From a virus, in the IMG/VR virus record IMGVR_UViG_3300010371_000034, positions 14,778-78,777 of that record: DNA of 64,000 nucleotides; one strand, 5' to 3'. Under the pieces are notes generated by a model. That model saw only the letters and a list, made by a program, of their open reading frames with translations. It was not told the origin of the DNA and did no database searches. Both the position numbers and the translations under genes were made by a program. Below are positions 1-64,000 of the stretch, piece by piece. The stretch's first letter is position 1. The number at the start of each line of letters is the position of its first letter.

Positions 1-108
1 AATCCAGGCCCACTGTGGGGGCGGGGCCTTGATCACGGTGTGTGGGTGCGCCGCCAGCAGCTTGTGCCGCGGCGACTTGAGGGCGCCCCTCATGAGTTGG
101 TTTGCCAT
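1..108 (-). CDS. 5' part of a gene running off the window edge (MANQLMRGALKSPRHKLLAAHPH...)
   Basis: ATG at 108 preceded by AGGAG; frame open to position 1. Confidence 0.6.
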   Translation of the reverse strand, partial: MANQLMRGALKSPRHKLLAAHPHTVIKAPPPQWAWI

Positions 109-130
109 TTTGTCGCTCCTGTTGGTTAGG

Positions 131-709
131 TTAGTGGTTGTTGTCGCTGTCCTTGACCTCTTGATGGTCTGGGTTGTCCTGCTGGTTTACTACCTCCAGC
201 GTCACCTTCGGCGTGTCCCGGTCTCGTTGCAACCGATCGATCACGCGATCGATGTTCTCGACCTTGAGCCCCATCGCTATGGCCAGCGCCTTGATCTCGT
301 CCAGGTCGCGCTTGAACTTGTTGCCGGGATCAGAATCCCACGCGTCCAGCTTCTTGAGGCTGAGCGTCTGGTTCTCAAGGTGCTGAGTCTGCTTGACCTG
401 CTCCTCGGTCTGGCGTTTGGACTCCTCGGTCTGCCGCCTCGATTCCTGAAGCAGTTCCGACACGTCCTCGACCATCTTCTTTGGCAGGGTCTCGCGCAGC
501 ATCCGCTCCCGCTCCGAGGCCGCCAGCAGCTTGGCCTCGCTCATCCGGTTGCGCTGCTGGCACTCCTCCTCGGCCAGCTCGACGCTCAGCAGCCGCTTGG
601 ACAGGCTCGCGATGTCCTTGTCGTTGACCCTCTTGACCAGATAGGTAGCGGCCGCGCTCAGCAATCCCGTTACGGCTGCTCCTATCGCTATCCATGCTCC
701 GGCATCCAT
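131..709 (-). CDS. membrane-anchored coiled-coil protein, possibly holin/lysis-related
   Basis: single N-terminal hydrophobic helix followed by long charged coiled coil; GGAGG RBS. Confidence 0.55.
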   Translation of the reverse strand: MDAGAWIAIGAAVTGLLSAAATYLVKRVNDKDIASLSKRLLSVELAEEECQQRNRMSEAKLLAASERERMLRETLPKKMVEDVSELLQESRRQTEESKRQTEEQVKQTQHLENQTLSLKKLDAWDSDPGNKFKRDLDEIKALAIAMGLKVENIDRVIDRLQRDRDTPKVTLEVVNQQDNPDHQEVKDSDNNH

Positions 710-763
710 ATGCGCCTCCGCGTGTGTCGATACGGGCGACTCGTCGGTATCGCGCGGAGAATC

Positions 764-1477
764 TCACACCGAGCCGGACGGGAAGGCGAAGATGCCCTGG
801 TTCATGTACCCGCAGGTGAACGTCACCGCGTTGGCTCCGGAGCAGTCCGCCCCGGTCGAGCTGGTGCGGATACGCATGAAGGGGAACGACCAGGGCGTGA
901 TCGCGTCGATGATCGACGTGTAGAACTCGACACCCGTCAGGTCGTCGCGCGGGTACAGGCCCGGCGGCGTCGCGCCCGTCAGGTCTTCGGGGTTGAGGTG
1001 GGCGTCCCAGTTGCCGCCGAAGTCTCCCGCGCAGCCGATGAAGCCCAGGATGCCCTCGTTGTACGCCTGCTCGGTCGCCAGGTCGAAGTCCTCGAAGTTG
1101 TTGGTGACGATGTCGTCGCCCGTCACGTTGACCACCCAGCTGGTGTAGGCCAGCGCCGTGCCGCCGATCGAGATGCGGCTGCTCTTGGATGCTCTTTGAT
1201 ACGCGGAATCCACTGTTACCAGTGGCGCAGACTATACATTCACCTGACCGTGGCGGGGAGAAGCCGCTTCACTCTTCTAGGTCAGGGCCGGCGTGTTATG
1301 GCTTTCGCCATCCAAGGTTCTCACCCTTGAGTCGTTACGGGGATCGTCGGGCACTCGATCTTACCCACGGGATTGCCGCTGGTCGTACAGTACGGTTCCC
1401 CCGTTTTGAGCCGGTCGTCGTGCTGAGTCACCCCAACACCGGGCTGTCACTCAACCCGTTGCTAAAATTTCGGCCAT
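764..1477 (-). CDS. probable major tail (tube) protein, spliced: exon1 1477-1454, exon2 1201-764 (~153 aa, MAEILATG|YQRASKSSRISIGG...)
   Basis: GGAGGG RBS + ATG at 1477, 8 codons then TGA at the intron start; in-frame junction to exon 2; size, beta-rich composition and position after neck genes. Confidence 0.7.
1202..1453 (-). ncRNA. group I intron (IA2-like), no internal ORF
   Basis: P1 GGGU/GCCC with U.G at the splice site; P AAAACGGGGGAACC, Q GCAAUCCCGUGGG, R CGUAACGACUC, S AAUGUAUAGUCUG; P3 CCGGC/GCCGG, P7.1, P7.2 (AUGGC-GAAA-GCCAU), P8 CCUGACC/GGUCAGG, P9 CCACUG-GUAA-CAGUGG, terminal G. Confidence 0.88.
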
Positions 1478-1481
1478 GTAG

Positions 1482-1685
1482 TTACCCTCCACTTTTCTTG
1501 GCTGTTCGTTTAGCGGCTCCTGCCCGTAAGTTAGCGAGGGCTTCCGGTCCACGCCTCATACCACGCAATTTTGCGACCCTCTTGGCAACGGTCTCGGCTG
1601 ATTGCTTCTTGCCAAGAGCCCTTTGCCGTAACATCTCTATCTGTTCTGGTGTCTTCTTCAGCTTGTTTTTGTGCTCCTCCGACAA
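1482..1685 (-). pseudogene. NUMOD3-repeat remnant of a homing endonuclease
   Basis: GRKLSEEHKNKL / GKKQSAETVAKR / GMRRGPEALANL repeats; lower GC; no nuclease domain or ATG. Confidence 0.65.
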
Positions 1686-1722
1686 TTTCCGGCCCGTTAG
1701 TTTCTGCCTTATCGCCTCAATG

Positions 1723-2658
1723 TCAACTGGTCGCGCCGAACACGTCCACCTCGAAGGTGATCGCGTTGGTCCCGTCCAGGTTGATCAGCTTGATGTTCTC
1801 GTGAGTCGAGTCGATGGTCACGAAGCCTGCGGCGATCGGATCGGCGTATCCGGTGAACCCGCCGGTCGCGACCGTCCGCTGACCGACCTCGACGCTGGGT
1901 ACCGTCGCGCCGGTGTAGCCTGCACCGCCCGCGATCAGCGTGACGGTGGTCGGCACTCCGGAGCCGTTGGTGACCACTCCCACCGTGCAGCCGGAGCCGC
2001 CGGCCTGCGTCGGGGAGACCAGGAACGAGCTGCTCTTGGGGTATCCGGTGCCGGCCGCGCCGATCGACACCGCGGACACCGCCCCGGCCGCGGTCAGGTC
2101 GAGCGTCAGGCCGGAGCCCGTGCTGCCGAAGATCGCCGCCGGAGTCGCCGGCCCGATGTTGGTGACCGCCCCTATCGACGTGGCGGTGGGCGGCGGGGAT
2201 ATGGTCGGGTCATCGGTGGCCGACAGGAGGCGGAACGCGCAGCCCTTGATCCTGGCCAACGTCACAGCGGTGCGGCCGATGATGTCGGTCATCCCGTTGA
2301 GGTTGACCGTCGCCGAGCCGCCCGCGACCACTCCCTGCTGGAAAGAGAAGAACTCGTCGCATCCTCCGCTCTGGGCGTTGGTCGCTTGAGTGCCCAGCGA
2401 CTGCCTCTTGTTGATCGTGCCGGTGTTGGTGGTCGGCGAGTAGGCCACGCCCGTAAGAGCCACCTGCGCGTTCCAGCTGATCGACAGGCCCAGCGAGCCG
2501 GTCAGGGCGGACAGCCCGGTGAAACGCATCCTGCGAGCCTTGCGGCGGAACTTGCGCCACCGCCTGGGCTCGCGCTTCGGCGGAACCGCCGAGCAGTCCA
2601 GTTCGGCATGGTCCAGCAGCAGCAGTTCTCCCCTGCTATGTTCAACGATGTCGAGCAT
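1723..2658 (-). CDS. virion structural protein (tail-associated)
   Basis: Gly/Thr/Ala-rich with GxGY repeats; located in neck/tail cluster. Confidence 0.6.
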   Translation of the reverse strand: MLDIVEHSRGELLLLDHAELDCSAVPPKREPRRWRKFRRKARRMRFTGLSALTGSLGLSISWNAQVALTGVAYSPTTNTGTINKRQSLGTQATNAQSGGCDEFFSFQQGVVAGGSATVNLNGMTDIIGRTAVTLARIKGCAFRLLSATDDPTISPPPTATSIGAVTNIGPATPAAIFGSTGSGLTLDLTAAGAVSAVSIGAAGTGYPKSSSFLVSPTQAGGSGCTVGVVTNGSGVPTTVTLIAGGAGYTGATVPSVEVGQRTVATGGFTGYADPIAAGFVTIDSTHENIKLINLDGTNAITFEVDVFGATS

Positions 2659-2712
2659 TGATGATTCTCCGCGTTGGTGTGTTGTTGTGTGGTGGTGGTG
2701 ATGTTGACCGGT

Positions 2713-3168
2713 TCAGCTCTCCGGGTCGATCGTGGGTTCGTCCGCGTCGGTGGCAGATGTCGGCTGCGCCACTGGTAACTGCTCCTTCTTCTCCTCGCAG
2801 CAGTGGCAGCTGTGCATCGCCCTGGCGGTCGGATCGATCTTGACGCCTGGGTAGTGCAGCGTCGCGCCGGTGGTCGGATCGGAGATGTCCAGGTTGAGCG
2901 ATCCGTCCTCGTTGACGGCGGTCACCACCGCGTCCCAGGGCTTGTGGCAGTGCAGCGGCACCAGCTTGGCCCGCTCGTTGGCGGCGTGGCTCGCCGGCTG
3001 CTTCTTGATGTGCTTGAGCTTGAGCAGCGCCTCGTCCTGGGTCAGTTGCTTGACGTTCTTGCCCTCCTTCCAGCCGAACACGAACGGGAAGCCGTCCTTG
3101 TTCATCTGGTGGGCGTGGATCGAATGCGGAACGTACTTCACCTTGTCGCCGACTTTCGATGGTGCCAT
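2713..3168 (-). CDS. hypothetical protein (MAPSKVGDKVKY...)
   Basis: GGGAG RBS, operon spacing, phage-like codon usage. Confidence 0.6.
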   Translation of the reverse strand: MAPSKVGDKVKYVPHSIHAHQMNKDGFPFVFGWKEGKNVKQLTQDEALLKLKHIKKQPASHAANERAKLVPLHCHKPWDAVVTAVNEDGSLNLDISDPTTGATLHYPGVKIDPTARAMHSCHCCEEKKEQLPVAQPTSATDADEPTIDPES

Positions 3169-3178
3169 GTCAGTCTCC

Positions 3179-3688
3179 CTATGATGATGTCGGCGCGTTG
3201 GTGTGCACCGAGCAGGTCCAGTAAGTGTCTCCGCGGTAGAGGAACTCCGACGTTGCGGTCCTAAGCTCGGCATCCTGCCAGCATCCATATGTGACCAGCG
3301 TCATCTGGATGATGTAGTTCGGGTTGCCGGGCGGCCCGCCTATGTTCACGTTGGTGTAGACCGCCACCTGCTTCTCAAACGCCTCCTCTATCCAGTTCAT
3401 CACCTTCTCGGCGTCGGCCCTCGTGGTGGCCCACACCTTTACCATGATCGTCCCGTCGTCCTTGGCCGCGTCGGCGCCCAGCACGTGCTCCCGCGTGAAC
3501 CCCGGCTCCTGCATCGCCAGCATCACCACCGGCCAGCTGCCCACCTGGTTGCTGGGGCCTACGGGGTGGCCGCTCTCGTCGAACCTGGGCACCTCGCCGT
3601 CCCACACGCTGAATGCGTCGGTCTCGGCGTTGGCCGCCAGTATCGGCGACAGGTAGTTGATCAGCCCGGCTATGGTCGGCGGTATCAA
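3179..3688 (-). CDS. putative tail terminator/completion protein
   Basis: size, position after gp10-like gene, P.V.l...vKVWA..r..A pattern. Confidence 0.55.
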   Translation of the reverse strand: MIPPTIAGLINYLSPILAANAETDAFSVWDGEVPRFDESGHPVGPSNQVGSWPVVMLAMQEPGFTREHVLGADAAKDDGTIMVKVWATTRADAEKVMNWIEEAFEKQVAVYTNVNIGGPPGNPNYIIQMTLVTYGCWQDAELRTATSEFLYRGDTYWTCSVHTNAPTSS

Positions 3689-4180
3689 TCACACGCTCCT
3701 CAGCCTGAAGTTCTTGCCGATGATCCGCACCAGGTCCTTGCGGTAGCGCCTAAGCGTCGGGACCACGAACTTGTGGTGGTCGCTCTCCAGCGCCTTGGGG
3801 TAGTTGAACCCCCTGGGGCTGCGGGCCTTTACGCCCACCACTGCGGTAGGCTGCAACTTGCCGAACAGCTTGCGTGGCTTATTGCCAGACCCTTGCACCC
3901 CTCCGCCCGGCTGGTGTATCGCGTAGGTGATGCTCTGCCGCAGCTTGCCGCTCAGCTTCCGGGGAGGTGCCCCGTGGATCGCTCGCACCTTGGCCCGGTA
4001 GCTGATGTCGCCCAACCGAGACACCGACCGTTTGCGAGGGGCCGGAACGCTTACCACTTCCTTCAGCCGGGCGGCGAAGAATATCGCCGCGGCCTTGGTG
4101 CCCTTTCCAGCGCTGCGCATCACCTGGTCAGCTATCCGGGCCGCTATCACCCTGATTTGCTGTCTGGGATCAGTCGGCAT
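3689..4180 (-). CDS. HK97 gp10-like tail/neck protein
   Basis: basic; PPRKLSGKLRQSI and Y..ALE....F..P motifs. Confidence 0.7.
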   Translation of the reverse strand: MPTDPRQQIRVIAARIADQVMRSAGKGTKAAAIFFAARLKEVVSVPAPRKRSVSRLGDISYRAKVRAIHGAPPRKLSGKLRQSITYAIHQPGGGVQGSGNKPRKLFGKLQPTAVVGVKARSPRGFNYPKALESDHHKFVVPTLRRYRKDLVRIIGKNFRLRSV

Positions 4181-4553
4181 AGGGCGACTCCATCGGCACG
4201 TCCGACGCGTCGATCAGTTCGCAGTCGACCGACCACAGCTGTCCCCTGGCAACCGGCTGAGCCCTTCCCATCACGTTGTAGTGGTTGGTCAGCTCAAGCG
4301 TTTCGTCCGTCGCCACGATTCGGTCGTTCTTGGTGGTTCCTGGGTCGTCGGCGAAGTACAGCGTGGTTGACAGCGAGGCATTGTTCTGGCCGTACAGAAT
4401 CTTGCTCATCACGCCCGCCTGCTGCTGCGAGCAGGGGACCTGGAAGGCGATCCGGGACCAGTTCTGCACGGTCCCCTGCGCGGCGTCCCTGGACACGCTG
4501 GTCGGCCGGTATATGTCAGCGACCGAGTCCATCATCGTTGTCCAAAGAGACAT
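4170..4553 (-). CDS. head closure (stopper) protein
   Basis: MSLWTTMMDSVADIYRP...VPCS...DRI; position after adaptor. Confidence 0.6.
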   Translation of the reverse strand: MSLWTTMMDSVADIYRPTSVSRDAAQGTVQNWSRIAFQVPCSQQQAGVMSKILYGQNNASLSTTLYFADDPGTTKNDRIVATDETLELTNHYNVMGRAQPVARGQLWSVDCELIDASDVPMESPYAD

Positions 4554-4558
4554 AGCAA

Positions 4559-5554
4559 TCACCAAGAAATATCGCGATACCGGCTGAGCACGCTGCGGTT
4601 GTTGTCCAGGTCCAGGAACTCCGGGCTGGTCAACACGCTGTAGCTCCATGCTCCTAGATTGGCGCTGGATAGCTCGGAGCCCATCGGCATGTTGCGGACC
4701 ATAGCCGCCACCAGCTTGGTCGCCACGTTCTGGACGTCGTAGGGCACCGTCGCGTAGCCTGAGCTGTAGCAGACCTTGATGTTGCGGTAGCCCCTGGGCC
4801 AGCACGGCAGCCGGTAGCTCGACAGCTTGTCGTTGCCTCCCCAGACCGAGGGGTAGCTGCCGATGAAACCCGCCGCCATGAACCCGCCGATCCTGCGCAG
4901 CGTGCCCGCGTAGCTCTTGCGCTGCTCCCTGTCGGTGTCCACCATGAAGTTGACGCCCTGTATCTGCAAGGTCTGCGGTCCGAACGGTCCCTGCCCGCTG
5001 GCGTATGGCGACACCCCAGATGGAGCCTGCGCGGCGTATGCCGTCGGGTCGAACCACACCGCCGGCTGGCTGACCGAGTTCAGCCCCATCTGCGAGCTCA
5101 GCGTGCCTGACCCGCCGACGCATCCCGTCAGCGAGGTCGGGGTGGTGCCGCTGTAGGTGAACGTCGTCCAGGTCGCTGCCCCTGTCTGCACCGCAGCGCA
5201 CGGCTGCTGCCCGTCGCGGTTGGCCGGATCGAACATCGGGCCGCCGCTGTCGTCCAGCGTGGTCGCCACGTTCAGGTCCCAGCTGCTGCCGTCAGTCGGA
5301 ATCTCGAAGCCGCTGGAGGCTGCCGCCACCGTCGTCGTGCCCGACCACACCGGAAACTGCCTGAGCACTATCTGCGGCATGTTGTTGCCGTCGTAGTACT
5401 CCGTCCGCGCTTGCAGCTCGATGTCCTGCCTGCACCAGCTCTTGATCGATAGGTCGGCGGACAGTACCAGCTGCTGTAGCCACTGGTTGGTCACCTTGGC
5501 GGATGACTTGACGCTCGGCACCAGCCGGCACAGTTCTATGGTTGTCAGCGGCAT
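4559..5554 (-). CDS. head-tail adaptor (gp6-like) with large internal insertion
   Basis: N-term LTT..L..A...I..WC; C-term RNIKVCYSSGYATVPYDVQ...L.RYR. Confidence 0.7.
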   Translation of the reverse strand: MPLTTIELCRLVPSVKSSAKVTNQWLQQLVLSADLSIKSWCRQDIELQARTEYYDGNNMPQIVLRQFPVWSGTTTVAAASSGFEIPTDGSSWDLNVATTLDDSGGPMFDPANRDGQQPCAAVQTGAATWTTFTYSGTTPTSLTGCVGGSGTLSSQMGLNSVSQPAVWFDPTAYAAQAPSGVSPYASGQGPFGPQTLQIQGVNFMVDTDREQRKSYAGTLRRIGGFMAAGFIGSYPSVWGGNDKLSSYRLPCWPRGYRNIKVCYSSGYATVPYDVQNVATKLVAAMVRNMPMGSELSSANLGAWSYSVLTSPEFLDLDNNRSVLSRYRDISW

Positions 5555-5563
5555 CGCCGGTCC

Positions 5564-5917
5564 TCACGCTGCCGCGGTTGACTTCGCGGCGGCCTGGTCG
5601 CGAGCGCGCTGGATCGACACTGCCTCGTGCATCGGGTGCGTCCAGGAAACCGGGTTGCAGACGACCTGCGTGATCTCCAGCGGGTCCGCTCCGTCCTTCT
5701 GCGGCAGCTGCGTCGTCTTCTTGGCGGTGCCGGTCTTGGGACCCTCGCCGGCCGGGTCCGACCAGAACGAGTTGCCAAGCTCGTCACGCCCCTGCTCGGT
5801 CCAGCCGGCCTCGTTGAGGTACTTGCGGGCTTCGTCGGCCGGCAACGGACGCCCCGCGCCTGGCCGGGTCATCGGCGGCACCTCAACCTGCATCTGGTTC
5901 GGTTTGTCTTTCGCCAT
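5564..5917 (-). CDS. hypothetical protein
   Basis: AGGAG RBS, operon context. Confidence 0.55.
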   Translation of the reverse strand: MAKDKPNQMQVEVPPMTRPGAGRPLPADEARKYLNEAGWTEQGRDELGNSFWSDPAGEGPKTGTAKKTTQLPQKDGADPLEITQVVCNPVSWTHPMHEAVSIQRARDQAAAKSTAAA

Positions 5918-5921
5918 GTCG

Positions 5922-6104
5922 TCACTCCTGATCTTCTGGGTAGTTGGGGCGACCCTGCTTCCACCACTCGCCGTCGGCCACGTCCGAGCGGTCGAGCTCG
6001 TTCAACCTGTGCCTGATCCTGCGCACGTCCGTCGCCAACCCCACCAGCGTCACCAGTATCAGCAGGAAGGACGTGGCGCACATCGCCAGCAGCAACAGCT
6101 CCAT
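5922..6104 (-). CDS. small membrane protein
   Basis: one hydrophobic helix; abuts neighbours. Confidence 0.5.
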   Translation of the reverse strand: MELLLLAMCATSFLLILVTLVGLATDVRRIRHRLNELDRSDVADGEWWKQGRPNYPEDQE

Positions 6105-6105
6105 C

Positions 6106-7560
6106 TCATTGCTCCTTCTTGGGCTCCCACTGCGGGGCCGAGTCTTTGTCGTATTCGTACTCGCCCCACGTGGTGTCGTTGGTGAAGTCCGCTATCCCCT
6201 GGTGCCGCAGCCGCACCTTCTTGGTGATGAACGTCCGGGCGCCCAGCTGGGCGAGCTGCCGGGAAAAGAACCAGTCCTCGCTCTCCCTGCGGTTGACCCA
6301 CTTGCCGGTGTCCTTGTCGCGGACGATGTCCGTGGGGAAGTCGAACCACGCGGTCAGCCGCCCTTGCGCATCGGTCTTGTAGAAGGGGTTGGCGTTGACG
6401 TTGTCGACCATCCTCGGCCGCAGGTCCGCGACGAAGCAGCCCGTGTTGTGCAGCAGCACCGCGTCGGCGTGCACCTTAGGGTCGGCGCCCCGCCAATCGA
6501 GCAGGCGCTTCAGGTCCTCGCAGCCGAACGTCGCGGGCAGCTTCTGTACCAGCTCCCGCACCGTCAGCCGGCGGAAGCTGCCCCAGCGGTTGCTCGGCGT
6601 TCCCAGTCCGCAGTTCATCACGCCCCGCAGGTCCTTCATCGCGCATGCGACCGACACCAGGTCGGCCTTCTTGTCCTCGCACTCGTCGACCAGGATGTCC
6701 AGCCAGCCCGCCTGCGGCTTGCAGTCGCTGTGCAGCATCACCGCGTGGCTGATCTCGCCGGCCTCGGCCCGGTTGAGCGCCCTGGCCCACATCGCGTTGA
6801 AGTCGTCCCAGCCGTTGCCGTTGTTGTCGAGGTCCACTCGGTGCAGCCCGATGCTGGCGTGGGCCACCGCCTCGGTGGTTCCCCAGCTGAAGGTGTGCCC
6901 TGGGCACATCAGCTGCACGGTGCGAGGAATGCTCCTGCGCTTCTGGAACACGATCGCGCTGTCGATCCGGTCGAGCAGCCTGAACTCCTGCGGCCTCGAC
7001 AGCACGCGGTTGTCGAGCGCCTCAACCACCCCTGGGTCGGTCGTCGTGCAGTCGTGCATCATCACGAAGCCGCCGTCCGCCACCTTGGGCAGCCACACGT
7101 CCAGGTCTCGGCAGACCGCCTGAAAGCTGTGGTCGCCGTCGATGAACAGCACCGCTATGCCGTCGGGCACGTGCTGCGAGCCGCTAGCGCTGTCGTAGTG
7201 GACCATCTTGACCGCCCCGTTGACTCCTGCGGCGTCAAGGTTCCTGCGCAGCAGCTCCGGCCCGGTCCTCTCGACCTCGGGCGCCAGGTTGCCCAGGCTG
7301 GTCTTGCGGGCGTCGGCTATCTGGTAGAACGGGTCCACCGCGTATACCGAGTGGCCCTTGCCGGCCATGCTGCCCAAACCAAGCGCTGCCGTCGAGCGAC
7401 CCTTCCACGAGCCGATCTCGACGATGTGCCCGGTCGACCGAACTGCCAGACCGTACAGCGCCTCGGCCTCCGACCTGGTCAACCAACCGTCGATGCCGGT
7501 CACCTTGTCCATTGCCTCGTCCCGCCTGACTTCGGCGGGAGTCTTCGTTGCCTCTGCCAT
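6106..7560 (-). CDS. class I SAM methyltransferase (Methyltransf_24-like) fused to glycosyltransferase-like domain
   Basis: VEIGSWKGRST, LFIDGDHS, GGFVMMHD; C-half MLHSD, TGC, SEDWFFS...HQG typical of GT-A folds. Confidence 0.75.
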   Translation of the reverse strand: MAEATKTPAEVRRDEAMDKVTGIDGWLTRSEAEALYGLAVRSTGHIVEIGSWKGRSTAALGLGSMAGKGHSVYAVDPFYQIADARKTSLGNLAPEVERTGPELLRRNLDAAGVNGAVKMVHYDSASGSQHVPDGIAVLFIDGDHSFQAVCRDLDVWLPKVADGGFVMMHDCTTTDPGVVEALDNRVLSRPQEFRLLDRIDSAIVFQKRRSIPRTVQLMCPGHTFSWGTTEAVAHASIGLHRVDLDNNGNGWDDFNAMWARALNRAEAGEISHAVMLHSDCKPQAGWLDILVDECEDKKADLVSVACAMKDLRGVMNCGLGTPSNRWGSFRRLTVRELVQKLPATFGCEDLKRLLDWRGADPKVHADAVLLHNTGCFVADLRPRMVDNVNANPFYKTDAQGRLTAWFDFPTDIVRDKDTGKWVNRRESEDWFFSRQLAQLGARTFITKKVRLRHQGIADFTNDTTWGEYEYDKDSAPQWEPKKEQ

Positions 7561-7622
7561 ATCAACGCTCCTGTGGCTTCCCCACGAGGGTCGCCAGTTG
7601 ATGTAAAGGGCGATCGGTTGGT

Positions 7623-8333
7623 TTAGACGATGGTCTCCGGGTCGGTGTACCACTGCGTCGCGGACACCGCCGTGAACACCCGCTGGCCGAGGTTGGGCAC
7701 GTTGTAGACCGCGTTGGCAGCCGCGCCGTTGATCTTGGACCCCACCTGCGGGAATATCTGCAAGGTGCTGCCCGACGTGGTGCTCTTGACCGTCACCTTT
7801 TCGCCGGCCACCGCAACCGGCAGCAACGCAGCCGCGGCATTGTTGGCCCCGGAGATGTAGCTAAACTGGCTTGGGTTGCCGGCCGACAGCGCCGTGGCGT
7901 TGCCGATCGCGGTGCCACCCGCGGCCACCGAGTACACCGGCTCGTAGGGAGCAGTGCCGGAGGTCTGGAGAACGCCGCTGCCGTCGAACACCGACACCGA
8001 GAAGTTCTGCACCGGCGGGGTGTTGCCCGGCCCGGCGCCCGTGCCGGTCAGGTCGTAGTCCACCGTGGTCGCGGTGGTGGTGTCGGCGAACAGCGAGTCG
8101 TTGGACTCCATCGGGATGCCGCTGATGACCGCGGACCCGCTCACCGGGATCGTGACTGAGCCCGGCAGCGTGCGGGCGGTGCCGCCGTTGCGCTTGACCT
8201 CCAGCGTGACCACCTGGGCCACCGAGGAGGAGGTGTTGCGAAGCCGCAGCGACCAGTAATCGGACTGCGTCGCGGTGGCGAGCGCCGTGGTCAGCGCGGT
8301 GGGCAGCTGCCCGTTGGCAATCAATAAGCTCAT
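7623..8333 (-). CDS. virion structural/decoration protein
   Basis: Thr/Ala/Gly-rich; LP.A.AG..V.V....IFP..G.KING pattern; follows capsid genes. Confidence 0.55.
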   Translation of the reverse strand: MSLLIANGQLPTALTTALATATQSDYWSLRLRNTSSSVAQVVTLEVKRNGGTARTLPGSVTIPVSGSAVISGIPMESNDSLFADTTTATTVDYDLTGTGAGPGNTPPVQNFSVSVFDGSGVLQTSGTAPYEPVYSVAAGGTAIGNATALSAGNPSQFSYISGANNAAAALLPVAVAGEKVTVKSTTSGSTLQIFPQVGSKINGAAANAVYNVPNLGQRVFTAVSATQWYTDPETIV

Positions 8334-8375
8334 GCGTTGTTTCCCCTTATGCTCCTGGCCGTGGTTTGTTATTGG

Positions 8376-8840
8376 TTACTGAGCGACCACTTTGCTGGTC
8401 CAGGTCACGTCGTCCTCCTGGTTGCCCGGAGACTGCGAGGAGCAGTCGGCGATCAGGAACCCGTGGACCGGGGCGTCGTGGCTGGCGGTCTCGGCCACCA
8501 GTCCCTTGACCCAGCTCATGCCGGCTCCCAGCTGGTCGGCCCGCACCTCGATCGACACCGGCGTGTTGGCCGTGTTGACGCCGGTGAGCGCGGGGTTGGT
8601 CGTCGGGCAGTTGATCGCCGTGTAGGTGCCGTTCTGCGTGTTGGACTGGACGATGCTGGCGTTGATCAGCGAGGACGCGTTGATCGCGCCCAGCGAGCAG
8701 ATCAGCCGGACCCGCCGCATGATGCTCATGTTGATCGCGCCGGTCGAGGCGTTGGCAGTGGCGCCGTTGTTGAGCGTCTGCGGCGGAAACTCCGCATACG
8801 CCTGACCCTCGGTCAGCTGTTCCGTGAAATCGCGAGGCAT
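8376..8840 (-). CDS. capsid decoration/cement protein
   Basis: 154 aa beta-rich protein directly downstream of capsid genes. Confidence 0.55.
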   Translation of the reverse strand: MPRDFTEQLTEGQAYAEFPPQTLNNGATANASTGAINMSIMRRVRLICSLGAINASSLINASIVQSNTQNGTYTAINCPTTNPALTGVNTANTPVSIEVRADQLGAGMSWVKGLVAETASHDAPVHGFLIADCSSQSPGNQEDDVTWTSKVVAQ

Positions 8841-8886
8841 TGCACTGTCTCCTCTGTAGGGTTACGTGTTGTTGTCGGTTGGTTCG

Positions 8887-9132
8887 TTACACCCTGCGCT
8901 TCTTGGCCAGGCTGACTGCCGCGTCGAACGAGCGCACGGTGCCCTCGTCGACGTGGGCCACCTGCGATCCCTCCTTGCAGCGGAAGGACTTGGCACACTT
9001 CCACTTGCCGTCGGGCTGCTTGTCCCAGCCGGCCTCGGTGAGCTCGGCCTCGGTCATCGGTGGCGGGGCGGCCACGGGCTTGGCGGTGTTGGCAGCCTTC
9101 GGAGTCTGGGCTTGTGGTTTTTCGTCGGCCAT
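8887..9132 (-). CDS. hypothetical protein
   Basis: GGGAG RBS, operon context. Confidence 0.55.
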   Translation of the reverse strand: MADEKPQAQTPKAANTAKPVAAPPPMTEAELTEAGWDKQPDGKWKCAKSFRCKEGSQVAHVDEGTVRSFDAAVSLAKKRRV

Positions 9133-9143
9133 GTCATGTCTCC

Positions 9144-10250
9144 CTAGTTGAGCACCACGATGCTGCTTACTTGCGAGCCGGCAGCGTCGGGCAAGGTAAC
9201 GAAGTTGTCAAGAATCGGTTTGCCGTCCTGCCGCAGCCACACCCGGAACATCGCTTGGTTGCGCTGGAAGGCGCTGGTGTTTGTCGAGTACGGCGCATGC
9301 TCGGACACGTCGATCACCACCTGCATCCGGTCGCCGATCGCGTACAGCGACGGGTCGGTCAGGATCAGGTCGCCCTTGGTGCCGATAGCCGGCAGCTTGT
9401 CGGTGACGTACAGCGGCCGGTTGGCCAGGTATCCCACGCACTCATCGGCGTCGTCCCGCCGGTTGATGTTCGGTATGTAGCCGGTGATCCCTATGATGTC
9501 GGCCAGCGCCGTCACCGAGCAGCACCATATCGCGTTGGCCCAGCCCATCGGCAGCAGCATGGCCACCATCGCCTTGACGTCGGCCTGAGCGATATGGTTG
9601 GAGCCAGCCCTGTTTTGCAGCAGCGCGCACGGGGCGTTTAGCATGCCCAGCGGCAGGGAGTTGGCCGCGCCCGTGCCGTTGAAGAACGCGTACTCCGCGT
9701 ACCACGCTCCCGCCTGTCCGAAGTTCTGTAGCAGCCGGTCATCGGCGCCAGGACCCATGTCCATCAGCAGTTGGTTGGAAGCGATCGCGTAGTACAGGTT
9801 GTCCCAGGCGTGCAGCGTCATTGAACGGAACTGCGGCTCGAACTCGTTGGCGCTGAGCAGCCCCATCTGGGCGCCCCAGGTCGACAGGATGCCGCCGAAG
9901 AACGGCACGGTGCCGGCGGCCTGCGCGGTGGTCGCGTCCAGCATCGGGCAGGTCATCTCCAGCGACGCCATCGGCTGCACGTGAGCCCTGCGATAGATGA
10001 TCGACCGCTCAGCCAGTGGCTTGATGAACCGGGCGGTGTAGTCCATCGGCACCAGCCAACCGCCGGCGGCGCCCGACAGCTCGTCGTTGGCGGCAGACTT
10101 CTGTACGGAAGTGTGGACGCCACCCTGCCGCTCGATCGCGTCGGGGTTGCCGCGCGCGACCGCCCGCAGGAACCCGCCGAAGGACTTGCGTTCTTCGGTA
10201 AGTCCTGAACCGTTGCGGGTCGGTACCGTTCTGTCGATGACTGCCGCCAT
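9144..10250 (-). CDS. second HK97-fold major capsid-like protein
   Basis: GGWLVP, EPQF, ASNQLL.D, F.NGTG...PLG, L..RP....LP..G.KGD, F..NQ..FR...R.DG.P. Confidence 0.85.
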   Translation of the reverse strand: MAAVIDRTVPTRNGSGLTEERKSFGGFLRAVARGNPDAIERQGGVHTSVQKSAANDELSGAAGGWLVPMDYTARFIKPLAERSIIYRRAHVQPMASLEMTCPMLDATTAQAAGTVPFFGGILSTWGAQMGLLSANEFEPQFRSMTLHAWDNLYYAIASNQLLMDMGPGADDRLLQNFGQAGAWYAEYAFFNGTGAANSLPLGMLNAPCALLQNRAGSNHIAQADVKAMVAMLLPMGWANAIWCCSVTALADIIGITGYIPNINRRDDADECVGYLANRPLYVTDKLPAIGTKGDLILTDPSLYAIGDRMQVVIDVSEHAPYSTNTSAFQRNQAMFRVWLRQDGKPILDNFVTLPDAAGSQVSSIVVLN

Positions 10251-10324
10251 GTTGGGTGCCCGGTTTGTTGGTTATTTGTGTCGGCCTGCGGTATCGGCTC
10301 AGCCCGACTGCCAGCCGTTGGTTG

Positions 10325-11743
10325 TCAGTGCAGCACGACGAACGGGCTGATTTGCCACCCTTGGGCATCCTGAATCGGTTGCTGGAGCCAGGGCTTGCCG
10401 TCGCAGCGCGTGATAACCCTCCACATCAGCTGGTTGCTCTGGAACAGCACGTGCGGGCTGACGTCGATCTGCATGTCCATGCGGTTGCCGACCACGTACC
10501 GGCTGAAGTCCGACAGCATCACGTCGCCCGTGGTGCCCAGCGTCGGCAGGCACTCGGTTAAGTACACCGGCAGGCCGTTGAAGAACACCATCGGCAGCTT
10601 CATCGCGGCCGGCCCGACCTGCCCGTTGCCGAACGGGCTGACCCAGATCAGCTGGTTGCGGGTAGAGTTGTCCACCATCTGCGCCAGCTCCGGCAGCACG
10701 CTCTGGTGCATGATCCAGCAGGCGGTGTCCCAGCTCCTGATCTGCGCGTGCGCCATCATCGCGCAGGCGTCGGCGTACTTGAAGTGTCCGGGGGTCGTGC
10801 GGCCCTGGAGCAGCGTCGCGGGACTGTTGATGATGCCCAGCGGCATCGAGGCGCCGGCACCGAGGCCCTGGAGGAAGGCGTACTGCTTGTAAAAGCCGAT
10901 GCCCCAGCCGAACAGCTGTGTCAGCAGCGCGTCCAGGCCGATGCCGTTGTCGGCGAGCAACTGGTTGGAGGAAACCGTCACGCCCACCAAGTCCCACGCG
11001 GTCCAAGTTGACTGGCGGAACTGCGGCTGCGTCTGGTTGTAGGTGACCGCCTCCGGCTGCCACTGGAACAGGATGCCGCCGCCGTAGGGCGTGGTGCCCC
11101 GGCTCTGCGCGGTCATGATGTCCAGCATCGGCAGGTCCATCGTCCTGCTGTTCATCGGAATCTGCTTGCACCGCTGCTCGACGAAGGCGTCCTCGCCCGC
11201 GATCGTCTGGAGCTCGGCCATGAACTGCGGCGGGATTGTGTAGCCGCCGGCCATGCCGCTGTTCTCGGCCAGCGCGGTCTTGCGGCGCTCGTTGAGCAGC
11301 ACCTTCTTGGTCCGCGGGTCCCAGCCGGGGACGCCCTTCTCCTTGGCCTTGACCACCGGCGTGCAGCCGTATTGCGCCTCAAGCTTGTCAGCGTCGTAGT
11401 CGCTGGCCCAGTCCGGCAGGTTGCGGGCGTACGCCATCGCGTCCTTGTCGCCGGCCAGCGCGGCCATCTTGATGAAGCACGGACCCATGCCGCTGAGCCG
11501 CTTCTCCTTGCCCGCGGTCAGGTGGTTGACCGCCGCGGAAGCGTAGGCGCCGCCCAGGTTGGCGTACTTGTATTTGTCCACTTCCCACGGGCCGGGAGCC
11601 TCCTGCGCGAATCCGGTGAACAGGCCGCGGGGATCGACCCCCTTGGCGGGAGTGCGCTCCATCTCGTCCAGGCGCTTGGTCAGAGCCTTGGTCATCTCGA
11701 CCGAGCCCATGATCAGTTTGGTTTCTTCGGCGGTCAGAGCCAT
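10325..11743 (-). CDS. major capsid protein (HK97 fold) with N-terminal scaffold/delta domain
   Basis: GGYTIPP, QPQF, VSSNQLLAD, GLPV....LP.LG..GDV, FQSNQ..WR...R.DGKP; GGGGAG RBS before ATG 11743. Confidence 0.92.
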   Translation of the reverse strand: MALTAEETKLIMGSVEMTKALTKRLDEMERTPAKGVDPRGLFTGFAQEAPGPWEVDKYKYANLGGAYASAAVNHLTAGKEKRLSGMGPCFIKMAALAGDKDAMAYARNLPDWASDYDADKLEAQYGCTPVVKAKEKGVPGWDPRTKKVLLNERRKTALAENSGMAGGYTIPPQFMAELQTIAGEDAFVEQRCKQIPMNSRTMDLPMLDIMTAQSRGTTPYGGGILFQWQPEAVTYNQTQPQFRQSTWTAWDLVGVTVSSNQLLADNGIGLDALLTQLFGWGIGFYKQYAFLQGLGAGASMPLGIINSPATLLQGRTTPGHFKYADACAMMAHAQIRSWDTACWIMHQSVLPELAQMVDNSTRNQLIWVSPFGNGQVGPAAMKLPMVFFNGLPVYLTECLPTLGTTGDVMLSDFSRYVVGNRMDMQIDVSPHVLFQSNQLMWRVITRCDGKPWLQQPIQDAQGWQISPFVVLH

Positions 11744-11762
11744 CTGTCGTCTCCCCTTTGTC

Positions 11763-11814
11763 AAAAGAAAAACCCGCGTTGACCGGCACCGTGCGGTGCA
11801 GCCATTCGCGGGTT
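11763..11814 (-). terminator. intrinsic terminator/attenuator-like hairpin in capsid leader
   Basis: AACCCGCG...CGCGGGTT stem followed by TTTTCTTTT just upstream of the MCP RBS. Confidence 0.5.
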
Positions 11815-11871
11815 CTGCGGGAGTCGCCACCAGGCGGGCCGCCGATAGTCCGTGTTCGGGTGTGTTGTCTT

Positions 11872-12054
11872 CTACTTCGCTTCCACCTTGCTCTCTATCC
11901 ACGTCCGCCTGACGCAGCCCTCGTTCATCACGGCCCGCCAGGCTATCTCGCCGGTCACCTTGTCGGCCCGGCGGTTGATCAGGTCGCGCAGCACGGTCTC
12001 CGCCAGCTTGCGCTCCTGCTCGGTCGCCATCTTCAGCAGTTGGTCCATCGCCAT
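11872..12054 (-). CDS. hypothetical protein (MAMDQLLK...)
   Basis: TAATG coupling with upstream gene. Confidence 0.45.
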   Translation of the reverse strand: MAMDQLLKMATEQERKLAETVLRDLINRRADKVTGEIAWRAVMNEGCVRRTWIESKVEAK

Positions 12055-12386
12055 TACTTGTCGACCCCCGCCATCTGCCGCAGCTGGGCCATCCGGGCCG
12101 CCCACTGCCCGTCCTCGGCGAAGTCCGGCGCGAGGTTGATCTCGACCGTGATCTTGCCGCCCTTGGTCAGCAGTATCTTGTGCAGCAGCTGGTCGTCTCG
12201 GCAATCGACTGCGAACACCAGATGGCTCTCCAGCGAGGGTCCGTCCAGCTGCCCCGCATCTGCGAGCAGCGCATGCTCGATCGCTTGCAACACCGCCGCC
12301 AGCTTGGGCGACGGATCGGCCGCAGCAGAGACGGTCGGCACCTCACGGTGCTCGCTCCAAATCAGTCTTTTTAGCCACCGCGGCAT
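12054..12386 (-). CDS. hypothetical protein
   Basis: ORF with GAGG RBS in operon. Confidence 0.5.
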   Translation of the reverse strand: MPRWLKRLIWSEHREVPTVSAAADPSPKLAAVLQAIEHALLADAGQLDGPSLESHLVFAVDCRDDQLLHKILLTKGGKITVEINLAPDFAEDGQWAARMAQLRQMAGVDK

Positions 12387-12585
12387 GTTGCCTCGCTATC
12401 ATCGCCCTGGCCAGCTGCGCCCCCACCGCTCTCGCAGTGCAGCTGGTCGCGTACCTGGCGGCGAAACCCACTTCTCGTTTTATTCCGACCCCCGTAAGAC
12501 TGCCGGTCATCACGTCGGCGTATACCCGGCCCCACAGCACCTGCCAGCCTGGCAGCACCGGCACGCCTGGGTATCTGTCCGTCAT
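12343..12585 (-). CDS. hypothetical protein
   Basis: ATGA overlap with protease stop. Confidence 0.4.
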   Translation of the reverse strand: MTDRYPGVPVLPGWQVLWGRVYADVMTGSLTGVGIKREVGFAARYATSCTARAVGAQLARAMIARQHAAVAKKTDLERAP

Positions 12586-15500
12586 CGCCGGCTCCCGTTG
12601 AGGCCGACACGCTTGACGGTAGTCTCAAGCTCCATCGCGGAGTCCCGCAGCATGTCGAACAGCGCCTTCTGCTCTTCGTTGGTCGATTCCTCGGCCTTCT
12701 GCTCGGTCTCGGCGCCGGCTTCTTCCTTCTCCTCCTCCGGCTCGTCCTCCTTGGTCTCCTCCGGGTTGCCCATGTCGTTGAGGGCCTTCTTCAACCGCTT
12801 GGCGTTGTAGGACAGCGCGTCCTTGTGGTGTTCGGGAACGTCGGGGGCGCCCTTGAGCGACTGCATGTGGTCCAGCGCCTTGCCCATCGCGGCCTCGTGC
12901 GTGCCGTCCTCCAGCCCCTTGGCCAGCGCGTCGCCGTGCATGTCCAGCGCGGACTTGTGGTGCTCCGGCATGTCGTGCGCCACGGCCATGCCTTTCATCG
13001 CCGCGGACACTGACTTGATCGTCTCGGCGTGCTCCTCCTTCAACTCGGCGGGGTTGCCCTCGTCGTGCAGGTCGCCCATCGCGCCCTTGCCGCTGTCCAG
13101 ATTGCCGGGGTCGGAGACGGAGGACTTGCGGCGGAGTGATTTATATGCGGGGGATTTTCCAATCTTTTTGTCATCATGACCGTCTTCATATCCTGTGTTA
13201 TAGTCTTGAAATTCCCTTGTACCATTTTTGTATGGATTATTATGAATTTTACCACCATATCCAGCAACATAACCTGCCTTGAAAGCAGTGTCCAATGCTT
13301 TCTGCGCATGCCTCGGCAGCACCAGCCACTTGCGGCCGTCGCTGCCCGACTTGACCACGCCGCCCGCCGCCAGCACCTTGGCCACCTTCGCGGCCGACGC
13401 CTTGCGCGTGCCCCAGCGGCCCTTTTCGTTCTGGTAGCGCTCCAGTATCTCTTCAGTCGACGGATCGGATTCCTCCGCCTCGTCGCCCAGCGCTCCCTGG
13501 TGCTCTGGCTCGGCTGCTTCCTCGGCCGCCCACTCCGGCGAACCGATCTCGGACTTGTCCTCCTCGCCCTCCAGATCAGCCTGCAGCGCGTCATCCTCTT
13601 CCATATCGACCTCGCCGCCCAGGTCCATGTCCACTTCGGGAATCTCCCCGCGATCGACCAGGTTGGCCTCGCCCACTTCCTCGTTGGTGGTGTCGCTCAA
13701 CCCCTTGCCGACCTCCTCGATGTCCTTCTCGCTGTGCTCGCCGAACATCGCCTTCAGCGACTCGGCCCGCTCGCCCAGCGACGCCAGGTGCTCGGTCAGC
13801 GCCTTATGCGCCTTGTTCTCCGCGCCGGTCTGCGGGTCAAACGGAGTGATGTCCTTGAGCGCCTCGGTCAGGTAGTCGCGGTCGGACTTGGCGGACTGGT
13901 ACAGGTGAGCCATCGCCACTTCGTGGGGCGCGACGTCCATCGGGGCCGGGTCGTCGCTTTGCACCTCGGCGCCATCGTCGACCGATTCCTTCTGCACTCT
14001 CGTCTTCATGTTCTTTCTCCCGGCCAGCAGCTCCTTCGCTCCGTCCACCCAGCCAGCGTCCCAGTCCTCGCGGTACTGCGGGCCGCGGCCCTCGTTGTCG
14101 TTCTTGTAGGGGTTGGTGCTGCGGGCGCGGCCATCCCACGCGGCGACGTAGCCTTGGTCGTATTGGGTGTCCATGTCCTTGCGGCGGTTGAACGACTTCT
14201 TCAACCACACTTGCAAGGTATCCTTTGTACCTATCTGCCGTGGGTTAGGCACGCTGGCCAGATACCCGCCTAGTTTGTAATCCTCACTGTCCTCCGGCTT
14301 ATCATATAACCAGTCGACCAGCTGGTCGTACTCGCCGTCGGACATCGTCACCCGCTTGCCGGCCTTCAGGTCGAGCCACTTGCTGCCCAGTCCCGACTTC
14401 TGCGCGATGTACCCGCCCGACGCGCCGGAGGTCTCGCCAAGCGATTTTTCAACCTTTCCATCATTCACTTCCGCAATCGTTTCTCCATGCTCATTTTCAA
14501 TACTCACGCCGAATGATGGTTGCAATTCTTCTTCCATCTTTATTGCAGCGACAATAGCTTGCTGTTCTGAGCCGTTTACCGTTTTAGTTCCTTTGGAGGA
14601 AACTAAACGGTAACGATTTTTTTGCACCAGTCCTTTTGCCTTCCCGCCGCTGCCGTCGTCCAGGCCGTTCAGCCAGTCCTTGCCCGCCGGAGTGTGCGGA
14701 TCGTAGGGGCAGTCCCCACTGGACTTGCCACGCTTTCCCGCGGCGAACCCCTCGCGGTACTCCTTGCTGCCGTAGTCCTTCCGCAGCGCCTTCTCCCTTC
14801 CGGTACCGCCGCAAGCCGTGCATTCGATCATTTCGCCGTTGCCGCTCCTGACCCATCCACGACCTTTACAGCGTTTACAGGGGTCTACGCCAGCTTTCAG
14901 TACCTTCGTCACCCGCGCCATCGACCCCTTCGCCACCGCCCGGCCGTCGGCTCGGTGCGCGACGTGGATCGGTCCCTGCTTGGTGCGGTAGGTGGCGATG
15001 TATCCCTTGCCCACCCGTCGCAGCAGGCTCTTCTTGCCGCACGCCGCGCCGAACATGCCGCGCTGCGCCTCGGTCAGCGGCTGGCCGTTAGCCTCACCGT
15101 CGCGGAGGATTTGGCAGGCGTCCGAGGAGGTGATCTCTTCAGAGGGTTGCGCCTTGGTCATATCGATCTCCCCCTCGCCGCGGCCGTGGTCCATGTCGGC
15201 CTGGACGAGGGCCTTGTGCCGCTTCCACAGCGCTTTCGCCTTGCCGCACGGGCAGGCGTCGCCCTTGGAGCAGGCGGAGCAGCCGCAGGATTTGCGCGTA
15301 ACTTCACGGCTCTTGATCTGCTGTTGTTTCGGCATCGGACACCACCCCGTGAAGCAGCCGCCGGATTCGTTGGTCGATTTGATCGCGCACGTGCCGCGGA
15401 TGCACTTCTCCATCCGGTTGCTGATGTGGCCATGCTCCTTGTCCGCGATGTCCCGCCACTCGCACATCTTGTCGTGGCAGTCGCGGCACCAATCCTTCAG

Positions 15501-16154
15501 CTCGGCCGGCGCGGACTTGTACCACTTGGGTTGCACCGTGGCGAACGGGTTGCTGGGCACGCCGACCCAGCTGCCCTCGGTCTCGTCCCACCGGATGAAG
15601 TCGTATCCGCCAATGTCGCCTTGGTGCTGGTGCGCCTTGACCCGTTCCTTGCGCTGCGCCTCGATCGGCACGAACGCTACGGAGGTGGCGTTGACGAACC
15701 CGCGGTCAACCTTGCCCTTGAGGAAAGCGGCGTCCGGGTCCACCATGTCCCACCAGCACCACTGCTGCATCCGGTTCTCTTCCGGGAAGCAGCACAGCCG
15801 GCCGTCCGGCGACATCGCCTTGCCCACCGGTATCTGCCACTCCTGGTGCCCGAAGAACCACACCGGGTTCCTCTGGTAGTTCCCAAGGTAGGCGCCCATC
15901 GGGTGGACCGTGTCGCCGACCCGGTCCTCTTCAAGGCTGACCAGCGTAGCGACCGTGTACTGCTCCTTGCGGTCTTCGGCGCCCGTCACCCCGCTGCGGC
16001 CGTATCCCAGCACCGCCGAACCGTCTGGAGAGTCTTTGTAGATGTAGCAATAGTTCTCGACCAGCGACTTGGTCGACAGCGAGCCATCGCGCAGCGCCTT
16101 CTCGATCGCGCCGCGGCGGGAGGCCACGTCAGCTACGGATGGGTGTACCAGCAA
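12582..16154 (-). CDS. HK97-type prohead protease with ~950-aa modular C-terminal extension
   Basis: DRVGD.V.P.G....Y.RNPV.FFGH...PVGK, G...ATSVAF.P, E.SWVGVPSNP.A in first ~210 aa; acidic scaffold-like stretch and small modules after. Confidence 0.85.
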   Translation of the reverse strand: MLVHPSVADVASRRGAIEKALRDGSLSTKSLVENYCYIYKDSPDGSAVLGYGRSGVTGAEDRKEQYTVATLVSLEEDRVGDTVHPMGAYLGNYQRNPVWFFGHQEWQIPVGKAMSPDGRLCCFPEENRMQQWCWWDMVDPDAAFLKGKVDRGFVNATSVAFVPIEAQRKERVKAHQHQGDIGGYDFIRWDETEGSWVGVPSNPFATVQPKWYKSAPAELKDWCRDCHDKMCEWRDIADKEHGHISNRMEKCIRGTCAIKSTNESGGCFTGWCPMPKQQQIKSREVTRKSCGCSACSKGDACPCGKAKALWKRHKALVQADMDHGRGEGEIDMTKAQPSEEITSSDACQILRDGEANGQPLTEAQRGMFGAACGKKSLLRRVGKGYIATYRTKQGPIHVAHRADGRAVAKGSMARVTKVLKAGVDPCKRCKGRGWVRSGNGEMIECTACGGTGREKALRKDYGSKEYREGFAAGKRGKSSGDCPYDPHTPAGKDWLNGLDDGSGGKAKGLVQKNRYRLVSSKGTKTVNGSEQQAIVAAIKMEEELQPSFGVSIENEHGETIAEVNDGKVEKSLGETSGASGGYIAQKSGLGSKWLDLKAGKRVTMSDGEYDQLVDWLYDKPEDSEDYKLGGYLASVPNPRQIGTKDTLQVWLKKSFNRRKDMDTQYDQGYVAAWDGRARSTNPYKNDNEGRGPQYREDWDAGWVDGAKELLAGRKNMKTRVQKESVDDGAEVQSDDPAPMDVAPHEVAMAHLYQSAKSDRDYLTEALKDITPFDPQTGAENKAHKALTEHLASLGERAESLKAMFGEHSEKDIEEVGKGLSDTTNEEVGEANLVDRGEIPEVDMDLGGEVDMEEDDALQADLEGEEDKSEIGSPEWAAEEAAEPEHQGALGDEAEESDPSTEEILERYQNEKGRWGTRKASAAKVAKVLAAGGVVKSGSDGRKWLVLPRHAQKALDTAFKAGYVAGYGGKIHNNPYKNGTREFQDYNTGYEDGHDDKKIGKSPAYKSLRRKSSVSDPGNLDSGKGAMGDLHDEGNPAELKEEHAETIKSVSAAMKGMAVAHDMPEHHKSALDMHGDALAKGLEDGTHEAAMGKALDHMQSLKGAPDVPEHHKDALSYNAKRLKKALNDMGNPEETKEDEPEEEKEEAGAETEQKAEESTNEEQKALFDMLRDSAMELETTVKRVGLNGSRR

Positions 16155-16163
16155 AGCGGTCCC

Positions 16164-16541
16164 CTAGTTCTTGCCCCTGGTCAGCAGGTCGTTGACCTCG
16201 ACCAGTATCTCGTCGCAGATCACCTTGTACGCCTGCCACTTGCGGTCCCACGCGGCCAGCTCGTCCTGGTTCTTGTCGTGGGCGCCTTGGTCGTAGCTGG
16301 CCGAGAACCCGGTGATGTTGCCCTTGTCGTCGAACCCGCTGGGCAGCACCGTCACCTGTCCGCGCAGCATGTCAGGCACCTGGGGCTGAGGGCTGCACGC
16401 GAACATGTACGCCTTGTGCAGCTCCAGCGGCTCCAGCGACCACACCGGCAATTGCCCGCCGGCAACCGTGCTGATGAACGCGGTGGGCGGCGCTTCTTGC
16501 CAGTTTCCCAGCGGATCAAGCTGTACGATGACCACGGACAT
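16164..16541 (-). CDS. hypothetical protein (MSVVIVQLDP...)
   Basis: coding-like composition from ATG 16541. Confidence 0.5.
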   Translation of the reverse strand: MSVVIVQLDPLGNWQEAPPTAFISTVAGGQLPVWSLEPLELHKAYMFACSPQPQVPDMLRGQVTVLPSGFDDKGNITGFSASYDQGAHDKNQDELAAWDRKWQAYKVICDEILVEVNDLLTRGKN

Positions 16542-16630
16542 CAGAGGAATTCTAATTTCGGAACACGGGATTTTCAATGCTGAAATTGAATTAATAATCG
16601 GGAAAACCACCCGCGAAGCTGTCCGCGGAA

Positions 16631-16882
16631 CTACCCTATCGCGTTGATGTAGCGCACCTTGCGGTAACCGCCGTCCTCGAAGATCACCGTCTCCGGCAGG
16701 CCCATCCGCCTGATCTTCACGCGCACCGAGCTCATGAGGCAGCGCAGCGTGCCGACGCTCATCTGCGAGTCCAGCATCAGGCATAGGTCCTCGACCTCAT
16801 GCACCTCGCCGTCCGCCATCGCATCCCACAGCTTCTGTTCGGCGGTGTTCAGTTTGTCTCGGTCCTCGAACTTGGCCATCAT
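16631..16882 (-). CDS. small winged-helix-like DNA-binding protein
   Basis: LT..EQKL...MADG..H.V.DL...S..TLR..M...R.K...GGY pattern. Confidence 0.5.
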   Translation of the reverse strand: MMAKFEDRDKLNTAEQKLWDAMADGEVHEVEDLCLMLDSQMSVGTLRCLMSSVRVKIRRMGLPETVIFEDGGYRKVRYINAIG

Positions 16883-17109
16883 TTCGCCTCCGCCATGTAG
16901 ACTCGCATCCCGCAGCTAACTGGTTGATTTGCGGCATCTGTGCCGGCAGTCGGGCAGCCGACGCACGGCCGCGGGCCGAAGCCTGGGTCTATCCTCGTCT
17001 GGCACTCCGACCTTCTGCACCGGACCACTCGACCGCACGACGGGCACCTGCCGACCATGACGTCGTCGGGGTCACCTTGCGGAGCAGAGTTCGTGGTATT
17101 CCTCAGCAT
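16879..17109 (-). CDS. small Cys-rich (Zn ribbon) protein
   Basis: CPSC...C..CP...CG; GAGG RBS. Confidence 0.5.
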   Translation of the reverse strand: MLRNTTNSAPQGDPDDVMVGRCPSCGRVVRCRRSECQTRIDPGFGPRPCVGCPTAGTDAANQPVSCGMRVYMAEAK

Positions 17110-17899
17110 GTCGATTCCTCAGTTTGTCCAGTGCGCAATGCTTGATCTGCCGCACGCGTTCCTTGGTCAGGTGCAGCGCGTCGCCCAGCTGCCGCAGGGT
17201 CTTGCCGTTCATGTAGTACCCGACCAGTATCCGCCGCTCGACAGAGCTTATCACGCGGGAATGTAGCACCATCTCGGTCGCCTCGTAGTTGACCTTGTGC
17301 TCCTCCCCAACCGTCAGCCAGTAGTCGGCCGGCTCGTTCTTGGCGATGTCGGTGTCGTAGCAGTCCACCATCGGCGCCAGCACCCTCTCAGCGGCCTCCA
17401 CAGATACCATCAGCTTCTTGCGAAGCTTTTCGCCCGCCTGCTTCCTCTTGATCAACTTCCACAGGTAGTCCGGCACCCGCACCTGGTTGTCGTGCGACGA
17501 ACGCTGCCTCCGCGCCTTCAGCATCTCCGTCGCGATAGCCTTGCTGGCGTAGGTGATGAATTTGACCGGCCTGCCGTCCTTGATGAAATCGCCCCTGTAG
17601 TTGTAGATCGCCGCTATGACAGCCAGATTGCCCTCGGACACCATGTCCAGCATCTCCTGCTGGCCGCACCTGTTCAGCCTGGTAGCTATCGACACCACCA
17701 GCGGTAGGAAGCTGACCATCACTCGGTTCCTGGCCGCGACGCCCTCGGCGGCCAGCTCGCTCAATTCGACGCACGGCCTGCCGCGCTCGCTCAGCTGCTT
17801 TTCTGCCGTCCTGCCAGCCTGCGCCTGCTCTATCAGCGGCACCAGCTGCTCCTGCGGAATCTGCTCCAGGTTGTTGAGCTCGCTCATGTACTCGCGCAT
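17072..17899 (-). CDS. RNA polymerase sigma-70 family factor
   Basis: region 1.2 MREYMSEL; region 2 ARNR...LPLVVSIA...DMVSEGN...KFITYA; VRVP; region 4 TLRQLG..L.LTKERVRQI...AL.KLR. Confidence 0.92.
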   Translation of the reverse strand: MREYMSELNNLEQIPQEQLVPLIEQAQAGRTAEKQLSERGRPCVELSELAAEGVAARNRVMVSFLPLVVSIATRLNRCGQQEMLDMVSEGNLAVIAAIYNYRGDFIKDGRPVKFITYASKAIATEMLKARRQRSSHDNQVRVPDYLWKLIKRKQAGEKLRKKLMVSVEAAERVLAPMVDCYDTDIAKNEPADYWLTVGEEHKVNYEATEMVLHSRVISSVERRILVGYYMNGKTLRQLGDALHLTKERVRQIKHCALDKLRNRHAEEYHELCSAR

Positions 17900-17927
17900 T
17901 GGTGTCCCTCTCCGTTGCGTGGATTGG

Positions 17928-18620
17928 TTAGGTATACCCAAAATGCGGGCATATCCCACCGTTCTGCCTTTTACCCCAGTTACAGTTAGCGCACAGCACT
18001 TGAAACCCTTCAGGAAACTTATGCCTCTTTAGCCACAGGTATAAAGCACCGCTACCTATCTCCCTACGATGAACTGCGCCATCGTTTTCAACATGGTCTA
18101 TCTGTAGAAACAAAACCTCCGTCTCGCCGCAGCAATTGCACCTATACCCACCATACGCGGCAAATACATCGTCCTTTAATTTCCTACCCCGTTTAATGTA
18201 ATAGTCTTTGCATTGCTGGCAGTGCTTCGTTCCAGATACTATATCACTCGATCCACATTTCAGGCATTGTTTGTTTTGTAGTCGTTTCTTTCTACGTTCC
18301 TTGTGGCAATCCAAGCCTCTCTGCCGACATACCAGACACCTTTTCTTTCCCTCTGTCAATTCCCTACCACACTGAGGGCAGATTCCAGTACCAACCCTTC
18401 TCTTCTTCCTGGTATGGTAATACTTCTTTGATTTTTGTAAGCATGATTCGCATATATCCTTGCCGTTGCTACGATCATGCGCCGTACAGCATTTTGGACA
18501 TTTTCCGGCTGCCACCCGCCTAGCATATCTACCAGAGTCTCTTTTCTTTTGTTTACCTAGACAAGCCCAGCATAATCCACCTTCCCTATCAACCGACTTT
18601 CCACAGTGCAAGCAATTCAT
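17928..18620 (-). CDS. free-standing HNH homing endonuclease with N-terminal CxxC repeats
   Basis: AYGG.RCNCCGE....LQIDHVENDG...LCANCN; AT-rich relative to flanks. Confidence 0.85.
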   Translation of the reverse strand: MNCLHCGKSVDREGGLCWACLGKQKKRDSGRYARRVAAGKCPKCCTAHDRSNGKDICESCLQKSKKYYHTRKKRRVGTGICPQCGRELTEGKKRCLVCRQRGLDCHKERRKKRLQNKQCLKCGSSDIVSGTKHCQQCKDYYIKRGRKLKDDVFAAYGGYRCNCCGETEVLFLQIDHVENDGAVHRREIGSGALYLWLKRHKFPEGFQVLCANCNWGKRQNGGICPHFGYT

Positions 18621-18640
18621 TACCGGCGTCTCCCCCGGTT

Positions 18641-18710
18641 GTCTCAAGTGTAGCGGTGGAAGGCGGTGAGACTTACCGCTTTGTCGGGTGCCCCCTATCC
18701 ACCACTATAC
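18641..18710 (-). ncRNA. structured RNA motif copy 1 upstream of HNH gene
   Basis: 12/13-bp outer stem, TAGG..CCCGA core, GCGGT/ACCGC hairpin whose GTCTCA can pair with downstream TGAGAC. Confidence 0.55.
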
Positions 18711-18712
18711 AG

Positions 18713-19580
18713 TCAATCAATTTCCTCTTGAGTCGTGCAAAAGCAGAAAGGGATGAGCCGGAGGGTAAAGAATTACCGCATACGGCCCCCCTTTCTGATC
18801 TACGTGAAACGGTTCTCCGATGTTGACCGTCTTGCCATCCAGCGATAGGCATTGTTCGCACGCGTCCGCGCTGGCCAGCCAGCTGTGCCGCTTGACTCCC
18901 GCCTCTACTGCCGCCATCATCTGCCCTCCATGCACGGCGCGCGAGCCCTCGGTCGCCGCTATACGAAACGCTCGCATGGGGTCCGCGAAGATCATCCGCA
19001 CCTTCTTGGCCAACAAAGCCACCGCGTCGCCCTGCGGCAAGCCCTCCCGCATCAGCCTGCGCAGGTCGTCCAGCGCATCGCCTAGCTCGCGTGTAGCCGT
19101 CTCGTTGGTCTCCCGGCAGAACGCATAGGCGGCTGCGTCGACCGCGTCCAGCACCTTAGGGTTGAACAGGTCGAACGAGAAGCCCAGGTCCTCTGTCTTG
19201 CGCTGGCCCGACGCCTTGCAGACCAGCCGCTTGCGGACCAGCGTGAGCATTGGAGCTGACCGCTGCTCCATCCTGGGGCCAAAAATCGACTCATTGCCCG
19301 GCTGGTGCCTGCGCATGCCGTCCATGCTCGGCGCGGGAACCCGCGGCATGTCCGCCTCGGCACGCTTGCCCAGCTTCGCCGCGATCCTGGCGGACGCCTG
19401 CACCATCCCCTGCTGCCACATCTCCAGCAGCAGCGGCTTGACGGCGTCGGCGGTCGCGCGCACCCAGCCCGACGTGTCCGGCGGCGGGTCGCCCGGCCGC
19501 ACCTTTGACAGCACGTCCCGCGCCTGCTGCTGGTACAGCAGGTTGAGCAGTCGCATCAGCTTGGTCGGGTTGTTGCTCAC
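18713..19580 (-). CDS. MuF/SPP1 gp7-like minor head protein; last codons require a +1 shift near 18748
   Basis: RA.RIA.TE.SRA...G, W.AS.DAC..C..LDG, PPAHP; the terminal CxC (FCFCTT) lies in the +1 frame. Confidence 0.85.
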
Positions 19581-19810
19581 CTATTGTTCTCATCACAGTA
19601 GACGATGTCGGGCTGCTCGGCGACTAACTGTGCTAGAGCCACGCCCTGCTCCTCGGTCAATGTGCTCTCATATGACACCGCGATGGTCGGCGTCTCGTTG
19701 ACTTCAACGTGCAGCGATATCGCCCTCACCTGCTTGCCTTCCAAGCCGAGAATCTTGGCAATCTTTGCGCCCAAAGCGTTCGCAGTTCCGGTCCTGATTA
19801 TGCTCGCCAT
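19577..19810 (-). CDS. hypothetical protein
   Basis: GTGA overlap with MuF start. Confidence 0.55.
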   Translation of the reverse strand: MASIIRTGTANALGAKIAKILGLEGKQVRAISLHVEVNETPTIAVSYESTLTEEQGVALAQLVAEQPDIVYCDENNR

Positions 19811-19814
19811 AAAA

Positions 19815-20057
19815 TTACTTACTCAAAAATATGCCGGCTTCCACCTTCTCCAGCGCGTCGTACCATGCATCATCTGGGTCGGGAAACGCCCGGCTCACCT
19901 GCACGTCGCGCACCCAGCTGCCCCTGATCACCGTCGCCTCGATGTACCAGCCATTGGGGCTGTGCACCAGCCGGGCCATACCATATCTGCGCTGCACAGC
20001 CATCGCGGCCTTCATCCAGCCCATGCTGTGCTTGGCTTGCAGGAACCTGGTTGTCAT
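19815..20057 (-). CDS. hypothetical protein
   Basis: ORF in operon orientation. Confidence 0.45.
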   Translation of the reverse strand: MTTRFLQAKHSMGWMKAAMAVQRRYGMARLVHSPNGWYIEATVIRGSWVRDVQVSRAFPDPDDAWYDALEKVEAGIFLSK

Positions 20058-20060
20058 AAG

Positions 20061-20131
20061 CACCCGTCGGAGGAATCGAACCTCCTGTTCGGCCTAACTT
20101 GGATGTAGGCTTAACCGCCACGTTCGCGGAT
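20061..20131 (-). tRNA. degenerate tRNA-like element (possible Trp-CCA-like loop)
   Basis: perfect T arm GGAGG-TTCGATT-CCTCC and 5-bp GCCTA/TAGGC anticodon-like stem; weak acceptor stem and D arm. Confidence 0.4.
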
Positions 20132-20239
20132 CGCAGCTTTTCGGCTCTGCTGCCAGCACGGGTAATTGCCGACCGCGACCCCAGCTAGAGCATCGCGGTC
20201 GGCCCTCGGTGGATCGACGCGATCCGCCGCTCCCAAGCA

Positions 20240-20422
20240 CTATCGACAGCCACCCTGTCCACCGCGATGCGCGAAATGCCCGTTGAACGGGTGCAGCACT
20301 CGGTGGACCACCCTGCAGCCGAACCCGCCGCGGCTTCCGCCGCGACTGCAACCGGCCTCGATTCCCTGCACGGCCGCCAGCATCATCGCCAGGGCCAGCG
20401 CGAACATCACGAGAACCTTCAT
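20240..20422 (-). CDS. small secreted Gly/Arg/Cys-rich peptide
   Basis: MKVLVMFALALAMMLAAVQGIEA signal peptide; AGGAG RBS. Confidence 0.55.
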   Translation of the reverse strand: MKVLVMFALALAMMLAAVQGIEAGCSRGGSRGGFGCRVVHRVLHPFNGHFAHRGGQGGCR

Positions 20423-20682
20423 CACGCTTCTCCTTGTTGTTGCTTGGCGGCCATCTCCCTGGCATGTGCTCCGCAGATGCAACCCGCCATGATGTTGCAC
20501 CGGCATTCCAGCATCGCGCAGCTAGGGTTTACCATGAACGTGGTGGCGTCGTCCAACGTCACCACCAGCGCTCCATACTCGTTGATCGAGGACACAGTTC
20601 CACGGCGACCAGCGAACTCGTTCACCCTGAGCTCGCCGTCGTCCTTGAGCACCACCCTGTCCCCGACCTTGAACGAGATCAC
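20422..20682 (-). CDS. small SH3/KOW-like protein (FKVGDRVVLK...)
   Basis: GGAGG RBS, GTGA overlap, F.VGDRV motif. Confidence 0.5.
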   Translation of the reverse strand: MISFKVGDRVVLKDDGELRVNEFAGRRGTVSSINEYGALVVTLDDATTFMVNPSCAMLECRCNIMAGCICGAHAREMAAKQQQGEA

Positions 20683-21071
20683 GAAACAGCCTCCAGGTTG
20701 CCCGCTGCCGTCACCGGCTGCGCATTGCCGCCGGAGAACAGGCAGTCGGGGAACGTCACGTTGCCCTGATACGTCAGTCCGTCCGCGTAGCGCAGCGTTG
20801 CGAATGCGACTATCGCTTTGGCCACCACGCTCGGCAGGCTGACTATGAACACGTTGCCTGCCGCGTCCTGCCCTTGGCCAGTGCACGCGGCAACCGTGGC
20901 CACGTCCGGGAACCGCAGGAAGTGCATCTGTACCGGCGTCGGTGGGATGGTCACGGTGAACGTGGTACCGTCCTCGCAGGTCAGCATCATCGGCTCCTCC
21001 GCCGTCATCCGGTGGAGGAACCCGTCGCGCGATACAGACATCTTCGGGCAGTACAAGCTGACCTTCATCAT
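20679..21071 (-). CDS. hypothetical protein (MMKVSLYCPK...)
   Basis: ATGA overlap with upstream gene. Confidence 0.5.
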   Translation of the reverse strand: MMKVSLYCPKMSVSRDGFLHRMTAEEPMMLTCEDGTTFTVTIPPTPVQMHFLRFPDVATVAACTGQGQDAAGNVFIVSLPSVVAKAIVAFATLRYADGLTYQGNVTFPDCLFSGGNAQPVTAAGNLEAVS

Positions 21072-22072
21072 CGCACCTCGATCGGCCACCTGTGGTCGAT
21101 GTTGCCGGACTCGTCGAACGGCCGCCACGAGAACCGACCGTCGTCCCCCCACCGCACCCTGCGGTAGATGCGCCCAGGCACGTCGTGGATGGTCGCGGTG
21201 GTCGAGTGGCACGACGCGCACGACCGTTCCAATCCATTGTACCCGACCGGGAACTTGGTTTTGTCGCGGAATGGTATCGAAGTTTCCCAGTCGGAGTCGC
21301 CCTTGACCTGCTGGCGGACCTCGAACACCTGGCCATCGTTGTTGAGCAAGATGTCCAAGGCCCTGGTGCCTTCTGGGAAGCTCCACCGGATAAGCGGCGT
21401 CGGCGCGAACGCCCGCACGTCCACCGATTGCTTCCACACGACGATCTTCTTTCCCTGCGGCACCTCGATCCTCTTCACGCTCTTGAAGGAGTGGCCCAGC
21501 ATGCCGCCCGACACCGTCATCTCCGGGTGCTCGTCGTGCAGCGTATCGACCTGCATGTAGGGGATCGAGTTCATGGTGAATAGGTTCTGGTAGCGCGGAG
21601 CCAGTTGGTAGAACCACCCTCGGCCCAGCTTGACCTCCTTGGGCAGCAGCTTGGCCAAACGCTCCTGCTCAGCTTGCGGCAGCCACGGACCCGCGGCGTC
21701 GGCGCTACCGTCAGCAGTTGGTCGGCCGGGTGAGCCATCGAAAGGGGGTTGGACCAACGCCTCCCTCCCTTCCTGTATCGCTATGTGCACGTTTTCAGGC
21801 GTCGGTTCCTTGACTTTGAGCGCGCTGAACCACCCTCGGCCGTCGGGAGTCAGCACGATCACGCGGGCCGGACCCTCAAGCATCACCTCCATCGACAGCG
21901 CGCCGGTGACCGGCTTTATCTTCTGGTTGACGAACACCACCAGCGGCGTGTTGGCCTTCAGCGACTTGAGCACGGTCGGGTTCTTCTGCGGCAGGCTCAA
22001 CTGCTGCTCCTGGCCGATGGCGACTGCCACCAGCGCCAACACCGCTGCGCACGAACATAGCTTCCACATCAT
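21068..22072 (-). CDS. secreted protein with C-terminal CxxCH: putative c-type cytochrome (P460-like pattern)
   Basis: N-terminal signal peptide; FPEGT....L....G.VFEVR...K....W followed by SCASCH. Confidence 0.55.
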   Translation of the reverse strand: MMWKLCSCAAVLALVAVAIGQEQQLSLPQKNPTVLKSLKANTPLVVFVNQKIKPVTGALSMEVMLEGPARVIVLTPDGRGWFSALKVKEPTPENVHIAIQEGREALVQPPFDGSPGRPTADGSADAAGPWLPQAEQERLAKLLPKEVKLGRGWFYQLAPRYQNLFTMNSIPYMQVDTLHDEHPEMTVSGGMLGHSFKSVKRIEVPQGKKIVVWKQSVDVRAFAPTPLIRWSFPEGTRALDILLNNDGQVFEVRQQVKGDSDWETSIPFRDKTKFPVGYNGLERSCASCHSTTATIHDVPGRIYRRVRWGDDGRFSWRPFDESGNIDHRWPIEVR

Positions 22073-22130
22073 CTCACCAACCCTCCAAATGGTTGCGGGC
22101 GAGGTCCATCGAAACACTACTCCGGTTGTT

Positions 22131-22259
22131 TCACTTCCTGACTTCTTTGGGTATGCTCGGCCCGCCGTGGCAGGCGGCGCACAGCAGCTTGCCGCTGTTG
22201 TTGCGGATCAGCACGCCGCGCCTGCCGCAGTTCTGGCACTTGCCGTAGGTCGAGGCCAT
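22131..22259 (-). CDS. 42-aa Zn-finger-like peptide (MASTYGKCQNCG...LCAACH)
   Basis: translated by hand; GGAG RBS; below ORF-track cutoff. Confidence 0.5.
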   Translation of the reverse strand: MASTYGKCQNCGRRGVLIRNNSGKLLCAACHGGPSIPKEVRK

Positions 22260-22260
22260 A

Positions 22261-22557
22261 TCACAACTCCATCAATTCCATTATAGCGACCAGCAGGGCC
22301 GAGGTCCGGTTGCGCCGGGTTATGTCCTCGTCCCTGTAAAAAGGGGCGTAGAACCGCTCGCTGCCGGAGCTAGGGCCGTAGAGGACGCGGTTGGCATCGG
22401 GGGTCGAAGGCGGCACGATGTAGCCGCCTGACGCGCCGGAAGACTCCTTCAGGCTGGGCTGGACGATGACCGGCTGGGATGGTGGCGGAATCACGCCGGC
22501 GGCATATCCCTGCGTCACCAGCTCGTCGCTCAGTAGTCCTTGAACAATGACGAACAT
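22261..22557 (-). CDS. hypothetical virion-associated protein (MFVIVQGLLS...)
   Basis: TGATG coupling; contains capsid-like SGASGGYIVPP motif. Confidence 0.55.
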   Translation of the reverse strand: MFVIVQGLLSDELVTQGYAAGVIPPPSQPVIVQPSLKESSGASGGYIVPPSTPDANRVLYGPSSGSERFYAPFYRDEDITRRNRTSALLVAIMELMEL

Positions 22558-22670
22558 CAGGAGGCCGCCTTGTATCCCTGGGTGATGACGAAGCTGTAGA
22601 CGACCGGGCCACCGGCGTACCCCTGGGAGAGCAATCTGGGCGACAACAGTCCCTGCACCACGATGCACAT
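22557..22670 (-). CDS. 37-aa peptide paralogous to the next gene's N-terminus (MCIVVQGLLSPRLLSQGYAGG...)
   Basis: hand translation; fills the gap exactly between flanking genes. Confidence 0.55.
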   Translation of the reverse strand: MCIVVQGLLSPRLLSQGYAGGPVVYSFVITQGYKAAS

Positions 22671-22671
22671 G

Positions 22672-25101
22672 TTAGGTCCTCGAAGTCGGCGCCGTTGCGC
22701 TGTCCAGCGTGAACGTCCTGACCACCGTCGTGCCGTTGGCGGCGTACAGGGTCAGCGTGGTTCCCACCAACGTCCACTTGCCGAACCCCTGTGCGCGGGC
22801 GGCGTTGAGCGCGTCGCCCACCGTCTGCGCGGTGTTGCTGGTCGGCACCGCCTGGGTCATGTCTTGCTGCATCACGTCGCCCGGCACCGCGAACCCGGTC
22901 GCGGTCACCCAGTGGATCGCGCCGTAGGACTCGATGCTGGTGACGGCGCCCGACACGTCCGATGCCGCCGCAAGCGTGCTGCCCGGATCGTGACCCGCGA
23001 GCGTGCCCAGGTTGGTCGCCAGCGAGTTGGTCCATTGCGCGGTGCTCAGCGCCGTGGCTGCCGGTGCCCGACCGCTGATGGTGTCGTCTATGTCCGTCGC
23101 GAGCAGTAGCCCTATGCTCCCCGCCACGTTGAAGTCTCCGCCGGCCAGTAGGTCCTGCCACACGGCCGCGGCGTTCTCCGCTGCGGTCGGGGCGGTGGCA
23201 CCTGGGATGGAATCGAACGGCAGTACCGCGAACGTGGTGGTGTTGTCTGGAACCACGGACCACGCCGCCACCGTGGCCACCTTGGTCGTGCCGTCGTAAG
23301 CAGTGCAGAACCGTGCCTGTCCGGCACCCGTGCCGCCCGTCAGGTAGATGATGTCGTTGGCGTAGTATCCGTCAGCGGAGCTCGCCGAGGCATCCAGCGT
23401 GATTGACGTCGCTCCGCCTGCCTGCGCCGTGTCGCTGCGGACGGTCTGCAACCCCGTGTCTGGGTCGAACGACGCCCGCGTGATGCCGCCGGCCGCTATA
23501 CTTCCAACGGTGGTGATCGTGCCAGCCGTGATGTTGGTGGGCGTCGCCAGGCCCGCCTGTATCGCGGCGACGGCCGTGGCGTTGGGTGCGTTGACCAGGT
23601 CCATCTGGTCGCCCGGAACCGCGAAGCCAACAGCAGTGCTCCAAGTCGAATCTCCGTGACTCGCCAGACCGTCCAAAGTTGTTATCGTTCCGGACGCCTG
23701 CACCGGGCTTCCGACGGCGGCCAAAACCAAGGTCTCATCCGCGATGTCGTTGACAGGTAGCTTGTTGTAGATGCTGGTCAAGTGCATTTGGTCCGTCACG
23801 GTGAACACAGCCGTGGCGAAGTCAACCGTCTGTGCATACGCAGACAGGGTATAGGTGACGGTCGTTATGGTCGCCGAACCGTCGAACCTGATCTGCTCCA
23901 GCGTCGGCGTCGACCCCGGCGTGTAGGTCCAGCGATACACGCCCGTGGCCGGGTTGGTCGCGGCAGACAAATTGGCGGACAAGTCGCCGCTGACCATGCC
24001 GGTGGCTGTGAGCGTCGGCGTGGTGTCGGCATTGACCGCGCTGCCGGTCAGCGCATCATATGTACGCATCTCGACCGTGTACGTCTCATCTGGTTCGTAT
24101 TGTCCGACAGTGGTCAAGAGTAGGTGCTTGCTGGCAGATTGGTTGATGGCAGCGATGTCGGCGTGAGAGGCAACCGCACCACCGACGTTGAGATTGTCGA
24201 TGTATCCCGCCCGCGCACTCGTCCACTGCGCCGTGCTGAGAGCTGTTGCGGCGAGCGCCCAGTCGCCTTTGCCGTTCAGCGCGCTCGCCGCGATGCCGGC
24301 GGCCGTCAGCCAGTTGTTGGGAATGCTCGGCAGGTTGGTCAGGTTGGTGGTCGTCGTGATGGTTCCGGCTGTGATGTTCGTGGTACTGGCGATGGTGGCG
24401 TTGGGGAAAGTTATCGTGCCCGATGCTGACACCGTCTGCCCGTTGAGCTGCTCCGCATCACCCTTGACTAGAGCCGACGCCCCGGTGCCGCTGAAGTTGA
24501 TAGGCTGCGTTGTGCCCATGTTGGCGCCCACCGTGGTGACGCTGGTGGTGGCCACACCGTTGATCTTCGCCGCGTCAGCCTGCCCCACGCCGCCCGACAC
24601 GCTCAGCTGCGCCATACCTGTGCCTGCCGTGATCAATGCACCGGCTGTCGGGTTGGTGGTGCCCTTCAACCCTTGCAGCGCGAAGTTCACGTCGTAGGGG
24701 TTGACCGTCCGCAGCGGTATCGTCACGTCGCAGTTGCTCATGCCAGAGACGCCGCTGATCGATATCAGCAGGCTCTTGGCGCTGGACACCGCGAAGCGCG
24801 CGTCGGCGATCTGTATCTCGTAGATGCCGGGATGGTTGGTGTTGTCCACCAGCTTGAACCGACACTTGGTCGCAGTCGGCGCGGCGTAGGTGCCCAGCGT
24901 CGTGATGGTCTCGATGGTCGAGCCGGCCTGGGTGTAGGTAGTCGGCGTCGCCTCGTCGTCGGCGATCGTCGAGATGATCAGGCCGGTGCTTGCGCTGGTC
25001 AGCGCCGTTATCCCATTACCTGGGTTGGCTCCGGTGGTGTCCTGCCGCAGCTTGACCCGCAGGATAATTGACGTCTGTCCGAGCGTGTAGTCGATCAGCA
25101 T
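22672..25101 (-). CDS. large Thr/Ala-rich virion structural protein (fibre-like)
   Basis: 809 aa with internal repeats (TNITAGTITT x2, ATALSTAQWT x2, GFAVPGD x2). Confidence 0.7.
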   Translation of the reverse strand: MLIDYTLGQTSIILRVKLRQDTTGANPGNGITALTSASTGLIISTIADDEATPTTYTQAGSTIETITTLGTYAAPTATKCRFKLVDNTNHPGIYEIQIADARFAVSSAKSLLISISGVSGMSNCDVTIPLRTVNPYDVNFALQGLKGTTNPTAGALITAGTGMAQLSVSGGVGQADAAKINGVATTSVTTVGANMGTTQPINFSGTGASALVKGDAEQLNGQTVSASGTITFPNATIASTTNITAGTITTTTNLTNLPSIPNNWLTAAGIAASALNGKGDWALAATALSTAQWTSARAGYIDNLNVGGAVASHADIAAINQSASKHLLLTTVGQYEPDETYTVEMRTYDALTGSAVNADTTPTLTATGMVSGDLSANLSAATNPATGVYRWTYTPGSTPTLEQIRFDGSATITTVTYTLSAYAQTVDFATAVFTVTDQMHLTSIYNKLPVNDIADETLVLAAVGSPVQASGTITTLDGLASHGDSTWSTAVGFAVPGDQMDLVNAPNATAVAAIQAGLATPTNITAGTITTVGSIAAGGITRASFDPDTGLQTVRSDTAQAGGATSITLDASASSADGYYANDIIYLTGGTGAGQARFCTAYDGTTKVATVAAWSVVPDNTTTFAVLPFDSIPGATAPTAAENAAAVWQDLLAGGDFNVAGSIGLLLATDIDDTISGRAPAATALSTAQWTNSLATNLGTLAGHDPGSTLAAASDVSGAVTSIESYGAIHWVTATGFAVPGDVMQQDMTQAVPTSNTAQTVGDALNAARAQGFGKWTLVGTTLTLYAANGTTVVRTFTLDSATAPTSRT

Positions 25102-26156
25102 TATAAGCTCCCCATGCCCATAGATGACATTCCGCCAGTTGAATCATTGTCGAGATACGGCCATACCTGTGCAGTGATGGCAGCTGAACCGCCAAAACGT
25201 ACACTTTTTCCTGTTCCTGTTGGCAACGTCCCAGGATTTGAGTATTTGCTCCCAAACCCACTGCTCCAGGGATAGGCTGTCACGTAGGGAGAACCCGCAT
25301 GACCTACTGAAATATCAGTCCCAGCCATTGAAAACGATACGCCGTAACCTGATCCAGATGGTAACGTGCCTGGGTTAGAATACTTGGTTCCGAATCCACT
25401 TGACCACGGATATGCTGTGATATTAGGCGAGTTATTGTGAGCCAGAGCGATATCGTTGCCCGATGGTGAAAATGATACATCCTTGCCTGCAAATCCTGAT
25501 GGCAATGTTCCAGGATTGGTGTATTTTGTTCCAAATCCACTGCTCCAGTGATACGCTGTTATGTACGGAGAGTTGGAATGTCCAATCGCCACATCATTGC
25601 CCGAAGGAGCAAATGCAATGGCTCCTCCGGTTCCAGGTAAGCCTGATACCGGATTAGCGTACTTGGAGCCGAAACCGCTGCTCCAGGGATACGCTGTCAC
25701 GTATGGAGATGAATTATGTGCTACCCCTATGGCATTGCTTGACGGGGTAAAACTAACTTTGTTCCCTTGCCCTGCCGGAAGAGTACCTGGATTGGAGTAT
25801 TTGCTGCCAAAGCCTGCGCTCCAAGGATACGCCGTGACAAATGGACTGGTACCATGTGATACCGCGATATCCGATCCAGCAGGCGTAAATGATATTCCAA
25901 ACGCGTTTCCTGCTGGAAGCGTCCCTGGGTTGGAGTACTTTGTTCCGAAACCACCGCTCCAGGGATACGCCGTGACAAATGGAGTGATTATATGCGCTAC
26001 AGCTAAACTCGTCGCTGATAGAGAAAACCCGACACCGCCACCGGCATTGGACGGCAGTGTCCCTGGGTTAGAATATTTGGAGCCGAAACCGCTGCTCCAG
26101 GGATACGCTGTCACGTATGGAGATGAATTATGCCCCACGACTATGTAACTCGACAT
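25101..26156 (-). CDS. seven-bladed beta-propeller repeat protein
   Basis: ~43-aa repeats H..SPYVTAYPWSSGFGSKYSNPGTLP; lower GC than flanks. Confidence 0.8.
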   Translation of the reverse strand: MSSYIVVGHNSSPYVTAYPWSSGFGSKYSNPGTLPSNAGGGVGFSLSATSLAVAHIITPFVTAYPWSGGFGTKYSNPGTLPAGNAFGISFTPAGSDIAVSHGTSPFVTAYPWSAGFGSKYSNPGTLPAGQGNKVSFTPSSNAIGVAHNSSPYVTAYPWSSGFGSKYANPVSGLPGTGGAIAFAPSGNDVAIGHSNSPYITAYHWSSGFGTKYTNPGTLPSGFAGKDVSFSPSGNDIALAHNNSPNITAYPWSSGFGTKYSNPGTLPSGSGYGVSFSMAGTDISVGHAGSPYVTAYPWSSGFGSKYSNPGTLPTGTGKSVRFGGSAAITAQVWPYLDNDSTGGMSSMGMGSL

Positions 26157-26164
26157 AAAATCGC

Positions 26165-26566
26165 CTACTTCTGTTGAGAAATACGGGTTACAGCAGCCGC
26201 TCGCCTCGGACCTTGCGGCAGCTGCTTGCACAGCCCGCGGTAAACCATCTCGACCATCATCGCCGCCGTCCTGTTGGTGATCAGGTCATGGGTTATCTTG
26301 TCGCGCATCTGGAGCTTGGCAGCGACCAGGTAGTCCTCCGGCATGTCCTTCAGAGCCGCTGCCAGCTTCTCCCGGTCCAGGCCGCGGCAGTGGCGGATGT
26401 TCTCCGGCCACTCCTTGGGCACCGACGGGTCGGCCTCCAGCTCCGCCAGCAGCGACTCGTAGTTGAGCCGGTTCAGCTCGTAGTGGTGGTGCTCCTTCTC
26501 GCGCTCCACGATGGCGCGCGCCACCACATCGTCCTGGTAATCCTGCGTAACATGATCGTACTTCAC
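26165..26566 (-). CDS. hypothetical helical protein
   Basis: GGAGG RBS, operon context. Confidence 0.55.
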   Translation of the reverse strand: MKYDHVTQDYQDDVVARAIVEREKEHHHYELNRLNYESLLAELEADPSVPKEWPENIRHCRGLDREKLAAALKDMPEDYLVAAKLQMRDKITHDLITNRTAAMMVEMVYRGLCKQLPQGPRRAAAVTRISQQK

Positions 26567-26578
26567 TGTCAGTCCTCC

Positions 26579-27418
26579 CTATAAGCGAGGCAGGTACCTG
26601 CGCTGCGCCAGTTGTTGGATGAACGAAAACTGCCTGTCGAGGTGCTCCGACAAGTCGTCCGGAAGCACGCCGACCCACGACTCGCCTATGTCCGGTTCGA
26701 CAACTTTGCGGACCTCGTGCAGCCCCATCCCGTAGACCGTGTCGTCTTCCTTGACCATCTGCACCACGTTGTTTGGGTCGCACGTGAACGATTCGACGCC
26801 GCACTCCTCGCACACCCGCTTGACCGTCTCGATCGGTCGGTGGGTCAGCTCGTGGTACGGCACGATAACCAGCCTGTCCTGCAGCCCGCGCTCGAAGGCG
26901 TCTTGCAGGCAGTTGACCACGTACCCTATCGTATGGTCGATGCTGCACAGCCGCTCCGCCCTGCCGCGGACGGTAAGCGTGCGGTAGACGTCGTTGCCCG
27001 ACAGCGGGTGGTCGGTTACGAACGACTTGCGGTATAACTTCTCGAACGACGCCACCACGTCCCTGATGTCCCGAATCGGAACTATCACCTTTATCTTGCG
27101 TCCCAGCACCGCCTCCAGCAGCTCGATCTTGGACAGGTGGCCGCGGCTTTTGTCGAATACATGCTTGCCCAGCGACAGTTCGCGTGCGTAGAACCCCTCA
27201 ACCATCCCGTGCATCGACGCCACCACGCGCGGCTCGATCTGCTTCAAGCCTTGGGCGATGAACGTCGGGCGCTGCATCCACACGTCACGCACCGTGCACA
27301 GCAGGTCCAGCAGCCCGTCGTTGGTCGGCGTGCAGTGGTGTCGCGGGCACTGCGCAAGCAGGTTCTGCAGCAGCGTGCTGCCCGACCTCGGCATGCCGGA
27401 TGAGAAGAATATCGTCAC
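26579..27418 (-). CDS. sulfotransferase family protein
   Basis: 5'-PSB SGMPRSGSTLL, DKSR, 3'-PB IRDIRDVVASF, V.Y.EL...P. Confidence 0.88.
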   Translation of the reverse strand: MTIFFSSGMPRSGSTLLQNLLAQCPRHHCTPTNDGLLDLLCTVRDVWMQRPTFIAQGLKQIEPRVVASMHGMVEGFYARELSLGKHVFDKSRGHLSKIELLEAVLGRKIKVIVPIRDIRDVVASFEKLYRKSFVTDHPLSGNDVYRTLTVRGRAERLCSIDHTIGYVVNCLQDAFERGLQDRLVIVPYHELTHRPIETVKRVCEECGVESFTCDPNNVVQMVKEDDTVYGMGLHEVRKVVEPDIGESWVGVLPDDLSEHLDRQFSFIQQLAQRRYLPRL

Positions 27419-27427
27419 GCTATCTCC

Positions 27428-27979
27428 TTAAACCCGCTCCACCTCGGACACCTTGCCATCGTCCGAGTGCCTGACCACCAGTCGCGTGGGCCTCTCCATC
27501 TTCTCCATCCGCTTGACCAGCCCCGCCAGCGTCGCGATCATCTCCCTATTGGACCGCTCGATCGCACCCATCGTATCGGCGTTGGCCTTGACGAAGGACT
27601 TGACCAGCTGCTCGATCGACTCCGACAGCGCGATCCCTTGGCTTTCGATCGCGTCGACCACGCCTGAGAAATCCACCACGGCGTCTGCCGGCTTGACCGT
27701 CACCTCGTTGACCGGCTGCATCACCGCAATCGATGCGCTCAGTTGCTTGATCGCCTCCAGCACCACCCCCTGGTCCACCGCTACGCGCTCGTTGTGGAGC
27801 AGTACGTCGGCCAATCCCTTCTCGATACCGTCGGCTAAGCTCTGCTGGTCCACCACCGGCCGGTCGGCCTGGTATTCAAGTGCGTTCAGGCGCTTGACCA
27901 ATGGCTGGAGCACCCGCTCCTTGATCGAGTCCACCAGCGCCTTGACCTTGACGCCGTCGCTGACGGTAATCGCGCTCAT
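27428..27979 (-). CDS. coiled-coil hypothetical protein
   Basis: ATGA overlap with portal stop. Confidence 0.55.
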   Translation of the reverse strand: MSAITVSDGVKVKALVDSIKERVLQPLVKRLNALEYQADRPVVDQQSLADGIEKGLADVLLHNERVAVDQGVVLEAIKQLSASIAVMQPVNEVTVKPADAVVDFSGVVDAIESQGIALSESIEQLVKSFVKANADTMGAIERSNREMIATLAGLVKRMEKMERPTRLVVRHSDDGKVSEVERV

Positions 27980-30900
27980 AGCACCCCCTCCAGCATCTTG
28001 TCGATCTCCTGGCGACAAGCCGCGTACTCGTCTTGCTCCTTCAGCCGCGGCCGCAGTCGCTTGCCCGCCAGCGCCCCGTGCACGCCCCTGATCGTCTCGG
28101 CGACTGCAACCACGGCCGCGATGTTGCCCGGTATCGGCATCGTCGCCAGCATGCCCACGGCCATCGCCAGCGCTCCCTTGCGCCCGTAGCGGCTCTCAAG
28201 CGACAGCCACTTGTCGGCAAGCCACCTGCCGGCCTGCTGGACCGACAGCGCCTTGGCCCGCATCTCTCTGGTGGCCGGGTAGACGCGGTCCCGCTTCTCC
28301 GCATCGTACAGCTCGCGCAGGTGGAACTGCACCTCGACGACCATGCCGCAGGGCGTCCGGTAGTTGCGCAGCATGTCCCGGTAGCCGCCCTGGAGCGGCT
28401 GCGCGAACCGGTCCTTCTGCCGCACCAGCACCAACCGCCCGTCGATCTCCTCGGCCGCGTCCCGCAGCTCTTGCTCGGTGTCTCTAACCACCGACGCCCG
28501 CACCACGTCCAGCAGCCGCGACCAATCGCCGCCGTAGTCCCGCTCGACCTTCTCCTCGGCCCGCTCAAGCGACTTGATCGGAACCTGCACCGCGCCTTCG
28601 ACGCCTTGCAGCGCCCGGTCCAGTTCGCCCTGCGCCTGGACCACCAGCGCGTACAGCTCCTCCGGCTTGTCCACCGGCTGCTTGACCATCTCGCCGCCAC
28701 GCTGCTCGACCTCGGCCAGGATGTCCGGCCAGGGGGAGCGGCCGTCTATCGCCCGGTCGTCCACGTACAGGTCCGCCACGACCTTGGCGCTGGCTCCCGC
28801 GGGCTGGTCGCTGTTGGTGTTGATCGAGTCGTATTCTATCCCGCTGCCGTCCAGCTGGTCCTTGATCGCCTGCACGTCGCCGCGGGTCGTCCACACGATG
28901 ATCTTCCATCCCCGGTTCCGCAGCGCCGCCAGCGCCTCCCGTGCCCCGTCGCGGACCTCGCCGAAGTGCCCCTCGCCCCGCCAGCCGTCGTACTCCAGGA
29001 TCGTGCCGTCCAGGTCCACGGCCACGGTCTGCTGGTGCTTGTAGACGGTCCAGCCCTTGCGCACCAGCTGCTTGCTCGGCTTGCCGTTTGGCTTGTCAAT
29101 CTTGCCGCCGTCGGCCTGCGCCTCTTCGACTTCTTGCGCTTGCTCGTTCGCGTCGTCGGCCTTGCCGCTGTCGCTGACTTCCTCGCTGGGCAGGTCCTCG
29201 TTTGACTCCACCGTGCCCAGCTTGTCGGAGTCTTTGCCGGCTGCCATCGACTCGGAGTACTGCCGCACAAGGTCGGTCAGGTCGTCCCCCTTCTCCTCGA
29301 CGTTGACCGGCGCTGGCATCGGACCGCCCGGACCCTGGACCCACGGGTTGTCGCCGCCCATCGCGTATGGCTTGCGGCCGCGCAGCACCCGGACCTCGTT
29401 GGTGGTGATCGCGGGCGGGCTGGCCTGCATGTCCACTTGGAGGTCGCTGTTGACCTGCGCGGGGTCTGCCGGCGTCAGGTTGTCGTACCATATCCTTGCC
29501 TCGCGGACGCCGCCCGACCCGCCGTGGCCCGACCCGGTCAGACTGGACCACGCGGGAGTCTCCTCGTCGAACTCCTTGGCAAGGTGCTTGGTCTCGACTT
29601 CGCCCTCCTGGGCCAGCAGGGGGTTCAGGCCGTTCTCGCAGTTTCCAGTAACGTGAACCTTGCCATTTCTGCGCACGAAGAACAGACCTGTCGGCACCGT
29701 TACACACCACACCGTGCCGTCGTACTCAACGGTGCTGCGCATGTCTGGTGATAGCACAACCTCTTGCCTGGTTGATACGTCAACGCGGTACGCTACCTTC
29801 CTGTCGCTGCGTGGGTCTGGTTGTACACATACAGTTGCAGAGAATCCACACTTGACTGCGATCTCTGCAACGTCATCAGCAAGTTGCTTGCTAACCGTCT
29901 TGTAATTGGAGCTAGAGTTGCCGGTGTTCTCGCAGTCCATCCATGCGTGCCCGTCTCCTTCCATAAGAGCATCAAACAGTACCCTCAAGTCCTCAGCCGA
30001 CCATGACTTTACCTCTTCAGGAACGCGCTTGTTCTGGGAACCAATGCCTAGTGATACTAAGTAGTCATAGATTCCCTTGTCGCTCGCTTTCCAAGTGTGG
30101 CAACTGGTGTCTCTAGGGTCAACCTTGTCTGTCCACTTTAGTGGCAGCGCAAGGATTCCTGCCTTTACTGACTCAAACGTTCTTGTTGATTTCTCTGATT
30201 GCGTAATACATATTCCCCACCCTCCGTTCGTCCTGTCGCAAAGATGCCCCTCACTCAGGTAGAGGCCAAGAAACCGCAACCACACCTTCCTGTCTACGCA
30301 CCTGTCGTCCAACTCATGCACTATATTCCTGCTACCGCATGGGTTGTATGATGGGAATGACACGTACTTCGGCGGGTCAGTTGCTCCTATTAGCGGTGCC
30401 GACCTCTTTATCCTGTACGTCGTGGCAGGCGTCATGTCGTCTATCTTGATCGTTTCCCAGGGGTAGTTCAGGTGTTTCCTTGACGCAGCCGGGAACCGCT
30501 GCAAGTGTACCCGATGCCCTGGAGTCATGCAGGCGTCAACGCGCTGCCCTTGCCACAGGTGCATCGGCCCCTTATACGGCTCAACGACGATCCTAGACGG
30601 TTTGTGGTACACCATGCTCTGGGATGCTTGATCGTAGCAAGCGACCACAGTATCGTCAGTCAACTCCCAGCACTTCTTCCAACCACAGTCAGTCAAGCAC
30701 TCCGTGTCATCATCCAAGCACCAGCCGGCCAGCGTCGCCAGCACCGAGCCGAACGTCATGTCTTGCACCATGCCAAGTGCAGCTTGAGGCGTGCCAAAGC
30801 CGGCGCAGATCGCCTTGGCCATCTGGTCGAACCCCTCCATGTAGGCCATGTCGGTCGGGGAGAACGACAGCGGGGTGACCACCGTGCCGCTGGGGGTGAA

Positions 30901-31992
30901 CAGCGGCTTGCCCACGTTGAACTCGCCCTGGTGCTTCTGGGCGATCTTGGCCTCCCAGCGCGATATCATGTAGTCGTCGGGATCGGTGTAGCCTGGCGGC
31001 ATCGACACCCAGAACTCAGGCCGGGCCATGTTGATGAACTGCGACCAGCGGGACCGTGCTATCGACTCCTCCGTGTCGATCCACCTTGACAGCGACCACA
31101 GCTTGCTGTATCCGTCCAGCTTGTTGACGGGAGACTTGAACAGATGGATGATCACATCGTCGATGGGAATCTTGAGCATGCCGGCCGAGCCCATGCCGCC
31201 CCACGGCCGTACCTCCAGGTACTCGATAAGCCGGTCAGCGTCGGGATGCTCCGGGTCGACGTGCTTGTGGCCGCCGGTCCTTGGCCACACCCAGTGCGAC
31301 GGGATCACCCACCGCTCGCACGGCCTGCCGAACCTGTTGCGCACCTTCCACTCGTAGGCCACACCGCACAGGAACTTGAACATCCGCAGCTCGTACATGT
31401 AGTCGAAGTGCGTATCAACGGGATTGGGGTTCTGGATCAGTGAAGGGAGGAGGTGCCTGCGCTCTATCGGCTCAAGCTCCTCGTGCGGCTTGAGCACGCT
31501 GAGCGCCTTGGAACGGTACTCGCCGATGGTGAGGAACGAGCTGTTGCTGCCGGACAGCTTCCGAGCCGCGTCGTAGTTGGAGTAATCCACCCAGTCGCCG
31601 CCGGCCGGCGCCTGCGGTTTGGCCCCCCACTTGCCCGGCTGGCCTTTGTGGATGTCTGATCCCACGTGGCCAGTACCACCGAAACCCCTACCGGTGGCGT
31701 TGAGCAGCGACCGCTCGCACGCCTTGACCGTCCTGCCCGGCACGCCGGAGTCATGCACCCAGGCGACGTTGGGGTAGACGCTGGACAGCTTCATGCAGTT
31801 GGCGTGGATGACGACGTAGGTCCAGTCCAGGTAGTGCTGCACCTGGGAGATGCGGTCCTGCGACCAGCCGCCGGGATATCCGGTGCCATGCGCGGCCGGG
31901 AACAGGCGGCCCAGTATCCGCTCGCCCGGCGTGGCGCTCTTGCTCACCGCGCCAGCCGATGCCCTGGTCAAGTGCCTGGCCGATTTAATCAC
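27976..31992 (-). CDS. portal protein (HK97-like) with LAGLIDADG intein and C-terminal HAD and RelA/SpoT-like domains
   Basis: L..PNP, G.AY, W.IPS.WV, DVIIH.F.SP.....GYS, F.N.ARP, ICAGFG.P; later VAVDLDGT..Y.DDRAI and IKS.ERA.EK..DVVR..GYRD..EVQ. Confidence 0.88.
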   Translation of the reverse strand: MIKSARHLTRASAGAVSKSATPGERILGRLFPAAHGTGYPGGWSQDRISQVQHYLDWTYVVIHANCMKLSSVYPNVAWVHDSGVPGRTVKACERSLLNATGRGFGGTGHVGSDIHKGQPGKWGAKPQAPAGGDWVDYSNYDAARKLSGSNSSFLTIGEYRSKALSVLKPHEELEPIERRHLLPSLIQNPNPVDTHFDYMYELRMFKFLCGVAYEWKVRNRFGRPCERWVIPSHWVWPRTGGHKHVDPEHPDADRLIEYLEVRPWGGMGSAGMLKIPIDDVIIHLFKSPVNKLDGYSKLWSLSRWIDTEESIARSRWSQFINMARPEFWVSMPPGYTDPDDYMISRWEAKIAQKHQGEFNVGKPLFTPSGTVVTPLSFSPTDMAYMEGFDQMAKAICAGFGTPQAALGMVQDMTFGSVLATLAGWCLDDDTECLTDCGWKKCWELTDDTVVACYDQASQSMVYHKPSRIVVEPYKGPMHLWQGQRVDACMTPGHRVHLQRFPAASRKHLNYPWETIKIDDMTPATTYRIKRSAPLIGATDPPKYVSFPSYNPCGSRNIVHELDDRCVDRKVWLRFLGLYLSEGHLCDRTNGGWGICITQSEKSTRTFESVKAGILALPLKWTDKVDPRDTSCHTWKASDKGIYDYLVSLGIGSQNKRVPEEVKSWSAEDLRVLFDALMEGDGHAWMDCENTGNSSSNYKTVSKQLADDVAEIAVKCGFSATVCVQPDPRSDRKVAYRVDVSTRQEVVLSPDMRSTVEYDGTVWCVTVPTGLFFVRRNGKVHVTGNCENGLNPLLAQEGEVETKHLAKEFDEETPAWSSLTGSGHGGSGGVREARIWYDNLTPADPAQVNSDLQVDMQASPPAITTNEVRVLRGRKPYAMGGDNPWVQGPGGPMPAPVNVEEKGDDLTDLVRQYSESMAAGKDSDKLGTVESNEDLPSEEVSDSGKADDANEQAQEVEEAQADGGKIDKPNGKPSKQLVRKGWTVYKHQQTVAVDLDGTILEYDGWRGEGHFGEVRDGAREALAALRNRGWKIIVWTTRGDVQAIKDQLDGSGIEYDSINTNSDQPAGASAKVVADLYVDDRAIDGRSPWPDILAEVEQRGGEMVKQPVDKPEELYALVVQAQGELDRALQGVEGAVQVPIKSLERAEEKVERDYGGDWSRLLDVVRASVVRDTEQELRDAAEEIDGRLVLVRQKDRFAQPLQGGYRDMLRNYRTPCGMVVEVQFHLRELYDAEKRDRVYPATREMRAKALSVQQAGRWLADKWLSLESRYGRKGALAMAVGMLATMPIPGNIAAVVAVAETIRGVHGALAGKRLRPRLKEQDEYAACRQEIDKMLEGVL
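29641..30720 (-). mobile_element. intein (360 aa) with LAGLIDADG endonuclease in portal
   Basis: CLDDDTECLT..GW start, TPGHR block B, LGLYLSEG/LMEGDG, VWCVTV, ends GN followed by Cys+1. Confidence 0.92.
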
Positions 31993-32049
31993 GCCGCATC
32001 CCCTGCGCTCCTGTTGACTCCAGTCAGCGGCCCCACGCGGCCGCGCAGA

Positions 32050-32280
32050 TCACTGCACCTGCTTCGCGCCCACCACCGCCCTGTCCACCACCTCGTCAAG
32101 CGCCCGCACATCACGCTCCAGCTCTCGCAGTCGCTCGTCGTTCCTGTCCTCGCGGTCCGCCCGCCGCACGTGCAGCCACCACAGCGCGGGCAGGCTGGCC
32201 GACAGTAGCGCCGCCACCAGGCTGAGCAACCCGCAGCAGACGGCGAGCACCAGTATCGTGAGGGCCGGCTGATCGTTCAC
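32050..32280 (-). CDS. small membrane protein
   Basis: long hydrophobic N-terminus then coiled coil. Confidence 0.5.
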   Translation of the reverse strand: MNDQPALTILVLAVCCGLLSLVAALLSASLPALWWLHVRRADREDRNDERLRELERDVRALDEVVDRAVVGAKQVQ

Positions 32281-32570
32281 TTCTTATCCGCCTCCACCAG
32301 CCGCTTGATCTCGTCCAGCATCCACTGCCGCCCGGTGTCCGCCTCGGCCGCGCCGGTCTGGCATACCAGGGCGTTGACATCGTTCACGAACATCCGTTCC
32401 AACTCAAGCGCCGCCTCCAGGTGCCGCAATCTGTCCGCCATCTCGCCGCGGTCCCTCAGCAGCGCCTTCACGTCCTTGTAGTACCGCTGCGACAGCTGCC
32501 CGGTGTCGTAGCCGAACTGCACTCGACCCAGGAAGTCCTCGATCTTGGCGATGTCCTTCTCGTCGATCAT
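32277..32570 (-). CDS. hypothetical protein
   Basis: operon spacing, RBS. Confidence 0.5.
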   Translation of the reverse strand: MIDEKDIAKIEDFLGRVQFGYDTGQLSQRYYKDVKALLRDRGEMADRLRHLEAALELERMFVNDVNALVCQTGAAEADTGRQWMLDEIKRLVEADKK

Positions 32571-32571
32571 G

Positions 32572-32760
32572 TCACTTCTCCCTGTCCGGCGTCCTCGCGC
32601 TGCTGCGCAGGTCGGTCAGCTCCGGCCCGTCGATATCCACGTCCGCCGCGGTCTTGGCCCGCGCGTCGGAGCAACCCGCGCACACCTCGGTGTCGGGAAT
32701 CGCCTCAATCCTGCCCCGCAGAATCTTCTTACCGCACCTGCTGCATGTTCGATCCATCAT
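32572..32760 (-). CDS. TraR/DksA-type C4 zinc-finger protein
   Basis: CSRCGKKI..GRIEAIPDTEVCAGC matches C..CG..I...R..A.P....C..C. Confidence 0.7.
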   Translation of the reverse strand: MMDRTCSRCGKKILRGRIEAIPDTEVCAGCSDARAKTAADVDIDGPELTDLRSSARTPDREK

Positions 32761-33039
32761 CAGTCTCCATACAACGCATTGCATATGCCGCTACGATGTC
32801 GCTGTCGCCCGATTTCTCCAACTCCGCGACAGCGACCACCAGGTTCTGCAATTCCTGCCTCACTATGGCGCAGACGGCGGCGAGGTCTTCGGCGGTAAGC
32901 ATCGCATCACCTCAAGAAAGCGCGGCTGGCAGGGATTTTCCCGGCGTTTCGGGCGCCCCGTAACTTGGTCTTCGCTGCATGCCGAATCCAAGTTTAGCTG
33001 GGTTCACCTAGCTTGAACCGGGCCAGTTCCGCGCGTTCA

Positions 33040-33801
33040 TCATCTCACCCAGAAGTCCCTGCTCTTCTGCTCGCCGCACCACAGGCCGATGGCGCATGCC
33101 AAGACCTGATCGTCATGGTCCTTCTCTCTCCAGGCCTCGAAACTCTCGTGCCCCGTCTCAGCGTTCTGCTTCACCTTGAAGTTCAGCAGCTCGTCCACCA
33201 GCCCGCCGCAGTTCTTCATGTCCTGCTCGATCGTCAGCCGCTTGGTCCCCAGCAGCACCTGCACGATCGACACCAGCTCCGACTTGGGTACGTTCCAGCC
33301 GCCCGCGGCGTTCTCCACCACTGTCTTGCCTGATTGTATCCATATCGGCCTGATCGTGCAGCGGGTGGACTTCGCCAGCGACATCTCCTTGCGCAGCCAC
33401 TCGACAACCGGCACACCCACGCCCGTGTAGTCCACCGCCAGCACCGTGCCGCCCAACCCGCCCCGGTCCGCGCCCCGCGAGTACGCCTTGACCAGCCAGC
33501 TGAGTATCCTGTCGTAGTCCGTACCGACGTCCCAGCGCTCCATGCGCACCAGGTGATACCGCCACTGCCGCGCCCTGCGCTCCTCTGCCGTCAGAGCGCC
33601 GGACATCGGCCTGCGGGCCAGCAGGTCGGGCTTCGGCAGAACCGCCACCGTCTGCTGCCCGTACAGCTCGTCCAGGTCGTTGACCACCTCTGGGCCGCTG
33701 GGGGCCAGCATTGGACGCGACCTCTCGAACAGCGCGAAAGCACTAAAATCGACAAGTTTTCCAATGTCGAGCCCCGCTATGTATTCACGCTCGACGCTCA
33801 T
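33040..33801 (-). CDS. terminase nuclease (RNase H-like) domain as separate gene
   Basis: GLDIGKLVDFSA, VDYTGVG.PV, VPKSELV, L..EL.NF, HDD.V.A.A. Confidence 0.82.
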   Translation of the reverse strand: MSVEREYIAGLDIGKLVDFSAFALFERSRPMLAPSGPEVVNDLDELYGQQTVAVLPKPDLLARRPMSGALTAEERRARQWRYHLVRMERWDVGTDYDRILSWLVKAYSRGADRGGLGGTVLAVDYTGVGVPVVEWLRKEMSLAKSTRCTIRPIWIQSGKTVVENAAGGWNVPKSELVSIVQVLLGTKRLTIEQDMKNCGGLVDELLNFKVKQNAETGHESFEAWREKDHDDQVLACAIGLWCGEQKSRDFWVR

Positions 33802-33992
33802 CCACCCACTCCCAGCTCCACCCATTCACCCCATGTCGGGTCGTCGTGCCGCAGCTCCTGCGCCATGATCACCGGCTCGCCGATCTCCTCGAACGCCTCC
33901 AAAGTGCACGCCTCGCAGCAGCCGTGGGTCACTTGGAGTGGGTCGCCGTCTCGTATGACTGCGCCGCACCAGGAACACACTCGTCTGAGCAT
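33798..33992 (-). CDS. small Zn-finger protein
   Basis: CSWCG...THGCC..C. Confidence 0.55.
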   Translation of the reverse strand: MLRRVCSWCGAVIRDGDPLQVTHGCCEACTLEAFEEIGEPVIMAQELRHDDPTWGEWVELGVGG

Positions 33993-34171
33993 ATCTCTCC
34001 CACCTTCCTTGAGTAGATGCTGTCAACATGCTCCGCGAACGCTCTGCGAGCCTCCGTCTCGACCACCACGATGAACCGCGCCTGTGCGGACTTGGGCAAC
34101 GATGGAAAGCTGGAGTCTTCAGCCTTCAGCCGCTCCAGCGCGGCCTCAGCCACCTTCATCGGGTCGAACAT
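33929..34171 (-). CDS. hypothetical protein
   Basis: GAGG RBS. Confidence 0.4.
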   Translation of the reverse strand: MFDPMKVAEAALERLKAEDSSFPSLPKSAQARFIVVVETEARRAFAEHVDSIYSRKVGEICSDECVPGAAQSYETATHSK

Positions 34172-34255
34172 CGCTCTGCACCTCTGAAGTTAGTCCGGCG
34201 GCTTCAGACAATTCCACGCCGCTCTGCCCTACGCCGCCGGGCTGATTCCATCATA

Positions 34256-34651
34256 TCACGGAGCCGGGCTGGGCGCCAGTGTCGGGGGCGGGGTTGGCGT
34301 GTTCGCGGCCACCGCGTCCGACAACGCCTTGGACTTCGCCGCCACGTCGTCCTTCAGCGTCACCAGGGCTTTCAGCTGGTCCGCCGTCGCTCCGCCCGCA
34401 AGCGCTGCTGCGATAGCGCCGGTAAGCCGCTGCTGGAACCCGTTGATCAGCGCCACCGCGCTGTCGATCACCGCATCCTCGGCGGCCACCGCGGCCACCA
34501 GGTCGTCAATCGTCTGAGGCATTTCCGTCTCCTGAGCGGGCGCGTTAAGGAACTTGGATACAGCGTCGCGCAGCTTCGCCGTGTGAGCCCGCACATCGCG
34601 GCAAAGCATGCGCAACTTGTTCAAGTGATGTTGCTGCTCCTGCACATCCAT
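34256..34651 (-). CDS. Ala-rich coiled-coil phage protein
   Basis: DDL.A.VAAE..V.DSA..LI.G...L..AV.ANTP pattern. Confidence 0.55.
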   Translation of the reverse strand: MDVQEQQHHLNKLRMLCRDVRAHTAKLRDAVSKFLNAPAQETEMPQTIDDLVAAVAAEDAVIDSAVALINGFQQRLTGAIAAALAGGATADQLKALVTLKDDVAAKSKALSDAVAANTPTPPPTLAPSPAP

Positions 34652-34655
34652 TATA

Positions 34656-34841
34656 TCACCTAATCGGCGGGCCGAAGACGCCCCAGCCCAGCAACCCGAA
34701 CAGGATCAGCTCGACCACCACCCAGCCCAGCGGCCGCCAGGGCGGCTGACCGCCCGACTGCGTCGACCAAGGCCAGTTGAAGAACACTCCCAGCAGGGCG
34801 CACAGCACGTAGATAAGCCAGAACCAGGTTCCTGCGGTCAT
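34656..34841 (-). CDS. two-TM membrane protein (holin-like)
   Basis: two hydrophobic helices, 61 aa. Confidence 0.55.
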   Translation of the reverse strand: MTAGTWFWLIYVLCALLGVFFNWPWSTQSGGQPPWRPLGWVVVELILFGLLGWGVFGPPIR

Positions 34842-35041
34842 GTCTCAGACCTCCGCGCTCCTGAAGCCGGGCGAAGTTGTTCGGTCGCAGGTGGCAACGT
34901 GACTATCGCATATCCTGTCGGCGTAGAACCAAACGGCGTTGACTTCACGCAACTGCAAACCACGCACAGCTCGGTTGTATGGCTGGCTGCCAACTCCTCG
35001 AATGTTGTGACGTCAAGCCACTTGTGTGAGCATTCAGTCAT
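34838..35041 (-). CDS. hypothetical protein
   Basis: ATGA coupling downstream. Confidence 0.4.
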   Translation of the reverse strand: MTECSHKWLDVTTFEELAASHTTELCVVCSCVKSTPFGSTPTGYAIVTLPPATEQLRPASGARRSET

Positions 35042-35044
35042 AGT

Positions 35045-37483
35045 TCACTCGAACCACAATCGCTTCTCTCCGTCGCCCTTGACCACCGCGGCCTGCACCG
35101 CGTCGCGGCTGAAAACGCTGTCTATCGCGTCGACGAACTCGCAGAAGTATTCCTGCCTGTACCACCTGTTGCCTATCATGGCCCGTTCCTCTTCGAGGAA
35201 CGACGCCTCGATCCGCGGGCACTGGTCGGCGGTCACCCGGTACGTCTCGAACGGCGGCCGCGCTTCTTTGCCTTCGGCGCCGAGCTGGTAGTGTCGGTTG
35301 AGCCAGGACTCGGTGCCGGTATACGGGCCTTGCGAACGCGGAGCAACTTCACTTGCCCTGGGTACCACGACCGAAACGACTCTTTCTCCGTCCCGAACAT
35401 ATCCCGAAATTGGAATACCTCCGGCGGTTCCATTCCCGGCTGCACCTCGAACTCGTATATCCACGTCGTCGGTTGCTCGGCGACCGCGCTCATATGCTTG
35501 TTCTGCTTTTTCACAGTTCTGCCACGCCTCCCAGAACCAGCCCCGCTTGCCATACGGCGTGCTGGCCACCACAAGCCTCGGCGCCCTTCCGTGGACTGCC
35601 TTCGTAGCTGCCTGGAACGGCCGCACCAGGTTGTACAGCTGGTCCGGTATCCTGCTGGCCTCGTCGAGCACCAGAAGCGTCACCGAGCTGAAGCCCACGA
35701 TGGTGTCGGGGCTGCCGGGCAGGCTGATGATGCGCGAGCCGTTGGGCAGCTCCATCGACAGCGCCTTGTCCTTGGTCGCCTCGGACACCTCGATACCCAC
35801 CAGCGCCGCCCCGTCCCAGCCCTTGGCCTTTATCATCCCCTGCTCGTGCGCCGCGTCTTCCGCCAGGCTCTTGGGGTTCCACGGCCGCCTGTGCACCTTG
35901 CCGCCGATCAGCCCGCGCCACAGCATCTTCACCTTGAGCAGCAATTCCGCCGACTGCCGCAGCGTCTTGGATATCAGCAGCACCTCGCTGTGCGGGTGAA
36001 GCAGCGCTTCAAGCAGCGCCATCGCGGCCAGCGTGAAGCTGTTGTGGGTTGGGATCATCGATTCCCCGGCTAGATACAGGCAATTCGGAGAGTCAACAGT
36101 TATGCACTTTACAATCCTTTTACCGACGGGTTTTATTCCAACTATGTATCTCAACCTACGTTGTCCTTGCCTGCCACCATCCAGATTGACTGTCGCTTTC
36201 TTCCTCGTCAGACGGAATGGCATAATTGTAGGGGTAAATCCGATCCTCCATTTTGGACCGCAATCCTTACCATTCATCTTTGCTCGACCCTCAGACATCG
36301 TTGCAATTATACCCAGACTCCTGGATAGTTCGAGAAACCCAGCAGCGAGCATCGGGTTAGTGCTAGTGAATTCACACCTACTGTTGTTCGGATTACTGCT
36401 ACCACAACCATCAGTGTCCATCAATCCTTGAAACAGCGCTAATCTTTGCTGAAACGATGCACGAAGGTATTTGTCTGGTATGTGCTTATTGTTGAGCAGG
36501 TTTTCCCTTCTCAATACAGCAATTAACTCTATGTTGGTCCAAGCATCAGATTTACCTGATCGCCTTCGCAGTCTCTCACACTTTCTGCAATGACCCTTAT
36601 GCCAATGTTCAGCCTTTGGATGACCTCGGCGGCATACTTTAGAACCATCTATACCACCTATAGTGAATATGTACGCTTGGCTTCCTGGCTTCATTCTGGG
36701 CTGCGATACGTTGTAGCCAGCCTTGGCAATCTCCATCGTTATCTCATCATCCATTGTAGTAAACTGCGCACTGCAAGAGGTGCCGTCGCCCAGCCATGCA
36801 CCAAGTACATACGGGTCTATCGGTAAATCAGCTTCAGGCAAATCTAACGGCCGGCAAGCCGGAATAGCATGGTTATTCTCTTGGCATTTTCCCTTTTTCA
36901 ATGTGTCTGCTATGCCGTTAGTCGTAAGAGTATTTACCTTCAACTGACTGCCGTTCTTCCATACCGACTTCCAACCGGCCCAGTTTTCAACTATAGTTCC
37001 GTGTGCACGTAGCATAGCATTTTTAGTTGCTAAGTCTATCGTGTTCCACTGGTGGTCTCCGTCAGCTATGATTACAGAGCCATCAGAGAATGATACCTCA
37101 TACGCCTCCCTGTATTCAAGTTCTGAACATCCAATGACCTTTGTTGGATTTCCCATCTCATCAATTACTGAATCACCTATCTCCAACGCGCCCATGCTGG
37201 TCCATCCGGTTGGAGTCGGTATAGGCGTATCTATGTCTAAAGCCTTGCCGCTCTGCCGCGAGCAAAGCAGCAGCAGCTTCTCCGCGCTGCTGGTCAGCAC
37301 CGATCTCTGCCAGGGGTCCGCCTCCGCGTTCAGCGGTGCGAACACCAGGCACGGGTCGTCCCTCAGCGCGGCCATCGGGTCGACTAGCACGTCCGCGAAC
37401 AGCTCGCTCGCCGCCCGCCACAGCGCGTCCTCGCTCCGGCGCGGCTTAGCAGATACCAGAGGGTTGTTCATCAACAACGTCAC
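35045..37483 (-). CDS. terL: terminase large subunit ATPase domain with intein
   Basis: PWQ, Walker A SRQSGK|S, Walker B LLVLDEA, ASTP.G..GWF, RQEY.CEF; GTG 37483 overlaps the terS stop. Confidence 0.9.
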   Translation of the reverse strand: MTLLMNNPLVSAKPRRSEDALWRAASELFADVLVDPMAALRDDPCLVFAPLNAEADPWQRSVLTSSAEKLLLLCSRQSGKALDIDTPIPTPTGWTSMGALEIGDSVIDEMGNPTKVIGCSELEYREAYEVSFSDGSVIIADGDHQWNTIDLATKNAMLRAHGTIVENWAGWKSVWKNGSQLKVNTLTTNGIADTLKKGKCQENNHAIPACRPLDLPEADLPIDPYVLGAWLGDGTSCSAQFTTMDDEITMEIAKAGYNVSQPRMKPGSQAYIFTIGGIDGSKVCRRGHPKAEHWHKGHCRKCERLRRRSGKSDAWTNIELIAVLRRENLLNNKHIPDKYLRASFQQRLALFQGLMDTDGCGSSNPNNSRCEFTSTNPMLAAGFLELSRSLGIIATMSEGRAKMNGKDCGPKWRIGFTPTIMPFRLTRKKATVNLDGGRQGQRRLRYIVGIKPVGKRIVKCITVDSPNCLYLAGESMIPTHNSFTLAAMALLEALLHPHSEVLLISKTLRQSAELLLKVKMLWRGLIGGKVHRRPWNPKSLAEDAAHEQGMIKAKGWDGAALVGIEVSEATKDKALSMELPNGSRIISLPGSPDTIVGFSSVTLLVLDEASRIPDQLYNLVRPFQAATKAVHGRAPRLVVASTPYGKRGWFWEAWQNCEKAEQAYERGRRATDDVDIRVRGAAGNGTAGGIPISGYVRDGERVVSVVVPRASEVAPRSQGPYTGTESWLNRHYQLGAEGKEARPPFETYRVTADQCPRIEASFLEEERAMIGNRWYRQEYFCEFVDAIDSVFSRDAVQAAVVKGDGEKRLWFE
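36041..37243 (-). mobile_element. class 3 (Ala1) intein, 401 aa, LAGLIDADG
   Basis: ALDIDTPIPTPTGW start; WCT triad (DHQW, VKCITV, PTHN); LGAWLGDG and LMDTDG; Ser+1. Confidence 0.92.
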
Positions 37484-38136
37484 GCCACCACCTCGTGCCT
37501 GTCGACCACGCTCAGAGGGGCCAGCGCGGCGGTCCTTTGCGCCACCGCCCGCCACAGGTCCGGATGGTCCTCAAGTACTTCCCGCACCGCATCTTTTATC
37601 GCCGCTATCACCGCCAGCGCCTGCTCCAGCGTCACCAGCCCCGGTTTGCACTCGTCCAGACCCAGCAGTTCGCGCTCCGCCTCCAGCGTCCGCATGATCG
37701 TCGTCAAGTAGGAGTTGTCCGGCAGCCGCCCTTCCTTGGTCACTATCTTCTTCAGCAGCACCTCGCTGGTGATGTAGTCCTCGACCCCCACCGCCTCGCT
37801 GTCCGTGCCGTACTCCTCGACCAGCTTGTGCGAGTCCTCCATGCTGCGGTCGTATGCCAACCACGCCTCGCGTCTGATCTCCCGGTACTGTTCGATCTTC
37901 GTGTTGACCTCGTCCTGCCGCTCCTTCAGCCGCGCAGCCTTGTACTCCGCCCGCAGCTGCTTCAGGTACACGCTCACCTGGACGTTGGTGATGTTGATCC
38001 CGTTCGACCGCTCCAGCTCGTCCCGCACCTGCCACAGCGAGTAGCCGCGGCGGTCCAGCTTGGCCACCAGCGCCTTGACCTCCTCACGCTGCGTGTTGGA
38101 GAACTTCGGTCCACGCTTCTGTTGTTCGCCGGCCAT
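37480..38136 (-). CDS. terminase small subunit (putative)
   Basis: N-terminal HTH, R.ELLGLD motif, directly upstream of terL. Confidence 0.7.
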   Translation of the reverse strand: MAGEQQKRGPKFSNTQREEVKALVAKLDRRGYSLWQVRDELERSNGINITNVQVSVYLKQLRAEYKAARLKERQDEVNTKIEQYREIRREAWLAYDRSMEDSHKLVEEYGTDSEAVGVEDYITSEVLLKKIVTKEGRLPDNSYLTTIMRTLEAERELLGLDECKPGLVTLEQALAVIAAIKDAVREVLEDHPDLWRAVAQRTAALAPLSVVDRHEVVA

Positions 38137-38165
38137 TAAAAATCCTGATATCAAAAACTGAGCGA

Positions 38166-38384
38166 CTATTTCTCCGGTGATATGATCACCTGCACCATCT
38201 CCATGCTCTTGATGCGCCTGGGAACGTCTTTCAGCGTCAAGGGATTACTGTTGGTAAACAAACCTCTCACGCCGTCCTCGGCTTGCTTGGCAATTTGGTC
38301 GAAGGTGCATTCGCCGCCCCACACGCTGTCTGCTTCAACGTCCAACGTGATGCGGACTATGGCTCTTACTCGCTTGTTGGACAT
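38166..38384 (-). CDS. hypothetical protein
   Basis: ORF in operon. Confidence 0.5.
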   Translation of the reverse strand: MSNKRVRAIVRITLDVEADSVWGGECTFDQIAKQAEDGVRGLFTNSNPLTLKDVPRRIKSMEMVQVIISPEK

Positions 38385-38600
38385 TTCAATACTCCGGCCG
38401 CTGCCGACTGACGTACTTCAGTGCGTCCTGCCATGCTCCGGCCTCTGTCGGGCACGTCTCGCTCAGCGCGACGAACGTCACCTTGTCCCGGTAGACCTTG
38501 AACCCGCCCCGGTCGCTGTTGTAGACCGCCCACGCCGACGGATGCTTCTCAAGAACCTGCCGCTGCGCGTCGGTCACCAGTTTCTCGTTGTCCATCGCGG

Positions 38601-38996
38601 TCACGGCACCCACTCCATGAACTTGCACGACCCGTCCTCGGCGAACAGTAGCACGTTCTTGCCGTCGATCGACGCCCGCAGCATCGCCGCGAACTCGGCG
38701 CCCACCTGCGTCTGCGTGGTCACCACTTCGCACTCGATTTCGTGCAGCATTACCTTGGTAATCGCGTCAGGCCGAGCCATCAGCAGCATCAGCGGTATGT
38801 CCCCTGTCAGCGAAGGTCGAGTTCGGCAATCTCTGGGCACCTCATCGATCAACGCCTTCGGCCACACAACCACTTTGATCTGCGCCCGTTCGGTGCGGCT
38901 GAACCTCGCGTTGTGCGCGACCTCTTTTCCGAAAGCCGCCATCACCGCGTCGTACGGCGAGGTGGTGGTCTTCGGCATGATGGTGGGCTCTGTCAT
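38601..38996 (-). CDS. hypothetical protein
   Basis: GGAGG RBS. Confidence 0.5.
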   Translation of the reverse strand: MTEPTIMPKTTTSPYDAVMAAFGKEVAHNARFSRTERAQIKVVVWPKALIDEVPRDCRTRPSLTGDIPLMLLMARPDAITKVMLHEIECEVVTTQTQVGAEFAAMLRASIDGKNVLLFAEDGSCKFMEWVP

Positions 38997-38999
38997 GTA

Positions 39000-39317
39000 T
39001 CATCCCTCCGCGTCCAGCGGCGTCACCTTCCAGCCGGCGCCCAGCACCCGCTGCGCCCGGCCCGCCAGCAGCTCCGCGGCCATTCTGACCGCCTCCGCGG
39101 CCGTGCCGTCTGCGCCGTGCCCCAGCAGGTGCTCCGATACCACCCTGGCGATCTTGGTCGCGTTGTCCCGCTCAAGCCGGAGCAGGTGCCCAGCCACCGT
39201 GACGGTCAGTCCGGTCCACACCACGTTGATGGCGCTCCTCTGCGCCTGGCGATGCCACGCCACGTCCGGCCTCGGAGGTGCCCTACGCCGTCCAGTCCCC
39301 ACGTTGAATGATACCAT
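39000..39317 (-). CDS. hypothetical protein
   Basis: AGGAG RBS downstream of a promoter. Confidence 0.5.
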   Translation of the reverse strand: MVSFNVGTGRRRAPPRPDVAWHRQAQRSAINVVWTGLTVTVAGHLLRLERDNATKIARVVSEHLLGHGADGTAAEAVRMAAELLAGRAQRVLGAGWKVTPLDAEG

Positions 39318-39361
39318 CGGTCGCTCCTGTTGTAAATTTCAAGGCAAGTTGCCCCGCAGGA

Positions 39362-39390
39362 ATTATAAGCGACCGATGCGCAATTTTCAA
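39362..39390 (-). promoter_or_regulatory. sigma70-like promoter TTGAAA-N17-TATAAT facing the packaging/head genes
   Basis: near-consensus hexamers with 17-bp spacer in AT-rich gap. Confidence 0.65.
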
Positions 39391-39422
39391 GAGCAAAATC
39401 TGAGTAGTGATTTTTCCCCGCG

Positions 39423-39719
39423 TTAATCACATTGTTCCACTGCCCGCAGGCAGAACTCCACCCGCTGCGCCCCGCCCAGCCGGTCGGTGGGGAACTTGAA
39501 CGTGGTGTCTCGCCAGTCGGGCAGCGCGATCAGCCTGTTGAACATTGACTGCATCACCGCATCGCTTACCGTGCCCCGCCGGTGCAGCTCAGTTATCATC
39601 GGACACAGACCGTACAGCGTGGCGAACCCCAGCGCACTCCTGACGCCCCATACGTCCGGCTGGACTTCCTCCGGCTTCCACGTCTCCGCCAGGAACAGCC
39701 ATGCGGTCATCTCGTCCAC
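39423..39719 (-). CDS. hypothetical protein
   Basis: ORF with plausible composition. Confidence 0.45.
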   Translation of the reverse strand: MDEMTAWLFLAETWKPEEVQPDVWGVRSALGFATLYGLCPMITELHRRGTVSDAVMQSMFNRLIALPDWRDTTFKFPTDRLGGAQRVEFCLRAVEQCD

Positions 39720-39798
39720 ATATCCATTCTATCACGTTGTTGATTAGCGCCTGCGCCGGACGGACGGAAATATTTTCAAGATTTTCGCGGAACCGACC

Positions 39799-39827
39799 TT
39801 GACGTGAACCGCCGCAGGCATTATTAT
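39799..39827 (+). promoter_or_regulatory. promoter TTGACG-N17-TATTAT (likely leaderless transcript)
   Basis: ATG 39834 lies 7 nt after the -10 hexamer. Confidence 0.65.
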
Positions 39828-39833
39828 AAGGAT

Positions 39834-40250
39834 ATGCCGACAATCCCTAAATCCCTCGCGAATACCATCACAACCCTCATCCGCGTCCCGGAGGCGCGCG
39901 TGCTGTCCGTGCTCGTGCCATCTGACCGCAAGGGGTACTGGCCGGTGCTGCCGCGTCAGGTGCTCGCCGCCGAGGCGGGCTTCGTGCCGACCACCGGCAC
40001 CATCAACCGCGTGCTCAACGGCGTACCCGCCGGCTCCTCGTCCGGCCCTGCGTCGCCCGGCCTGCTGAAGCTCGGCCTGGTCTCCAAGGTTGTGATTGAC
40101 CTCGACGGCGAGACGCAGGACTGCTACAAGGCCACCCCCAGGGGCGCCGCGGCGCTCGACGCGTTCCTCGCGGCCCGCGGCGGCGCCATGCCCCCCGTCC
40201 GCGACAGGTCGTCGAGCACCAACAAGCGGTACGACAAAGCTCACGATTAA
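39834..40250 (+). CDS. putative winged-helix DNA-binding protein (MPTIPKS...)
   Basis: E.RVL..L...GLL.LGLV......Y..T..G pattern; own promoter; counter-oriented. Confidence 0.6.
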   Translation: MPTIPKSLANTITTLIRVPEARVLSVLVPSDRKGYWPVLPRQVLAAEAGFVPTTGTINRVLNGVPAGSSSGPASPGLLKLGLVSKVVIDLDGETQDCYKATPRGAAALDAFLAARGGAMPPVRDRSSSTNKRYDKAHD

Positions 40251-41614
40251 ACTCCGAATATATTCCGGTACATCCTGTCCACCCGCCCGCAGACTTTCCA
40301 ATGGCCGCTGCTGTGTGACGATCCCACGTGCTCGATCACCCCGATCTTCTGCAAGAACTGCATGTATTCGATCAACTTGGGCTCGCTTGCGTATCCGGCC
40401 CACCGGCTCAACGTTGAGGACATGATCCCGCCCGCCTGCTGGTACTGCCTGCCGCTGCGGCTGTCGACCATGTAGAACCAGCGCAGCGTGTCCAGAGTCT
40501 TGCCCTTGCTGGTGTCAATAGCCCGGTCCGCCACCATCCTCATCACCTCGGCGTCCACGGCCCACTTGTTGAGCACGAACGCGTAGCAACGCGCCAGGCG
40601 TACCAGCTGCCGGCCGATACGGGTGGGCAGCTCCTTGGTATCGTGGCTGTCGGTCCTGCGAGGGTCGTTGTTGGGCTTGGCCCGCATGTCGGCCGCGAAC
40701 TCGGCGAAGTCAGCGATCAGGTGCCGGTAGTACTCGCTCATTGTCACCTTGTTGATCTTCGCCACGTTGTCCCGCAGCCACTCGATGTATCCGCCGGTCA
40801 TCGCGTAGGCGTTGCGCAGCTTGTGCTCGATCCCACCTGAGCTGCCGTTGCTGTGCTCGGTCACCGCGTGCCACTCGCTGTCCATCGCCGCCAGCACGAT
40901 CTTGCGCCGCTCGTCGTCGGTCGGCTCGTCCAGCCAGAACCGCAGGAACCTGTCCCCCAGCCCCGACTGCTCCCAGTAGTCGATGATCATCGGGGTGCCA
41001 GCGATTACCCAGGGTGTACGCAGCCCGAAGAAGTTGAGGTCCTCGTCGGTGGTCTTGTACACCTGGCTGTAGCTGCCGTCGAATATCCTGCGGGCCTGCG
41101 CCATGATCTCCGCGAACAGCGGGGACTTGACCATCACGTCCCCCTCTGGCGTCACCCAGGTCAGGTGGTTGGCCCGCGCCAGGAACGACAGGTCCCTGCC
41201 GTCCTCGGACTTGGCGCCGCTTACGAACCCGGTGATGCCCTCCACTATTATGCACTTCTTGGTCACCAGCATCGCGTCGCATATCACCGTCTTCATCGAC
41301 CCTGCCGGCGCTATCAGCAGCAGGTGCAGCTGGTTGCCGGTCTGCGAGGTCGAGGCGGCCACCGCCAGAGCCGTCGCCAGCATGTCCGACAGCGACCGCC
41401 TCCACCGCTGCGCCGACGACCACGCCGCGACCAGGTCGTCCCAGCTGCGGCACGGGGCGGGGTTGATCCGGTCCTTCTCTTCCCTGCCCCCGCCGGCTGC
41501 CGCCTCCTGCTTCCACTCGTCAGGCACCTCGGACACCTTCTCCAGCAGCGACTCAAGCCTGGCTATCCTCTGGCGCAGCTCGGCATTAAACCCACCAAGC
41601 AACTGCGGCATCAC
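40247..41614 (-). CDS. AAA+ (MCM-like) replicative helicase
   Basis: LLLIAPAGSMKT Walker A, R.IFDG, IAGTP, LGDRFL, E.PTRI..QL. Confidence 0.7.
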   Translation of the reverse strand: MMPQLLGGFNAELRQRIARLESLLEKVSEVPDEWKQEAAAGGGREEKDRINPAPCRSWDDLVAAWSSAQRWRRSLSDMLATALAVAASTSQTGNQLHLLLIAPAGSMKTVICDAMLVTKKCIIVEGITGFVSGAKSEDGRDLSFLARANHLTWVTPEGDVMVKSPLFAEIMAQARRIFDGSYSQVYKTTDEDLNFFGLRTPWVIAGTPMIIDYWEQSGLGDRFLRFWLDEPTDDERRKIVLAAMDSEWHAVTEHSNGSSGGIEHKLRNAYAMTGGYIEWLRDNVAKINKVTMSEYYRHLIADFAEFAADMRAKPNNDPRRTDSHDTKELPTRIGRQLVRLARCYAFVLNKWAVDAEVMRMVADRAIDTSKGKTLDTLRWFYMVDSRSGRQYQQAGGIMSSTLSRWAGYASEPKLIEYMQFLQKIGVIEHVGSSHSSGHWKVCGRVDRMYRNIFGV

Positions 41615-42627
41615 TTCCTCCTCTGGTTCAGGGGCACCAGTGCGAACCCCTCGCCCATGCGCGGCTTCCTTATGTACTCGTCATCCGTTGGAACCATACC
41701 TACCGCCTCCATGAATGACCTGATAAACATGGCAGCGACCTGCGGCACTATCGCGTTTCCGTAGGCGCTAATCTGCTCCACCGTTCCGGGAACCCTTGGA
41801 GCCAGCGGCAAAATTCCTTGTTCAGAACAGGGTACCCTCCTGAACTTACCGTCTGTGCACTCAATCCAGACAGATCGACCCCAAGGTGCAACAGCACTCT
41901 CTCGTGTAGGTTCTGCGGCTCGCCCCCTGATGCGATATTGCGCGTTGTCTCGCCGTCTTTCAGGTTCTCCAGACGATCTGCCGACGGCATCATGAAGTTG
42001 GTCTTCACCACTGTCGGCCACCCTGATACACATAGATGAACCACCTCTTCCAAGTTTGACTTGTGGCCCTTCTCGCAATCCTCTCTTAACCCGCCCATCC
42101 TGGTTGCTTGCTTCTGCACAGTAGGCCGCCCAAAATAGTCGTTGCCTCTTGTGCGGCGCAGTGACGCACGCAGCTGGTAGATCGGCGGCCCCGACTGCAT
42201 ATCCAACAGATTCGAGGTCATCTCGTACTCCGGCGAGCCAACCAAGTCCAGATTGACCCGCAACCTGCTCTCCAAACACGACTGGAGGTCTGCACTCCCT
42301 GATAAGCCTGAAGAACTCTGGCCATAGATGTCGCTCATCCTCTTCTCCTAGTTGCTTGCCCGCCACGCTGAACGGTTGGCACGGGCAGCTGCCAGTCCAC
42401 ACTGGATTACTTGCAGACCACCCTGCGATCTCAAGCGCGTACTCCCACCCTCCGATACCCGCGAAGAAGTGGCAGCGATTGTACGCCATCAACTCGGCTG
42501 GCATAACGTCAACTATGCTGCGACTGTCTACTACAGAGTTAGGGAACAGGTTACGTAACCACCTGGCAGCGTAGTCTTCCCACTCGTTCATGTAGACGCT
42601 GCGTAATCTTGCAGGTATTGATGGCAT
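41611..42627 (-). CDS. C5-cytosine DNA methyltransferase (large polypeptide)
   Basis: FFAGIGG, GSCPCQPFS, GEQV, HKRQR, YGNAIVPQ. Confidence 0.9.
   Translation of the reverse strand: MPSIPARLRSVYMNEWEDYAARWLRNLFPNSVVDSRSIVDVMPAELMAYNRCHFFAGIGGWEYALEIAGWSASNPVWTGSCPCQPFSVAGKQLGEEDERHLWPEFFRLIRECRPPVVFGEQVAGQSGLGWLAGVRDDLESVGYAVGAADLPAACVTAPHKRQRLFWAAYCAEASNQDGRVKRGLREGPQVKLGRGGSSMCIRVADSGEDQLHDAVGRSSGEPERRRDNAQYRIRGRAAEPTRESAVAPWGRSVWIECTDGKFRRVPCSEQGILPLAPRVPGTVEQISAYGNAIVPQVAAMFIRSFMEAVGMVPTDDEYIRKPRMGEGFALVPLNQRRK
41748..42338 (-). CDS. nested alternative-frame small subunit of the C5-MTase
   Basis: GWPT repeats and LN.EFCRWLQGFP.RW (motif IX-like) absent from the main frame. Confidence 0.6.
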   Translation of the reverse strand: MSDIYGQSSSGLSGSADLQSCLESRLRVNLDLVGSPEYEMTSNLLDMQSGPPIYQLRASLRRTRGNDYFGRPTVQKQATRMGGLREDCEKGHKSNLEEVVHLCVSGWPTVVKTNFMMPSADRLENLKDGETTRNIASGGEPQNLHERVLLHLGVDLSGLSAQTVSSGGYPVLNKEFCRWLQGFPERWSRLAPTETR

Positions 42628-42665
42628 TAGTACGCATCCCTCAGCTTATCCGGTATCTTCGGCAT
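42627..42665 (-). CDS. 12-aa mini-ORF MPKIPDKLRDAY coupling the two MTase genes
   Basis: TGATG and TAATG overlaps; duplicates the N6/N4-MTase start. Confidence 0.5.
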   Translation of the reverse strand: MPKIPDKLRDAY

Positions 42666-42672
42666 CACTTCC
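42641..42672. repeat. 32-bp direct repeat (1 mismatch) with 44089-44120
   Basis: TCAGCTT(A/G)TCCGGTATCTTCGGCATCACTTCC flanks the N6/N4-MTase. Confidence 0.85.
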
Positions 42673-44116
42673 TCCCTATCTTTAGCTGCGTCGGTGCAAA
42701 CCCCTCGCCCATCTTCGGCTTCGCCATCTTACCGGCGTCCATCAGAGCGCGCTGAACCCTACCCACCGCCGTCTCCCAATACTCCGGGTTCTTCTCGATG
42801 CCGATAAACCGCATCCCCTCCCTCACGCACGCCACCCCGGTGGTCCCGCTACCCATGAACGGGTCGGTCACCAGCCCGCCCTTGCGCGTCACCAAGCGCA
42901 CCAGCCAGCACATGAGGTCTACGGGCTTGACGGTCGGGTGCGTACCGTTGTATCCGCGGTCGTCGCTGCTCGCTTTAGAGCAGTAGAAGAACCTCGCAGC
43001 GCTGCCGGAGTCCGCATACACCTCAGAGTTCGGTATGCTGTCCCCCTTATCCGCTCCAATGTTTGCAAACCCTCCGTTACGCTTGCCGTCACACTTTCCC
43101 CGGTTGTCTCCACCCCCAGCTTCAGGAAACAACCTCACCACCTCGTCGCTACCATCGTGAGCCAGATTAGCCGGCCAGCGCCCCGTCTTAGTTCCGCAGT
43201 CTATCCTCCCTGTATTCGGGGCGGCCATCGCCCGGTTCTCGGATATAACCTGCCCGTCACGAGGAGTGACGGGCATGTCCTCAACCCCCACCCTGCACCC
43301 ATCCACATTGATTCCACCCGTCCCGTACCTCATCACGTTCTGCGCCACCGTCCCGACCAGCGGCTTGCGCGCGATGATTACTGGCTCATAGCTCGGCTTG
43401 AGCGCTGTGCCCCAGCCGTTCCACTCTGCTGCTGCTGCTGTGGCGGGTTTGGAGTGTGTTACATTAGATACAACGCCTTTTGAGCTAAGTGAAGTTACAC
43501 CTATAACAGTGGTTGTTTGCGATATTATTTCTCTGTTGTGTAGCTCTCCCAACTCCCTGTCAATCGCCTTACTAATATCGTGTGATTTAGGAAATCCTGA
43601 TCCGTACACCCATGCAGCAGTATCTCTCACATCCCACCCAGCGTCCTCCACACCGCAGGCCAACCTGTGCCACATCCTTGTCCCACCGAACGCAGCACAG
43701 TGAGCGCCAGGCTTGCTTATACGCAGCAACTCTGCCGCCCACTCCTGGCACCACACCTGGAACAGCGGAGACCTGCCGTATGTAATTCGCTTCGTCCCAT
43801 CCCGAAAGGGATGGGACGCATGAGTACCCTCGTCACACACCTCTATTCCACCGAGATGATCCGAAGTTACCTGGTTCTTCCACGGTGCATCCCAGTCCTT
43901 ACCCATGAACTCCAATCCGTAAGGTGGATCGCTCACCACGCTGTCTATCGTGTCTGCAACTACCCCACGCATCACGTCCATATTGTCGGCGCATATCAGC
44001 GTGTACCCGCCGCACGGAGACGTCCACGTAGGGTACTCCTTCTGCTGCGTCGCGGCGGCCGGAGGCGCAGGTGGTGCTTGGTGCTGCTTCAGCTTGTCCG
44101 GTATCTTCGGCATCAC
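42665..44116 (-). CDS. N6-adenine/N4-cytosine DNA methyltransferase (beta class)
   Basis: SDPPY, GSGFPKS, HPTVKP, DPFMGSGTTG, FIGIE. Confidence 0.92.
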   Translation of the reverse strand: MMPKIPDKLKQHQAPPAPPAAATQQKEYPTWTSPCGGYTLICADNMDVMRGVVADTIDSVVSDPPYGLEFMGKDWDAPWKNQVTSDHLGGIEVCDEGTHASHPFRDGTKRITYGRSPLFQVWCQEWAAELLRISKPGAHCAAFGGTRMWHRLACGVEDAGWDVRDTAAWVYGSGFPKSHDISKAIDRELGELHNREIISQTTTVIGVTSLSSKGVVSNVTHSKPATAAAAEWNGWGTALKPSYEPVIIARKPLVGTVAQNVMRYGTGGINVDGCRVGVEDMPVTPRDGQVISENRAMAAPNTGRIDCGTKTGRWPANLAHDGSDEVVRLFPEAGGGDNRGKCDGKRNGGFANIGADKGDSIPNSEVYADSGSAARFFYCSKASSDDRGYNGTHPTVKPVDLMCWLVRLVTRKGGLVTDPFMGSGTTGVACVREGMRFIGIEKNPEYWETAVGRVQRALMDAGKMAKPKMGEGFAPTQLKIGRK

Positions 44117-44625
44117 TTCCCCCTTGCCTTCATGAATCCCTTGAGATAGTAACTCGCCAGCTCCCGCAGGTTGATTCCCGACGTTGACTCCTGTACCAGA
44201 TCATGCTTGGGCGGCTCCCACCCCTCCGGCTCCTGGAACTTGCCGTCGGCATCGAACACCGCCACGCCGTCCGGGAACTTGTCCTCGTTGGCCGAGCACA
44301 CCTCCTGGAAGTGTGGTTCGTCCGGCACGCCACAGGCTACCAGCGTCCCCACCAGCACGTAGTTTAGGTCGGCGCAGCCGTCGATGATTTCGTGGATGTC
44401 CAGGTCTGCTGGTACGGGCCGCGGTTCGCCGTTGATGCTGACCACGAACCCCAACGCCTTGATCGTCTCCAGCGCCTCCTCCAGGATCAGCTGCGCCCGC
44501 AGCCGCCTGGTCACTTCGTCAGGTACAGAGTACGGACCGCCGACCGATTGTCGCTTGTCGTGCCTAGCGCAGATCGACATGGTGATTAGGTTCGACACCA
44601 TCACCGGACTTATCACTCCCTGCAT
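44113..44625 (-). CDS. MazG-like all-alpha NTP pyrophosphohydrolase
   Basis: LILEEALE...DGCADLNYV..G....G....F.EV..AN..K...DGK...P.GW.PP. Confidence 0.8.
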   Translation of the reverse strand: MQGVISPVMVSNLITMSICARHDKRQSVGGPYSVPDEVTRRLRAQLILEEALETIKALGFVVSINGEPRPVPADLDIHEIIDGCADLNYVLVGTLVACGVPDEPHFQEVCSANEDKFPDGVAVFDADGKFQEPEGWEPPKHDLVQESTSGINLRELASYYLKGFMKARGK

Positions 44626-44650
44626 GATCCACCTCCCTGGTTTCGATTCG

Positions 44651-45604
44651 TTACTTGCCCCTCAAGTGGTCCCGCACGTCGTGCCCGCTTGGCAGGCTTA
44701 GGTCGTAGCCACCCCCGCCCCACTGCAGCCACCTGACCCGCGCGGCCACCTGTGCTATGATACCGTGAACCCTTCTGACCCCGTCGGCACCGGCCACCGA
44801 TTGCTTGCCCCCCGGCATGGTACGCGGGTGGTCGTTGTCATAGTACAGCGTCACGTCCTTGCCCCGACACAGCTCGGTCCATTCGGTACGCCATACGTTG
44901 CAACCAGGTACGGCCACCACGTTGGTGTCCGCAATGATCGACGCCGCCGGATTGCCGGTGTACTCATAACCGTCCGCTGTCCGCTTGGTGTGCCGGGCGA
45001 CCTCCCACAGCGCCATCCCGTCCCACGGCCCCTCGCAGACCTCCACCCTTGGCCTCGCCGGGTCGAAGTCCAGCGCCGGCATATGCAACCTGTGCGCCTC
45101 CCCCTTCGGCCACAGACCGGGTGTCGGCATCAGCGTCCACTTCCATAGCCCGCCGCTCATCTGCTGCACCCGCTTGTACAGCTGGTCTAGTCGTCCTGCC
45201 TTGGACTCCGCAGTGTCGACGGCCGAGTATCCGGGCACCATCCACGAGCCGTCGATCACGCTGCGGCACACCCCCCAGGCGGTCAACGTCGCCCGGTCCA
45301 GGTACCCCCGCTCCTTGGCAAGCTCTTCTCCGTGCCCGTTGGTGGCGGCGTCGGACGCCTCCCACAGCTGCCGCAGGAAGGTCAGCGGGTTGCCAGACAG
45401 CCCGCAGACCCAGCAGCGCCACAGCCCGGTCTGGCTTTCCACCGAAAACTTGCCGTCCCGCCGGCAGAACGGGCAGTCTCCGACCGCCTGGCCGCCGTGG
45501 TCGTGCAGCTCGACCCCGTGGAAGCGGAATGGGCGGATAGGGTCGGCGGCAGCGTCATCGTGCCTACCGTTTCCGTTCTCAATACTAGCCGGTATAGTAG
45601 GCAA
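44651..45604 (-). CDS. DNA primase (Zn finger + TOPRIM)
   Basis: CPFC...CWVCG; VCEGPWDGMAL; LYYDND; DVRD. Confidence 0.85.
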   Translation of the reverse strand: MPTIPASIENGNGRHDDAAADPIRPFRFHGVELHDHGGQAVGDCPFCRRDGKFSVESQTGLWRCWVCGLSGNPLTFLRQLWEASDAATNGHGEELAKERGYLDRATLTAWGVCRSVIDGSWMVPGYSAVDTAESKAGRLDQLYKRVQQMSGGLWKWTLMPTPGLWPKGEAHRLHMPALDFDPARPRVEVCEGPWDGMALWEVARHTKRTADGYEYTGNPAASIIADTNVVAVPGCNVWRTEWTELCRGKDVTLYYDNDHPRTMPGGKQSVAGADGVRRVHGIIAQVAARVRWLQWGGGGYDLSLPSGHDVRDHLRGK

Positions 45605-45646
45605 CCACGCCTCCTACAATTTATCCAAGATTCTGCAAAATTGCTG

Positions 45647-45675
45647 TTGACGCAATTGGCTCACCAGTGTATTAT
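45647..45675 (+). promoter_or_regulatory. promoter TTGACG-N17-TATTAT
   Basis: same hexamers as 39799 promoter. Confidence 0.65.
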
Positions 45676-45745
45676 ACCATTGTCAGGTTGGTGATAGGTT
45701 AGCACTTCGCTTACCAGCCGAACCCTGGCAATCAGGAGTTTTATC

Positions 45746-46123
45746 ATGGCCAAGGTCATCAAAAAGTTCGAGCACCCGGTTTCTGGCGGCAGCACCGCGA
45801 AGCACGACTGGGACAAGATGTTCTCCGTCGAGTCCCCCGGCGCCTACGTGATCGTCCACGGCGAGGACTTCACCGGCGATCCGCAGAACTTCGCAGTGGC
45901 GATCAAACGCAAGGCCGCGGAGCGGCACATTCACGTCAAGGTCTCGATCGGCAAGGACGAACCCAAGACGATCGCCATCACCAAGACCGGCGCGATGACT
46001 GACGAGGAAGCCGCCACGGTGGACGCTCGCCTCGAAGCCGAGAAGCAGCGCCTCAAGGAAAAGCGGAAAGTCTCCAAGACCGATGAAGCCTCGCAGACCA
46101 CCGATCAGTCTGCCGCAGCCTGA
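45746..46123 (+). CDS. small putative DNA-binding protein, counter-oriented cassette
   Basis: AGGAG RBS, own promoter and terminator; similar to 59964-60275 product. Confidence 0.65.
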   Translation: MAKVIKKFEHPVSGGSTAKHDWDKMFSVESPGAYVIVHGEDFTGDPQNFAVAIKRKAAERHIHVKVSIGKDEPKTIAITKTGAMTDEEAATVDARLEAEKQRLKEKRKVSKTDEASQTTDQSAAA

Positions 46124-46147
46124 ACCGTCACTTTCACCTGTTTCACT

Positions 46148-46173
46148 CACACCCGCCATAACTAGGCGGGTGT
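46148..46173. terminator. hairpin terminator between convergent genes
   Basis: ACACCCGCC-N7-GGCGGGTGT. Confidence 0.55.
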
Positions 46174-46179
46174 CATATT

Positions 46180-48513
46180 TTACAGCGACATCCCGGTCGC
46201 CCAGGTCTCGCTGTGGTACTCGACGCTGACCGGCGTCGGCACCCCGATCCCCTCGCCACCCATCTCCATCAGCCGCTGGAGCGCCCGCATCCTGGGCAGG
46301 TTGGTCAGCCACGGCTCTGGCCCAGTGCCAGCCGGACAGTCGAACAGAATCTCGTCATGTATCTCAAGCGAGATGTACCCGTCCCAGCCCTCGGCGTTCC
46401 ACTCTGCTATCTGCTCGCCGCACCTGACCAGCGCTTGGTTCTTGACCCAGCAGGCCGTGCCCGACACGTGGTAGTTGAACGGCGTCGTGCTCAGCACGTA
46501 CCCGTCCTCGGTGCGCGACGCCAGGATCGGGTACCCCCTGTCGGGGTCCACGAACTTGTCCGGCATGGTCTCGACGTACCCCAGCTTCTCGGCCATGTTG
46601 AGGTAGTGCCGTTGTAGCGCGCTAAGCAGAGGAAACTCGTTGTCCACCAGATCAAACGAGTTCCTGATCCCTGACAATGCGTCTCCCTTCTTGCGTCCGC
46701 AGCCGTACTGCTTGGCCAGGTCGAAGAACTTCGACCTCTTGTACAGGTTGGGCCGCTCCTTCTTGAACGCATCCTTCCTGTCAGCCAGTGGCCAGTATTC
46801 GTCGGGATAGAGCACCGACGCCGTCAGACAGTACAGGCTGCCAAAGAACGGCGGTTCGTCGGGCCGCTCGAACACCTCTACCATCTTGGGCTCGCCAGAC
46901 TCGAACGCCGGTATCCTGCGCTCGATGTTGTGGTAGTCCATAGTCCACCACTCCCGGCCGGGCATCGGGCCGAAGCAGTTCCTGAGAGATTTAAGCGCCC
47001 GACCTGTTCCGCCGCACGCCCCGCAGCCCTCCCCGTCGCAGTACCCGCACTCAGCCTCCTTCTTGCTCACGTTCTGGAGGTTGGGGGAGTTAGACGCCCA
47101 CCGCAGGTGGTTGGTGGCGCACGGGTTCAGGCTGGAGTGTATCCGATAGTACCCTGGGTGCTGCGTCGGCAACTGGTGCCGCTTGTACGCCAGCATGTAC
47201 GTCAGCGCCGTCTCCCTAAGTCGCTTCTCCTGGAACGTCCGCATGAAGTCCAGCGCTGGGCCATCGTCCGCGGTTGCTATGTACTCGGCCAGCGCGTCCT
47301 TGTCCAGCGAGGCGTTGCCGGTCTTGCTGCTCTTGATCGGCCTCAATCCAAGGCACGGGTTCTGGCTGGTCACCAGCTCGACCGTCTTTGGATTGCGCTT
47401 GCGTCCGGCGCACTTGGGGCAGTGCTTGTCCACCGCCTCGCCGCCGTTCCAGTGCTTTACGTGCTTGACGTACTTGCACCGCGGGCATCCCTGCACCACC
47501 GCCCCGTAGAAGAACTCCCGCGTGCTGTCCGTCATCGACGTGCCAGCGGCCAGCTTGATGTCGTGCCCGAACTCTGCGGCGATCTCCACCAGCCTCTCGT
47601 CAGCCGCCGTCGTGGACTGGTCGTACTCCGCTATCATCTCGTCTGTGCTGCTGCCTATGATGGTGACGCCCCTGGACTCCATCTCATAGGCCACCCGCGG
47701 CAGCTCGCTCCTGTGCGCGAATATCTTGCACAGCTTCCTCTCTGTCACCAGCTGCTCCATCCGCAGGTACAGGGGAAGCTCCACCGCGCTGTCGGCGTTG
47801 GCGTAGTCCAGCGCCGCGGTCCACCACTCAAGCGGATAGCCGGACCCCTGCAACCTGGCCTTGTGGAGGTCCGTCAGCTTCGTCAGGTTCGGCTCGCGCA
47901 GTATCGCCCGTGCCAACGCCCGCAGCAGCCACATGTCGTTCTTCCACGGCTTGTCCTGCTCACGGTCGCTGCTGCCCTTCACCGACGGCATGTCCTCCAG
48001 ACCCTCCCTGGCTATCCGCCAGCAGCGGGTGTCGATGCCGACGTGGGAGAACGAGTTGTCCTCAACCACCTTGCGGCACTGCTGCGTAGCCACCATCACC
48101 CGCTGCTCGAACTTGAGTATGTTGGCCTTCGGTCCAAGGTACTCGATGGCGGTGTCCGTCAGGTTGTGCGGGTGGTTGGACGCCAGCAGGTGTGCCATCA
48201 CGAACGTGTCCCGAACCTTGGGCCACGGCACACTTACTCCCACCGCCTCAAGCATCCCCACGTCGAACTTCGAGTTGTGCAGGCAGACGATGTCGGCGTG
48301 GTCGATCTCCGCCTGGATTGCGGCCACGTCGTCCATGTCGACGTCCGGCTGCCGGGTGACCGGGTCCACCGGCCACTCCCACCAGGTCTGCATCCCCTGC
48401 TGGTTGCAGGTGGTCACCAGGAACGGCCGGGAGCCGTGTTGCAAATCGACTCCCGTCGACTCGGTGTCCAGTGATATAACTACCGGTAACCGTTTCGATG
48501 GCATGATCGGCAT
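46180..48513 (-). CDS. polA: DNA polymerase family A with 3'-5' exonuclease
   Basis: LDTESTG, HNSKFD, YA..D; R.AS..PNLQN; motif A DYHNIE.R, motif B K......YG, motif C IHDE. Confidence 0.93.
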   Translation of the reverse strand: MPIMPSKRLPVVISLDTESTGVDLQHGSRPFLVTTCNQQGMQTWWEWPVDPVTRQPDVDMDDVAAIQAEIDHADIVCLHNSKFDVGMLEAVGVSVPWPKVRDTFVMAHLLASNHPHNLTDTAIEYLGPKANILKFEQRVMVATQQCRKVVEDNSFSHVGIDTRCWRIAREGLEDMPSVKGSSDREQDKPWKNDMWLLRALARAILREPNLTKLTDLHKARLQGSGYPLEWWTAALDYANADSAVELPLYLRMEQLVTERKLCKIFAHRSELPRVAYEMESRGVTIIGSSTDEMIAEYDQSTTAADERLVEIAAEFGHDIKLAAGTSMTDSTREFFYGAVVQGCPRCKYVKHVKHWNGGEAVDKHCPKCAGRKRNPKTVELVTSQNPCLGLRPIKSSKTGNASLDKDALAEYIATADDGPALDFMRTFQEKRLRETALTYMLAYKRHQLPTQHPGYYRIHSSLNPCATNHLRWASNSPNLQNVSKKEAECGYCDGEGCGACGGTGRALKSLRNCFGPMPGREWWTMDYHNIERRIPAFESGEPKMVEVFERPDEPPFFGSLYCLTASVLYPDEYWPLADRKDAFKKERPNLYKRSKFFDLAKQYGCGRKKGDALSGIRNSFDLVDNEFPLLSALQRHYLNMAEKLGYVETMPDKFVDPDRGYPILASRTEDGYVLSTTPFNYHVSGTACWVKNQALVRCGEQIAEWNAEGWDGYISLEIHDEILFDCPAGTGPEPWLTNLPRMRALQRLMEMGGEGIGVPTPVSVEYHSETWATGMSL

Positions 48514-48626
48514 GGTGATGTGTCAGCAGGTAGGTTTGCAAGAAAAGGAGCGCCAGACACTTACAGGTCCCCCGACCCCCCAACCCTCGCGGTGCTTGGG
48601 AATCTGGCGCTCCGTCCGTCCATCGT

Positions 48627-49808
48627 CTACGACAGCTGGTCGAACGGCACCTTCAGCAGCTCCTTCTTGCCCCCCGGACCCGGCGGGCCGAACATCGCCT
48701 TCTTGTCCGGCCCCTTCAGCGTCACCGTCCGCAGCTGCTCGTTGACGCTGGTCACTTCGCACTGGCCCCCGTTGTAGGTAACGGCGGCGCCCTTGACCGG
48801 CGCCGGCTTGGCAGCTGCCGGCGCACCTGCGGGCGAGCCGTTGCCCGACCACCACGGCTGCGCGATCACCTCGCCCCAGCTGCCCACAGACCCCAGCTGC
48901 TCGTCGGTGATCCCCCGCTGCCTGGCGATCTCCACCAGCTGCGCGATGGCGGCGTTGCCGTCGTCGGTCTCCCCCTGCGGGTCCGCGTCGGCCATCTCGG
49001 CCAGCGCTACAATATCCGGCAACCCATCGTCCGGCTGGTGCTGCGGCTGCTGTCCCGTGACCGGTGGAGAGGCTGCCCCGCGGCTTGTGGCGGGTTGGGG
49101 CGTTGGGGTGTCCTCGAACGGCCGCGGGCCAAGGTTGGTGTTGGCGGTTTGGTGCTGTCCGTTGGGAGGAAGCTGCTGGCCAGCTGACTGGTCGTTGAAC
49201 CCCGCAGCCGGGTTGGCGGCCGCCCCGCCCGGCGAGTACTCGACGATCCCCTGCCACTCCTCGTTGACCCGCGGCTCCTTGTTGGCGTATGGGCCGGTGG
49301 CCTGCTTGGCGCCCTTCCAGGTGCGGAACCCGAAGTACACGCCCTGCTTGACCAGCGCTGCGGCCGCGGCCTGGAAATACTGCTCGATCCTGGAGCTCGA
49401 CGCTTCCTTGCTCTCCCCCAGCTGCTGCCCAGGCGGCATCGACACCGCGAACTGCTTGAACAGGTTCAGGTAGTCGGCCCAGTGGTCGGCGAACCGCTTC
49501 TTGCTGGTCCGGTTGGGGGTATCGAACATCGGGATCAGCAGGTGGGTCTGCCGGCCCTCGACCTTGGCGCCGTCGAACACCTTGGGTTCTTGCACCACCC
49601 CGGCGGCCCGGAAGTAGTACTTGCCCTTGTCCTCCGGCTTCTTGCCCTCGATGAACTCCATCACCGTCAGCTGGGCGATCCCGTTCTCGATCCCCGCCGG
49701 GATGCCCTGGTTGCCGAAGTTGACCGGCGCGTCCTTCGACGCCTCGTGGGCCTCGGCGATCCGAGCCCCCAGTTGCTTGAACAAGCTGACCTGCTGCTGC
49801 GCAGCCAT
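48627..49808 (-). CDS. putative single-stranded DNA-binding protein
   Basis: position between AAA ATPase and PolA; OB-like N-half, Pro/Gln/Ala-rich linker. Confidence 0.5.
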   Translation of the reverse strand: MAAQQQVSLFKQLGARIAEAHEASKDAPVNFGNQGIPAGIENGIAQLTVMEFIEGKKPEDKGKYYFRAAGVVQEPKVFDGAKVEGRQTHLLIPMFDTPNRTSKKRFADHWADYLNLFKQFAVSMPPGQQLGESKEASSSRIEQYFQAAAAALVKQGVYFGFRTWKGAKQATGPYANKEPRVNEEWQGIVEYSPGGAAANPAAGFNDQSAGQQLPPNGQHQTANTNLGPRPFEDTPTPQPATSRGAASPPVTGQQPQHQPDDGLPDIVALAEMADADPQGETDDGNAAIAQLVEIARQRGITDEQLGSVGSWGEVIAQPWWSGNGSPAGAPAAAKPAPVKGAAVTYNGGQCEVTSVNEQLRTVTLKGPDKKAMFGPPGPGGKKELLKVPFDQLS

Positions 49809-49822
49809 AATCGTACTCCTGT

Positions 49823-50257
49823 CTAATAAGGTTTACCGTGTGTATGTTGACACGGACGCGAACAGTAGATTCGTCCACCCTTCGCTCGTTTCATCCTCAG
49901 CCTGAACTGGTGAGGATATAGATGAAACACTGCCCCACAAGGACAATGACACTCTATACGGTTTGCAATGGGGCGATGATGCCTTGCGTGCCCAGAGTGG
50001 GACAAAACTTCAAGATTGTCTACTTCATCATTAGTCTTGTCCTCATCCTTATGATGCACGTCTTCTTCGTCAGTCAAAAGTCTACCTAACTTGTTTTCCA
50101 TCAACACGCGATGCAATGGATACAGCCCCTTGCTATTCGCCTTCGGGTGCTGTGGTTCAGTGCGACAATACTTGTACCCACCGCCTTTGCATGTTGATAG
50201 AATTTTGAATGGAGGGCCTATATTGCGTTCACGAAGATGCGCCGGAATCATAGGCAT
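49823..50257 (-). CDS. free-standing HNH homing endonuclease
   Basis: HRVLME..LGR.L...EDVHHKD..K..D...NLE. Confidence 0.88.
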   Translation of the reverse strand: MPMIPAHLRERNIGPPFKILSTCKGGGYKYCRTEPQHPKANSKGLYPLHRVLMENKLGRLLTDEEDVHHKDEDKTNDEVDNLEVLSHSGHARHHRPIANRIECHCPCGAVFHLYPHQFRLRMKRAKGGRIYCSRPCQHTHGKPY

Positions 50258-50274
50258 GTAATTGCTCCTCTAGC

Positions 50275-50341
50275 AACCCTCAATAAAACATGCGGCAGGT
50301 CGGTGAGGTTCTCCGACTCTTCGGGGATCAGCCTAGCCGCA
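50275..50341 (-). ncRNA. structured RNA motif copy 2 upstream of HNH gene
   Basis: TGCGGC/GCCGCA outer stem, TAGG..CCCGA core, GTCGG/CCGAC hairpin with loop AACCTCA complementary to downstream TGAGGGTT. Confidence 0.55.
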
Positions 50342-50450
50342 GTTAGACGGGTGAGCTACCTCTGCTCCACCCCGGTATGGAGCCCCTATCCCGGTCGCAC
50401 GTCGCCCAAGCGCACGAGCCGGGAGTCGGGGCATCGCTCTCTCGACAACT

Positions 50451-50765
50451 TCATTTTACCACAATCGAGAGCACGTCCGCCTGCGATAGGATCAAAAACT
50501 TTTCCCCGTCGATCTCGGCCTCGCTGCCTGCGTAGGAGCCAAACAGCACGGTCATTCCCATGCCCACGTCCATCGGCAGGCGCGCGGTGCCGTCGCGGTT
50601 CCACGAACCGGAGCCCACCGCGACCACCATGCCGCGCTTGGGCCGCTCCTGCGCCTGATCAGGCAGCAGGATGCCACCGGGCGTCTGGGTTACCGCCTCA
50701 TCGCTGACCACCACGATCCGGTCGGCCAGCGGGATCAGCTTGCATTCACATTCTCTCTTCGCCAT
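50451..50765 (-). CDS. groES: co-chaperonin GroES
   Basis: L.PLADRIVV, T.GGILLPD.A.E.P..G.VVAVG.G, VLF..YAG.E. Confidence 0.93.
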   Translation of the reverse strand: MAKRECECKLIPLADRIVVVSDEAVTQTPGGILLPDQAQERPKRGMVVAVGSGSWNRDGTARLPMDVGMGMTVLFGSYAGSEAEIDGEKFLILSQADVLSIVVK

Positions 50766-50787
50766 CGCACATCTCCTGTTATGTTGG

Positions 50788-51018
50788 TTACTTCACCCTA
50801 CCGTTCATCACGCACGGAACGCACGGCGCCCCGTTGCTCGCCTTGCCGGTGCCGCCGCAGGCCACGCAGGTCGGAGCAGGGGCCGAGCGAGCAGCCTCGG
50901 TATCCGCGGTAGCTTTTGCTACAGCTATCGCGGCACTTCGGCTGCCCGCTATGGTCGTAGCCCCTGCTCCCATCCGCGCCACCAGCGAGTCCCTGACGCT
51001 CTGCGGTATCACCGGCAT
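50788..51018 (-). CDS. small protein with CxxCxGxG zinc finger (MPVIP...)
   Basis: CVACGGTG...CVPC; GAGG RBS. Confidence 0.55.
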   Translation of the reverse strand: MPVIPQSVRDSLVARMGAGATTIAGSRSAAIAVAKATADTEAARSAPAPTCVACGGTGKASNGAPCVPCVMNGRVK

Positions 51019-51026
51019 TGCTCACC

Positions 51027-52004
51027 TCAGATGTACTTGCCCTTTGCCGACTTCGACCCGCTGAGCACCTTGATCAGCTCCTCGTACATCTCCCCCGGCG
51101 TCACCGCCTCGATGTACTGCGGCACTACGTCCGGTTTGGGGTGGCGGATGCCGGCGGCGTGGTTGCCATCGTACATGGTGCGTAGCCTGCGGACGAACTT
51201 GCCAGTGGGAGTGTAGAGAATCTCCGGCGGTTGTGCTATCCCATTTATCACTACCGGAATCTCCTGCGACTTGATCTCTGGCTGCTGATATAGCTGGCAG
51301 ATGCAGCCGCAGGCATCGTGCAACCACTCCACGGTCGAGCCGCCCAGGCTGGCCGCCATGAACGACAGGCTCTGCTCGACGTTGAGCAGCTTGCTGGTCA
51401 TCGTCCCGTCGTTCTGTGGGTTGTGGTCCTTCTCCTGGCAGACGAAGATCACGTTGCATGGTAGGCTGGCGAACTTGCGCAGCACCTCGCGGGTCTTGTC
51501 CGCCCGCTCGAAGTAGACCTCTCGCGGCACGCTGGCCCACTTCTGGATGTTTCCAACCTCGTTCCAGCCCATCAGCTCCGCAAGGATGATCCCCTGGATC
51601 GCCGTGGCATCCAGCGCAACGCTCTTGTATGGGCACTGCGACTTCTCGAACAGGTCCATAAGATAGCTCGCCAGCCACAGGGCCTTGGCGCTACCCTTCA
51701 TGGTCTCGGGATACCCTGTCGGGTCGGGATAGGGCCTAATCCCGATCATCGAGATGTCCACCCCCTCCATGCCGGCGATGGAGTCTGACCCAGCGTTGTC
51801 GGCAGGCTCCGCGGCCGCGTACAGCAGCGGCTTGGGCCACTGGACGGCCAGCGTCGACTTGCCCACCCTGTTCTTCCCGTACAGGCAGACCTTCCACCAC
51901 CGGGTCACCAGCGACTTGGCACTGACGATCCCAGGGATCGTGGATGCAGCGGCTGCGCCGTTGGGCTTAGCCTGGGTGGGGGTCTGCTTTATCATCACTG
52001 GCAT
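51027..52004 (-). CDS. AAA-family ATPase (Sak4-like recombination protein)
   Basis: LYGKNRVGKSTLA..WPKP, VALD, VIF..QE. Confidence 0.8.
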   Translation of the reverse strand: MPVMIKQTPTQAKPNGAAAASTIPGIVSAKSLVTRWWKVCLYGKNRVGKSTLAVQWPKPLLYAAAEPADNAGSDSIAGMEGVDISMIGIRPYPDPTGYPETMKGSAKALWLASYLMDLFEKSQCPYKSVALDATAIQGIILAELMGWNEVGNIQKWASVPREVYFERADKTREVLRKFASLPCNVIFVCQEKDHNPQNDGTMTSKLLNVEQSLSFMAASLGGSTVEWLHDACGCICQLYQQPEIKSQEIPVVINGIAQPPEILYTPTGKFVRRLRTMYDGNHAAGIRHPKPDVVPQYIEAVTPGEMYEELIKVLSGSKSAKGKYI

Positions 52005-52006
52005 GT

Positions 52007-52219
52007 TTAGTCTCCAGGTCTTGTTCCATCTGCAATCGCGTTCAACCGTCGCCGCCCGGCCGGTGTTAGGACCCAACCCACAGTTGCCAATCCAAGCGTT
52101 TGCAACTGCTTCATCTCTTCGCGCTCAGAATCGGTGTATTGCGAGTCTTCGACGTAGGACCCGCACTGGCCCAACTCGTCAAGCCTGCTGTCTAGGTTAA
52201 CCGGCAATGGTATCAACAT
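52007..52219 (-). CDS. hypothetical protein
   Basis: GGAG RBS; LGL....LT..G pattern. Confidence 0.45.
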   Translation of the reverse strand: MLIPLPVNLDSRLDELGQCGSYVEDSQYTDSEREEMKQLQTLGLATVGWVLTPAGRRRLNAIADGTRPGD

Positions 52220-52223
52220 GTCG

Positions 52224-52439
52224 TTACTCCATCCCGAACTGTTGTTTCTTCTCTTTCAACGCCCTGGCGAACGTGCTCTCCTGCTCGGCCGGCTGGGCCA
52301 GACCCATCTGCTCAAGCTGCTCCCAGGTGGTATTGCCGGCATTGACCTGTTTCTTTGCCTCGCTGTGGCACTTCATGCACAGTCCGCGCTTGAGTGCCGC
52401 GGCGGCCCCCTTGCCGCAGCCGGGTGTTAGGCAGATCAT
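52224..52439 (-). CDS. small Zn-finger protein
   Basis: CLTPGC....RGLC.KC. Confidence 0.55.
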   Translation of the reverse strand: MICLTPGCGKGAAAALKRGLCMKCHSEAKKQVNAGNTTWEQLEQMGLAQPAEQESTFARALKEKKQQFGME

Positions 52440-52642
52440 ACCTTATCCTCCTGGCGTACCCACTTGCCATTGATTTCTTTTAGGGTTACGCCGCTGTAAA
52501 CGTCGAACCTCAAGTCTATCCTCAACGGCTCCCCGGTCACAGCCGTAAGCTGCACTCCGTCGAGTCGCTGCCTTTCTTCGACGCTAAGCACTGACAGTGC
52601 CCCGAACTTTCTCAACACGTCGTGGACAAACGAGTCCATCAC
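52436..52642 (-). CDS. hypothetical protein
   Basis: overlapping start/stop coupling. Confidence 0.45.
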   Translation of the reverse strand: MMDSFVHDVLRKFGALSVLSVEERQRLDGVQLTAVTGEPLRIDLRFDVYSGVTLKEINGKWVRQEDKV

Positions 52643-53208
52643 TCGTCCTCCAGCTCGGTGAACAGCTTGTCGGCCCGCCGTAGGCCGGCCTCGCTGCCGC
52701 AGTCCATGAACTCGTCGTACTCGGTCGCGCCGGCTTCGGTCACTTGATTATATGTACCGAAGGGCATTCGATAGTGCCTGCGGTCGTGGGCGGGGAACAC
52801 GTTAGAGCGGGTGGTGTAGTCCCAGTGGTCGTGCCCCTTGCGCAGACACCACTCCCACCACTGCCAGTCGTCCGCCAGGTTCTCAAGCACCGGGTCCAAG
52901 CACGTCCGCCGGAACGCCCCGATGTCCGCTGCGCTGACCCGGCTGAGCACCCGGAAGAACCAGTAGTCCGGCTCGGCGGCAATGTAGTCCCGCCGCAGCC
53001 GCTCGTAGAACTGCGCGTCGGTCTCGGCCGGTATCGAGTACCCCTCCTCCAGTATCCTACCATCTTTTTTGCTGACCCGCGCCTGCTTGCTCTTGGCTTT
53101 GTGCGGGGTGATGCTGCCCTTGCCGCCGGACAGCGGGCGCCGGACCACGTTGTAGCGCACGCCTACAACCTCGTGATTAAGAAACCGATACAGTTGTTCT
53201 TCTGTCAT
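52639..53208 (-). CDS. C-terminal part of split PD-(D/E)XK exonuclease
   Basis: ATGA overlap with GIY-YIG stop; GVRYNVVRRP...E....F..RL...Y...P.Y.F.R continues the upstream fragment. Confidence 0.65.
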   Translation of the reverse strand: MTEEQLYRFLNHEVVGVRYNVVRRPLSGGKGSITPHKAKSKQARVSKKDGRILEEGYSIPAETDAQFYERLRRDYIAAEPDYWFFRVLSRVSAADIGAFRRTCLDPVLENLADDWQWWEWCLRKGHDHWDYTTRSNVFPAHDRRHYRMPFGTYNQVTEAGATEYDEFMDCGSEAGLRRADKLFTELEDE

Positions 53209-53924
53209 GTTAATTTCCGTTTTGCTAATGATATAGCTGCACAATGGGCGGCCGATCTTTTCTTACCCTTTAATGCTGCTGCTATCTTTGCTTTATGAGA
53301 TTCCGATTTTGGCCTGCCCTTACCTGCCTTTGACATCTTCTTCCTGGTTTCTTCGCTATGCTTCCATCCCTCTGGAGGACCTAATCTTTTACCATCGGCG
53401 ATCAGCTTTCTGATGGTATCAGATTTCTTTTTCCTACTTTCCTCTGTGAACATCCGACCTTCGCTTGCCGCACCTATTGCTGCCTTGTGCTCATCGGAAA
53501 ACTGTCGTCCTTTGAGGGCGTTGCTTATCTTCTTTTTCACTTCATCTTTCATAGGAACACCCGACATACGTTCAGACATTTTCTTCCTGACTTCCTCACT
53601 CATTTCTATGCCTAACGTACTGCCCGTTGTTGGACTCCGATTATATCCAGATTTGAAAGCATCCATAGCGTCTATGTAATGCTGTTCCCTGCTCACGCAA
53701 TCATCAACCAAGCATACCTCGATTATCGAGAAATCAAACACATCCTCGCCATACTTGTTCCAAGCTGCTTGCAGGTGGCAGTTAGTATGGTACCCGCCGC
53801 GCAACGCTCTCCTATGGTCATTCCATCGTAGCTTAAAGCTCCTAGTCGCGCTGCCGACATAGACCTTCATATTGATCGAGTTCAATATAAGGTAAACGCC
53901 TATTTGGTTTTCAGGATCATCCAC
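53205..53924 (-). CDS. GIY-YIG homing endonuclease with NUMOD3 repeats
   Basis: GVY.I.N..N.KVYVGS, RW..H, LQ.AWNKYG, REQ.YI, GYN; SEE..KKMS repeats; AT-rich. Confidence 0.93.
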   Translation of the reverse strand: MDDPENQIGVYLILNSINMKVYVGSATRSFKLRWNDHRRALRGGYHTNCHLQAAWNKYGEDVFDFSIIEVCLVDDCVSREQHYIDAMDAFKSGYNRSPTTGSTLGIEMSEEVRKKMSERMSGVPMKDEVKKKISNALKGRQFSDEHKAAIGAASEGRMFTEESRKKKSDTIRKLIADGKRLGPPEGWKHSEETRKKMSKAGKGRPKSESHKAKIAAALKGKKRSAAHCAAISLAKRKLT

Positions 53925-54615
53925 GCTTCATCTCCTGTAAGGCTATCAAAGCAATCATATATAAACTCGCCTGCAAATCAAATTTGAGCTGCCGCTGGAC
54001 CGCCACCGGGTCGATGTCACCCTTGCTCTTGTTCTCCTGCAAGTAGATACCACCCTGGCTGGGGATCAGGTCGACGCTGTCGAACTTGCCCCGCAGCCTG
54101 ACCTGCCGCCCTGTTGGTAGGTTGTACGGCACGTCGAAAACCTGCTCCTGCATCAGCGGCTGGCGGTCGAGTACGTCAGGGTGCTGCGACCAGTACTCGA
54201 CGTAGACCGGGAACTGCACCCGGCAGACGCTGTCCCACTTGGCGATCTCCGGTCGTTGCAGCGGGTACTTATGCATCTGCTTGGTGGTATGCTCCACCAG
54301 CGCCTGCTCCCAGCCCCTACCGGCTGCCAGAGCTTCCTCGCAGGCGTGCCACTGGTTCCCGTAACCCCACGTTTTCTGCCACGTGTCAGCGGGTTGCAAC
54401 CCCAGCACGTACTTGATGCGGAACCGCTCGGAGCACGTCAGGTAGTTGCCGAGCATCGACTGGGTTATACCAGCCAGCGGACCCAGCGCCGACGGTCCCT
54501 GCCACAGCGGGCCGGATGGCGGCTCGGGCAGGGCGGCCACCTGCTCGGCGATCCTGGGCATCGGCACAGGATTGGTGGTTTTCACGACTGGTTTCACGGT
54601 CGGGATGATCGGCAT
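53917..54615 (-). CDS. N-terminal part of PD-(D/E)XK (Cas4/RecB-like) exonuclease
   Basis: ITQSML..Y..C..RF, G..WH, LRGKFD, ENKSK, DLQ..LY. Confidence 0.8.
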   Translation of the reverse strand: MPIIPTVKPVVKTTNPVPMPRIAEQVAALPEPPSGPLWQGPSALGPLAGITQSMLGNYLTCSERFRIKYVLGLQPADTWQKTWGYGNQWHACEEALAAGRGWEQALVEHTTKQMHKYPLQRPEIAKWDSVCRVQFPVYVEYWSQHPDVLDRQPLMQEQVFDVPYNLPTGRQVRLRGKFDSVDLIPSQGGIYLQENKSKGDIDPVAVQRQLKFDLQASLYMIALIALQEMKRG

Positions 54616-54790
54616 CTGAGTTCCTCCAACTTGATTGTAACCGAAATTTCGGGGTGAGCTGGGCAGCGACCCGATTTTCCCGGATCGCCCAGGATCGTTT
54701 CTGCAGGGCCGGAAACCGCCGGGCGGGACTTTGCCCGGCTGAAGCAGTCGGAGCGAAGCGGACGCGATCCTAGCACCGGCAAACGGCATC

Positions 54791-55006
54791 CTAGGCGGAT
54801 TCCTTTGGGCGCCAAAGTGCCTGGTAGAACAGCGGGCCGATCCCGGTGCTGGTGTGCAGCACCCCTCCGGCCAGTTGCCACCCGTTGCCCGACTCCAGCA
54901 CCGAGTGCACCTTGTCGTGCAGTTCGTCCAGCGTCTCGGCGGACACCACGTAGTAGCGCTTCCTGGCGATCCAGCTCAGCCAGCTTGGTCCCTTGTCAGC
55001 AGTCAT
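54791..55006 (-). CDS. hypothetical protein
   Basis: Y.VV......L...V...L..GWQL.GG.....FYQAL pattern. Confidence 0.6.
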   Translation of the reverse strand: MTADKGPSWLSWIARKRYYVVSAETLDELHDKVHSVLESGNGWQLAGGVLHTSTGIGPLFYQALWRPKESA

Positions 55007-55018
55007 GGTTGTCTCCCT

Positions 55019-55258
55019 CTAGTTGCCCGGAAATCTTACCACGGTCACCGCATCCTTGCGGACGATATCCATGTTCTCTTTGCTATACGACCACGTTCAG
55101 AAAAACTTACCATTGCGCTTGGCTATCTCACAGCTATCGGCTGTGACCAGCTTCACCTCGTCTTCCCTGAGCTCGGTGACATCACTGAAGAGGTCATAGA
55201 CCACTTCAACGTCCTGCGGCATCGTCTGCAACTTGGCGATCAGTTCTGCTACGGTCAT
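55019..55258 (-). pseudogene. small gene (MTVAELIAKLQ...FPGN) with in-frame TGA at 55099-55097
   Basis: hand translation: same frame continues 25 codons past the TGA to a TAG next to the following RBS. Confidence 0.5.
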
Positions 55259-55268
55259 GGTTGTCTCC

Positions 55269-56435
55269 CTATGATTGTAATACCCAGGTTAATTTTGTCT
55301 TAGCTCTTGAAGCAGCTGTATAATTCCACCTTGTCGAGGACCATAGATCGCACCGCTGCTCGAGCACCAGCACGCTGCTCCACTCGTCGCCCTGCGCCTT
55401 GTGCGCGGTGATGCAGTACCCAAAATCGAACGGCACCTTCTCGCGGTTGAACGGTGGTTTCTTCTCGCTGCCGAATGCCAGCTTGCTGTATGGTATCTTC
55501 TTGGTGGCGACGCCGACGTCGTCAATCACCCTCAGCGAATACTCGTTGATGAAGTCCACGACCCCCATCATCCCGTTGAACACCCCGTGCTCCCTGCTGT
55601 TCTGCAAGCATATCACGCGATCGCCCACCATCGGCCGGTTGTCCGGCCTTCCCAGGTATTGCCGCACGCTGGTGTTGAGCTGCACCCGCGTCTTGTTGAA
55701 GGCGCAGATGATCTGCTCCGCGTCGGTGATGGTGTCGGACTTGCTCAGCTGCTCCACGGTTATGATGCTGACCTTGCCGTCGGGGTTGCACTGCCAGTCG
55801 CTGGCCAAGCCGCCGTTGCGCAGGTGGCTGGCGAAGTGAGCTATCTCCCCGGCGTTGCGGTGGATCGTCTCAAGCACGATCTGCGGGTTGCCCATCAGGT
55901 TGAAGTCATCGCTTCCAACCGGCTCCAGCTGTCCGTGGTCCCCGACGAATATCAGCGGCACGTCGAACGTGAGCAAGTCCTCGTACACTTGCCTGCCCAC
56001 CATCGACGCCTCGTCCACGATGATGCCCTTGACGAACAGCTCGTGCTTCGAGCGCTTGACAAACTTCACATCATCATTGCATTCGTTTCCTTGATATCCG
56101 CAGTTGTAGCAGCTGTACTTGTAGCCTACCCTATGATTTGGGTTGACAAACTCCAGGCACATCTCGTAGCACCTCGGACACGAGCTGACAGGCTTGTATA
56201 TCAGCGAGTGGATGGTCGACGCCTGCTCGACCCCCTTGCGCCTGAGCACGTTGGCGGCCTTGCCGGTGAAGGCGCAGACCGCGAACCCAGGCAGCATGTT
56301 CAACAGTGAACGGATGATGGTGGTTTTTCCGACTCCAGCCAGTCCGCCAAGCGTTGCTACGTCATGCCGCAGCGACGCCAGCGTATCCACAGCCGCCCGC
56401 TGCTCGTCGGTAAGTTCGATACAGGTTTCGGTCAT
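55269..56435 (-). CDS. RecD/Dda-like SF1B helicase
   Basis: GLAGVGKT, AFTGKAA, TIHSLIY, IVDEASM, GD..QL.PV, FNG..G, YCITAHKAQG.EW, YTA.SRA. Confidence 0.9.
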   Translation of the reverse strand: MTETCIELTDEQRAAVDTLASLRHDVATLGGLAGVGKTTIIRSLLNMLPGFAVCAFTGKAANVLRRKGVEQASTIHSLIYKPVSSCPRCYEMCLEFVNPNHRVGYKYSCYNCGYQGNECNDDVKFVKRSKHELFVKGIIVDEASMVGRQVYEDLLTFDVPLIFVGDHGQLEPVGSDDFNLMGNPQIVLETIHRNAGEIAHFASHLRNGGLASDWQCNPDGKVSIITVEQLSKSDTITDAEQIICAFNKTRVQLNTSVRQYLGRPDNRPMVGDRVICLQNSREHGVFNGMMGVVDFINEYSLRVIDDVGVATKKIPYSKLAFGSEKKPPFNREKVPFDFGYCITAHKAQGDEWSSVLVLEQRCDLWSSTRWNYTAASRAKTKLTWVLQS

Positions 56436-56749
56436 ACTTCCCTCCTGTCCGCCCATTCCTCCGCGTCCGCGTGCTCGCACCCATCCATCACCAGAGCCTG
56501 CACGACGGCCTCCCGCTTGGCAGGGCTATCCCTGCACTCGGACCTTATCTGGTCATAGGTCGCGCCGAGCTTCAACGCGGCCTTGGACGGCTTGTCAAGG
56601 GCTACCTGCAACGCCTCGATGGCCGAATCCAGGTCATGTCCTTCGTACCAGCCGCACACCGGGCATATCCACGGGCCGTATTGAATGCCCACGCCGATGT
56701 CTACCTCGTCCCGGTAGCAGTCAGAGAAATCGCAGTTAGGGCAATTCAT
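56432..56749 (-). CDS. Zn-ribbon protein
   Basis: CPNC....VDIGVG...GP..CP.CGW. Confidence 0.6.
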   Translation of the reverse strand: MNCPNCDFSDCYRDEVDIGVGIQYGPWICPVCGWYEGHDLDSAIEALQVALDKPSKAALKLGATYDQIRSECRDSPAKREAVVQALVMDGCEHADAEEWADRREV

Positions 56750-56928
56750 TTCTTACCGCCTTTCTTCGGTTTGCTCGATAAATGCCACCCATCGCAGAAC
56801 CGGCACTTGTACGTCCTGTGGCTGAGGTTTGCCTTTTGCGCCTCTGCTTGCGTGGCAAACTTGACCTTGCTGCGGCATTCGCTGAACTCTATCATCTGCT
56901 GTGGTCGGTAGCATATGGGATCGCTCAT
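56746..56928 (-). CDS. small Zn-finger protein
   Basis: C..KV.F.T..EA....Y.C.FC.GWHLS. Confidence 0.6.
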   Translation of the reverse strand: MSDPICYRPQQMIEFSECRSKVKFATQAEAQKANLSHRTYKCRFCDGWHLSSKPKKGGKK

Positions 56929-57461
56929 TGCGTCAACTCCGATGCCGCGGCGCTGATCGCCGCGATGACCCGACGAACCGCCATGTCCTGTTGCGCCGCG
57001 GGCATCCGCAGCACCGCGGCCGGGTGGACGATGTCCACGTACTCTGCCAGGTTGCCGGCGTCGGCGTGGGCCACCGCCAGCTTGCCTACCCTGACAATCA
57101 GCCTGGGCTTGGCGATGGCGATGAACTGCTCAAGCCTTGGCCTGCACGCCTCGACCTCCGCCGGCGCCGGCTCGTTGGCGCCCGCCGCCTTGGCCTCTGC
57201 GGGGTAGCAAGCCACAAGGTTTGTGTAGGCAACCCTCAAGCCGCCCGGCACCGACCGCTCGACGATCTGGTCCAGCAGGTGGCCTGCCGGGCCGACGAAG
57301 GGCACGCCCAGGGAGTCCTCGCTGCTGCCGGGCGCCTCTCCGATGAACAGCACGTCGCAGGGCACATCACCCCTGCCCAGCACGATCCGACCCCGCTGGA
57401 ACGCCAGCGGACAGCACATGCAGCCCTTCCAGGTCTCGACGTGTTGCTCCAGGGGGGTCAT
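56925..57461 (-). CDS. uracil-DNA glycosylase family 4
   Basis: C..CPL, FIGEAPG..ED..G.PFVGPAG, TNLV.C.P, C...L, HPAA.LR. Confidence 0.92.
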   Translation of the reverse strand: MTPLEQHVETWKGCMCCPLAFQRGRIVLGRGDVPCDVLFIGEAPGSSEDSLGVPFVGPAGHLLDQIVERSVPGGLRVAYTNLVACYPAEAKAAGANEPAPAEVEACRPRLEQFIAIAKPRLIVRVGKLAVAHADAGNLAEYVDIVHPAAVLRMPAAQQDMAVRRVIAAISAAASELTQ

Positions 57462-57840
57462 CTGTTCGCCTCCACCGTTTCCCCGTCCGCCCCGCAGTTG
57501 CCGCAGTGGTATCTCCACCTGCCCGGCTCCGCAAGGCGCTCCTGCATCCGCTCCCCGCAGACCACGCACCTGGGCCACCCACCGTCGCCCCCGTTGTCCT
57601 CTTCCCCGCGGCGGCAGCGGCGCGGTTGCTGCCGGTCCTCCAGCATCGCCCGGACGTACTGCCTGGTCACCTTACTGACCACCCACTTGCGCAGGTCGAC
57701 GGAGTGCGGGCCGGCTGGGGATTGCACCGCGATGAACGGCAGGCTGACGGCCAGAACCTTGACCGGCACGCCGCTGTAGTCGCCTCCGGACTCGTCCACC
57801 CCGTCCAGCCGACCGCTGACGACCACCCACATGCCGGCGC

Positions 57841-58200
57841 TCACGTCGTCTTGGAGCATCGCTTGTTCCTCCCCAGCCATTGTACCACGTCCGCCGGCAG
57901 CTCGGCCAGCGTCGGGCAGTCCATCACCCACTTGTTGGGGCATCGCTGCCACAGCCACTCGGCGTCCTTGACCGCCTGCTCCGGGCTGTCGCATCTAGCG
58001 ACCACCAGCGTGCTCGGCCGGTGGGTGATGGTCACCGGCTTGCGGTTGCCGTCCCAGGTGCCGTGGACCGCCAGAGCACCATAGACCCAGCCGTCGACCG
58101 CGACCACGTTGCCCGCCGGCCTGCGCCACACCAGCGTCCGCTCCTCCCAGGTGAGCAGCACGGTCCGCGGAGCGACCAGGGTTATCGGTATCAGCGGCAT
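57841..58200 (-). CDS. hypothetical protein (MPLIP...)
   Basis: AAGGAG RBS. Confidence 0.55.
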   Translation of the reverse strand: MPLIPITLVAPRTVLLTWEERTLVWRRPAGNVVAVDGWVYGALAVHGTWDGNRKPVTITHRPSTLVVARCDSPEQAVKDAEWLWQRCPNKWVMDCPTLAELPADVVQWLGRNKRCSKTT

Positions 58201-58203
58201 AGT

Positions 58204-58633
58204 TCACTCCTTGCGCTTGAGGTTCAGCGGGCTGGGCTGAAAGTGCGAGTGGTCCACCGACCTCGCCGTGCTGAACACCGCGGGGTTCAGCGCCTTCTTG
58301 CCGGCGACCTCGACCGTCAGCACGTCGCTGTAGATGATCCTGATCCAGTTTGTGCCCTTCCAGACGTACAGCTCGGTCTGCCGCTGGCCGACGGAGCAGT
58401 CGTGGCTGCGGACCAGGTCGCACACCAGCGCGGCCTCCAGCAGCGGGCAGCAGAACTCGACGGCCGGGATGTCACGGTGCCGCTGGAGCTCGCCCCCTAC
58501 CCACCCTAAACATCTTGGAGAAGTCCAGGCGGGACTTGCCCTCGCTGTCGTACAGCAGGCCCCTGCGTATGTCGTCGGGCATCCGCTCTACGTCGTCCAG
58601 GAACATCGCCAGCTTGTAGCCAATGTCATCCAT
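58204..58633 (-). pseudogene. hypothetical gene with +1 frameshift near 58500
   Basis: MDDIGYKLAMFL... joins the 58204-58425 frame if one G is removed from AGGGTGGGTAGGGGG. Confidence 0.45.
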
Positions 58634-58940
58634 CGGACTGATTCTCTCCATACTCCTGCTCCATCTTGTGGTCGCATGCCTCGCACATATCGGCTGTGGG
58701 CGGCGTCTCGGCGCCGCAATAGATACACCGCTGCACGCAGTGCCGGCAATCAGTGGTGAGTTGCTGGCCGATCTGCTGCCACACCATCGCGCCCCACATC
58801 ACCGTCGCTCGACGAGCGAGCAGCGCGATCTCGGAACATATCAGGGCGACCGGCGCCTGCAGTTCGATCAATTTGACCAGCCGCTTGGCAGACGCGAGGA
58901 ACACGGGCAATACGTCGGCCTCCACTTTGGTGTTGTTCAT
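58626..58940 (-). CDS. hypothetical Cys-rich protein (MNNTKV...)
   Basis: ATGA overlap with RuvC stop. Confidence 0.5.
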   Translation of the reverse strand: MNNTKVEADVLPVFLASAKRLVKLIELQAPVALICSEIALLARRATVMWGAMVWQQIGQQLTTDCRHCVQRCIYCGAETPPTADMCEACDHKMEQEYGENQSDG

Positions 58941-59464
58941 CTGACGCCTCCGTATTTCCTGCGGCAGTATTCCGCCATCAGCAGCGCGTCCGCCGTCTTC
59001 TTGGTCACCTTGATACTTGGAAACAGCTCGACCGCCGCCTGCTTGAGCCGGTTCTTCCACCTGGTCGTGTCCTCGCCCGCCCTGCGCTTCTCGATCCCCA
59101 GCGCCCGCTGCCACTGGTGGGGCGGCACGGTCTCGTAGGAGATGCCGGCAGCGGTCAGGGCCATCCGCAGCGCCCCGTAGCTCGCGCCAAACTTGAACAT
59201 GCTGGAGCCGGTGTTGCCCTCGCCTCCGACGTAGCCGGTCACCTGCTCGATGCAGGCGACGATGCCGGCGGGTTCGGTGTACGCCGACGCCCTCAGCTTG
59301 AGTGACTGGACCAGCTCCCACACTCCAAACTCGGATGCGGGCATCGCGTGGGCGTCCGCAGACGATCCATCGATCACCGCCACTCCCCCGCTGGCTCCTG
59401 GGTCGATGCCCATGAACAGCAGCGGGCGGTGTTGAACGGTCGGCATTGATTGTATGATCGGCAT
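58937..59464 (-). CDS. RuvC-like Holliday junction resolvase
   Basis: GIDPGASGG, CIEQV, FKFG.SYG, V.P..WQ, ADALLMA. Confidence 0.88.
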   Translation of the reverse strand: MPIIQSMPTVQHRPLLFMGIDPGASGGVAVIDGSSADAHAMPASEFGVWELVQSLKLRASAYTEPAGIVACIEQVTGYVGGEGNTGSSMFKFGASYGALRMALTAAGISYETVPPHQWQRALGIEKRRAGEDTTRWKNRLKQAAVELFPSIKVTKKTADALLMAEYCRRKYGGVR

Positions 59465-59467
59465 CGC

Positions 59468-59914
59468 TCAGCGCCTCTCGTTGGGCTTGGTGCTCGGCGT
59501 GACCACCGGGATGGTCTTGGGGTCGACGTAGATGCTCCGGAGCGGCACGCCGTTGGCGGCGGGCTTGTCATTCGCCGATTTCTTGTGCTCGCGCTCGCTA
59601 ATCAGCCTGGCCAGGTCCTCCGGCGCCTGCTCGCCCAGCTTGTTGTACAGGGCGACGATCGCCCTGCCCAGGATCAGCACGTTCTCCTTCGCCTTGACAT
59701 TGGAGTTGGCCCTCGCCTTCTCCAGCTTGATCCCCACGGCGTCCAACACGTTCTGCGCAGCGAAGTTGCTGACCCGCGGGCCGTTCATCTTGTTGGTCAG
59801 GAACCTCGCAGCGGTCCTGTAGCTGGTGCAGATGCTCACCATCTCTTCGCGGTGGTTGCGAGCGCACTCGCACGCCTGGAAAAACTCGATGTGGGTCAGT
59901 TGCTTGGCTGCCAT
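59468..59914 (-). CDS. hypothetical protein (MAAKQLTH...)
   Basis: CTTACGAAAGG leader/RBS. Confidence 0.55.
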   Translation of the reverse strand: MAAKQLTHIEFFQACECARNHREEMVSICTSYRTAARFLTNKMNGPRVSNFAAQNVLDAVGIKLEKARANSNVKAKENVLILGRAIVALYNKLGEQAPEDLARLISEREHKKSANDKPAANGVPLRSIYVDPKTIPVVTPSTKPNERR

Positions 59915-59963
59915 GACTGTGGTACCTTTCGTAAGTAATAGTTGCGGGCGACGTTGGTTGCTA

Positions 59964-60275
59964 CTAAGCATTCCTCTCCATGCTGCGTAGGTGGTCGCAG
60001 TCAAAGTCGTCTCCATAGGTGATCTGCTGCTCCCGCTCCCTGTCCAGCCGCTCCTGCCCGATGGTGCTCGCGGGCACCGCCACCACGGTGATCCGGTCGC
60101 CCATGTCGGCCACCGAGGCGTGGAACCTGCGATCCTTGGCCGCGGTCCGCACCTGCTGGCACATGCTGGACTGCGAGCAGTCGTAATGCTCCCCGGCCAC
60201 CAAGGTGAACCGGACGCGGCGGTCGGCGCCGGGGTCGGCCCCGAACCACTCGTCCCACAGGTATGTCTTGCGCAT
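59964..60275 (-). CDS. small putative DNA-binding protein, paralog of 45746-46123
   Basis: Y.WDEWF...L..GEHY......QVR.AA..R pattern; AAGGAG RBS. Confidence 0.6.
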   Translation of the reverse strand: MRKTYLWDEWFGADPGADRRVRFTLVAGEHYDCSQSSMCQQVRTAAKDRRFHASVADMGDRITVVAVPASTIGQERLDREREQQITYGDDFDCDHLRSMERNA

Positions 60276-60379
60276 GGTCTTCTCCTTTTCCGATTGTAAC
60301 CGATCCCCGCTTGGGCGGTCGGCGGACCAGCAAAAATTAAATCAATCCCTGCTGGATCAGATCGAGACGATTCGGATTA

Positions 60380-60658
60380 TCAGCGTTTGTTTTTGCGCCG
60401 CGCCAATTCATTTTCCAAGACTTTGGTGGGGATGGCCTTGAGTTCGCTCGCGGCCCGCTGCGCGGCTTCCGCCGACTTAAATTCTCGGCGGGTCGGGTCG
60501 CCCTCGATTTCGTACCATTCCTTGTTCTTTTCGCGTCCGCAATAGCTGGAGAATTGCTTACATACCACGTTTGGGTATTCCCTTGATCGTCCGGTGTAGA
60601 CGATCGCCCCATTGCCCGTGTCGTGTCCGCCGTTGAATTCAAAACTCTTGTGCGCCAT
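60380..60658 (-). CDS. hypothetical early protein
   Basis: GAGGAG RBS downstream of promoter. Confidence 0.55.
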   Translation of the reverse strand: MAHKSFEFNGGHDTGNGAIVYTGRSREYPNVVCKQFSSYCGREKNKEWYEIEGDPTRREFKSAEAAQRAASELKAIPTKVLENELARRKNKR

Positions 60659-60749
60659 TGTCGTATCTCCTCAGGGATCATCAATCCCTAAATCCACCCT
60701 GTTGTACGCCAGGGTAGGAGCGTTTGTCAGGCATCCACCCGACATTCTT

Positions 60750-60778
60750 ATAATAATCTATTCTGTCGGCCGTGTCAA
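60750..60778 (-). promoter_or_regulatory. promoter TTGACA-N17-TATTAT
   Basis: consensus -35; shares a 23-bp block with the 62574 promoter. Confidence 0.7.
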
Positions 60779-61584
60779 GAGCAATCCGCGAAAAAGTTCC
60801 AAAAATTTTCCCGTCCCGGTCCTTTTCCTTGAGAGGAAATCGGGTATATTCAAATTGCGCCCCACGTATCCCGAAGCTTCGTTGGCTGGTCAACAAGCGT
60901 GTAGGGGGTTGGGGGCACTCCGGGGTGAAACTCCCTGGTTACAGCGCCGTGGCTATGAATACTCGTTGTGAAGTCAACAGGCAGTAACACGGCAGACCAG
61001 CTGGCACGCTGGCAGGGCCAGTTCTAGGAGTCGCTCCGTTCTCCTAGACAACAGACAGGTCCGGTGGTCCTGCGGGGCATATGAGCGCTGTACTGGTTGG
61101 GGGTAGTTCCCTTCCAGTCGGGAGTGGTGGCTACGGCTATCCAAAGGTGGGAACCAGCGCTATATAGGGCTACCTGACGATATACCCCATATCTATATAG
61201 TGCTCTCCTATAGCGCACTATATGGGGGAATCAGAAGGGAAGGCGGGGGCTCCGTACATAGGGTATAGTAGGAGATAGTAACGTGGGACTCAAGTAGTGC
61301 AGCATCTGCAACCGACGTGCAAAGGTTATCCACCATCTCGACTATTTGGAGGCGACGTTGCTTGGCAACGTCTTCAACGGCCTTGTGCCTCTATGCCGTG
61401 AGTGCCACGACGATGTCGAGATGAATGGCAACACCAAGCGCAGCTTCCAGCAGGCGCGTCAAGCCTATCTTCTTCGTAAGCAATCGACCACTAGCGCAAC
61501 AACACCAGCTAGTTGACTCCAGGCTTACAACTGGCCGGCAACGTGCCGGGCCGCATTACGGGGCTGGGCGCTCCGTGCTCTGCG

Positions 61585-61806
61585 TTACGCCACCGGCCCT
61601 ATCCACACCAGTATATGGCTCGGTTTCCGATCCACCAGCCCGGCGCGAACCAGTGTACCGATGATCCCCTCATATGCCTCTAGCGTCATGTACGGCATGA
61701 GCCTGGCGTACAGTTCCCCGCTGGGAACCTCCTTTAGCCCCCGGATGGCCTCGGCCACCGCTGCCGTAGCTTTTATGGCGGCGCTGACCTGTTGCTTGGT
61801 AGGCAT
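61585..61806 (-). CDS. small winged-helix-like protein (MPTKQQ...)
   Basis: CTTACGAAAGG leader; VPSG.LYA.LM...L..Y..II..L...GLV. Confidence 0.55.
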   Translation of the reverse strand: MPTKQQVSAAIKATAAVAEAIRGLKEVPSGELYARLMPYMTLEAYEGIIGTLVRAGLVDRKPSHILVWIGPVA

Positions 61807-61835
61807 GGTACTGGTCCTTTCGTAAGTGATGGGTA

Positions 61836-62117
61836 TTACAGTGACGCCACCGCGTTGAGCACCGAAGTCTTGGTCGTCGCTTTCAATACGCGCGCCGGTT
61901 GCTTGCGCAGTTGCCCGAACCCAAGTAATGATTGTTCGTTCATTTCCTTGGTGGGGTCGTCCTCCCAGGATACTAGGACGAAGGACGCGACGCCACTCCA
62001 CGGCTCGCCGTCCTTCTTCATTGCATCCATTAGGTTATCCCACGCCGCCACCGGCGTGTCGCCGATGCCGTAGTGCCCGTAATACTTGTACTGCACTAGT
62101 GCCTTGTACTTGGTCAT
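61836..62117 (-). CDS. hypothetical early protein (MTKYKAL...)
   Basis: CTTACGAAAGG leader. Confidence 0.55.
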   Translation of the reverse strand: MTKYKALVQYKYYGHYGIGDTPVAAWDNLMDAMKKDGEPWSGVASFVLVSWEDDPTKEMNEQSLLGFGQLRKQPARVLKATTKTSVLNAVASL

Positions 62118-62197
62118 GTCAGTTCCTTTCGTAAGTGATGGTATAGACGACCGCTGGCGGCGATGGCCCCGCGTGGGGGCCAATCACCAGGAGTCGG

Positions 62198-62521
62198 CTA
62201 GCACTCACCTAAGACATCCCTTGCCGCTTCCTCTAACTTGCTGTCCTCGTCAGCCTTGCAGGTGCCAGCTATCGACGCGTGGTTGAGCAGCTGCTGGCGG
62301 ACGTTGCCGTATTGCGCCAGCTTGTGTGACGGTCCGACCGGATTGCCGTGTAGTATGGTCGCTACATCGGCGCGGAGTTGCTTAGCCATAGGTCCATAGA
62401 TCACGTCAAGCATCCGTTGCGAGTGTCTGGTGCTGTTCGACCATATCAGTTGCACGGCCTTGCGAAGCCGGGCATCGTTGGCCGCCTGCGCTACCGGGTT
62501 GCGTTCAGTGGAGGTCATCAT
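62198..62521 (-). CDS. hypothetical early protein
   Basis: GAAAGG RBS downstream of promoter. Confidence 0.55.
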   Translation of the reverse strand: MMTSTERNPVAQAANDARLRKAVQLIWSNSTRHSQRMLDVIYGPMAKQLRADVATILHGNPVGPSHKLAQYGNVRQQLLNHASIAGTCKADEDSKLEEAARDVLGEC

Positions 62522-62573
62522 CGCGCCCTTTCATGGTAAGATGGTTCGTTCGTTTCATTCACCCGACATTCTT

Positions 62574-62687
62574 ATAATAATCCCCCGCCCGCTGAATTGC
62601 AATAGCAATTTCGCGAAAACCCCGGAAAAAGTTTTTTCGTAAAAAATTGCGGATTGGCCTTGCACGGGCGGCGAAAAAGATTATTAT
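62574..62687. promoter_or_regulatory. divergent promoter pair: (-) TTGCAA-N17-TATTAT 62602-62574 and (+) TTGCAC-N16-TATTAT 62660-62687
   Basis: gene orientation switches here; both followed by AAG. Confidence 0.65.
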
Positions 62688-62737
62688 AAGATTATCGAAA
62701 CGCGACCCCCTACTTACGAAAGGACCACCCCATACCA

Positions 62738-63343
62738 GTGACCAAGCAGTTCATCCTCGCGGGCGATGCTACCTTCACCATCGATACCCCGGCCGACGGC
62801 CATCGGACGTTCCGGGTCCGCTACAACGAGGCATCCGAGCGCTGGCCGGAGTGCTGGTTCGTGTCGATGCTGACCGGCAGCGACAACGAGTCAGACTACT
62901 CCTACCTGGGCAAGCTGGACCGGTTCACCGGACAGCTGGTGCTGACCGCCAAGTCCAAGCTGCCGGCAGACTCCCATGCTGTCCGCCTGCTCAACCGGGT
63001 GCTGGCGCGGGTGTGGACCGGCGACCACGCCGCCTACGAGCATCATGGGTTTATCACCCACCACGAGGGCCGATGCGGTCGCTGCGGTCGTAAACTGACC
63101 GTGCCCAGCAGCATCGAGTCGGGCATCGGGCCTGAGTGTGCCAAGCAGATGGCCGGTGAGTTGCTCGAACCGCCCGCCGAGGAAGATTTCACCCTGGCCA
63201 TCCAAAAGCGAGAGCGCGACGAGGAAGAGGCTAGGTGTCGCTACAAGATGGAACGAGACGAGGCGCGCAAGCAGGAGGTCGCGAAGATGGTGCGCGATCC
63301 CAACTGCTCAGACGAAGCCATCCTGACGGCCATCCGAAGATAG
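62738..63343 (+). CDS. DUF6011-like Zn-finger phage protein
   Basis: HEGRCGRCGRKLT.P.SI..GIGP.C. Confidence 0.7.
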   Translation: MTKQFILAGDATFTIDTPADGHRTFRVRYNEASERWPECWFVSMLTGSDNESDYSYLGKLDRFTGQLVLTAKSKLPADSHAVRLLNRVLARVWTGDHAAYEHHGFITHHEGRCGRCGRKLTVPSSIESGIGPECAKQMAGELLEPPAEEDFTLAIQKRERDEEEARCRYKMERDEARKQEVAKMVRDPNCSDEAILTAIRR

Positions 63344-63426
63344 ACGACCCCTCCCTCACCCCAGGTGCTCGCTCACTGGGGGATGGGAGCGGCCGTCCGA
63401 TTCCTAACTTACAAAAGGAGACAGTC

Positions 63427-64000
63427 ATGTACCCCACCACATTCAATCACCAAGTGCTAGACTCGTGGCTCGACAAGGGGCTATGTCATGGACCTGGCGA
63501 CGGCAAGAACACTGTCTGCGTCGAGCAGGCCATCGCATTGTCGCTGGGCTTCGACTTGACTGACACGCCGGAGGACGACGAGCGCAGTTGCATCGCGTCA
63601 TCTGTGGCCTCGTACAAGCGCGCTCTCAACGATTGCGATTGGTCCTCGCCTGCGGCGCGGGCATCAGGGATGCGCGAGCTGGCATATGAGCAGCTGGGCA
63701 GCAGAGATATCGACGAAAAGTGGTTCACTAGGTGTTTGGCCGAGCTGACCATTCGGAAATTGCTGCCAAAATTATTCCGCCAAATATCTGAGACCACCGA
63801 GGAACCGCACAAATCTGCTCTACTCAGACATGCTGACGAGTGCGAGAAGTATGGCACTCAGAAGGCGGCGAAGAGGGCGGCGGCATGGGCGGCGGAGAGG
63901 GCGGAGAGGACGGCGGCATGGGCGACGGAGAGGGCGGAGAGGACGGCGGCGGCGGTGGCGGAGGCGGCTCGCTGGGCGGCGGCGGCGAAGAAGGCGGAGG
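63427..64000 (+). CDS. hypothetical protein with Ala-rich repeats, truncated by window end (MYPTTFNH...)
   Basis: AAAGGAG RBS; open frame to 64000; AAWAAERAERT repeats. Confidence 0.65.
   Translation, partial: MYPTTFNHQVLDSWLDKGLCHGPGDGKNTVCVEQAIALSLGFDLTDTPEDDERSCIASSVASYKRALNDCDWSSPAARASGMRELAYEQLGSRDIDEKWFTRCLAELTIRKLLPKLFRQISETTEEPHKSALLRHADECEKYGTQKAAKRAAAWAAERAERTAAWATERAERTAAAVAEAARWAAAAKKAE

What the first reader, a model, noticed from the sequence alone, without database searches (positions are those of the whole stretch)
12582..15500. Prohead protease is a polyprotein of Lys-delimited cargo modules, including three RMF-like units
Seen: after the protease domain come short modules bounded by K-rich junctions (KALRKD, LVQKN, VEKSL, AQKSG, KKSFNRRKD, AQKAL, YKSLRRKS). 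Three modules share the pattern Y..G..AG..G.....(C/N)PY......(W/Y)..G(W/Y).DG (about 14777-14647, 14174-14030, 13298-13165). Several modules are abruptly AT-rich, suggesting plug-in acquisition. Known: this pattern is that of ribosome modulation factor (GY.AG..GRS...CPY.....W..GW), and HK97-type proteases cut after Lys. Inference: maturation releases small proteins inside the head for ejection, possibly ribosome-hibernation mimics. The fold could have another function.
Basis: partly seen in the sequence, partly recalled or inferred. Interest (0 to 1): 0.85.

Follow-up and report, generated by a model that had tools for sequence, protein, structure and literature searches.

The report
Phage head protease carrying swappable cargo
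An uncultured phage fuses its head-maturation protease and scaffold into one 1190-residue protein strung with small exchangeable domains, three of them relatives of the bacterial ribosome-silencing factor RMF. Each domain is flanked by probable protease cut sites, so it looks like a way to load ready-made small proteins into the phage head, though no experiment has tested this.

Summary
ORF 12582-16154 (minus strand, 1190 aa) lies between a MuF-like head gene and two HK97-fold capsid genes in a 78.8-kb, about 94% complete viral contig.

- **Protease:** residues about 60-210 are a prohead serine protease. His103 and Ser158 are invariant in 23 relatives, and the model matches T4 gp21 and herpesvirus proteases at Z 8.2-8.3.
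- **Scaffold:** the last roughly 470 residues are acidic and helical, so scaffold-like.
- **RMF units:** three RMF-like units are real. Pfam RMF gives E 1e-11, and a profile of the three hits only RMF chains in the PDB (E 1e-7).
- **Junctions:** K-(A/S)-L occurs 13 times against 1.0 expected, far above any other ORF in the window. It is 5-6.5-fold enriched across the family and resembles the predicted capsid maturation sites.
- **Foreign cassettes:** two cassettes have GC3 of 0.13-0.33 against about 0.9 elsewhere. One is a complete 56-aa domain that elsewhere exists as free-standing small proteins.
- **Relatives:** about 25 relatives keep the two ends but shuffle the middle (Zn ribbons, AAA ATPase, YajC-like).

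Cleavage, retention in the head and ejection are inferred. Ribosome silencing is doubtful: units 2 and 3 lack most of RMF's rRNA-contacting basic residues. The scan's unchecked notes report similar RMF/KOW cassettes in T4-like phages.

The parts
12582..16154 (-). Whole polyprotein ORF (1190 aa plus stop): protease, cargo string and scaffold
   Evidence: Single open frame with GC3 about 0.8-1.0 outside the two cassettes. About 25 long relatives of 650-2000 aa were found.
15519..15977 (-). Prohead serine protease core (residues about 60-212), catalytic His103 and Ser158
   Evidence: 34% identity to the annotated prohead protease of Bacillus phage Flasso. D77, R78, G80, D81, H103 and S158 are invariant in 23 relatives. 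Pfam Peptidase_S78 hits 4 relatives. AF2 pLDDT is about 90. VIA-align gives Z 8.3 to T4 gp21 (5jbl) and VZV protease, and 8.2 to HCMV protease.
15285..15518 (-). Family-conserved extension after the protease (residues 213-290), ending in a Cys/Trp motif
   Evidence: Conserved in all 23 aligned relatives; G265, G270, W271 and C272 are nearly invariant.
15222..15290 (-). Cys-rich knot (residues 289-311)
   Evidence: The same CxC..C..C.C pattern recurs at different positions in relatives.
15030..15155 (-). Mobile 42-aa helical module (residues 334-375)
   Evidence: AF2 pLDDT about 88. It is 59-78% identical to copies located anywhere from residue 305 to 1241 in relatives, including two proteins that lack the protease.
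14790..14885 (-). Zinc-ribbon module (residues 424-455)
   Evidence: phrog_26056, E 1e-4. Similar CxxC-GxG ribbons occur in relatives.
14619..14789 (-). RMF-like unit 1 (residues 456-512), native GC, keeps the CPY motif
   Evidence: Pfam RMF 31.4 bits on its own, above the 27.9 cut-off. Direct phmmer hit to RMF 2jrm. ESM Atlas nearest clusters are RMF at 0.87, a score the tool rates as a lead only. AF2 gives helix-loop-helix at low confidence.
14445..14618 (-). AT-rich cassette 1 (residues 513-570; low-GC DNA about 14440-14640): a complete 56-aa domain of unknown function
   Evidence: GC3 0.30-0.33. 54 homologues were found, most of them free-standing proteins of 57-70 aa aligned from their Met to their end. 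It is 67% identical, junctions included, to a copy in a protease-less scaffold protein, P0029.
14397..14444 (-). Copy of the capsid maturation site plus N-arm motif (residues 571-586)
   Evidence: G577, G580, G581 and Y582 are invariant in the family. The same K-x-L-x-E-x-SG..GGY motif occurs in both capsid genes here and in relatives' capsid genes and polyproteins.
14196..14396 (-). 67-aa module (residues 587-653), unknown function
   Evidence: Shared with P0005 at a different position. AF2 predicts it partly helical.
14004..14195 (-). RMF-like unit 2 (residues 654-717), NPY variant with a longer loop
   Evidence: Pfam RMF 21.4 bits. Orthologous units are present in P0003, P0004 and P0006.
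13299..14003 (-). Acidic helical scaffold-like region A (residues 718-952)
   Evidence: Net charge -33. Long helices at 743-823 have pLDDT about 90. It is conserved in most relatives and in the protease-less P0029.
13140..13298 (-). RMF-like unit 3, which is AT-rich cassette 2 (residues 953-1005; low-GC DNA about 13140-13305)
   Evidence: GC3 0.13, the deepest GC trough in the 64-kb window. Pfam RMF 19.9 bits. phrog_26995, E 3e-11. Relatives carry other modules in this same slot, and P0004 carries another RMF-like unit there.
12585..13139 (-). Scaffold-like region B (residues 1006-1190) with three 44-aa repeats and a conserved C-terminal helix
   Evidence: Repeats spaced 132 nt apart at 12813-13112. 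Confident helices at 1041-1127 and 1156-1182. Conserved in relatives. The capsid-targeting role is inferred by analogy with the HK97 protease.
10328..11743 (-). Major capsid protein 1 with an N-terminal delta domain of about 155 residues; presumed substrate
   Evidence: Pfam Phage_capsid, E 5e-29. An invariant R-K-x-A-L-A-E-x-SG..GGY motif sits at the delta/mature boundary in 7 orthologues.
9144..10250 (-). Second HK97-fold capsid protein with a short N-extension; presumed substrate
   Evidence: Pfam Phage_capsid, E 3e-17. It has a K-S-A..SG..GGW motif.

Best explanation
The gene encodes a head-assembly polyprotein with three parts. The first is an N-terminal HK97/S78-type prohead serine protease. 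The last is a C-terminal acidic helical scaffold whose end probably docks it inside the procapsid. Between and within these lies a string of small self-contained domains of 50-80 aa: Cys knots, a zinc ribbon, three RMF homologues, and a 56-aa domain that elsewhere is a free-standing protein.

Each domain is flanked by Lys-(Ala/Ser)-Leu or K-S-L-R-R-K type linkers that resemble the maturation sites of the two capsid proteins.

Proposed mechanism:
1. The polyprotein co-assembles with the capsid protein.
2. The protease activates inside the closed procapsid and cuts after these lysines.
3. This removes the capsid delta domains, dismantles the scaffold and frees the small domains as pieces of 6-9 kDa.
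4. Folded pieces that cannot escape stay with the DNA as internal head proteins and enter the host at infection.

The cassettes are exchanged between phages together with their flanking sites.

Shown here: the domain identities, the family architecture, the motif enrichment and the foreign composition of two cassettes. Inferred: the cleavage, the retention in the head, the ejection, and what the RMF-like pieces do.
For: **Protease.** Invariant His103 and Ser158. Peptidase_S78 hits in relatives. Fold match to T4 gp21 and herpesvirus proteases at Z 8.2-8.3. Herpesvirus proteases are also the Foldseek top hits. A phage prohead protease matches at 34% identity.

**Position.** The gene lies between MuF-like and sigma-factor genes and two capsid genes. 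It sits directly upstream of the capsid gene in relatives' loci.

**Architecture.** 23 relatives share the first ~275 residues, and most also share the acidic tail. Their middles differ and include RMF-like units, AAA ATPase, YajC-like, DUF7895 and Zn ribbons.

**Junction motif.**
- K[AS]L occurs 13 times against 1.0 expected in this ORF (z 13). The next best real gene, the portal, has 3 against 0.8.
- Across the family, KAL occurs 82 times against 12.5 expected and KSL 58 against 8.8. R[AST]L and E[AST]L are not enriched.
- KS[LMF][RK] is 13-fold enriched.
- Ends of local homology fall within 8 residues of a K[SA] in 51% of cases against 33% at random.
- The same motif marks the delta/mature boundary of the capsid proteins. 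HK97 cuts its capsid protein at K103/S104 (PMC10275583).

**Cassettes.**
- GC3 is 0.13-0.33 against about 0.9, and the low-GC DNA includes both flanking junctions.
- Cassette 1 equals a whole free-standing small protein.
- It recurs with its junctions in a protease-less scaffold next to an RMF-like unit.
- The slot of unit 3 holds different modules in relatives.

**RMF homology.**
Against: - No proteomic or structural data exist, because the phage is known only from a metagenome. Cleavage is inferred from motif statistics and analogy.
- Several K[AS]L motifs lie inside confident helices of the scaffold (for example K784, K1092, K1123). These may be ordinary helix sequence rather than cut sites.
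- One K-S site (K477) lies inside RMF unit 1.
- Family counts are not independent, because conserved sites are counted in every relative.
- In HK97 the protease and delta-domain fragments leave the capsid, so pieces of 6-9 kDa might also escape rather than be retained.
- P0001 itself does not reach Pfam Peptidase_S78 at E <= 1.
- The scaffold label rests on charge, helicity, position and conservation. No scaffold family matched.
Confidence: 0.6

Rival explanations
1. The modules are disposable scaffold filling. They set the volume, charge or length of the internal scaffold and are cut up only so that the debris can leave before DNA packaging. Nothing is delivered to the host.
For: In HK97 the protease and delta-domain fragments exit the procapsid (my own knowledge of the HK97 literature). 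Many motifs fall in the scaffold helices, as expected for simple dismantling. Most modules have no recognisable enzymatic function.
Against: Filling would not need complete, autonomous domains that also exist as free-standing genes. It would not need AAA ATPase domains or repeated fresh acquisition of foreign cassettes.
Confidence: 0.25
2. The released RMF-like pieces are injected and bind host 30S subunits at the RMF site, silencing or re-programming host translation at the start of infection.
For: RMF homology is genuine. Unit 1 passes the Pfam cut-off alone, keeps the CPY motif and keeps basic residues at the positions of K2, K5, R6, R11 and R24. Three units per chain multiply the dose. Other modules in the family (KOW/SH3-like, Zn ribbons) are also typical small RNA- or ribosome-binding folds.
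Against: Units 2 and 3 keep only 2 and 1 of the five named rRNA-contacting residues, and W44-R45 is altered in all three. Net charge is +2 to +4 against +7. RMF acts one per ribosome, and a capsid can carry only some hundreds of copies (inference). Some phage genes here have SD-like leaders that an anti-SD blocker would also hit (weak). RMF-like small ORFs in cultured phages are all unannotated.
Confidence: 0.15
3. The polyprotein is an expression device. The small domains act in the producing cell late in infection, for example on ribosomes or chaperones, and the fusion only ensures their co-production with head proteins.
For: Free-standing versions of the same domains exist in other genomes, so their function does not require a capsid.
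Against: Prohead proteases of this fold are active only after assembly (established for HK97 and T4; my own knowledge), so release would happen inside the shell. The flanks mimic capsid maturation sites. The tail that is conserved with the cargo is scaffold-like.
Confidence: 0.08
4. The long ORF is an artefact: a chimeric assembly or a run-on of separate genes.
For: The two AT-rich patches could in principle be mis-joined reads.
Against: The patches are in frame and have no stops. They encode recognisable domains with their junction motifs. About 25 independent contigs encode the same architecture at 650-2000 aa.
Confidence: 0.02

Closest known systems
HK97 gp4 prohead protease (MEROPS S78, Pfam PF04586) and its capsid-targeting C-terminus
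   Same: It has the same fold class and a His/Ser dyad. It sits just upstream of an HK97-fold capsid gene that has a delta domain. Cleavage is probably after Lys, as at HK97 K103/S104. The C-terminal part is presumed to carry the enzyme into the procapsid.
   Different: HK97 gp4 is about 225 aa with no cargo. Here about 980 further residues follow, with a scaffold-like region and exchangeable domains. The query itself is too divergent to reach the Pfam model; only relatives do.
Phage lambda gpC/Nu3-type protease-scaffold fusions, and protease-capsid fusions (as in the PHROG 10 profiles)
   Same: Protease and scaffold functions lie in a single reading frame in the head gene cluster.
   Different: Those fusions carry no string of foreign small domains between the two functions. 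Lambda's protease belongs to another family (my own knowledge, not tested here).
T4 internal proteins IPI-III and Alt (capsid targeting sequence removed by gp21), and phiKZ/SPN3US inner-body proteins
   Same: The logic is the same: proteins are loaded into the prohead core, trimmed by the prohead protease at a short motif, kept in the head and ejected into the host.
   Different: Those are separate genes, each with an N-terminal tag, cut at L/I-x-E or S/A/G-x-E. Here the cargo is concatenated with the protease and scaffold, and the motif is Lys-based.
Polyvalent proteins of phages and conjugative elements (Iyer et al. 2017, PMC5512222) and MuF-fused toxins
   Same: They are large multi-domain proteins encoded among head genes. 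They are proposed to be packaged and delivered with the DNA, sometimes with a built-in peptidase, and their domains shuffle between elements.
   Different: Those are built on MuF, portal, ArdC, methylase or zincin-peptidase cores with mostly enzymatic effectors. That paper does not mention RMF and mentions 'prohead' once. Here the carrier is the maturation protease plus scaffold, and most cargo is tiny non-enzymatic domains.
Ribosome modulation factor (RMF, PF04957) and the Rmf/CrpP family of mobile-element proteins (NF041886)
   Same: The G-Y-x-A-G..G....(C/N)-P-Y....W..G-W core is shared, with a likely helix-loop-helix. Only RMF chains are hit in the PDB.
   Different: The units are embedded in a phage structural polyprotein rather than being a free 55-aa stationary-phase protein. 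Most rRNA-contacting arginines are lost in units 2 and 3, and the charge is much lower. The Rmf_CrpP model is below its cut-off (22.2 against 28).

Membership tests
Prohead serine protease, HK97/S78 type (PF04586) | Significant match to the family profile | tested here: inconclusive
   P0001 has no PF04586 hit at E <= 1. Four close relatives hit it at E 9e-7 to 3e-5. tblastn gives 34% identity to an annotated prohead protease.
Prohead serine protease, HK97/S78 type (PF04586) | Conserved catalytic His and Ser | tested here: met
   H103 and S158 are invariant in 23 sequences, as is the upstream D-R-x-G-D motif.
Prohead serine protease, HK97/S78 type (PF04586) | Herpesvirus-assemblin / T4 gp21 fold | tested here: met
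   VIA-align gives Z 8.3 (rmsd 3.0, 120 aligned) to T4 gp21 5jbl, Z 8.3 to VZV protease and Z 8.2 to HCMV protease. These were ranks 1-3 of 48,161 chains. Z values near 8 are borderline by the tool's own note.
Prohead serine protease, HK97/S78 type (PF04586) | Gene placed between portal/MuF and the major capsid gene | tested here: met
Ribosome modulation factor (PF04957 / NF011162) | Score above the curated cut-off | tested here: met
   The whole protein scores 45.2 against 27.9 and 41.7 against 40. Unit 1 alone scores 31.4. Units 2 and 3 alone score 21.4 and 19.9, below the cut-off.
Ribosome modulation factor (PF04957 / NF011162) | Two-helix fold with a roughly 13-residue linker | tested here: inconclusive
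   The AF2 model of unit 1 has helices 7-19 and 32-44 but a mean pLDDT of 56.5. Foldseek ranks 1-2 are RMF chains, but with E > 1.
Ribosome modulation factor (PF04957 / NF011162) | Basic residues that contact 16S rRNA (R3, K5, R8, R11, R15 of E. coli RMF; bioRxiv 10.1101/382572) | tested here: not met
   Alignment with E. coli RMF shows unit 1 keeps 2 of 5, unit 2 keeps 2 of 5 and unit 3 keeps 1 of 5. Net charge is +4, +2 and +2 against +7.
Ribosome modulation factor (PF04957 / NF011162) | Binds the 30S subunit and drives 100S formation | not testable with these tools
   This needs biochemistry, and the host is unknown.
T4-type internal proteins | N-terminal capsid targeting sequence cut by a gp21-type protease at L/I-x-E | tested here: not met
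   The protease is S78-like and the junction motif is Lys-based. E[AST]L is not enriched. The logic is shared, but this is not a member of that family.
Polyvalent proteins (Iyer et al. 2017) | Several effector domains in one chain, encoded among packaging genes, built on MuF, portal, ArdC or MTase cores | tested here: inconclusive
   The multi-domain chain in a head-gene context is met. None of the typical core domains was found by Pfam. The paper lists neither RMF nor S78 carriers.

The most novel reading that the evidence does not exclude
Phages of unrelated head-assembly lineages share a pool of tiny cargo cassettes (RMF-like, KOW/SH3-like, zinc ribbons, the 56-aa domain). They plug these into head polyproteins with flanks re-tuned to each lineage's protease: Lys-(A/S)-Leu here, and x-x-Glu in T4-like phages according to the scan's unchecked notes. 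The released RMF-like pieces would enter the host with the DNA and act on ribosomes before any phage gene is expressed.
Probability: 0.15. Interest if true: 0.9.

Novelty: new variant of a known kind. Interest (0 to 1): 0.72.

Why it matters
If the pieces are released and ejected, this is a compact, modular way for a phage to deliver a changing set of ready-made small proteins. A single gene would encode the address (scaffold tail), the release enzyme (protease) and the cargo. That would extend the T4 internal-protein idea to HK97-type phages. It would also give a sequence rule, K-(A/S)-L flanks next to an S78 protease, for finding virion-delivered proteins in metagenomes.

It would assign a possible role to RMF-like and other orphan small phage proteins. 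It would also suggest a natural scaffold for loading foreign proteins into capsids.

The processing claim is directly testable by co-expressing two or three genes. Even if the cargo is only filling, the family shows unusually clear in-frame cassette exchange between phages of different GC content.

Tried and rejected
- **Complex prediction:** capsid protein 1 against the last 151 residues of the polyprotein returned 'no answer'. This is no evidence either way.
- **The search for homologous proteins:** a search with unit 1 alone and a search with the region of unit 3 (shorter proteins) found nothing. The search is word-based and too insensitive for 55-aa domains.
- **The search for related loci:** searches with unit 3 and with cassette 1 in viral contigs found no close copy. 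The profile of cassette 1 was too variable to scan. No donor was identified.
- **tblastn of cassette 1 against cultured phages:** no match.
- **Pfam and ESM Atlas for the 56-aa domain:** no family.
- **Direct repeats bracketing the cassettes:** none were found; only the 44-aa scaffold repeats appeared.
- **Whole-chain AF2:** this left the RMF units and cassette 1 at pLDDT below 50, because the alignment is shallow there.
- **Intein or intron origin of the AT-rich patches:** rejected. They are 55-68 codons long, encode complete domains with free-standing homologues and lack intein motifs.
- **SD usage of the phage:** looked at briefly and inconclusive.
- **Literature:** searches found no paper on RMF homologues in phage heads or on protease-cargo polyproteins.
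Full report
**What is there.** The window comes from a 78,777-bp viral contig rated 94% complete. Its mean GC is 62%. On the minus strand a single frame runs from 16154 to 12582 and encodes 1190 codons. Upstream lie a MuF-like head-morphogenesis gene (18717-19580), a sigma-70-type gene (17072-17959) and a 1338-aa portal gene (27976-31992). Downstream lie two HK97-fold capsid genes at 10325-11902 and 9144-10250. The ORF therefore occupies the usual protease/scaffold position in a head gene cluster.

**The observation.** The three RMF-like units are also real.
- Pfam RMF scores 45.2 bits, E 9.9e-12, in three stretches.
- Scored singly they reach 31.4, 21.4 and 19.9 bits against a cut-off of 27.9.
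- NCBIfam's RMF equivalog scores 41.7 against 40, whereas the Rmf/CrpP subfamily model stays below its cut-off.
- A profile built from the three units alone finds only RMF chains among 177,635 PDB sequences: 2jrm at E 1e-7, 6h4n at 5e-5 and 4v8g at 7e-5.
- The ESM Atlas puts unit 1 nearest to RMF clusters, at a score (0.87) that the tool rates as a lead only.
- An AF2 model of unit 1 is helix-loop-helix, and its two best Foldseek hits are RMF. Confidence is low (pLDDT 56.5, E > 1), so the fold is only suggested.

Two modules are abruptly AT-rich. Codons about 505-572 have GC3 0.30-0.33 and codons about 951-1006 have GC3 0.13, against 0.8-1.0 elsewhere. The second is the deepest GC trough in the whole window.

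**The ends of the protein.** Residues about 60-210 form a prohead serine protease.
- They match the annotated prohead protease of Bacillus phage Flasso at 34% identity.
- The motif D-R-x-G-D, His103 and Ser158 are invariant in 23 relatives.
- Four relatives hit Pfam Peptidase_S78.
- The AF2 model is confident here, with pLDDT about 90.
- Its three best structural matches among 48,161 chains are VZV protease, T4 gp21 and HCMV protease, at Z 8.2-8.3.

The last roughly 470 residues are strongly acidic, with net charges of -33 and -16 for the two blocks. They are predicted as long confident helices and contain three 44-aa repeats. They are conserved in most relatives and also in P0029, a 559-aa protein without a protease domain. 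I read this region as a scaffold with a capsid-docking end. That reading is an inference from position, composition and analogy with the HK97 protease; no scaffold family matched.

**A family with a shuffled middle.** A database search found about 25 proteins of 650-2000 aa that share the first ~275 residues; most also share the acidic tail. Between these ends every member differs. The inserts include RMF-like units (7 units in 4 proteins), AAA ATPase domains (3 proteins), a YajC-like/SH3-like barrel, DUF7895, DUF2188 and zinc ribbons.

Individual modules sit at very different positions. The 42-aa module at residues 334-375 recurs at 59-78% identity anywhere between residue 305 and 1241 of other proteins. 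The slot just after the conserved D-G-R-K-W-L-V motif holds RMF unit 3 here. In P0004 it holds another RMF-like unit, and in P0003, P0005 and P0006 it holds barrel-like modules. In the viral contigs the polyprotein gene sits directly upstream of the capsid gene, and the host genomes range from 46 to 61% GC.

**The junction motif.**
- K-(A/S)-L occurs 13 times in this ORF against 1.0 expected from its own composition (z 13). No other real gene in the window comes close; the portal has 3 against 0.8.
- Across 23 family proteins KAL occurs 82 times against 12.5 expected and KSL 58 against 8.8. R[AST]L and E[AST]L are at expectation.
- KS followed by L/M/F and a basic residue is 13-fold enriched.
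- Ends of short local homologies between family members lie within 8 residues of a K-S/A in 51% of cases against 33% for random positions.
- The same kind of site marks the delta/mature boundary of the capsid proteins. An invariant R-K-x-A-L-A-E-x-SG..GGY is found in seven orthologues of capsid protein 1, with a related site in capsid protein 2.
- A copy of this site plus the N-arm motif sits in the middle of every polyprotein; G577, G580, G581 and Y582 are invariant.

HK97 cuts its capsid protein at K103/S104, just upstream of the equivalent N-arm (PMC10275583). Together this makes cleavage after these lysines the most economical reading, but it remains an inference. Some motifs lie inside scaffold helices, and the family counts are not independent.

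**The foreign cassettes.** The low-GC DNA of each cassette includes both of its junctions.

Cassette 1 (residues 513-570) has 54 homologues. Most are free-standing proteins of 57-70 aa that align from their first Met to their last residues. A few giant proteins carry it as a repeat. No family or function is known for it. Its closest copy, 67% identical with the junctions included, sits in the protease-less scaffold P0029 and is followed immediately by an RMF-like unit.

Cassette 2 is RMF unit 3. It matches an uncharacterised PHROG at E 3e-11.

The genome has about 19 low-GC islands. One group coincides with a LAGLIDADG intein-like insert in another gene, which shows that such patches here mark acquired mobile DNA. 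I found no donor and no bracketing direct repeats.

**How it most likely works.**
1. The chain is carried into the procapsid by its scaffold end.
2. The protease activates after assembly and cuts after the motif lysines.
3. This matures the capsid proteins, dismantles the scaffold and frees folded pieces of 6-9 kDa.
4. These pieces either stay with the DNA as internal proteins and are ejected, or escape.

I put about 0.85 on the architecture and cassette exchange, about 0.65 on cleavage at these sites, and about 0.35-0.4 on delivery into the host.

**Do the RMF units silence ribosomes?** Homology is clear, but the functional signature is weak. The E. coli 100S structure paper names R3, K5, R8, R11 and R15 as the conserved residues that bind the 16S backbone (bioRxiv 10.1101/382572). 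In a direct alignment with E. coli RMF, unit 1 keeps two of them (plus K2, R6 and R24), unit 2 keeps two and unit 3 keeps one. The W-R of helix 2 is altered in all three. Net charge is +4, +2 and +2 against +7. RMF-like small ORFs do occur in cultured phages of Burkholderia, Serratia, Vibrio, Pseudomonas and Brucella, but at weak E-values (0.02-0.9), and all are unannotated. I give ribosome targeting about 0.15. Unit 1 is the best candidate.

**Comparison with what is known.** The logic matches that of T4 internal proteins and phiKZ-type inner-body proteins, which are loaded, trimmed by the prohead protease and ejected. It also resembles the 'polyvalent proteins' proposed to ride in phage heads (PMC5512222). 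It differs in three ways. The carrier is the maturation protease fused to the scaffold. The cut motif is Lys-based. The cargo is mostly tiny non-enzymatic domains, including RMF homologues, which that paper does not mention. Literature searches found no description of such a family.

The scan's own earlier notes report RMF-like and KOW-like cassettes between Glu-type protease sites in head polyproteins of T4-like phages on other DNA. They are unchecked and I did not test them. If they are right, the same cargo pool is used by unrelated head lineages, each with flanks tuned to its own protease.

**Limits.** The phage is uncultured and its host is unknown.

Noticed in passing
window 35045-37555 (-), AT-rich patches 36034-37201: An 836-aa ORF carries LAGLIDADG_3 and Hom_end matches at residues about 359-430, and these coincide with low-GC patches. 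It is probably an intein or homing-endonuclease insert in a phage gene whose identity I did not determine.
   Followed up: partly
window 27976-31992 (-): The portal ORF is 1338 aa, but the Pfam portal domain covers only residues 177-416. The roughly 900-residue C-terminal extension had no Pfam hit at E <= 1e-3, so the HAD and RelA/SpoT domains suggested by a first-stage note were not confirmed at that threshold. It has 3 K[AS]L motifs against 0.8 expected.
   Followed up: partly
window 9144-10250 and 10325-11902 (-): There are two tandem HK97-fold capsid genes. The first has a delta domain of about 155 residues and the second has only a short N-extension. Both pairs are present in relatives (L004, L007, L016).
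   Followed up: partly
window about 22150-22560 (-): A 136-aa open frame contains another copy of the capsid N-arm/maturation motif (S-L-K-E-S-SG..GGY-I-V-P-P). It may be a further protease substrate or capsid-docking tag.
   Followed up: no
window 17072-17959 (-): A sigma-70-type factor gene (regions 2 and 4) sits inside the head-gene cluster, two genes upstream of the polyprotein.
   Followed up: no
window 17995-18532 (-), in ORF 17928-18647: A 540-nt low-GC island (minimum 0.38) covers most of a 239-aa ORF that has a weak double-zinc-ribbon match. This is another likely foreign insertion next to the head genes.
   Followed up: no
P0031 (3274 aa), P0035 (6141 aa), P0066, P0076: The 56-aa domain of cassette 1 also occurs as up to 12 tandem stretches in giant proteins of 3000-6500 aa of unknown origin.
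   Followed up: no
window 12813-13112 (-): There are three 44-aa helical repeats (a P-E-H-H-K motif) in the scaffold tail, spaced 132 nt apart.
   Followed up: no
L008 (IMGVR_UViG_3300039002_000011): The tblastn match to the polyprotein spans 3.5 kb, but the open frame with the protease is only 517 aa. In some relatives, protease and scaffold/cargo therefore appear to be split into separate genes.
   Followed up: no

Follow-up and report, generated by a model that had tools for sequence, protein, structure and literature searches.

A phage portal protein carrying a HAD phosphatase and a predicted Tas1/Apk-like RelA/SpoT-fold domain in a cargo slot

Results and Discussion

Our analysis indicates that an uncultured tailed phage has a portal protein which carries, in a slot with conserved flanks, a co-inherited pair of enzyme domains, a HAD phosphatase and a RelA/SpoT-like (RSH) domain predicted to be a 3'-pyrophosphokinase. 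The most likely use of this pair, to which we give a probability of roughly 0.6, is as a head-loaded effector that would be freed at maturation and leave with the DNA. The DNA analysed is a stretch of 64,000 nucleotides (the window) of a 78.8-kb (~79 kb) record rated 94% complete. Features are collected in Table 1; residue i of the portal protein begins at window position 31992-3(i-1).

Table 1. Window coordinates of the portal gene, its parts and two further genes.
Feature	Position	Strand	Details
Whole portal-cargo gene	27976..31992	(-)	1338 aa, one uninterrupted frame, GTG start as listed
Portal N-extein, residues 1-424	30721..31992	(-)	PF04860 at 177-416; 61% identity to intein-less orthologue P0007
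Intein with LAGLIDADG homing endonuclease, 360 aa, residues 425-784	29641..30720	(-)	Starts CLDDDT, ends VTGN, then C785
Portal C-extein, residues 785-900	29293..29640	(-)	62% identity to P0007 residues 429-548
Acidic Ser/Asp/Glu-rich linker ending KPNGKPSKQLVRK, residues 901-980, left slot border	29053..29292	(-)	Conserved with P0007 up to here, then divergence
Cap-less (C0) HAD phosphatase domain, residues 984-1100	28693..29043	(-)	D993, D995, T1035, K1070, D1078, D1079
Tas1/Apk-like RelA/SpoT-fold 3'-pyrophosphokinase domain (predicted), residues about 1105-1245	28258..28680	(-)	Sequence, profile, AF2 fold
E-x-R-x-KALSV motif, second copy, residues 1243-1251, RSH/tail junction	28240..28266	(-)	First copy at residues 158-166, window 31495-31521
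Conserved hydrophobic helical tail (WLADKW..RYGRKGALAMA..PIPGN..AE.IRG), residues 1250-1312, right slot border	28057..28245	(-)	58-78% identity in relatives
Downstream gene, 183 aa	27428..27979	(-)	ATG overlaps portal stop (ATGA), behind GGAGG; translationally coupled
MuF-like head protein, 287 aa, without toxin tip	18717..19580	(-)	PF04233 32.6 bits; 8 kb from portal

The carrier gene

The HK97-type portal family PF04860 matched the protein with an E value of 4.9e-20 (72.4 bits, cut-off 39.1), no other protein of the 78.8-kb genome matched PF04860, and the 1338-aa protein is the sole portal of the phage. Ahead of the intein the match reaches only profile position 248, and the remainder aligns with orthologues behind it. 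The protein of this frame is on record from 2 contigs, with a recorded start 15 codons later. An earlier note on this DNA had placed HAD and RelA/SpoT-like domains in one frame with the portal, behind an acidic linker and KQLVRK(G), and had described a short MuF protein apart from the portal; all three matches do fall in the portal-cargo gene, KPSKQLVRK lies at residues 971-979 in front of the HAD domain, and the MuF-like protein is as described (Table 1). With at least two effector domains (HAD and RSH) and a packaging anchor (the portal) in one polypeptide, the protein is of the polyvalent, head-anchored kind. Pfam and PHROG scans of the whole 1338-aa protein listed no peptidase domain (MPTase-type processing), and the prohead protease of the phage is a separate 1190-aa ORF. 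A single-sequence query found no close portal relatives in IMG/VR, and an alignment query led to 12 portal loci, all with another cargo or none recognisable. Identity of the portal core to cultured phages was 28% at most.

The HAD phosphatase domain

The first cargo domain bears the four HAD motifs (I, DLDGT at 993-997; II, T1035; III, K1070; IV, D1078/D1079), in agreement with the DxDGT...T...K...DD pattern read previously, and all of them are kept in 30-31 of 31 relatives. It matched phrog_1238 (E 6.9e-21) and PDB 2obb (E 1.4e-6), and its score against Pfam Hydrolase (24.3 bits) was slightly below the cut-off of 26.4. The model has a Rossmannoid fold and superposes on 2obb with Z 13.0 and an rmsd of 2.9 Å over 110 residues. 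Judging from the complete set of catalytic residues, the active site is intact. BT_0820 (PDB 2OBB) and the small phage HADs of PHROG 1238 (SPO1 gp30.2 and others) have the cap-less fold and the motifs in common with this domain, but they are stand-alone proteins, whereas the HAD described here is fused to an RSH domain and a portal. For the 'phosphoheptose isomerase' label of PHROG 1238-type proteins in PHROGs and GenBank we found no supporting test.

The RelA/SpoT-like domain

By sequence and modelling, the second domain has the fold and the catalytic motifs of RelA/SpoT synthetases, its RSH-like part taking up residues about 1131-1245 (window 28258-28602). The KS..RA.EK, D.VR, GYRD and EVQ motifs of the earlier note are all present, and the predicted catalytic and ATP-binding residues, from the basic Syn1 residues and the Mg-binding Asp to the RxKD/GY loop and ExQ (K1140, R1144, K1148, D1162, R1165, RQKD 1191-1194, GYRD 1203-1206, E1220 and Q1222) are invariant or nearly so in sets of 43 and 69 relatives. 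Counterparts of the Apk1 residues R330, E382 with the next Gln, and the Mg-binding Asp (residue list from PMC12691689) are present and invariant in the family. In phmmer the domain matched Tas1 (6ox6) with an E value of 3.6e-7, and a profile of 43 homologues searched against the PDB found Tas1/Apk1 6ox6 at 1.5e-22, followed by SaEAS, RelP and RelSeq, all others being at 8e-6 or weaker. On these comparisons, the domain is closer to Tas1/Apk1 than to housekeeping Rel/SAS enzymes.

The AF2 model has a pLDDT above 90 in both the HAD and the RSH domain. The RSH model, of the SYNTH type (a Pol-beta-like NTase core with flanking helices), aligned with Rel, RelQ, RelP and Tas1 at Z 12.9-14.9, with an rmsd of 2.1-3.0 Å over 126-142 residues, and its best Foldseek matches were all RSH proteins; the per-domain HMM and structure search suggested earlier as a check thus recovered both the synthetase and the HAD fold. 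Pfam PF04607 (RelA_SpoT) had no match to this copy even at E 10, and a scan of the RSH domain by itself gave noise (Ribosomal_L34e, HAM1_C), so that membership of the RSH family rests on profile and structure. PF04607 touched 24 of 43 and 22 of 69 relatives, with scores of 20-34 bits, and its cut-off of 27 was passed by two relatives, P0034 and a protein of Bordetella phage PHB04. At the sequence level, the matches of both the HAD and the RSH domain are far beyond chance.

Apk1 homologues produce either (p)ppApp or (p)ppGpp or the two together (PMC12691689), and the product of the RSH domain is therefore not readable from homology. It could even be asked whether the domain makes free alarmones at all, since the fold also matches that of CapRel (Z 11.4-11.5) and cap-less HADs such as T4 Pnkp (Z 8.6-8.8) act on nucleic-acid ends. 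In addition, the RMF modules of the same virion also point at translation. We consider a domain that does not make free alarmones very unlikely, because its sequence is far closer to Tas1/Apk1 (E 1.5e-22) than to other solved RSH proteins, and nucleotide-making SAS structures score higher (Z 13-15) than CapRel. MazG, which an earlier 'stringent toolkit' reading had included, dropped out, as PF03819 was not found in the genome.

A recurrent HAD-RSH dyad

A HAD domain was found 60-70 residues upstream of the RSH domain in about 23 cluster representatives, with carriers of 384 to 4059 aa, and relatives of the HAD and RSH modules occur in polyvalent proteins of 2,000-4,300 aa. On the RSH tree (FastTree) the HAD-bearing members group together, requiring 4 changes compared with 18.2 for shuffled labels, and 0 of 500 shuffles were as low. 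Sequence comparison thus indicates that HAD followed by RSH is a recurrent, co-inherited two-domain module, many carriers of which are not portals; the conserved dyad in these non-portal carriers had been missed by the earlier note. Its presence in more than 20 sequence clusters suggests that phage RSH versions work together with a phosphatase, and could change which product or effect to look for. In the literature searched, there was no mention of a HAD phosphatase as RSH partner.

The co-inheritance of the dyad, and the position of the hydrolase N-terminal to the synthetase as in long RSH enzymes, could also mean that the HAD is a built-in antidote that hydrolyses the RSH product, like the HD domain in long Rel or Aph1 for Apk2, and that the producing cell is spared up to maturation, when the two halves are parted or inactivated. 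In favour of this, we found no HD hydrolase (HD_4/Aph1-type, PF13328) in the 78.8-kb record, rated 94% complete, and no recognisable Tis1-like immunity gene in the genome. Furthermore, among cultured phages the nearest relative of the RSH domain (37% identity, PF04607 30.6 bits) is found in Bordetella phage vB_BbrM_PHB04 (MF663786). Its gene lies directly after the portal gene and encodes a separate 493-aa protein without HAD; a 69-aa ORF, an HD_4 hydrolase and a metallophosphatase come next. We nevertheless regard an antidote as unlikely: HADs, which work through an aspartyl-phosphate intermediate, take off single phosphates and are not known to act as 3'-pyrophosphohydrolases; without a cut between HAD and RSH, both domains would still be in cis once delivered; and 136 of about 160 RSH relatives are without HAD.

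The gene downstream of the portal (Table 1) encodes a protein with no family match, no PDB match and nothing usable in the ESM Atlas, and its predicted complex with the RSH domain scored 0.00 with the partner poorly folded, so that this score speaks neither for nor against an interaction. Comparison of the neighbour genes with related IMG/VR portal loci by tblastn gave no matches at E 1e-3.

The cargo slot and its conserved tail

The orthologous portal P0007, with a core 61% identical, has the same linker and a tail 72% identical, but its cargo is an Acb1/2H domain (38.3 bits) instead; because linker and tail are kept around a different cargo, the cargo lies in an exchangeable slot. The tail module is 58-78% identical in P0007, P0179, P0027, P0004, P0008, P0009, P0023, P0180, P0181 and P0182. 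Among these, P0179 combines a portal with a 2H domain and the tail module, and P0027 is a plain 500-aa portal without cargo that ends in the same module. P0094 and P0121 are portals of the same family with an RSH domain, the cargo of P0121 also including an Acb1/2H phosphoesterase, and Peptidase_C39 is the slot cargo in a more distant relative. Comparison of these sequences demonstrates exchange of slot cargo between orthologous portals. The tail module is also found on free polyvalent proteins; it has no second copy in the genome and no usable Atlas match. The GC3 of the cargo (0.92-0.94) resembles that of the core (0.88-0.90), which suggests that the cargo has long been resident.

As the tail is kept after different cargo and also ends a cargo-less portal, the enzymes sit in an insertion slot and not at the tip. 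Their C-terminal placement, as noted before, is correct in that they follow the portal core, and fails in that a conserved tail comes after them; the simple 'toxin tip' picture is wrong for the same reason. The AKALS sequence and the hydrophobic segment behind it were found as described, the latter at residues about 1272-1300 (Kyte-Doolittle 19-residue maximum 1.71). We rejected this segment as the mere end of a toxin tip, since it belongs to a conserved module common to cargo-less portals.

Since P0007 carries an Acb1/2H domain in its slot, P0179 and P0121 carry one in their cargo, and P0003 and P0040 combine 2H with HAD-RSH, the dyad might serve in anti-defence, altering or degrading the nucleotides of immune signalling or the precursors of these in parallel to Acb1/2H, and not be a growth-arresting toxin. 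That an immunity gene is not evident would agree with this. The chance of such a function seems small to us, given that activity on cyclic or ADP-ribose-derived immune signals is not known from any RSH enzyme, that most of these signals are without a free 3'-OH, and that the nearest characterised relatives are toxins.

Proposed function

Portals are dodecamers, and therefore twelve copies of the two enzymes would be built into every head, on the capsid-interior face; by analogy, packaging of twelve copies is plausible. For the presence of the enzymes in the virion, their release and ejection, the product and the HAD role, we infer the following. Maturation would detach the HAD-RSH part from the portal, and it would exit the head together with the DNA. 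Once inside a new host cell, the RSH domain would use ATP to add a 3'-pyrophosphate to purine nucleotides, yielding (p)ppApp and/or (p)ppGpp; this would deplete ATP and force the cell into a stringent-like, hibernation-like shut-off. The substrate of the HAD would come from this nucleotide pool as well, being either AMP, the by-product, or the pyrophosphorylated product itself. The same theme is met elsewhere in the genome, which also encodes a TraR/DksA zinc-finger gene and a virion polyprotein with RMF modules.

The portal stays in the capsid, and delivery therefore needs cleavage, which the earlier note had proposed at Lys sites and for which there is a motif-level hint only: the E-x-R-x-KALSV repeat is a possible protease site. 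The candidate nature of this site, and the fact that the tail after the cargo also ends the cargo-less P0027, suggesting that the polypeptide may need to stay intact, leave room for enzymes that are not delivered. They would be portal-tethered and active only in the producing cell, as free subunits or in late proheads, where they would remodel nucleotide pools or blunt late defences, or they would be inert capsid passengers. We judge this quite unlikely. The same RSH clade is carried on delivery devices, namely VgrG, PAAR, the eCIS core, MuF and giant polyvalent proteins, the orthologous slot holds Acb1, useful from the first minutes of infection, and conservation extends to the long acidic linker, which is characteristic of tethers that can flex or be cleaved. 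One point runs counter to a head-loaded effector: an enzyme with the speed of Tas1 would also poison the cell in which the phage is assembled, yet an HD hydrolase or recognisable Tis1-like gene was not found.

Comparison with known systems

Tas1/Apk1, a type VI effector of Pseudomonas aeruginosa and (p)ppApp synthetase toxin (PDB 6OX6), is the best sequence match of the RSH domain among solved structures, and the two folds agree (Z 12.9, rmsd 2.1 Å over 127 residues, 25% identity). Both have conserved ATP-binding and catalytic residues and a hydrophobic stretch beside the toxin domain. Tas1 is carried by PAAR/T6SS, without HAD, and its immunity protein Tis1 is encoded next door, whereas the carrier here is a portal, a HAD is present and no Tis1 is recognisable. 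According to the available text of the sources, MuF toxins of the Apk2 type are phage-encoded, head-associated fusions with a Tas1-like synthetase that makes (p)ppApp, with IapK/Tis1-like and Aph1 immunity, and their co-injection with DNA has been proposed (PMC10083569; Jamet 2017 and Bartoli 2023 through it and PMC12691689). In these, the synthetase is at the C-terminal tip of MuF, whereas in the present protein it is internal to a portal with a conserved tail behind it, a HAD is fused upstream and the genome is without an HD_4/Aph1 gene.

A 2025 survey of 1,369 Apk1 homologues names Sec, LXG, XopAD, MuF, DUF4157 and Rhs/PAAR carriers, and searches of its main text found no phage-portal carrier or haloacid-dehalogenase partner (PMC12691689). 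The available text of Iyer et al. 2017 (PMC5512222) places RelA/SpoT domains on MuF and within polyvalent proteins of phages, and describes portals with fused 2H, PBECR and InPase domains. Its polyvalent proteins, like the one studied here, join several effector domains and a head-packaging anchor in one polypeptide, but in that text the carriers of RelA/SpoT are MuF and polyvalent proteins and not portals, HAD is not named as a partner, and the slot architecture of linker, variable cargo and tail is not described. Portal- or MuF-anchored effector domains are, as far as these texts go, an accepted route of head loading (PMC5512222, PMC10083569). The portal carrier and the two-enzyme version are new, while the kind of head cargo (MuF-Apk2 toxins, portal-fused 2H/InPase) is already published.

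According to PMC10083569, it is not known what the MuF toxins do or if injection takes place. Fusion to a portal fixes both the copy number of the enzymes (twelve) and their position, and packaging, processing and ejection thereby become directly testable by proteomics and cryo-EM. Furthermore, a slot with conserved flanks and swappable cargo, either a toxin-type enzyme or an anti-CBASS-type phosphoesterase, joins polymorphic toxins and anti-defence effectors on a single delivery platform. A broader proposal, possible but on the doubtful side, is that the portal C-terminus is a general effector slot exchanged by recombination, that the tail docks the cargo at the portal or carries it through the envelope, and that HAD-RSH is an undescribed two-step nucleotide pathway. 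If this were true, the two steps could be, for example, pyrophosphorylation and trimming, with pAp or another non-canonical nucleotide as the result, or else ATP loss could become irreversible through AMP removal; the dyad would then be more than a plain alarmone toxin.

An intein in the portal core

Lastly, the portal core is split by an intein, a feature absent from the earlier note. Its landmarks are C425, N784 and the +1 residue C785, with LAGLIDADG-type motifs at 575-583 and 676-682, and its penultimate residue is Gly, not His. P0007 joins both exteins at the exact point of insertion, without the intein, and the GC3 of the intein is 0.62, compared with 0.88-0.90 in the exteins.

A portal gene interrupted by an intein

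When the whole virus record (78,777 bp, completeness rating 94%; the window spans its bases 14778-78777) was searched, the portal profile PF04860 matched only one gene, a single open frame (see the table) that is also encoded, with a start 15 codons later, by two contigs in the database. Pfam and PHROGs scans assigned residues 177-416 of its product to the portal family (PF04860, 72.4 bits; phrog_2662; phrog_12), and the PF04860 match stops early because an intein is inserted shortly after it. It begins with Cys1, ends in Asn and is followed by a +1 Cys; two LAGLIDADG-type motifs lie within it, and its penultimate residue is Gly, where His is usual. P0007, a metagenomic orthologous portal (61% identical), is without the intein and joins the exteins at exactly the same point; furthermore, GC3 is 0.62 in the intein versus 0.88-0.90 in the exteins. 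The large terminase gene also carries a LAGLIDADG/Hom_end insert; inteins invade both packaging genes. In addition, a 261-aa ORF matches phrog_27743 and may be a relative of the terminase nuclease half.

Features of the portal gene and its surroundings (positions in the window)
Feature	Position	Strand	Details
Portal gene	27976-31992	-	1338 codons
Intein	29641-30720	-	residues 425-784; 360 aa; LAGLIDADG endonuclease
E-x-R-x-KALSV, copy 1	31495-31521	-	residues 158-166, before portal core; kept in orthologues
E-x-R-x-KALSV, copy 2	28240-28266	-	residues 1243-1251, RSH/tail junction
Gene after portal	27428-27979		ATGA overlap with portal stop, GGAGG site ahead; 183-aa helical protein
Sulfotransferase	26579-27418	-	PF13469, E 2.1e-17; phrog_27463
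TraR/DksA-type zinc-finger gene	32572-32784	-	70 aa; PF01258, 28.3 bits; just upstream of portal gene cluster
261-aa ORF	33040-33825		phrog_27743
Large terminase	35045-37555	-	836 aa; insert at about residues 359-430
MuF	18717-19580		287 aa
Head-protease ORF	12582-16154	-	1190 aa; RMF modules at about 14652-14768, 14037-14186 and 13209-13313

The portal bears a phosphatase and a synthetase domain

The earlier note had claimed that the portal carries a HAD phosphatase domain and a RelA/SpoT-like nucleotidyltransferase domain, which our analysis confirmed: both lie in one frame, the HAD motifs are present and the second domain has the fold of RelA/SpoT homologue (RSH) synthetases and matches Tas1, a type VI effector (p)ppApp synthetase. 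Residues 984-1100 form a small cap-less HAD domain with all its motifs (DLDGT with D993 and D995, T1035, K1070, D1078/D1079), kept in 30-31 of 31 relatives. It matches phrog_1238 (E 6.9e-21) and 2obb, the structure of the uncharacterised BT_0820 (E 1.4e-6 by sequence, Z 13.0 by structure); the Pfam Hydrolase profile scored slightly below its cut-off (24.3 bits), and lesser structural matches (Z about 8.6-9.5) were MDP-1, lipin/Pah2, GmhB, a phage arabinose-bisphosphate phosphatase and the T4 Pnkp phosphatase.

The RSH domain (residues about 1105-1245) gave no match at all to PF04607, the Pfam RelA_SpoT profile, which about half of its relatives touch and two match above the cut-off. A phmmer search with the domain found Tas1 (6ox6, E 3.6e-7), an exhaustive search gave 1781 cluster representatives at E <= 1e-3, and a profile built from 43 relatives retrieved Tas1 (E 1.5e-22), followed by SaEAS, RelP and RelSeq. 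Residues 978-1338 were also modelled with AlphaFold2 (mean pLDDT 82.6, both enzymatic domains above 90); in this model the RSH domain superposed on Rel, RelQ, RelP and Tas1 with Z 12.9-14.9 and rmsd 2.1-3.0 A, Tas1 also being the best Foldseek match. All the catalytic residues could be located, namely K1140, R1144 and K1148 (basic Syn1), D1162/R1165, the RQKD and GYRD loops, and E1220/Q1222; they are invariant or nearly so across the family and correspond to active-site residues of Apk1 (PMC12691689). Carriers of the same clade include VgrG, PAAR, eCIS core, MuF, PF06381 portals, InPase and ART-PolyVal proteins, which is the company of delivered effectors.

Roughly 160 proteins with an RSH domain were gathered, and in about 23 of them (carriers of 384-4059 residues), including nearly all of the best-scoring ones, a HAD domain lies 60-70 residues upstream of RSH. 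On a FastTree of RSH domains the HAD-linked label needs 4 changes versus 18.2 for shuffled labels (0 of 500 shuffles as low), a comparison with few columns, weak support and labels shared by related sequences, which shows clustering and does not give the number of origins. The two domains are co-inherited as a conserved dyad; together with the conserved HAD active site, this argues that HAD works together with RSH.

An exchangeable slot before a conserved tail

An acidic linker (residues about 901-980), ending in KPNGKPSKQLVRK, separates the portal core from the dyad, which is followed by a tail module (residues 1250-1312), moderately hydrophobic (Kyte-Doolittle maximum 1.71) and modelled as long helices with pLDDT 55-70. 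P0007 has the same core, a linker that agrees as far as LVRK and a tail with 72% identity, but between linker and tail an Acb1/2H phosphoesterase (38.3 bits) stands in place of HAD-RSH. Among other metagenomic or database relatives, P0179 combines portal, 2H domain and tail module, P0027 is a plain portal of 500 residues with the module at its end, and P0094 and P0121 are portals of the same family bearing an RSH domain. The module also occurs in proteins in which no portal domain was detected: P0009 has it at its N-terminus, and it lies internally in P0004 and P0023, as well as in the 187-residue P0180 and beside ART-PolyVal and RMF (ribosome modulation factor) domains in P0181, a metagenomic polyvalent protein. 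Because the tail is shared by portals with other or no cargo and by proteins lacking a recognised portal domain, the enzymes are inserted cargo in a slot whose flanks are conserved, and the module itself appears mobile. A C-terminal tip is ruled out by the conserved tail after the cargo. The GC3 of the cargo (0.92-0.94) is similar to that of the portal core, indicating long residence. A further kind of cargo is seen in a more distant 715-aa portal (L012 1459-3603, IMG/VR UViG_3300020577_003989), whose C-terminal end is a Peptidase_C39-like domain (PF13529, E 1.2e-11).

A nine-residue E-x-R-x-KALSV motif (E-Y/M-R-S/A-K-A-L-S-V) occurs in two near-identical copies and, in this form, at no other place in the window; it could represent a scar of recombination or a site for a maturation protease.

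Possible function and relation to known systems

Portals are dodecamers with the C-terminus toward the capsid interior, so each head would hold twelve copies of the extension of about 48 kDa. Activity in a newly infected host would require that the enzymes be released from the portal by cleavage. The acidic linker and the E-x-R-x-KALSV motif are candidate sites, the latter only a hint. The nearest enzymes of known activity use ATP to pyrophosphorylate adenine or guanine nucleotides at the 3'-OH, causing growth arrest (PMC10083569, PMC12691689); since the product differs among Apk1 homologues, we do not call the product here. HAD could remove AMP, trim the RSH product or serve as a cis antidote. 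The interpretation in the earlier note is partly supported: this is the sole portal, the HAD motifs are intact, the second domain has the RSH fold with its catalytic motifs, and the separate MuF gene is short, as that note held. The packaging, clipping and delivery of both enzymes that the note suggested are a proposal.

Apk2 toxins fused to MuF, whose immunity proteins are Tis1-like or Aph1, are already published (PMC10083569). RelA/SpoT domains on MuF and in phage polyvalent proteins, as well as portals fused to 2H, PBECR and InPase domains, were described by Iyer et al. (PMC5512222). In the main text of a 2025 survey of Apk1 homologues we found neither a portal among the carriers nor HAD as a partner, and a full-text literature search of incomplete coverage returned no paper in which 'haloacid dehalogenase' occurs together with terms for alarmone synthetases or toxSAS. 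What is of interest here is that a portal serves as the carrier, that the dyad is conserved and that the slot, bordered by a conserved tail module, can exchange its cargo. In Bordetella phage vB_BbrM_PHB04 (MF663786; L001 5077-8037) a 493-aa RelA_SpoT protein (30.6 bits) is encoded directly after the portal gene. Next come a 69-aa ORF, a small alarmone hydrolase of the HD_4 type, wrongly annotated as a bifunctional synthetase/hydrolase, and a calcineurin-like phosphatase; this cultured phage is a possible experimental model for cargo of this class.

In our genome, profile searches found no HD_4 hydrolase, MazG (PF03819) was not found, and searches with the 183-aa protein encoded after the portal gave no family. 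One RMF module of the head-protease ORF exceeds the Pfam cut-off (31.4 bits) and two are weaker. Lastly, the second gene after the portal encodes a sulfotransferase, an unusual enzyme to find in a block of head genes.
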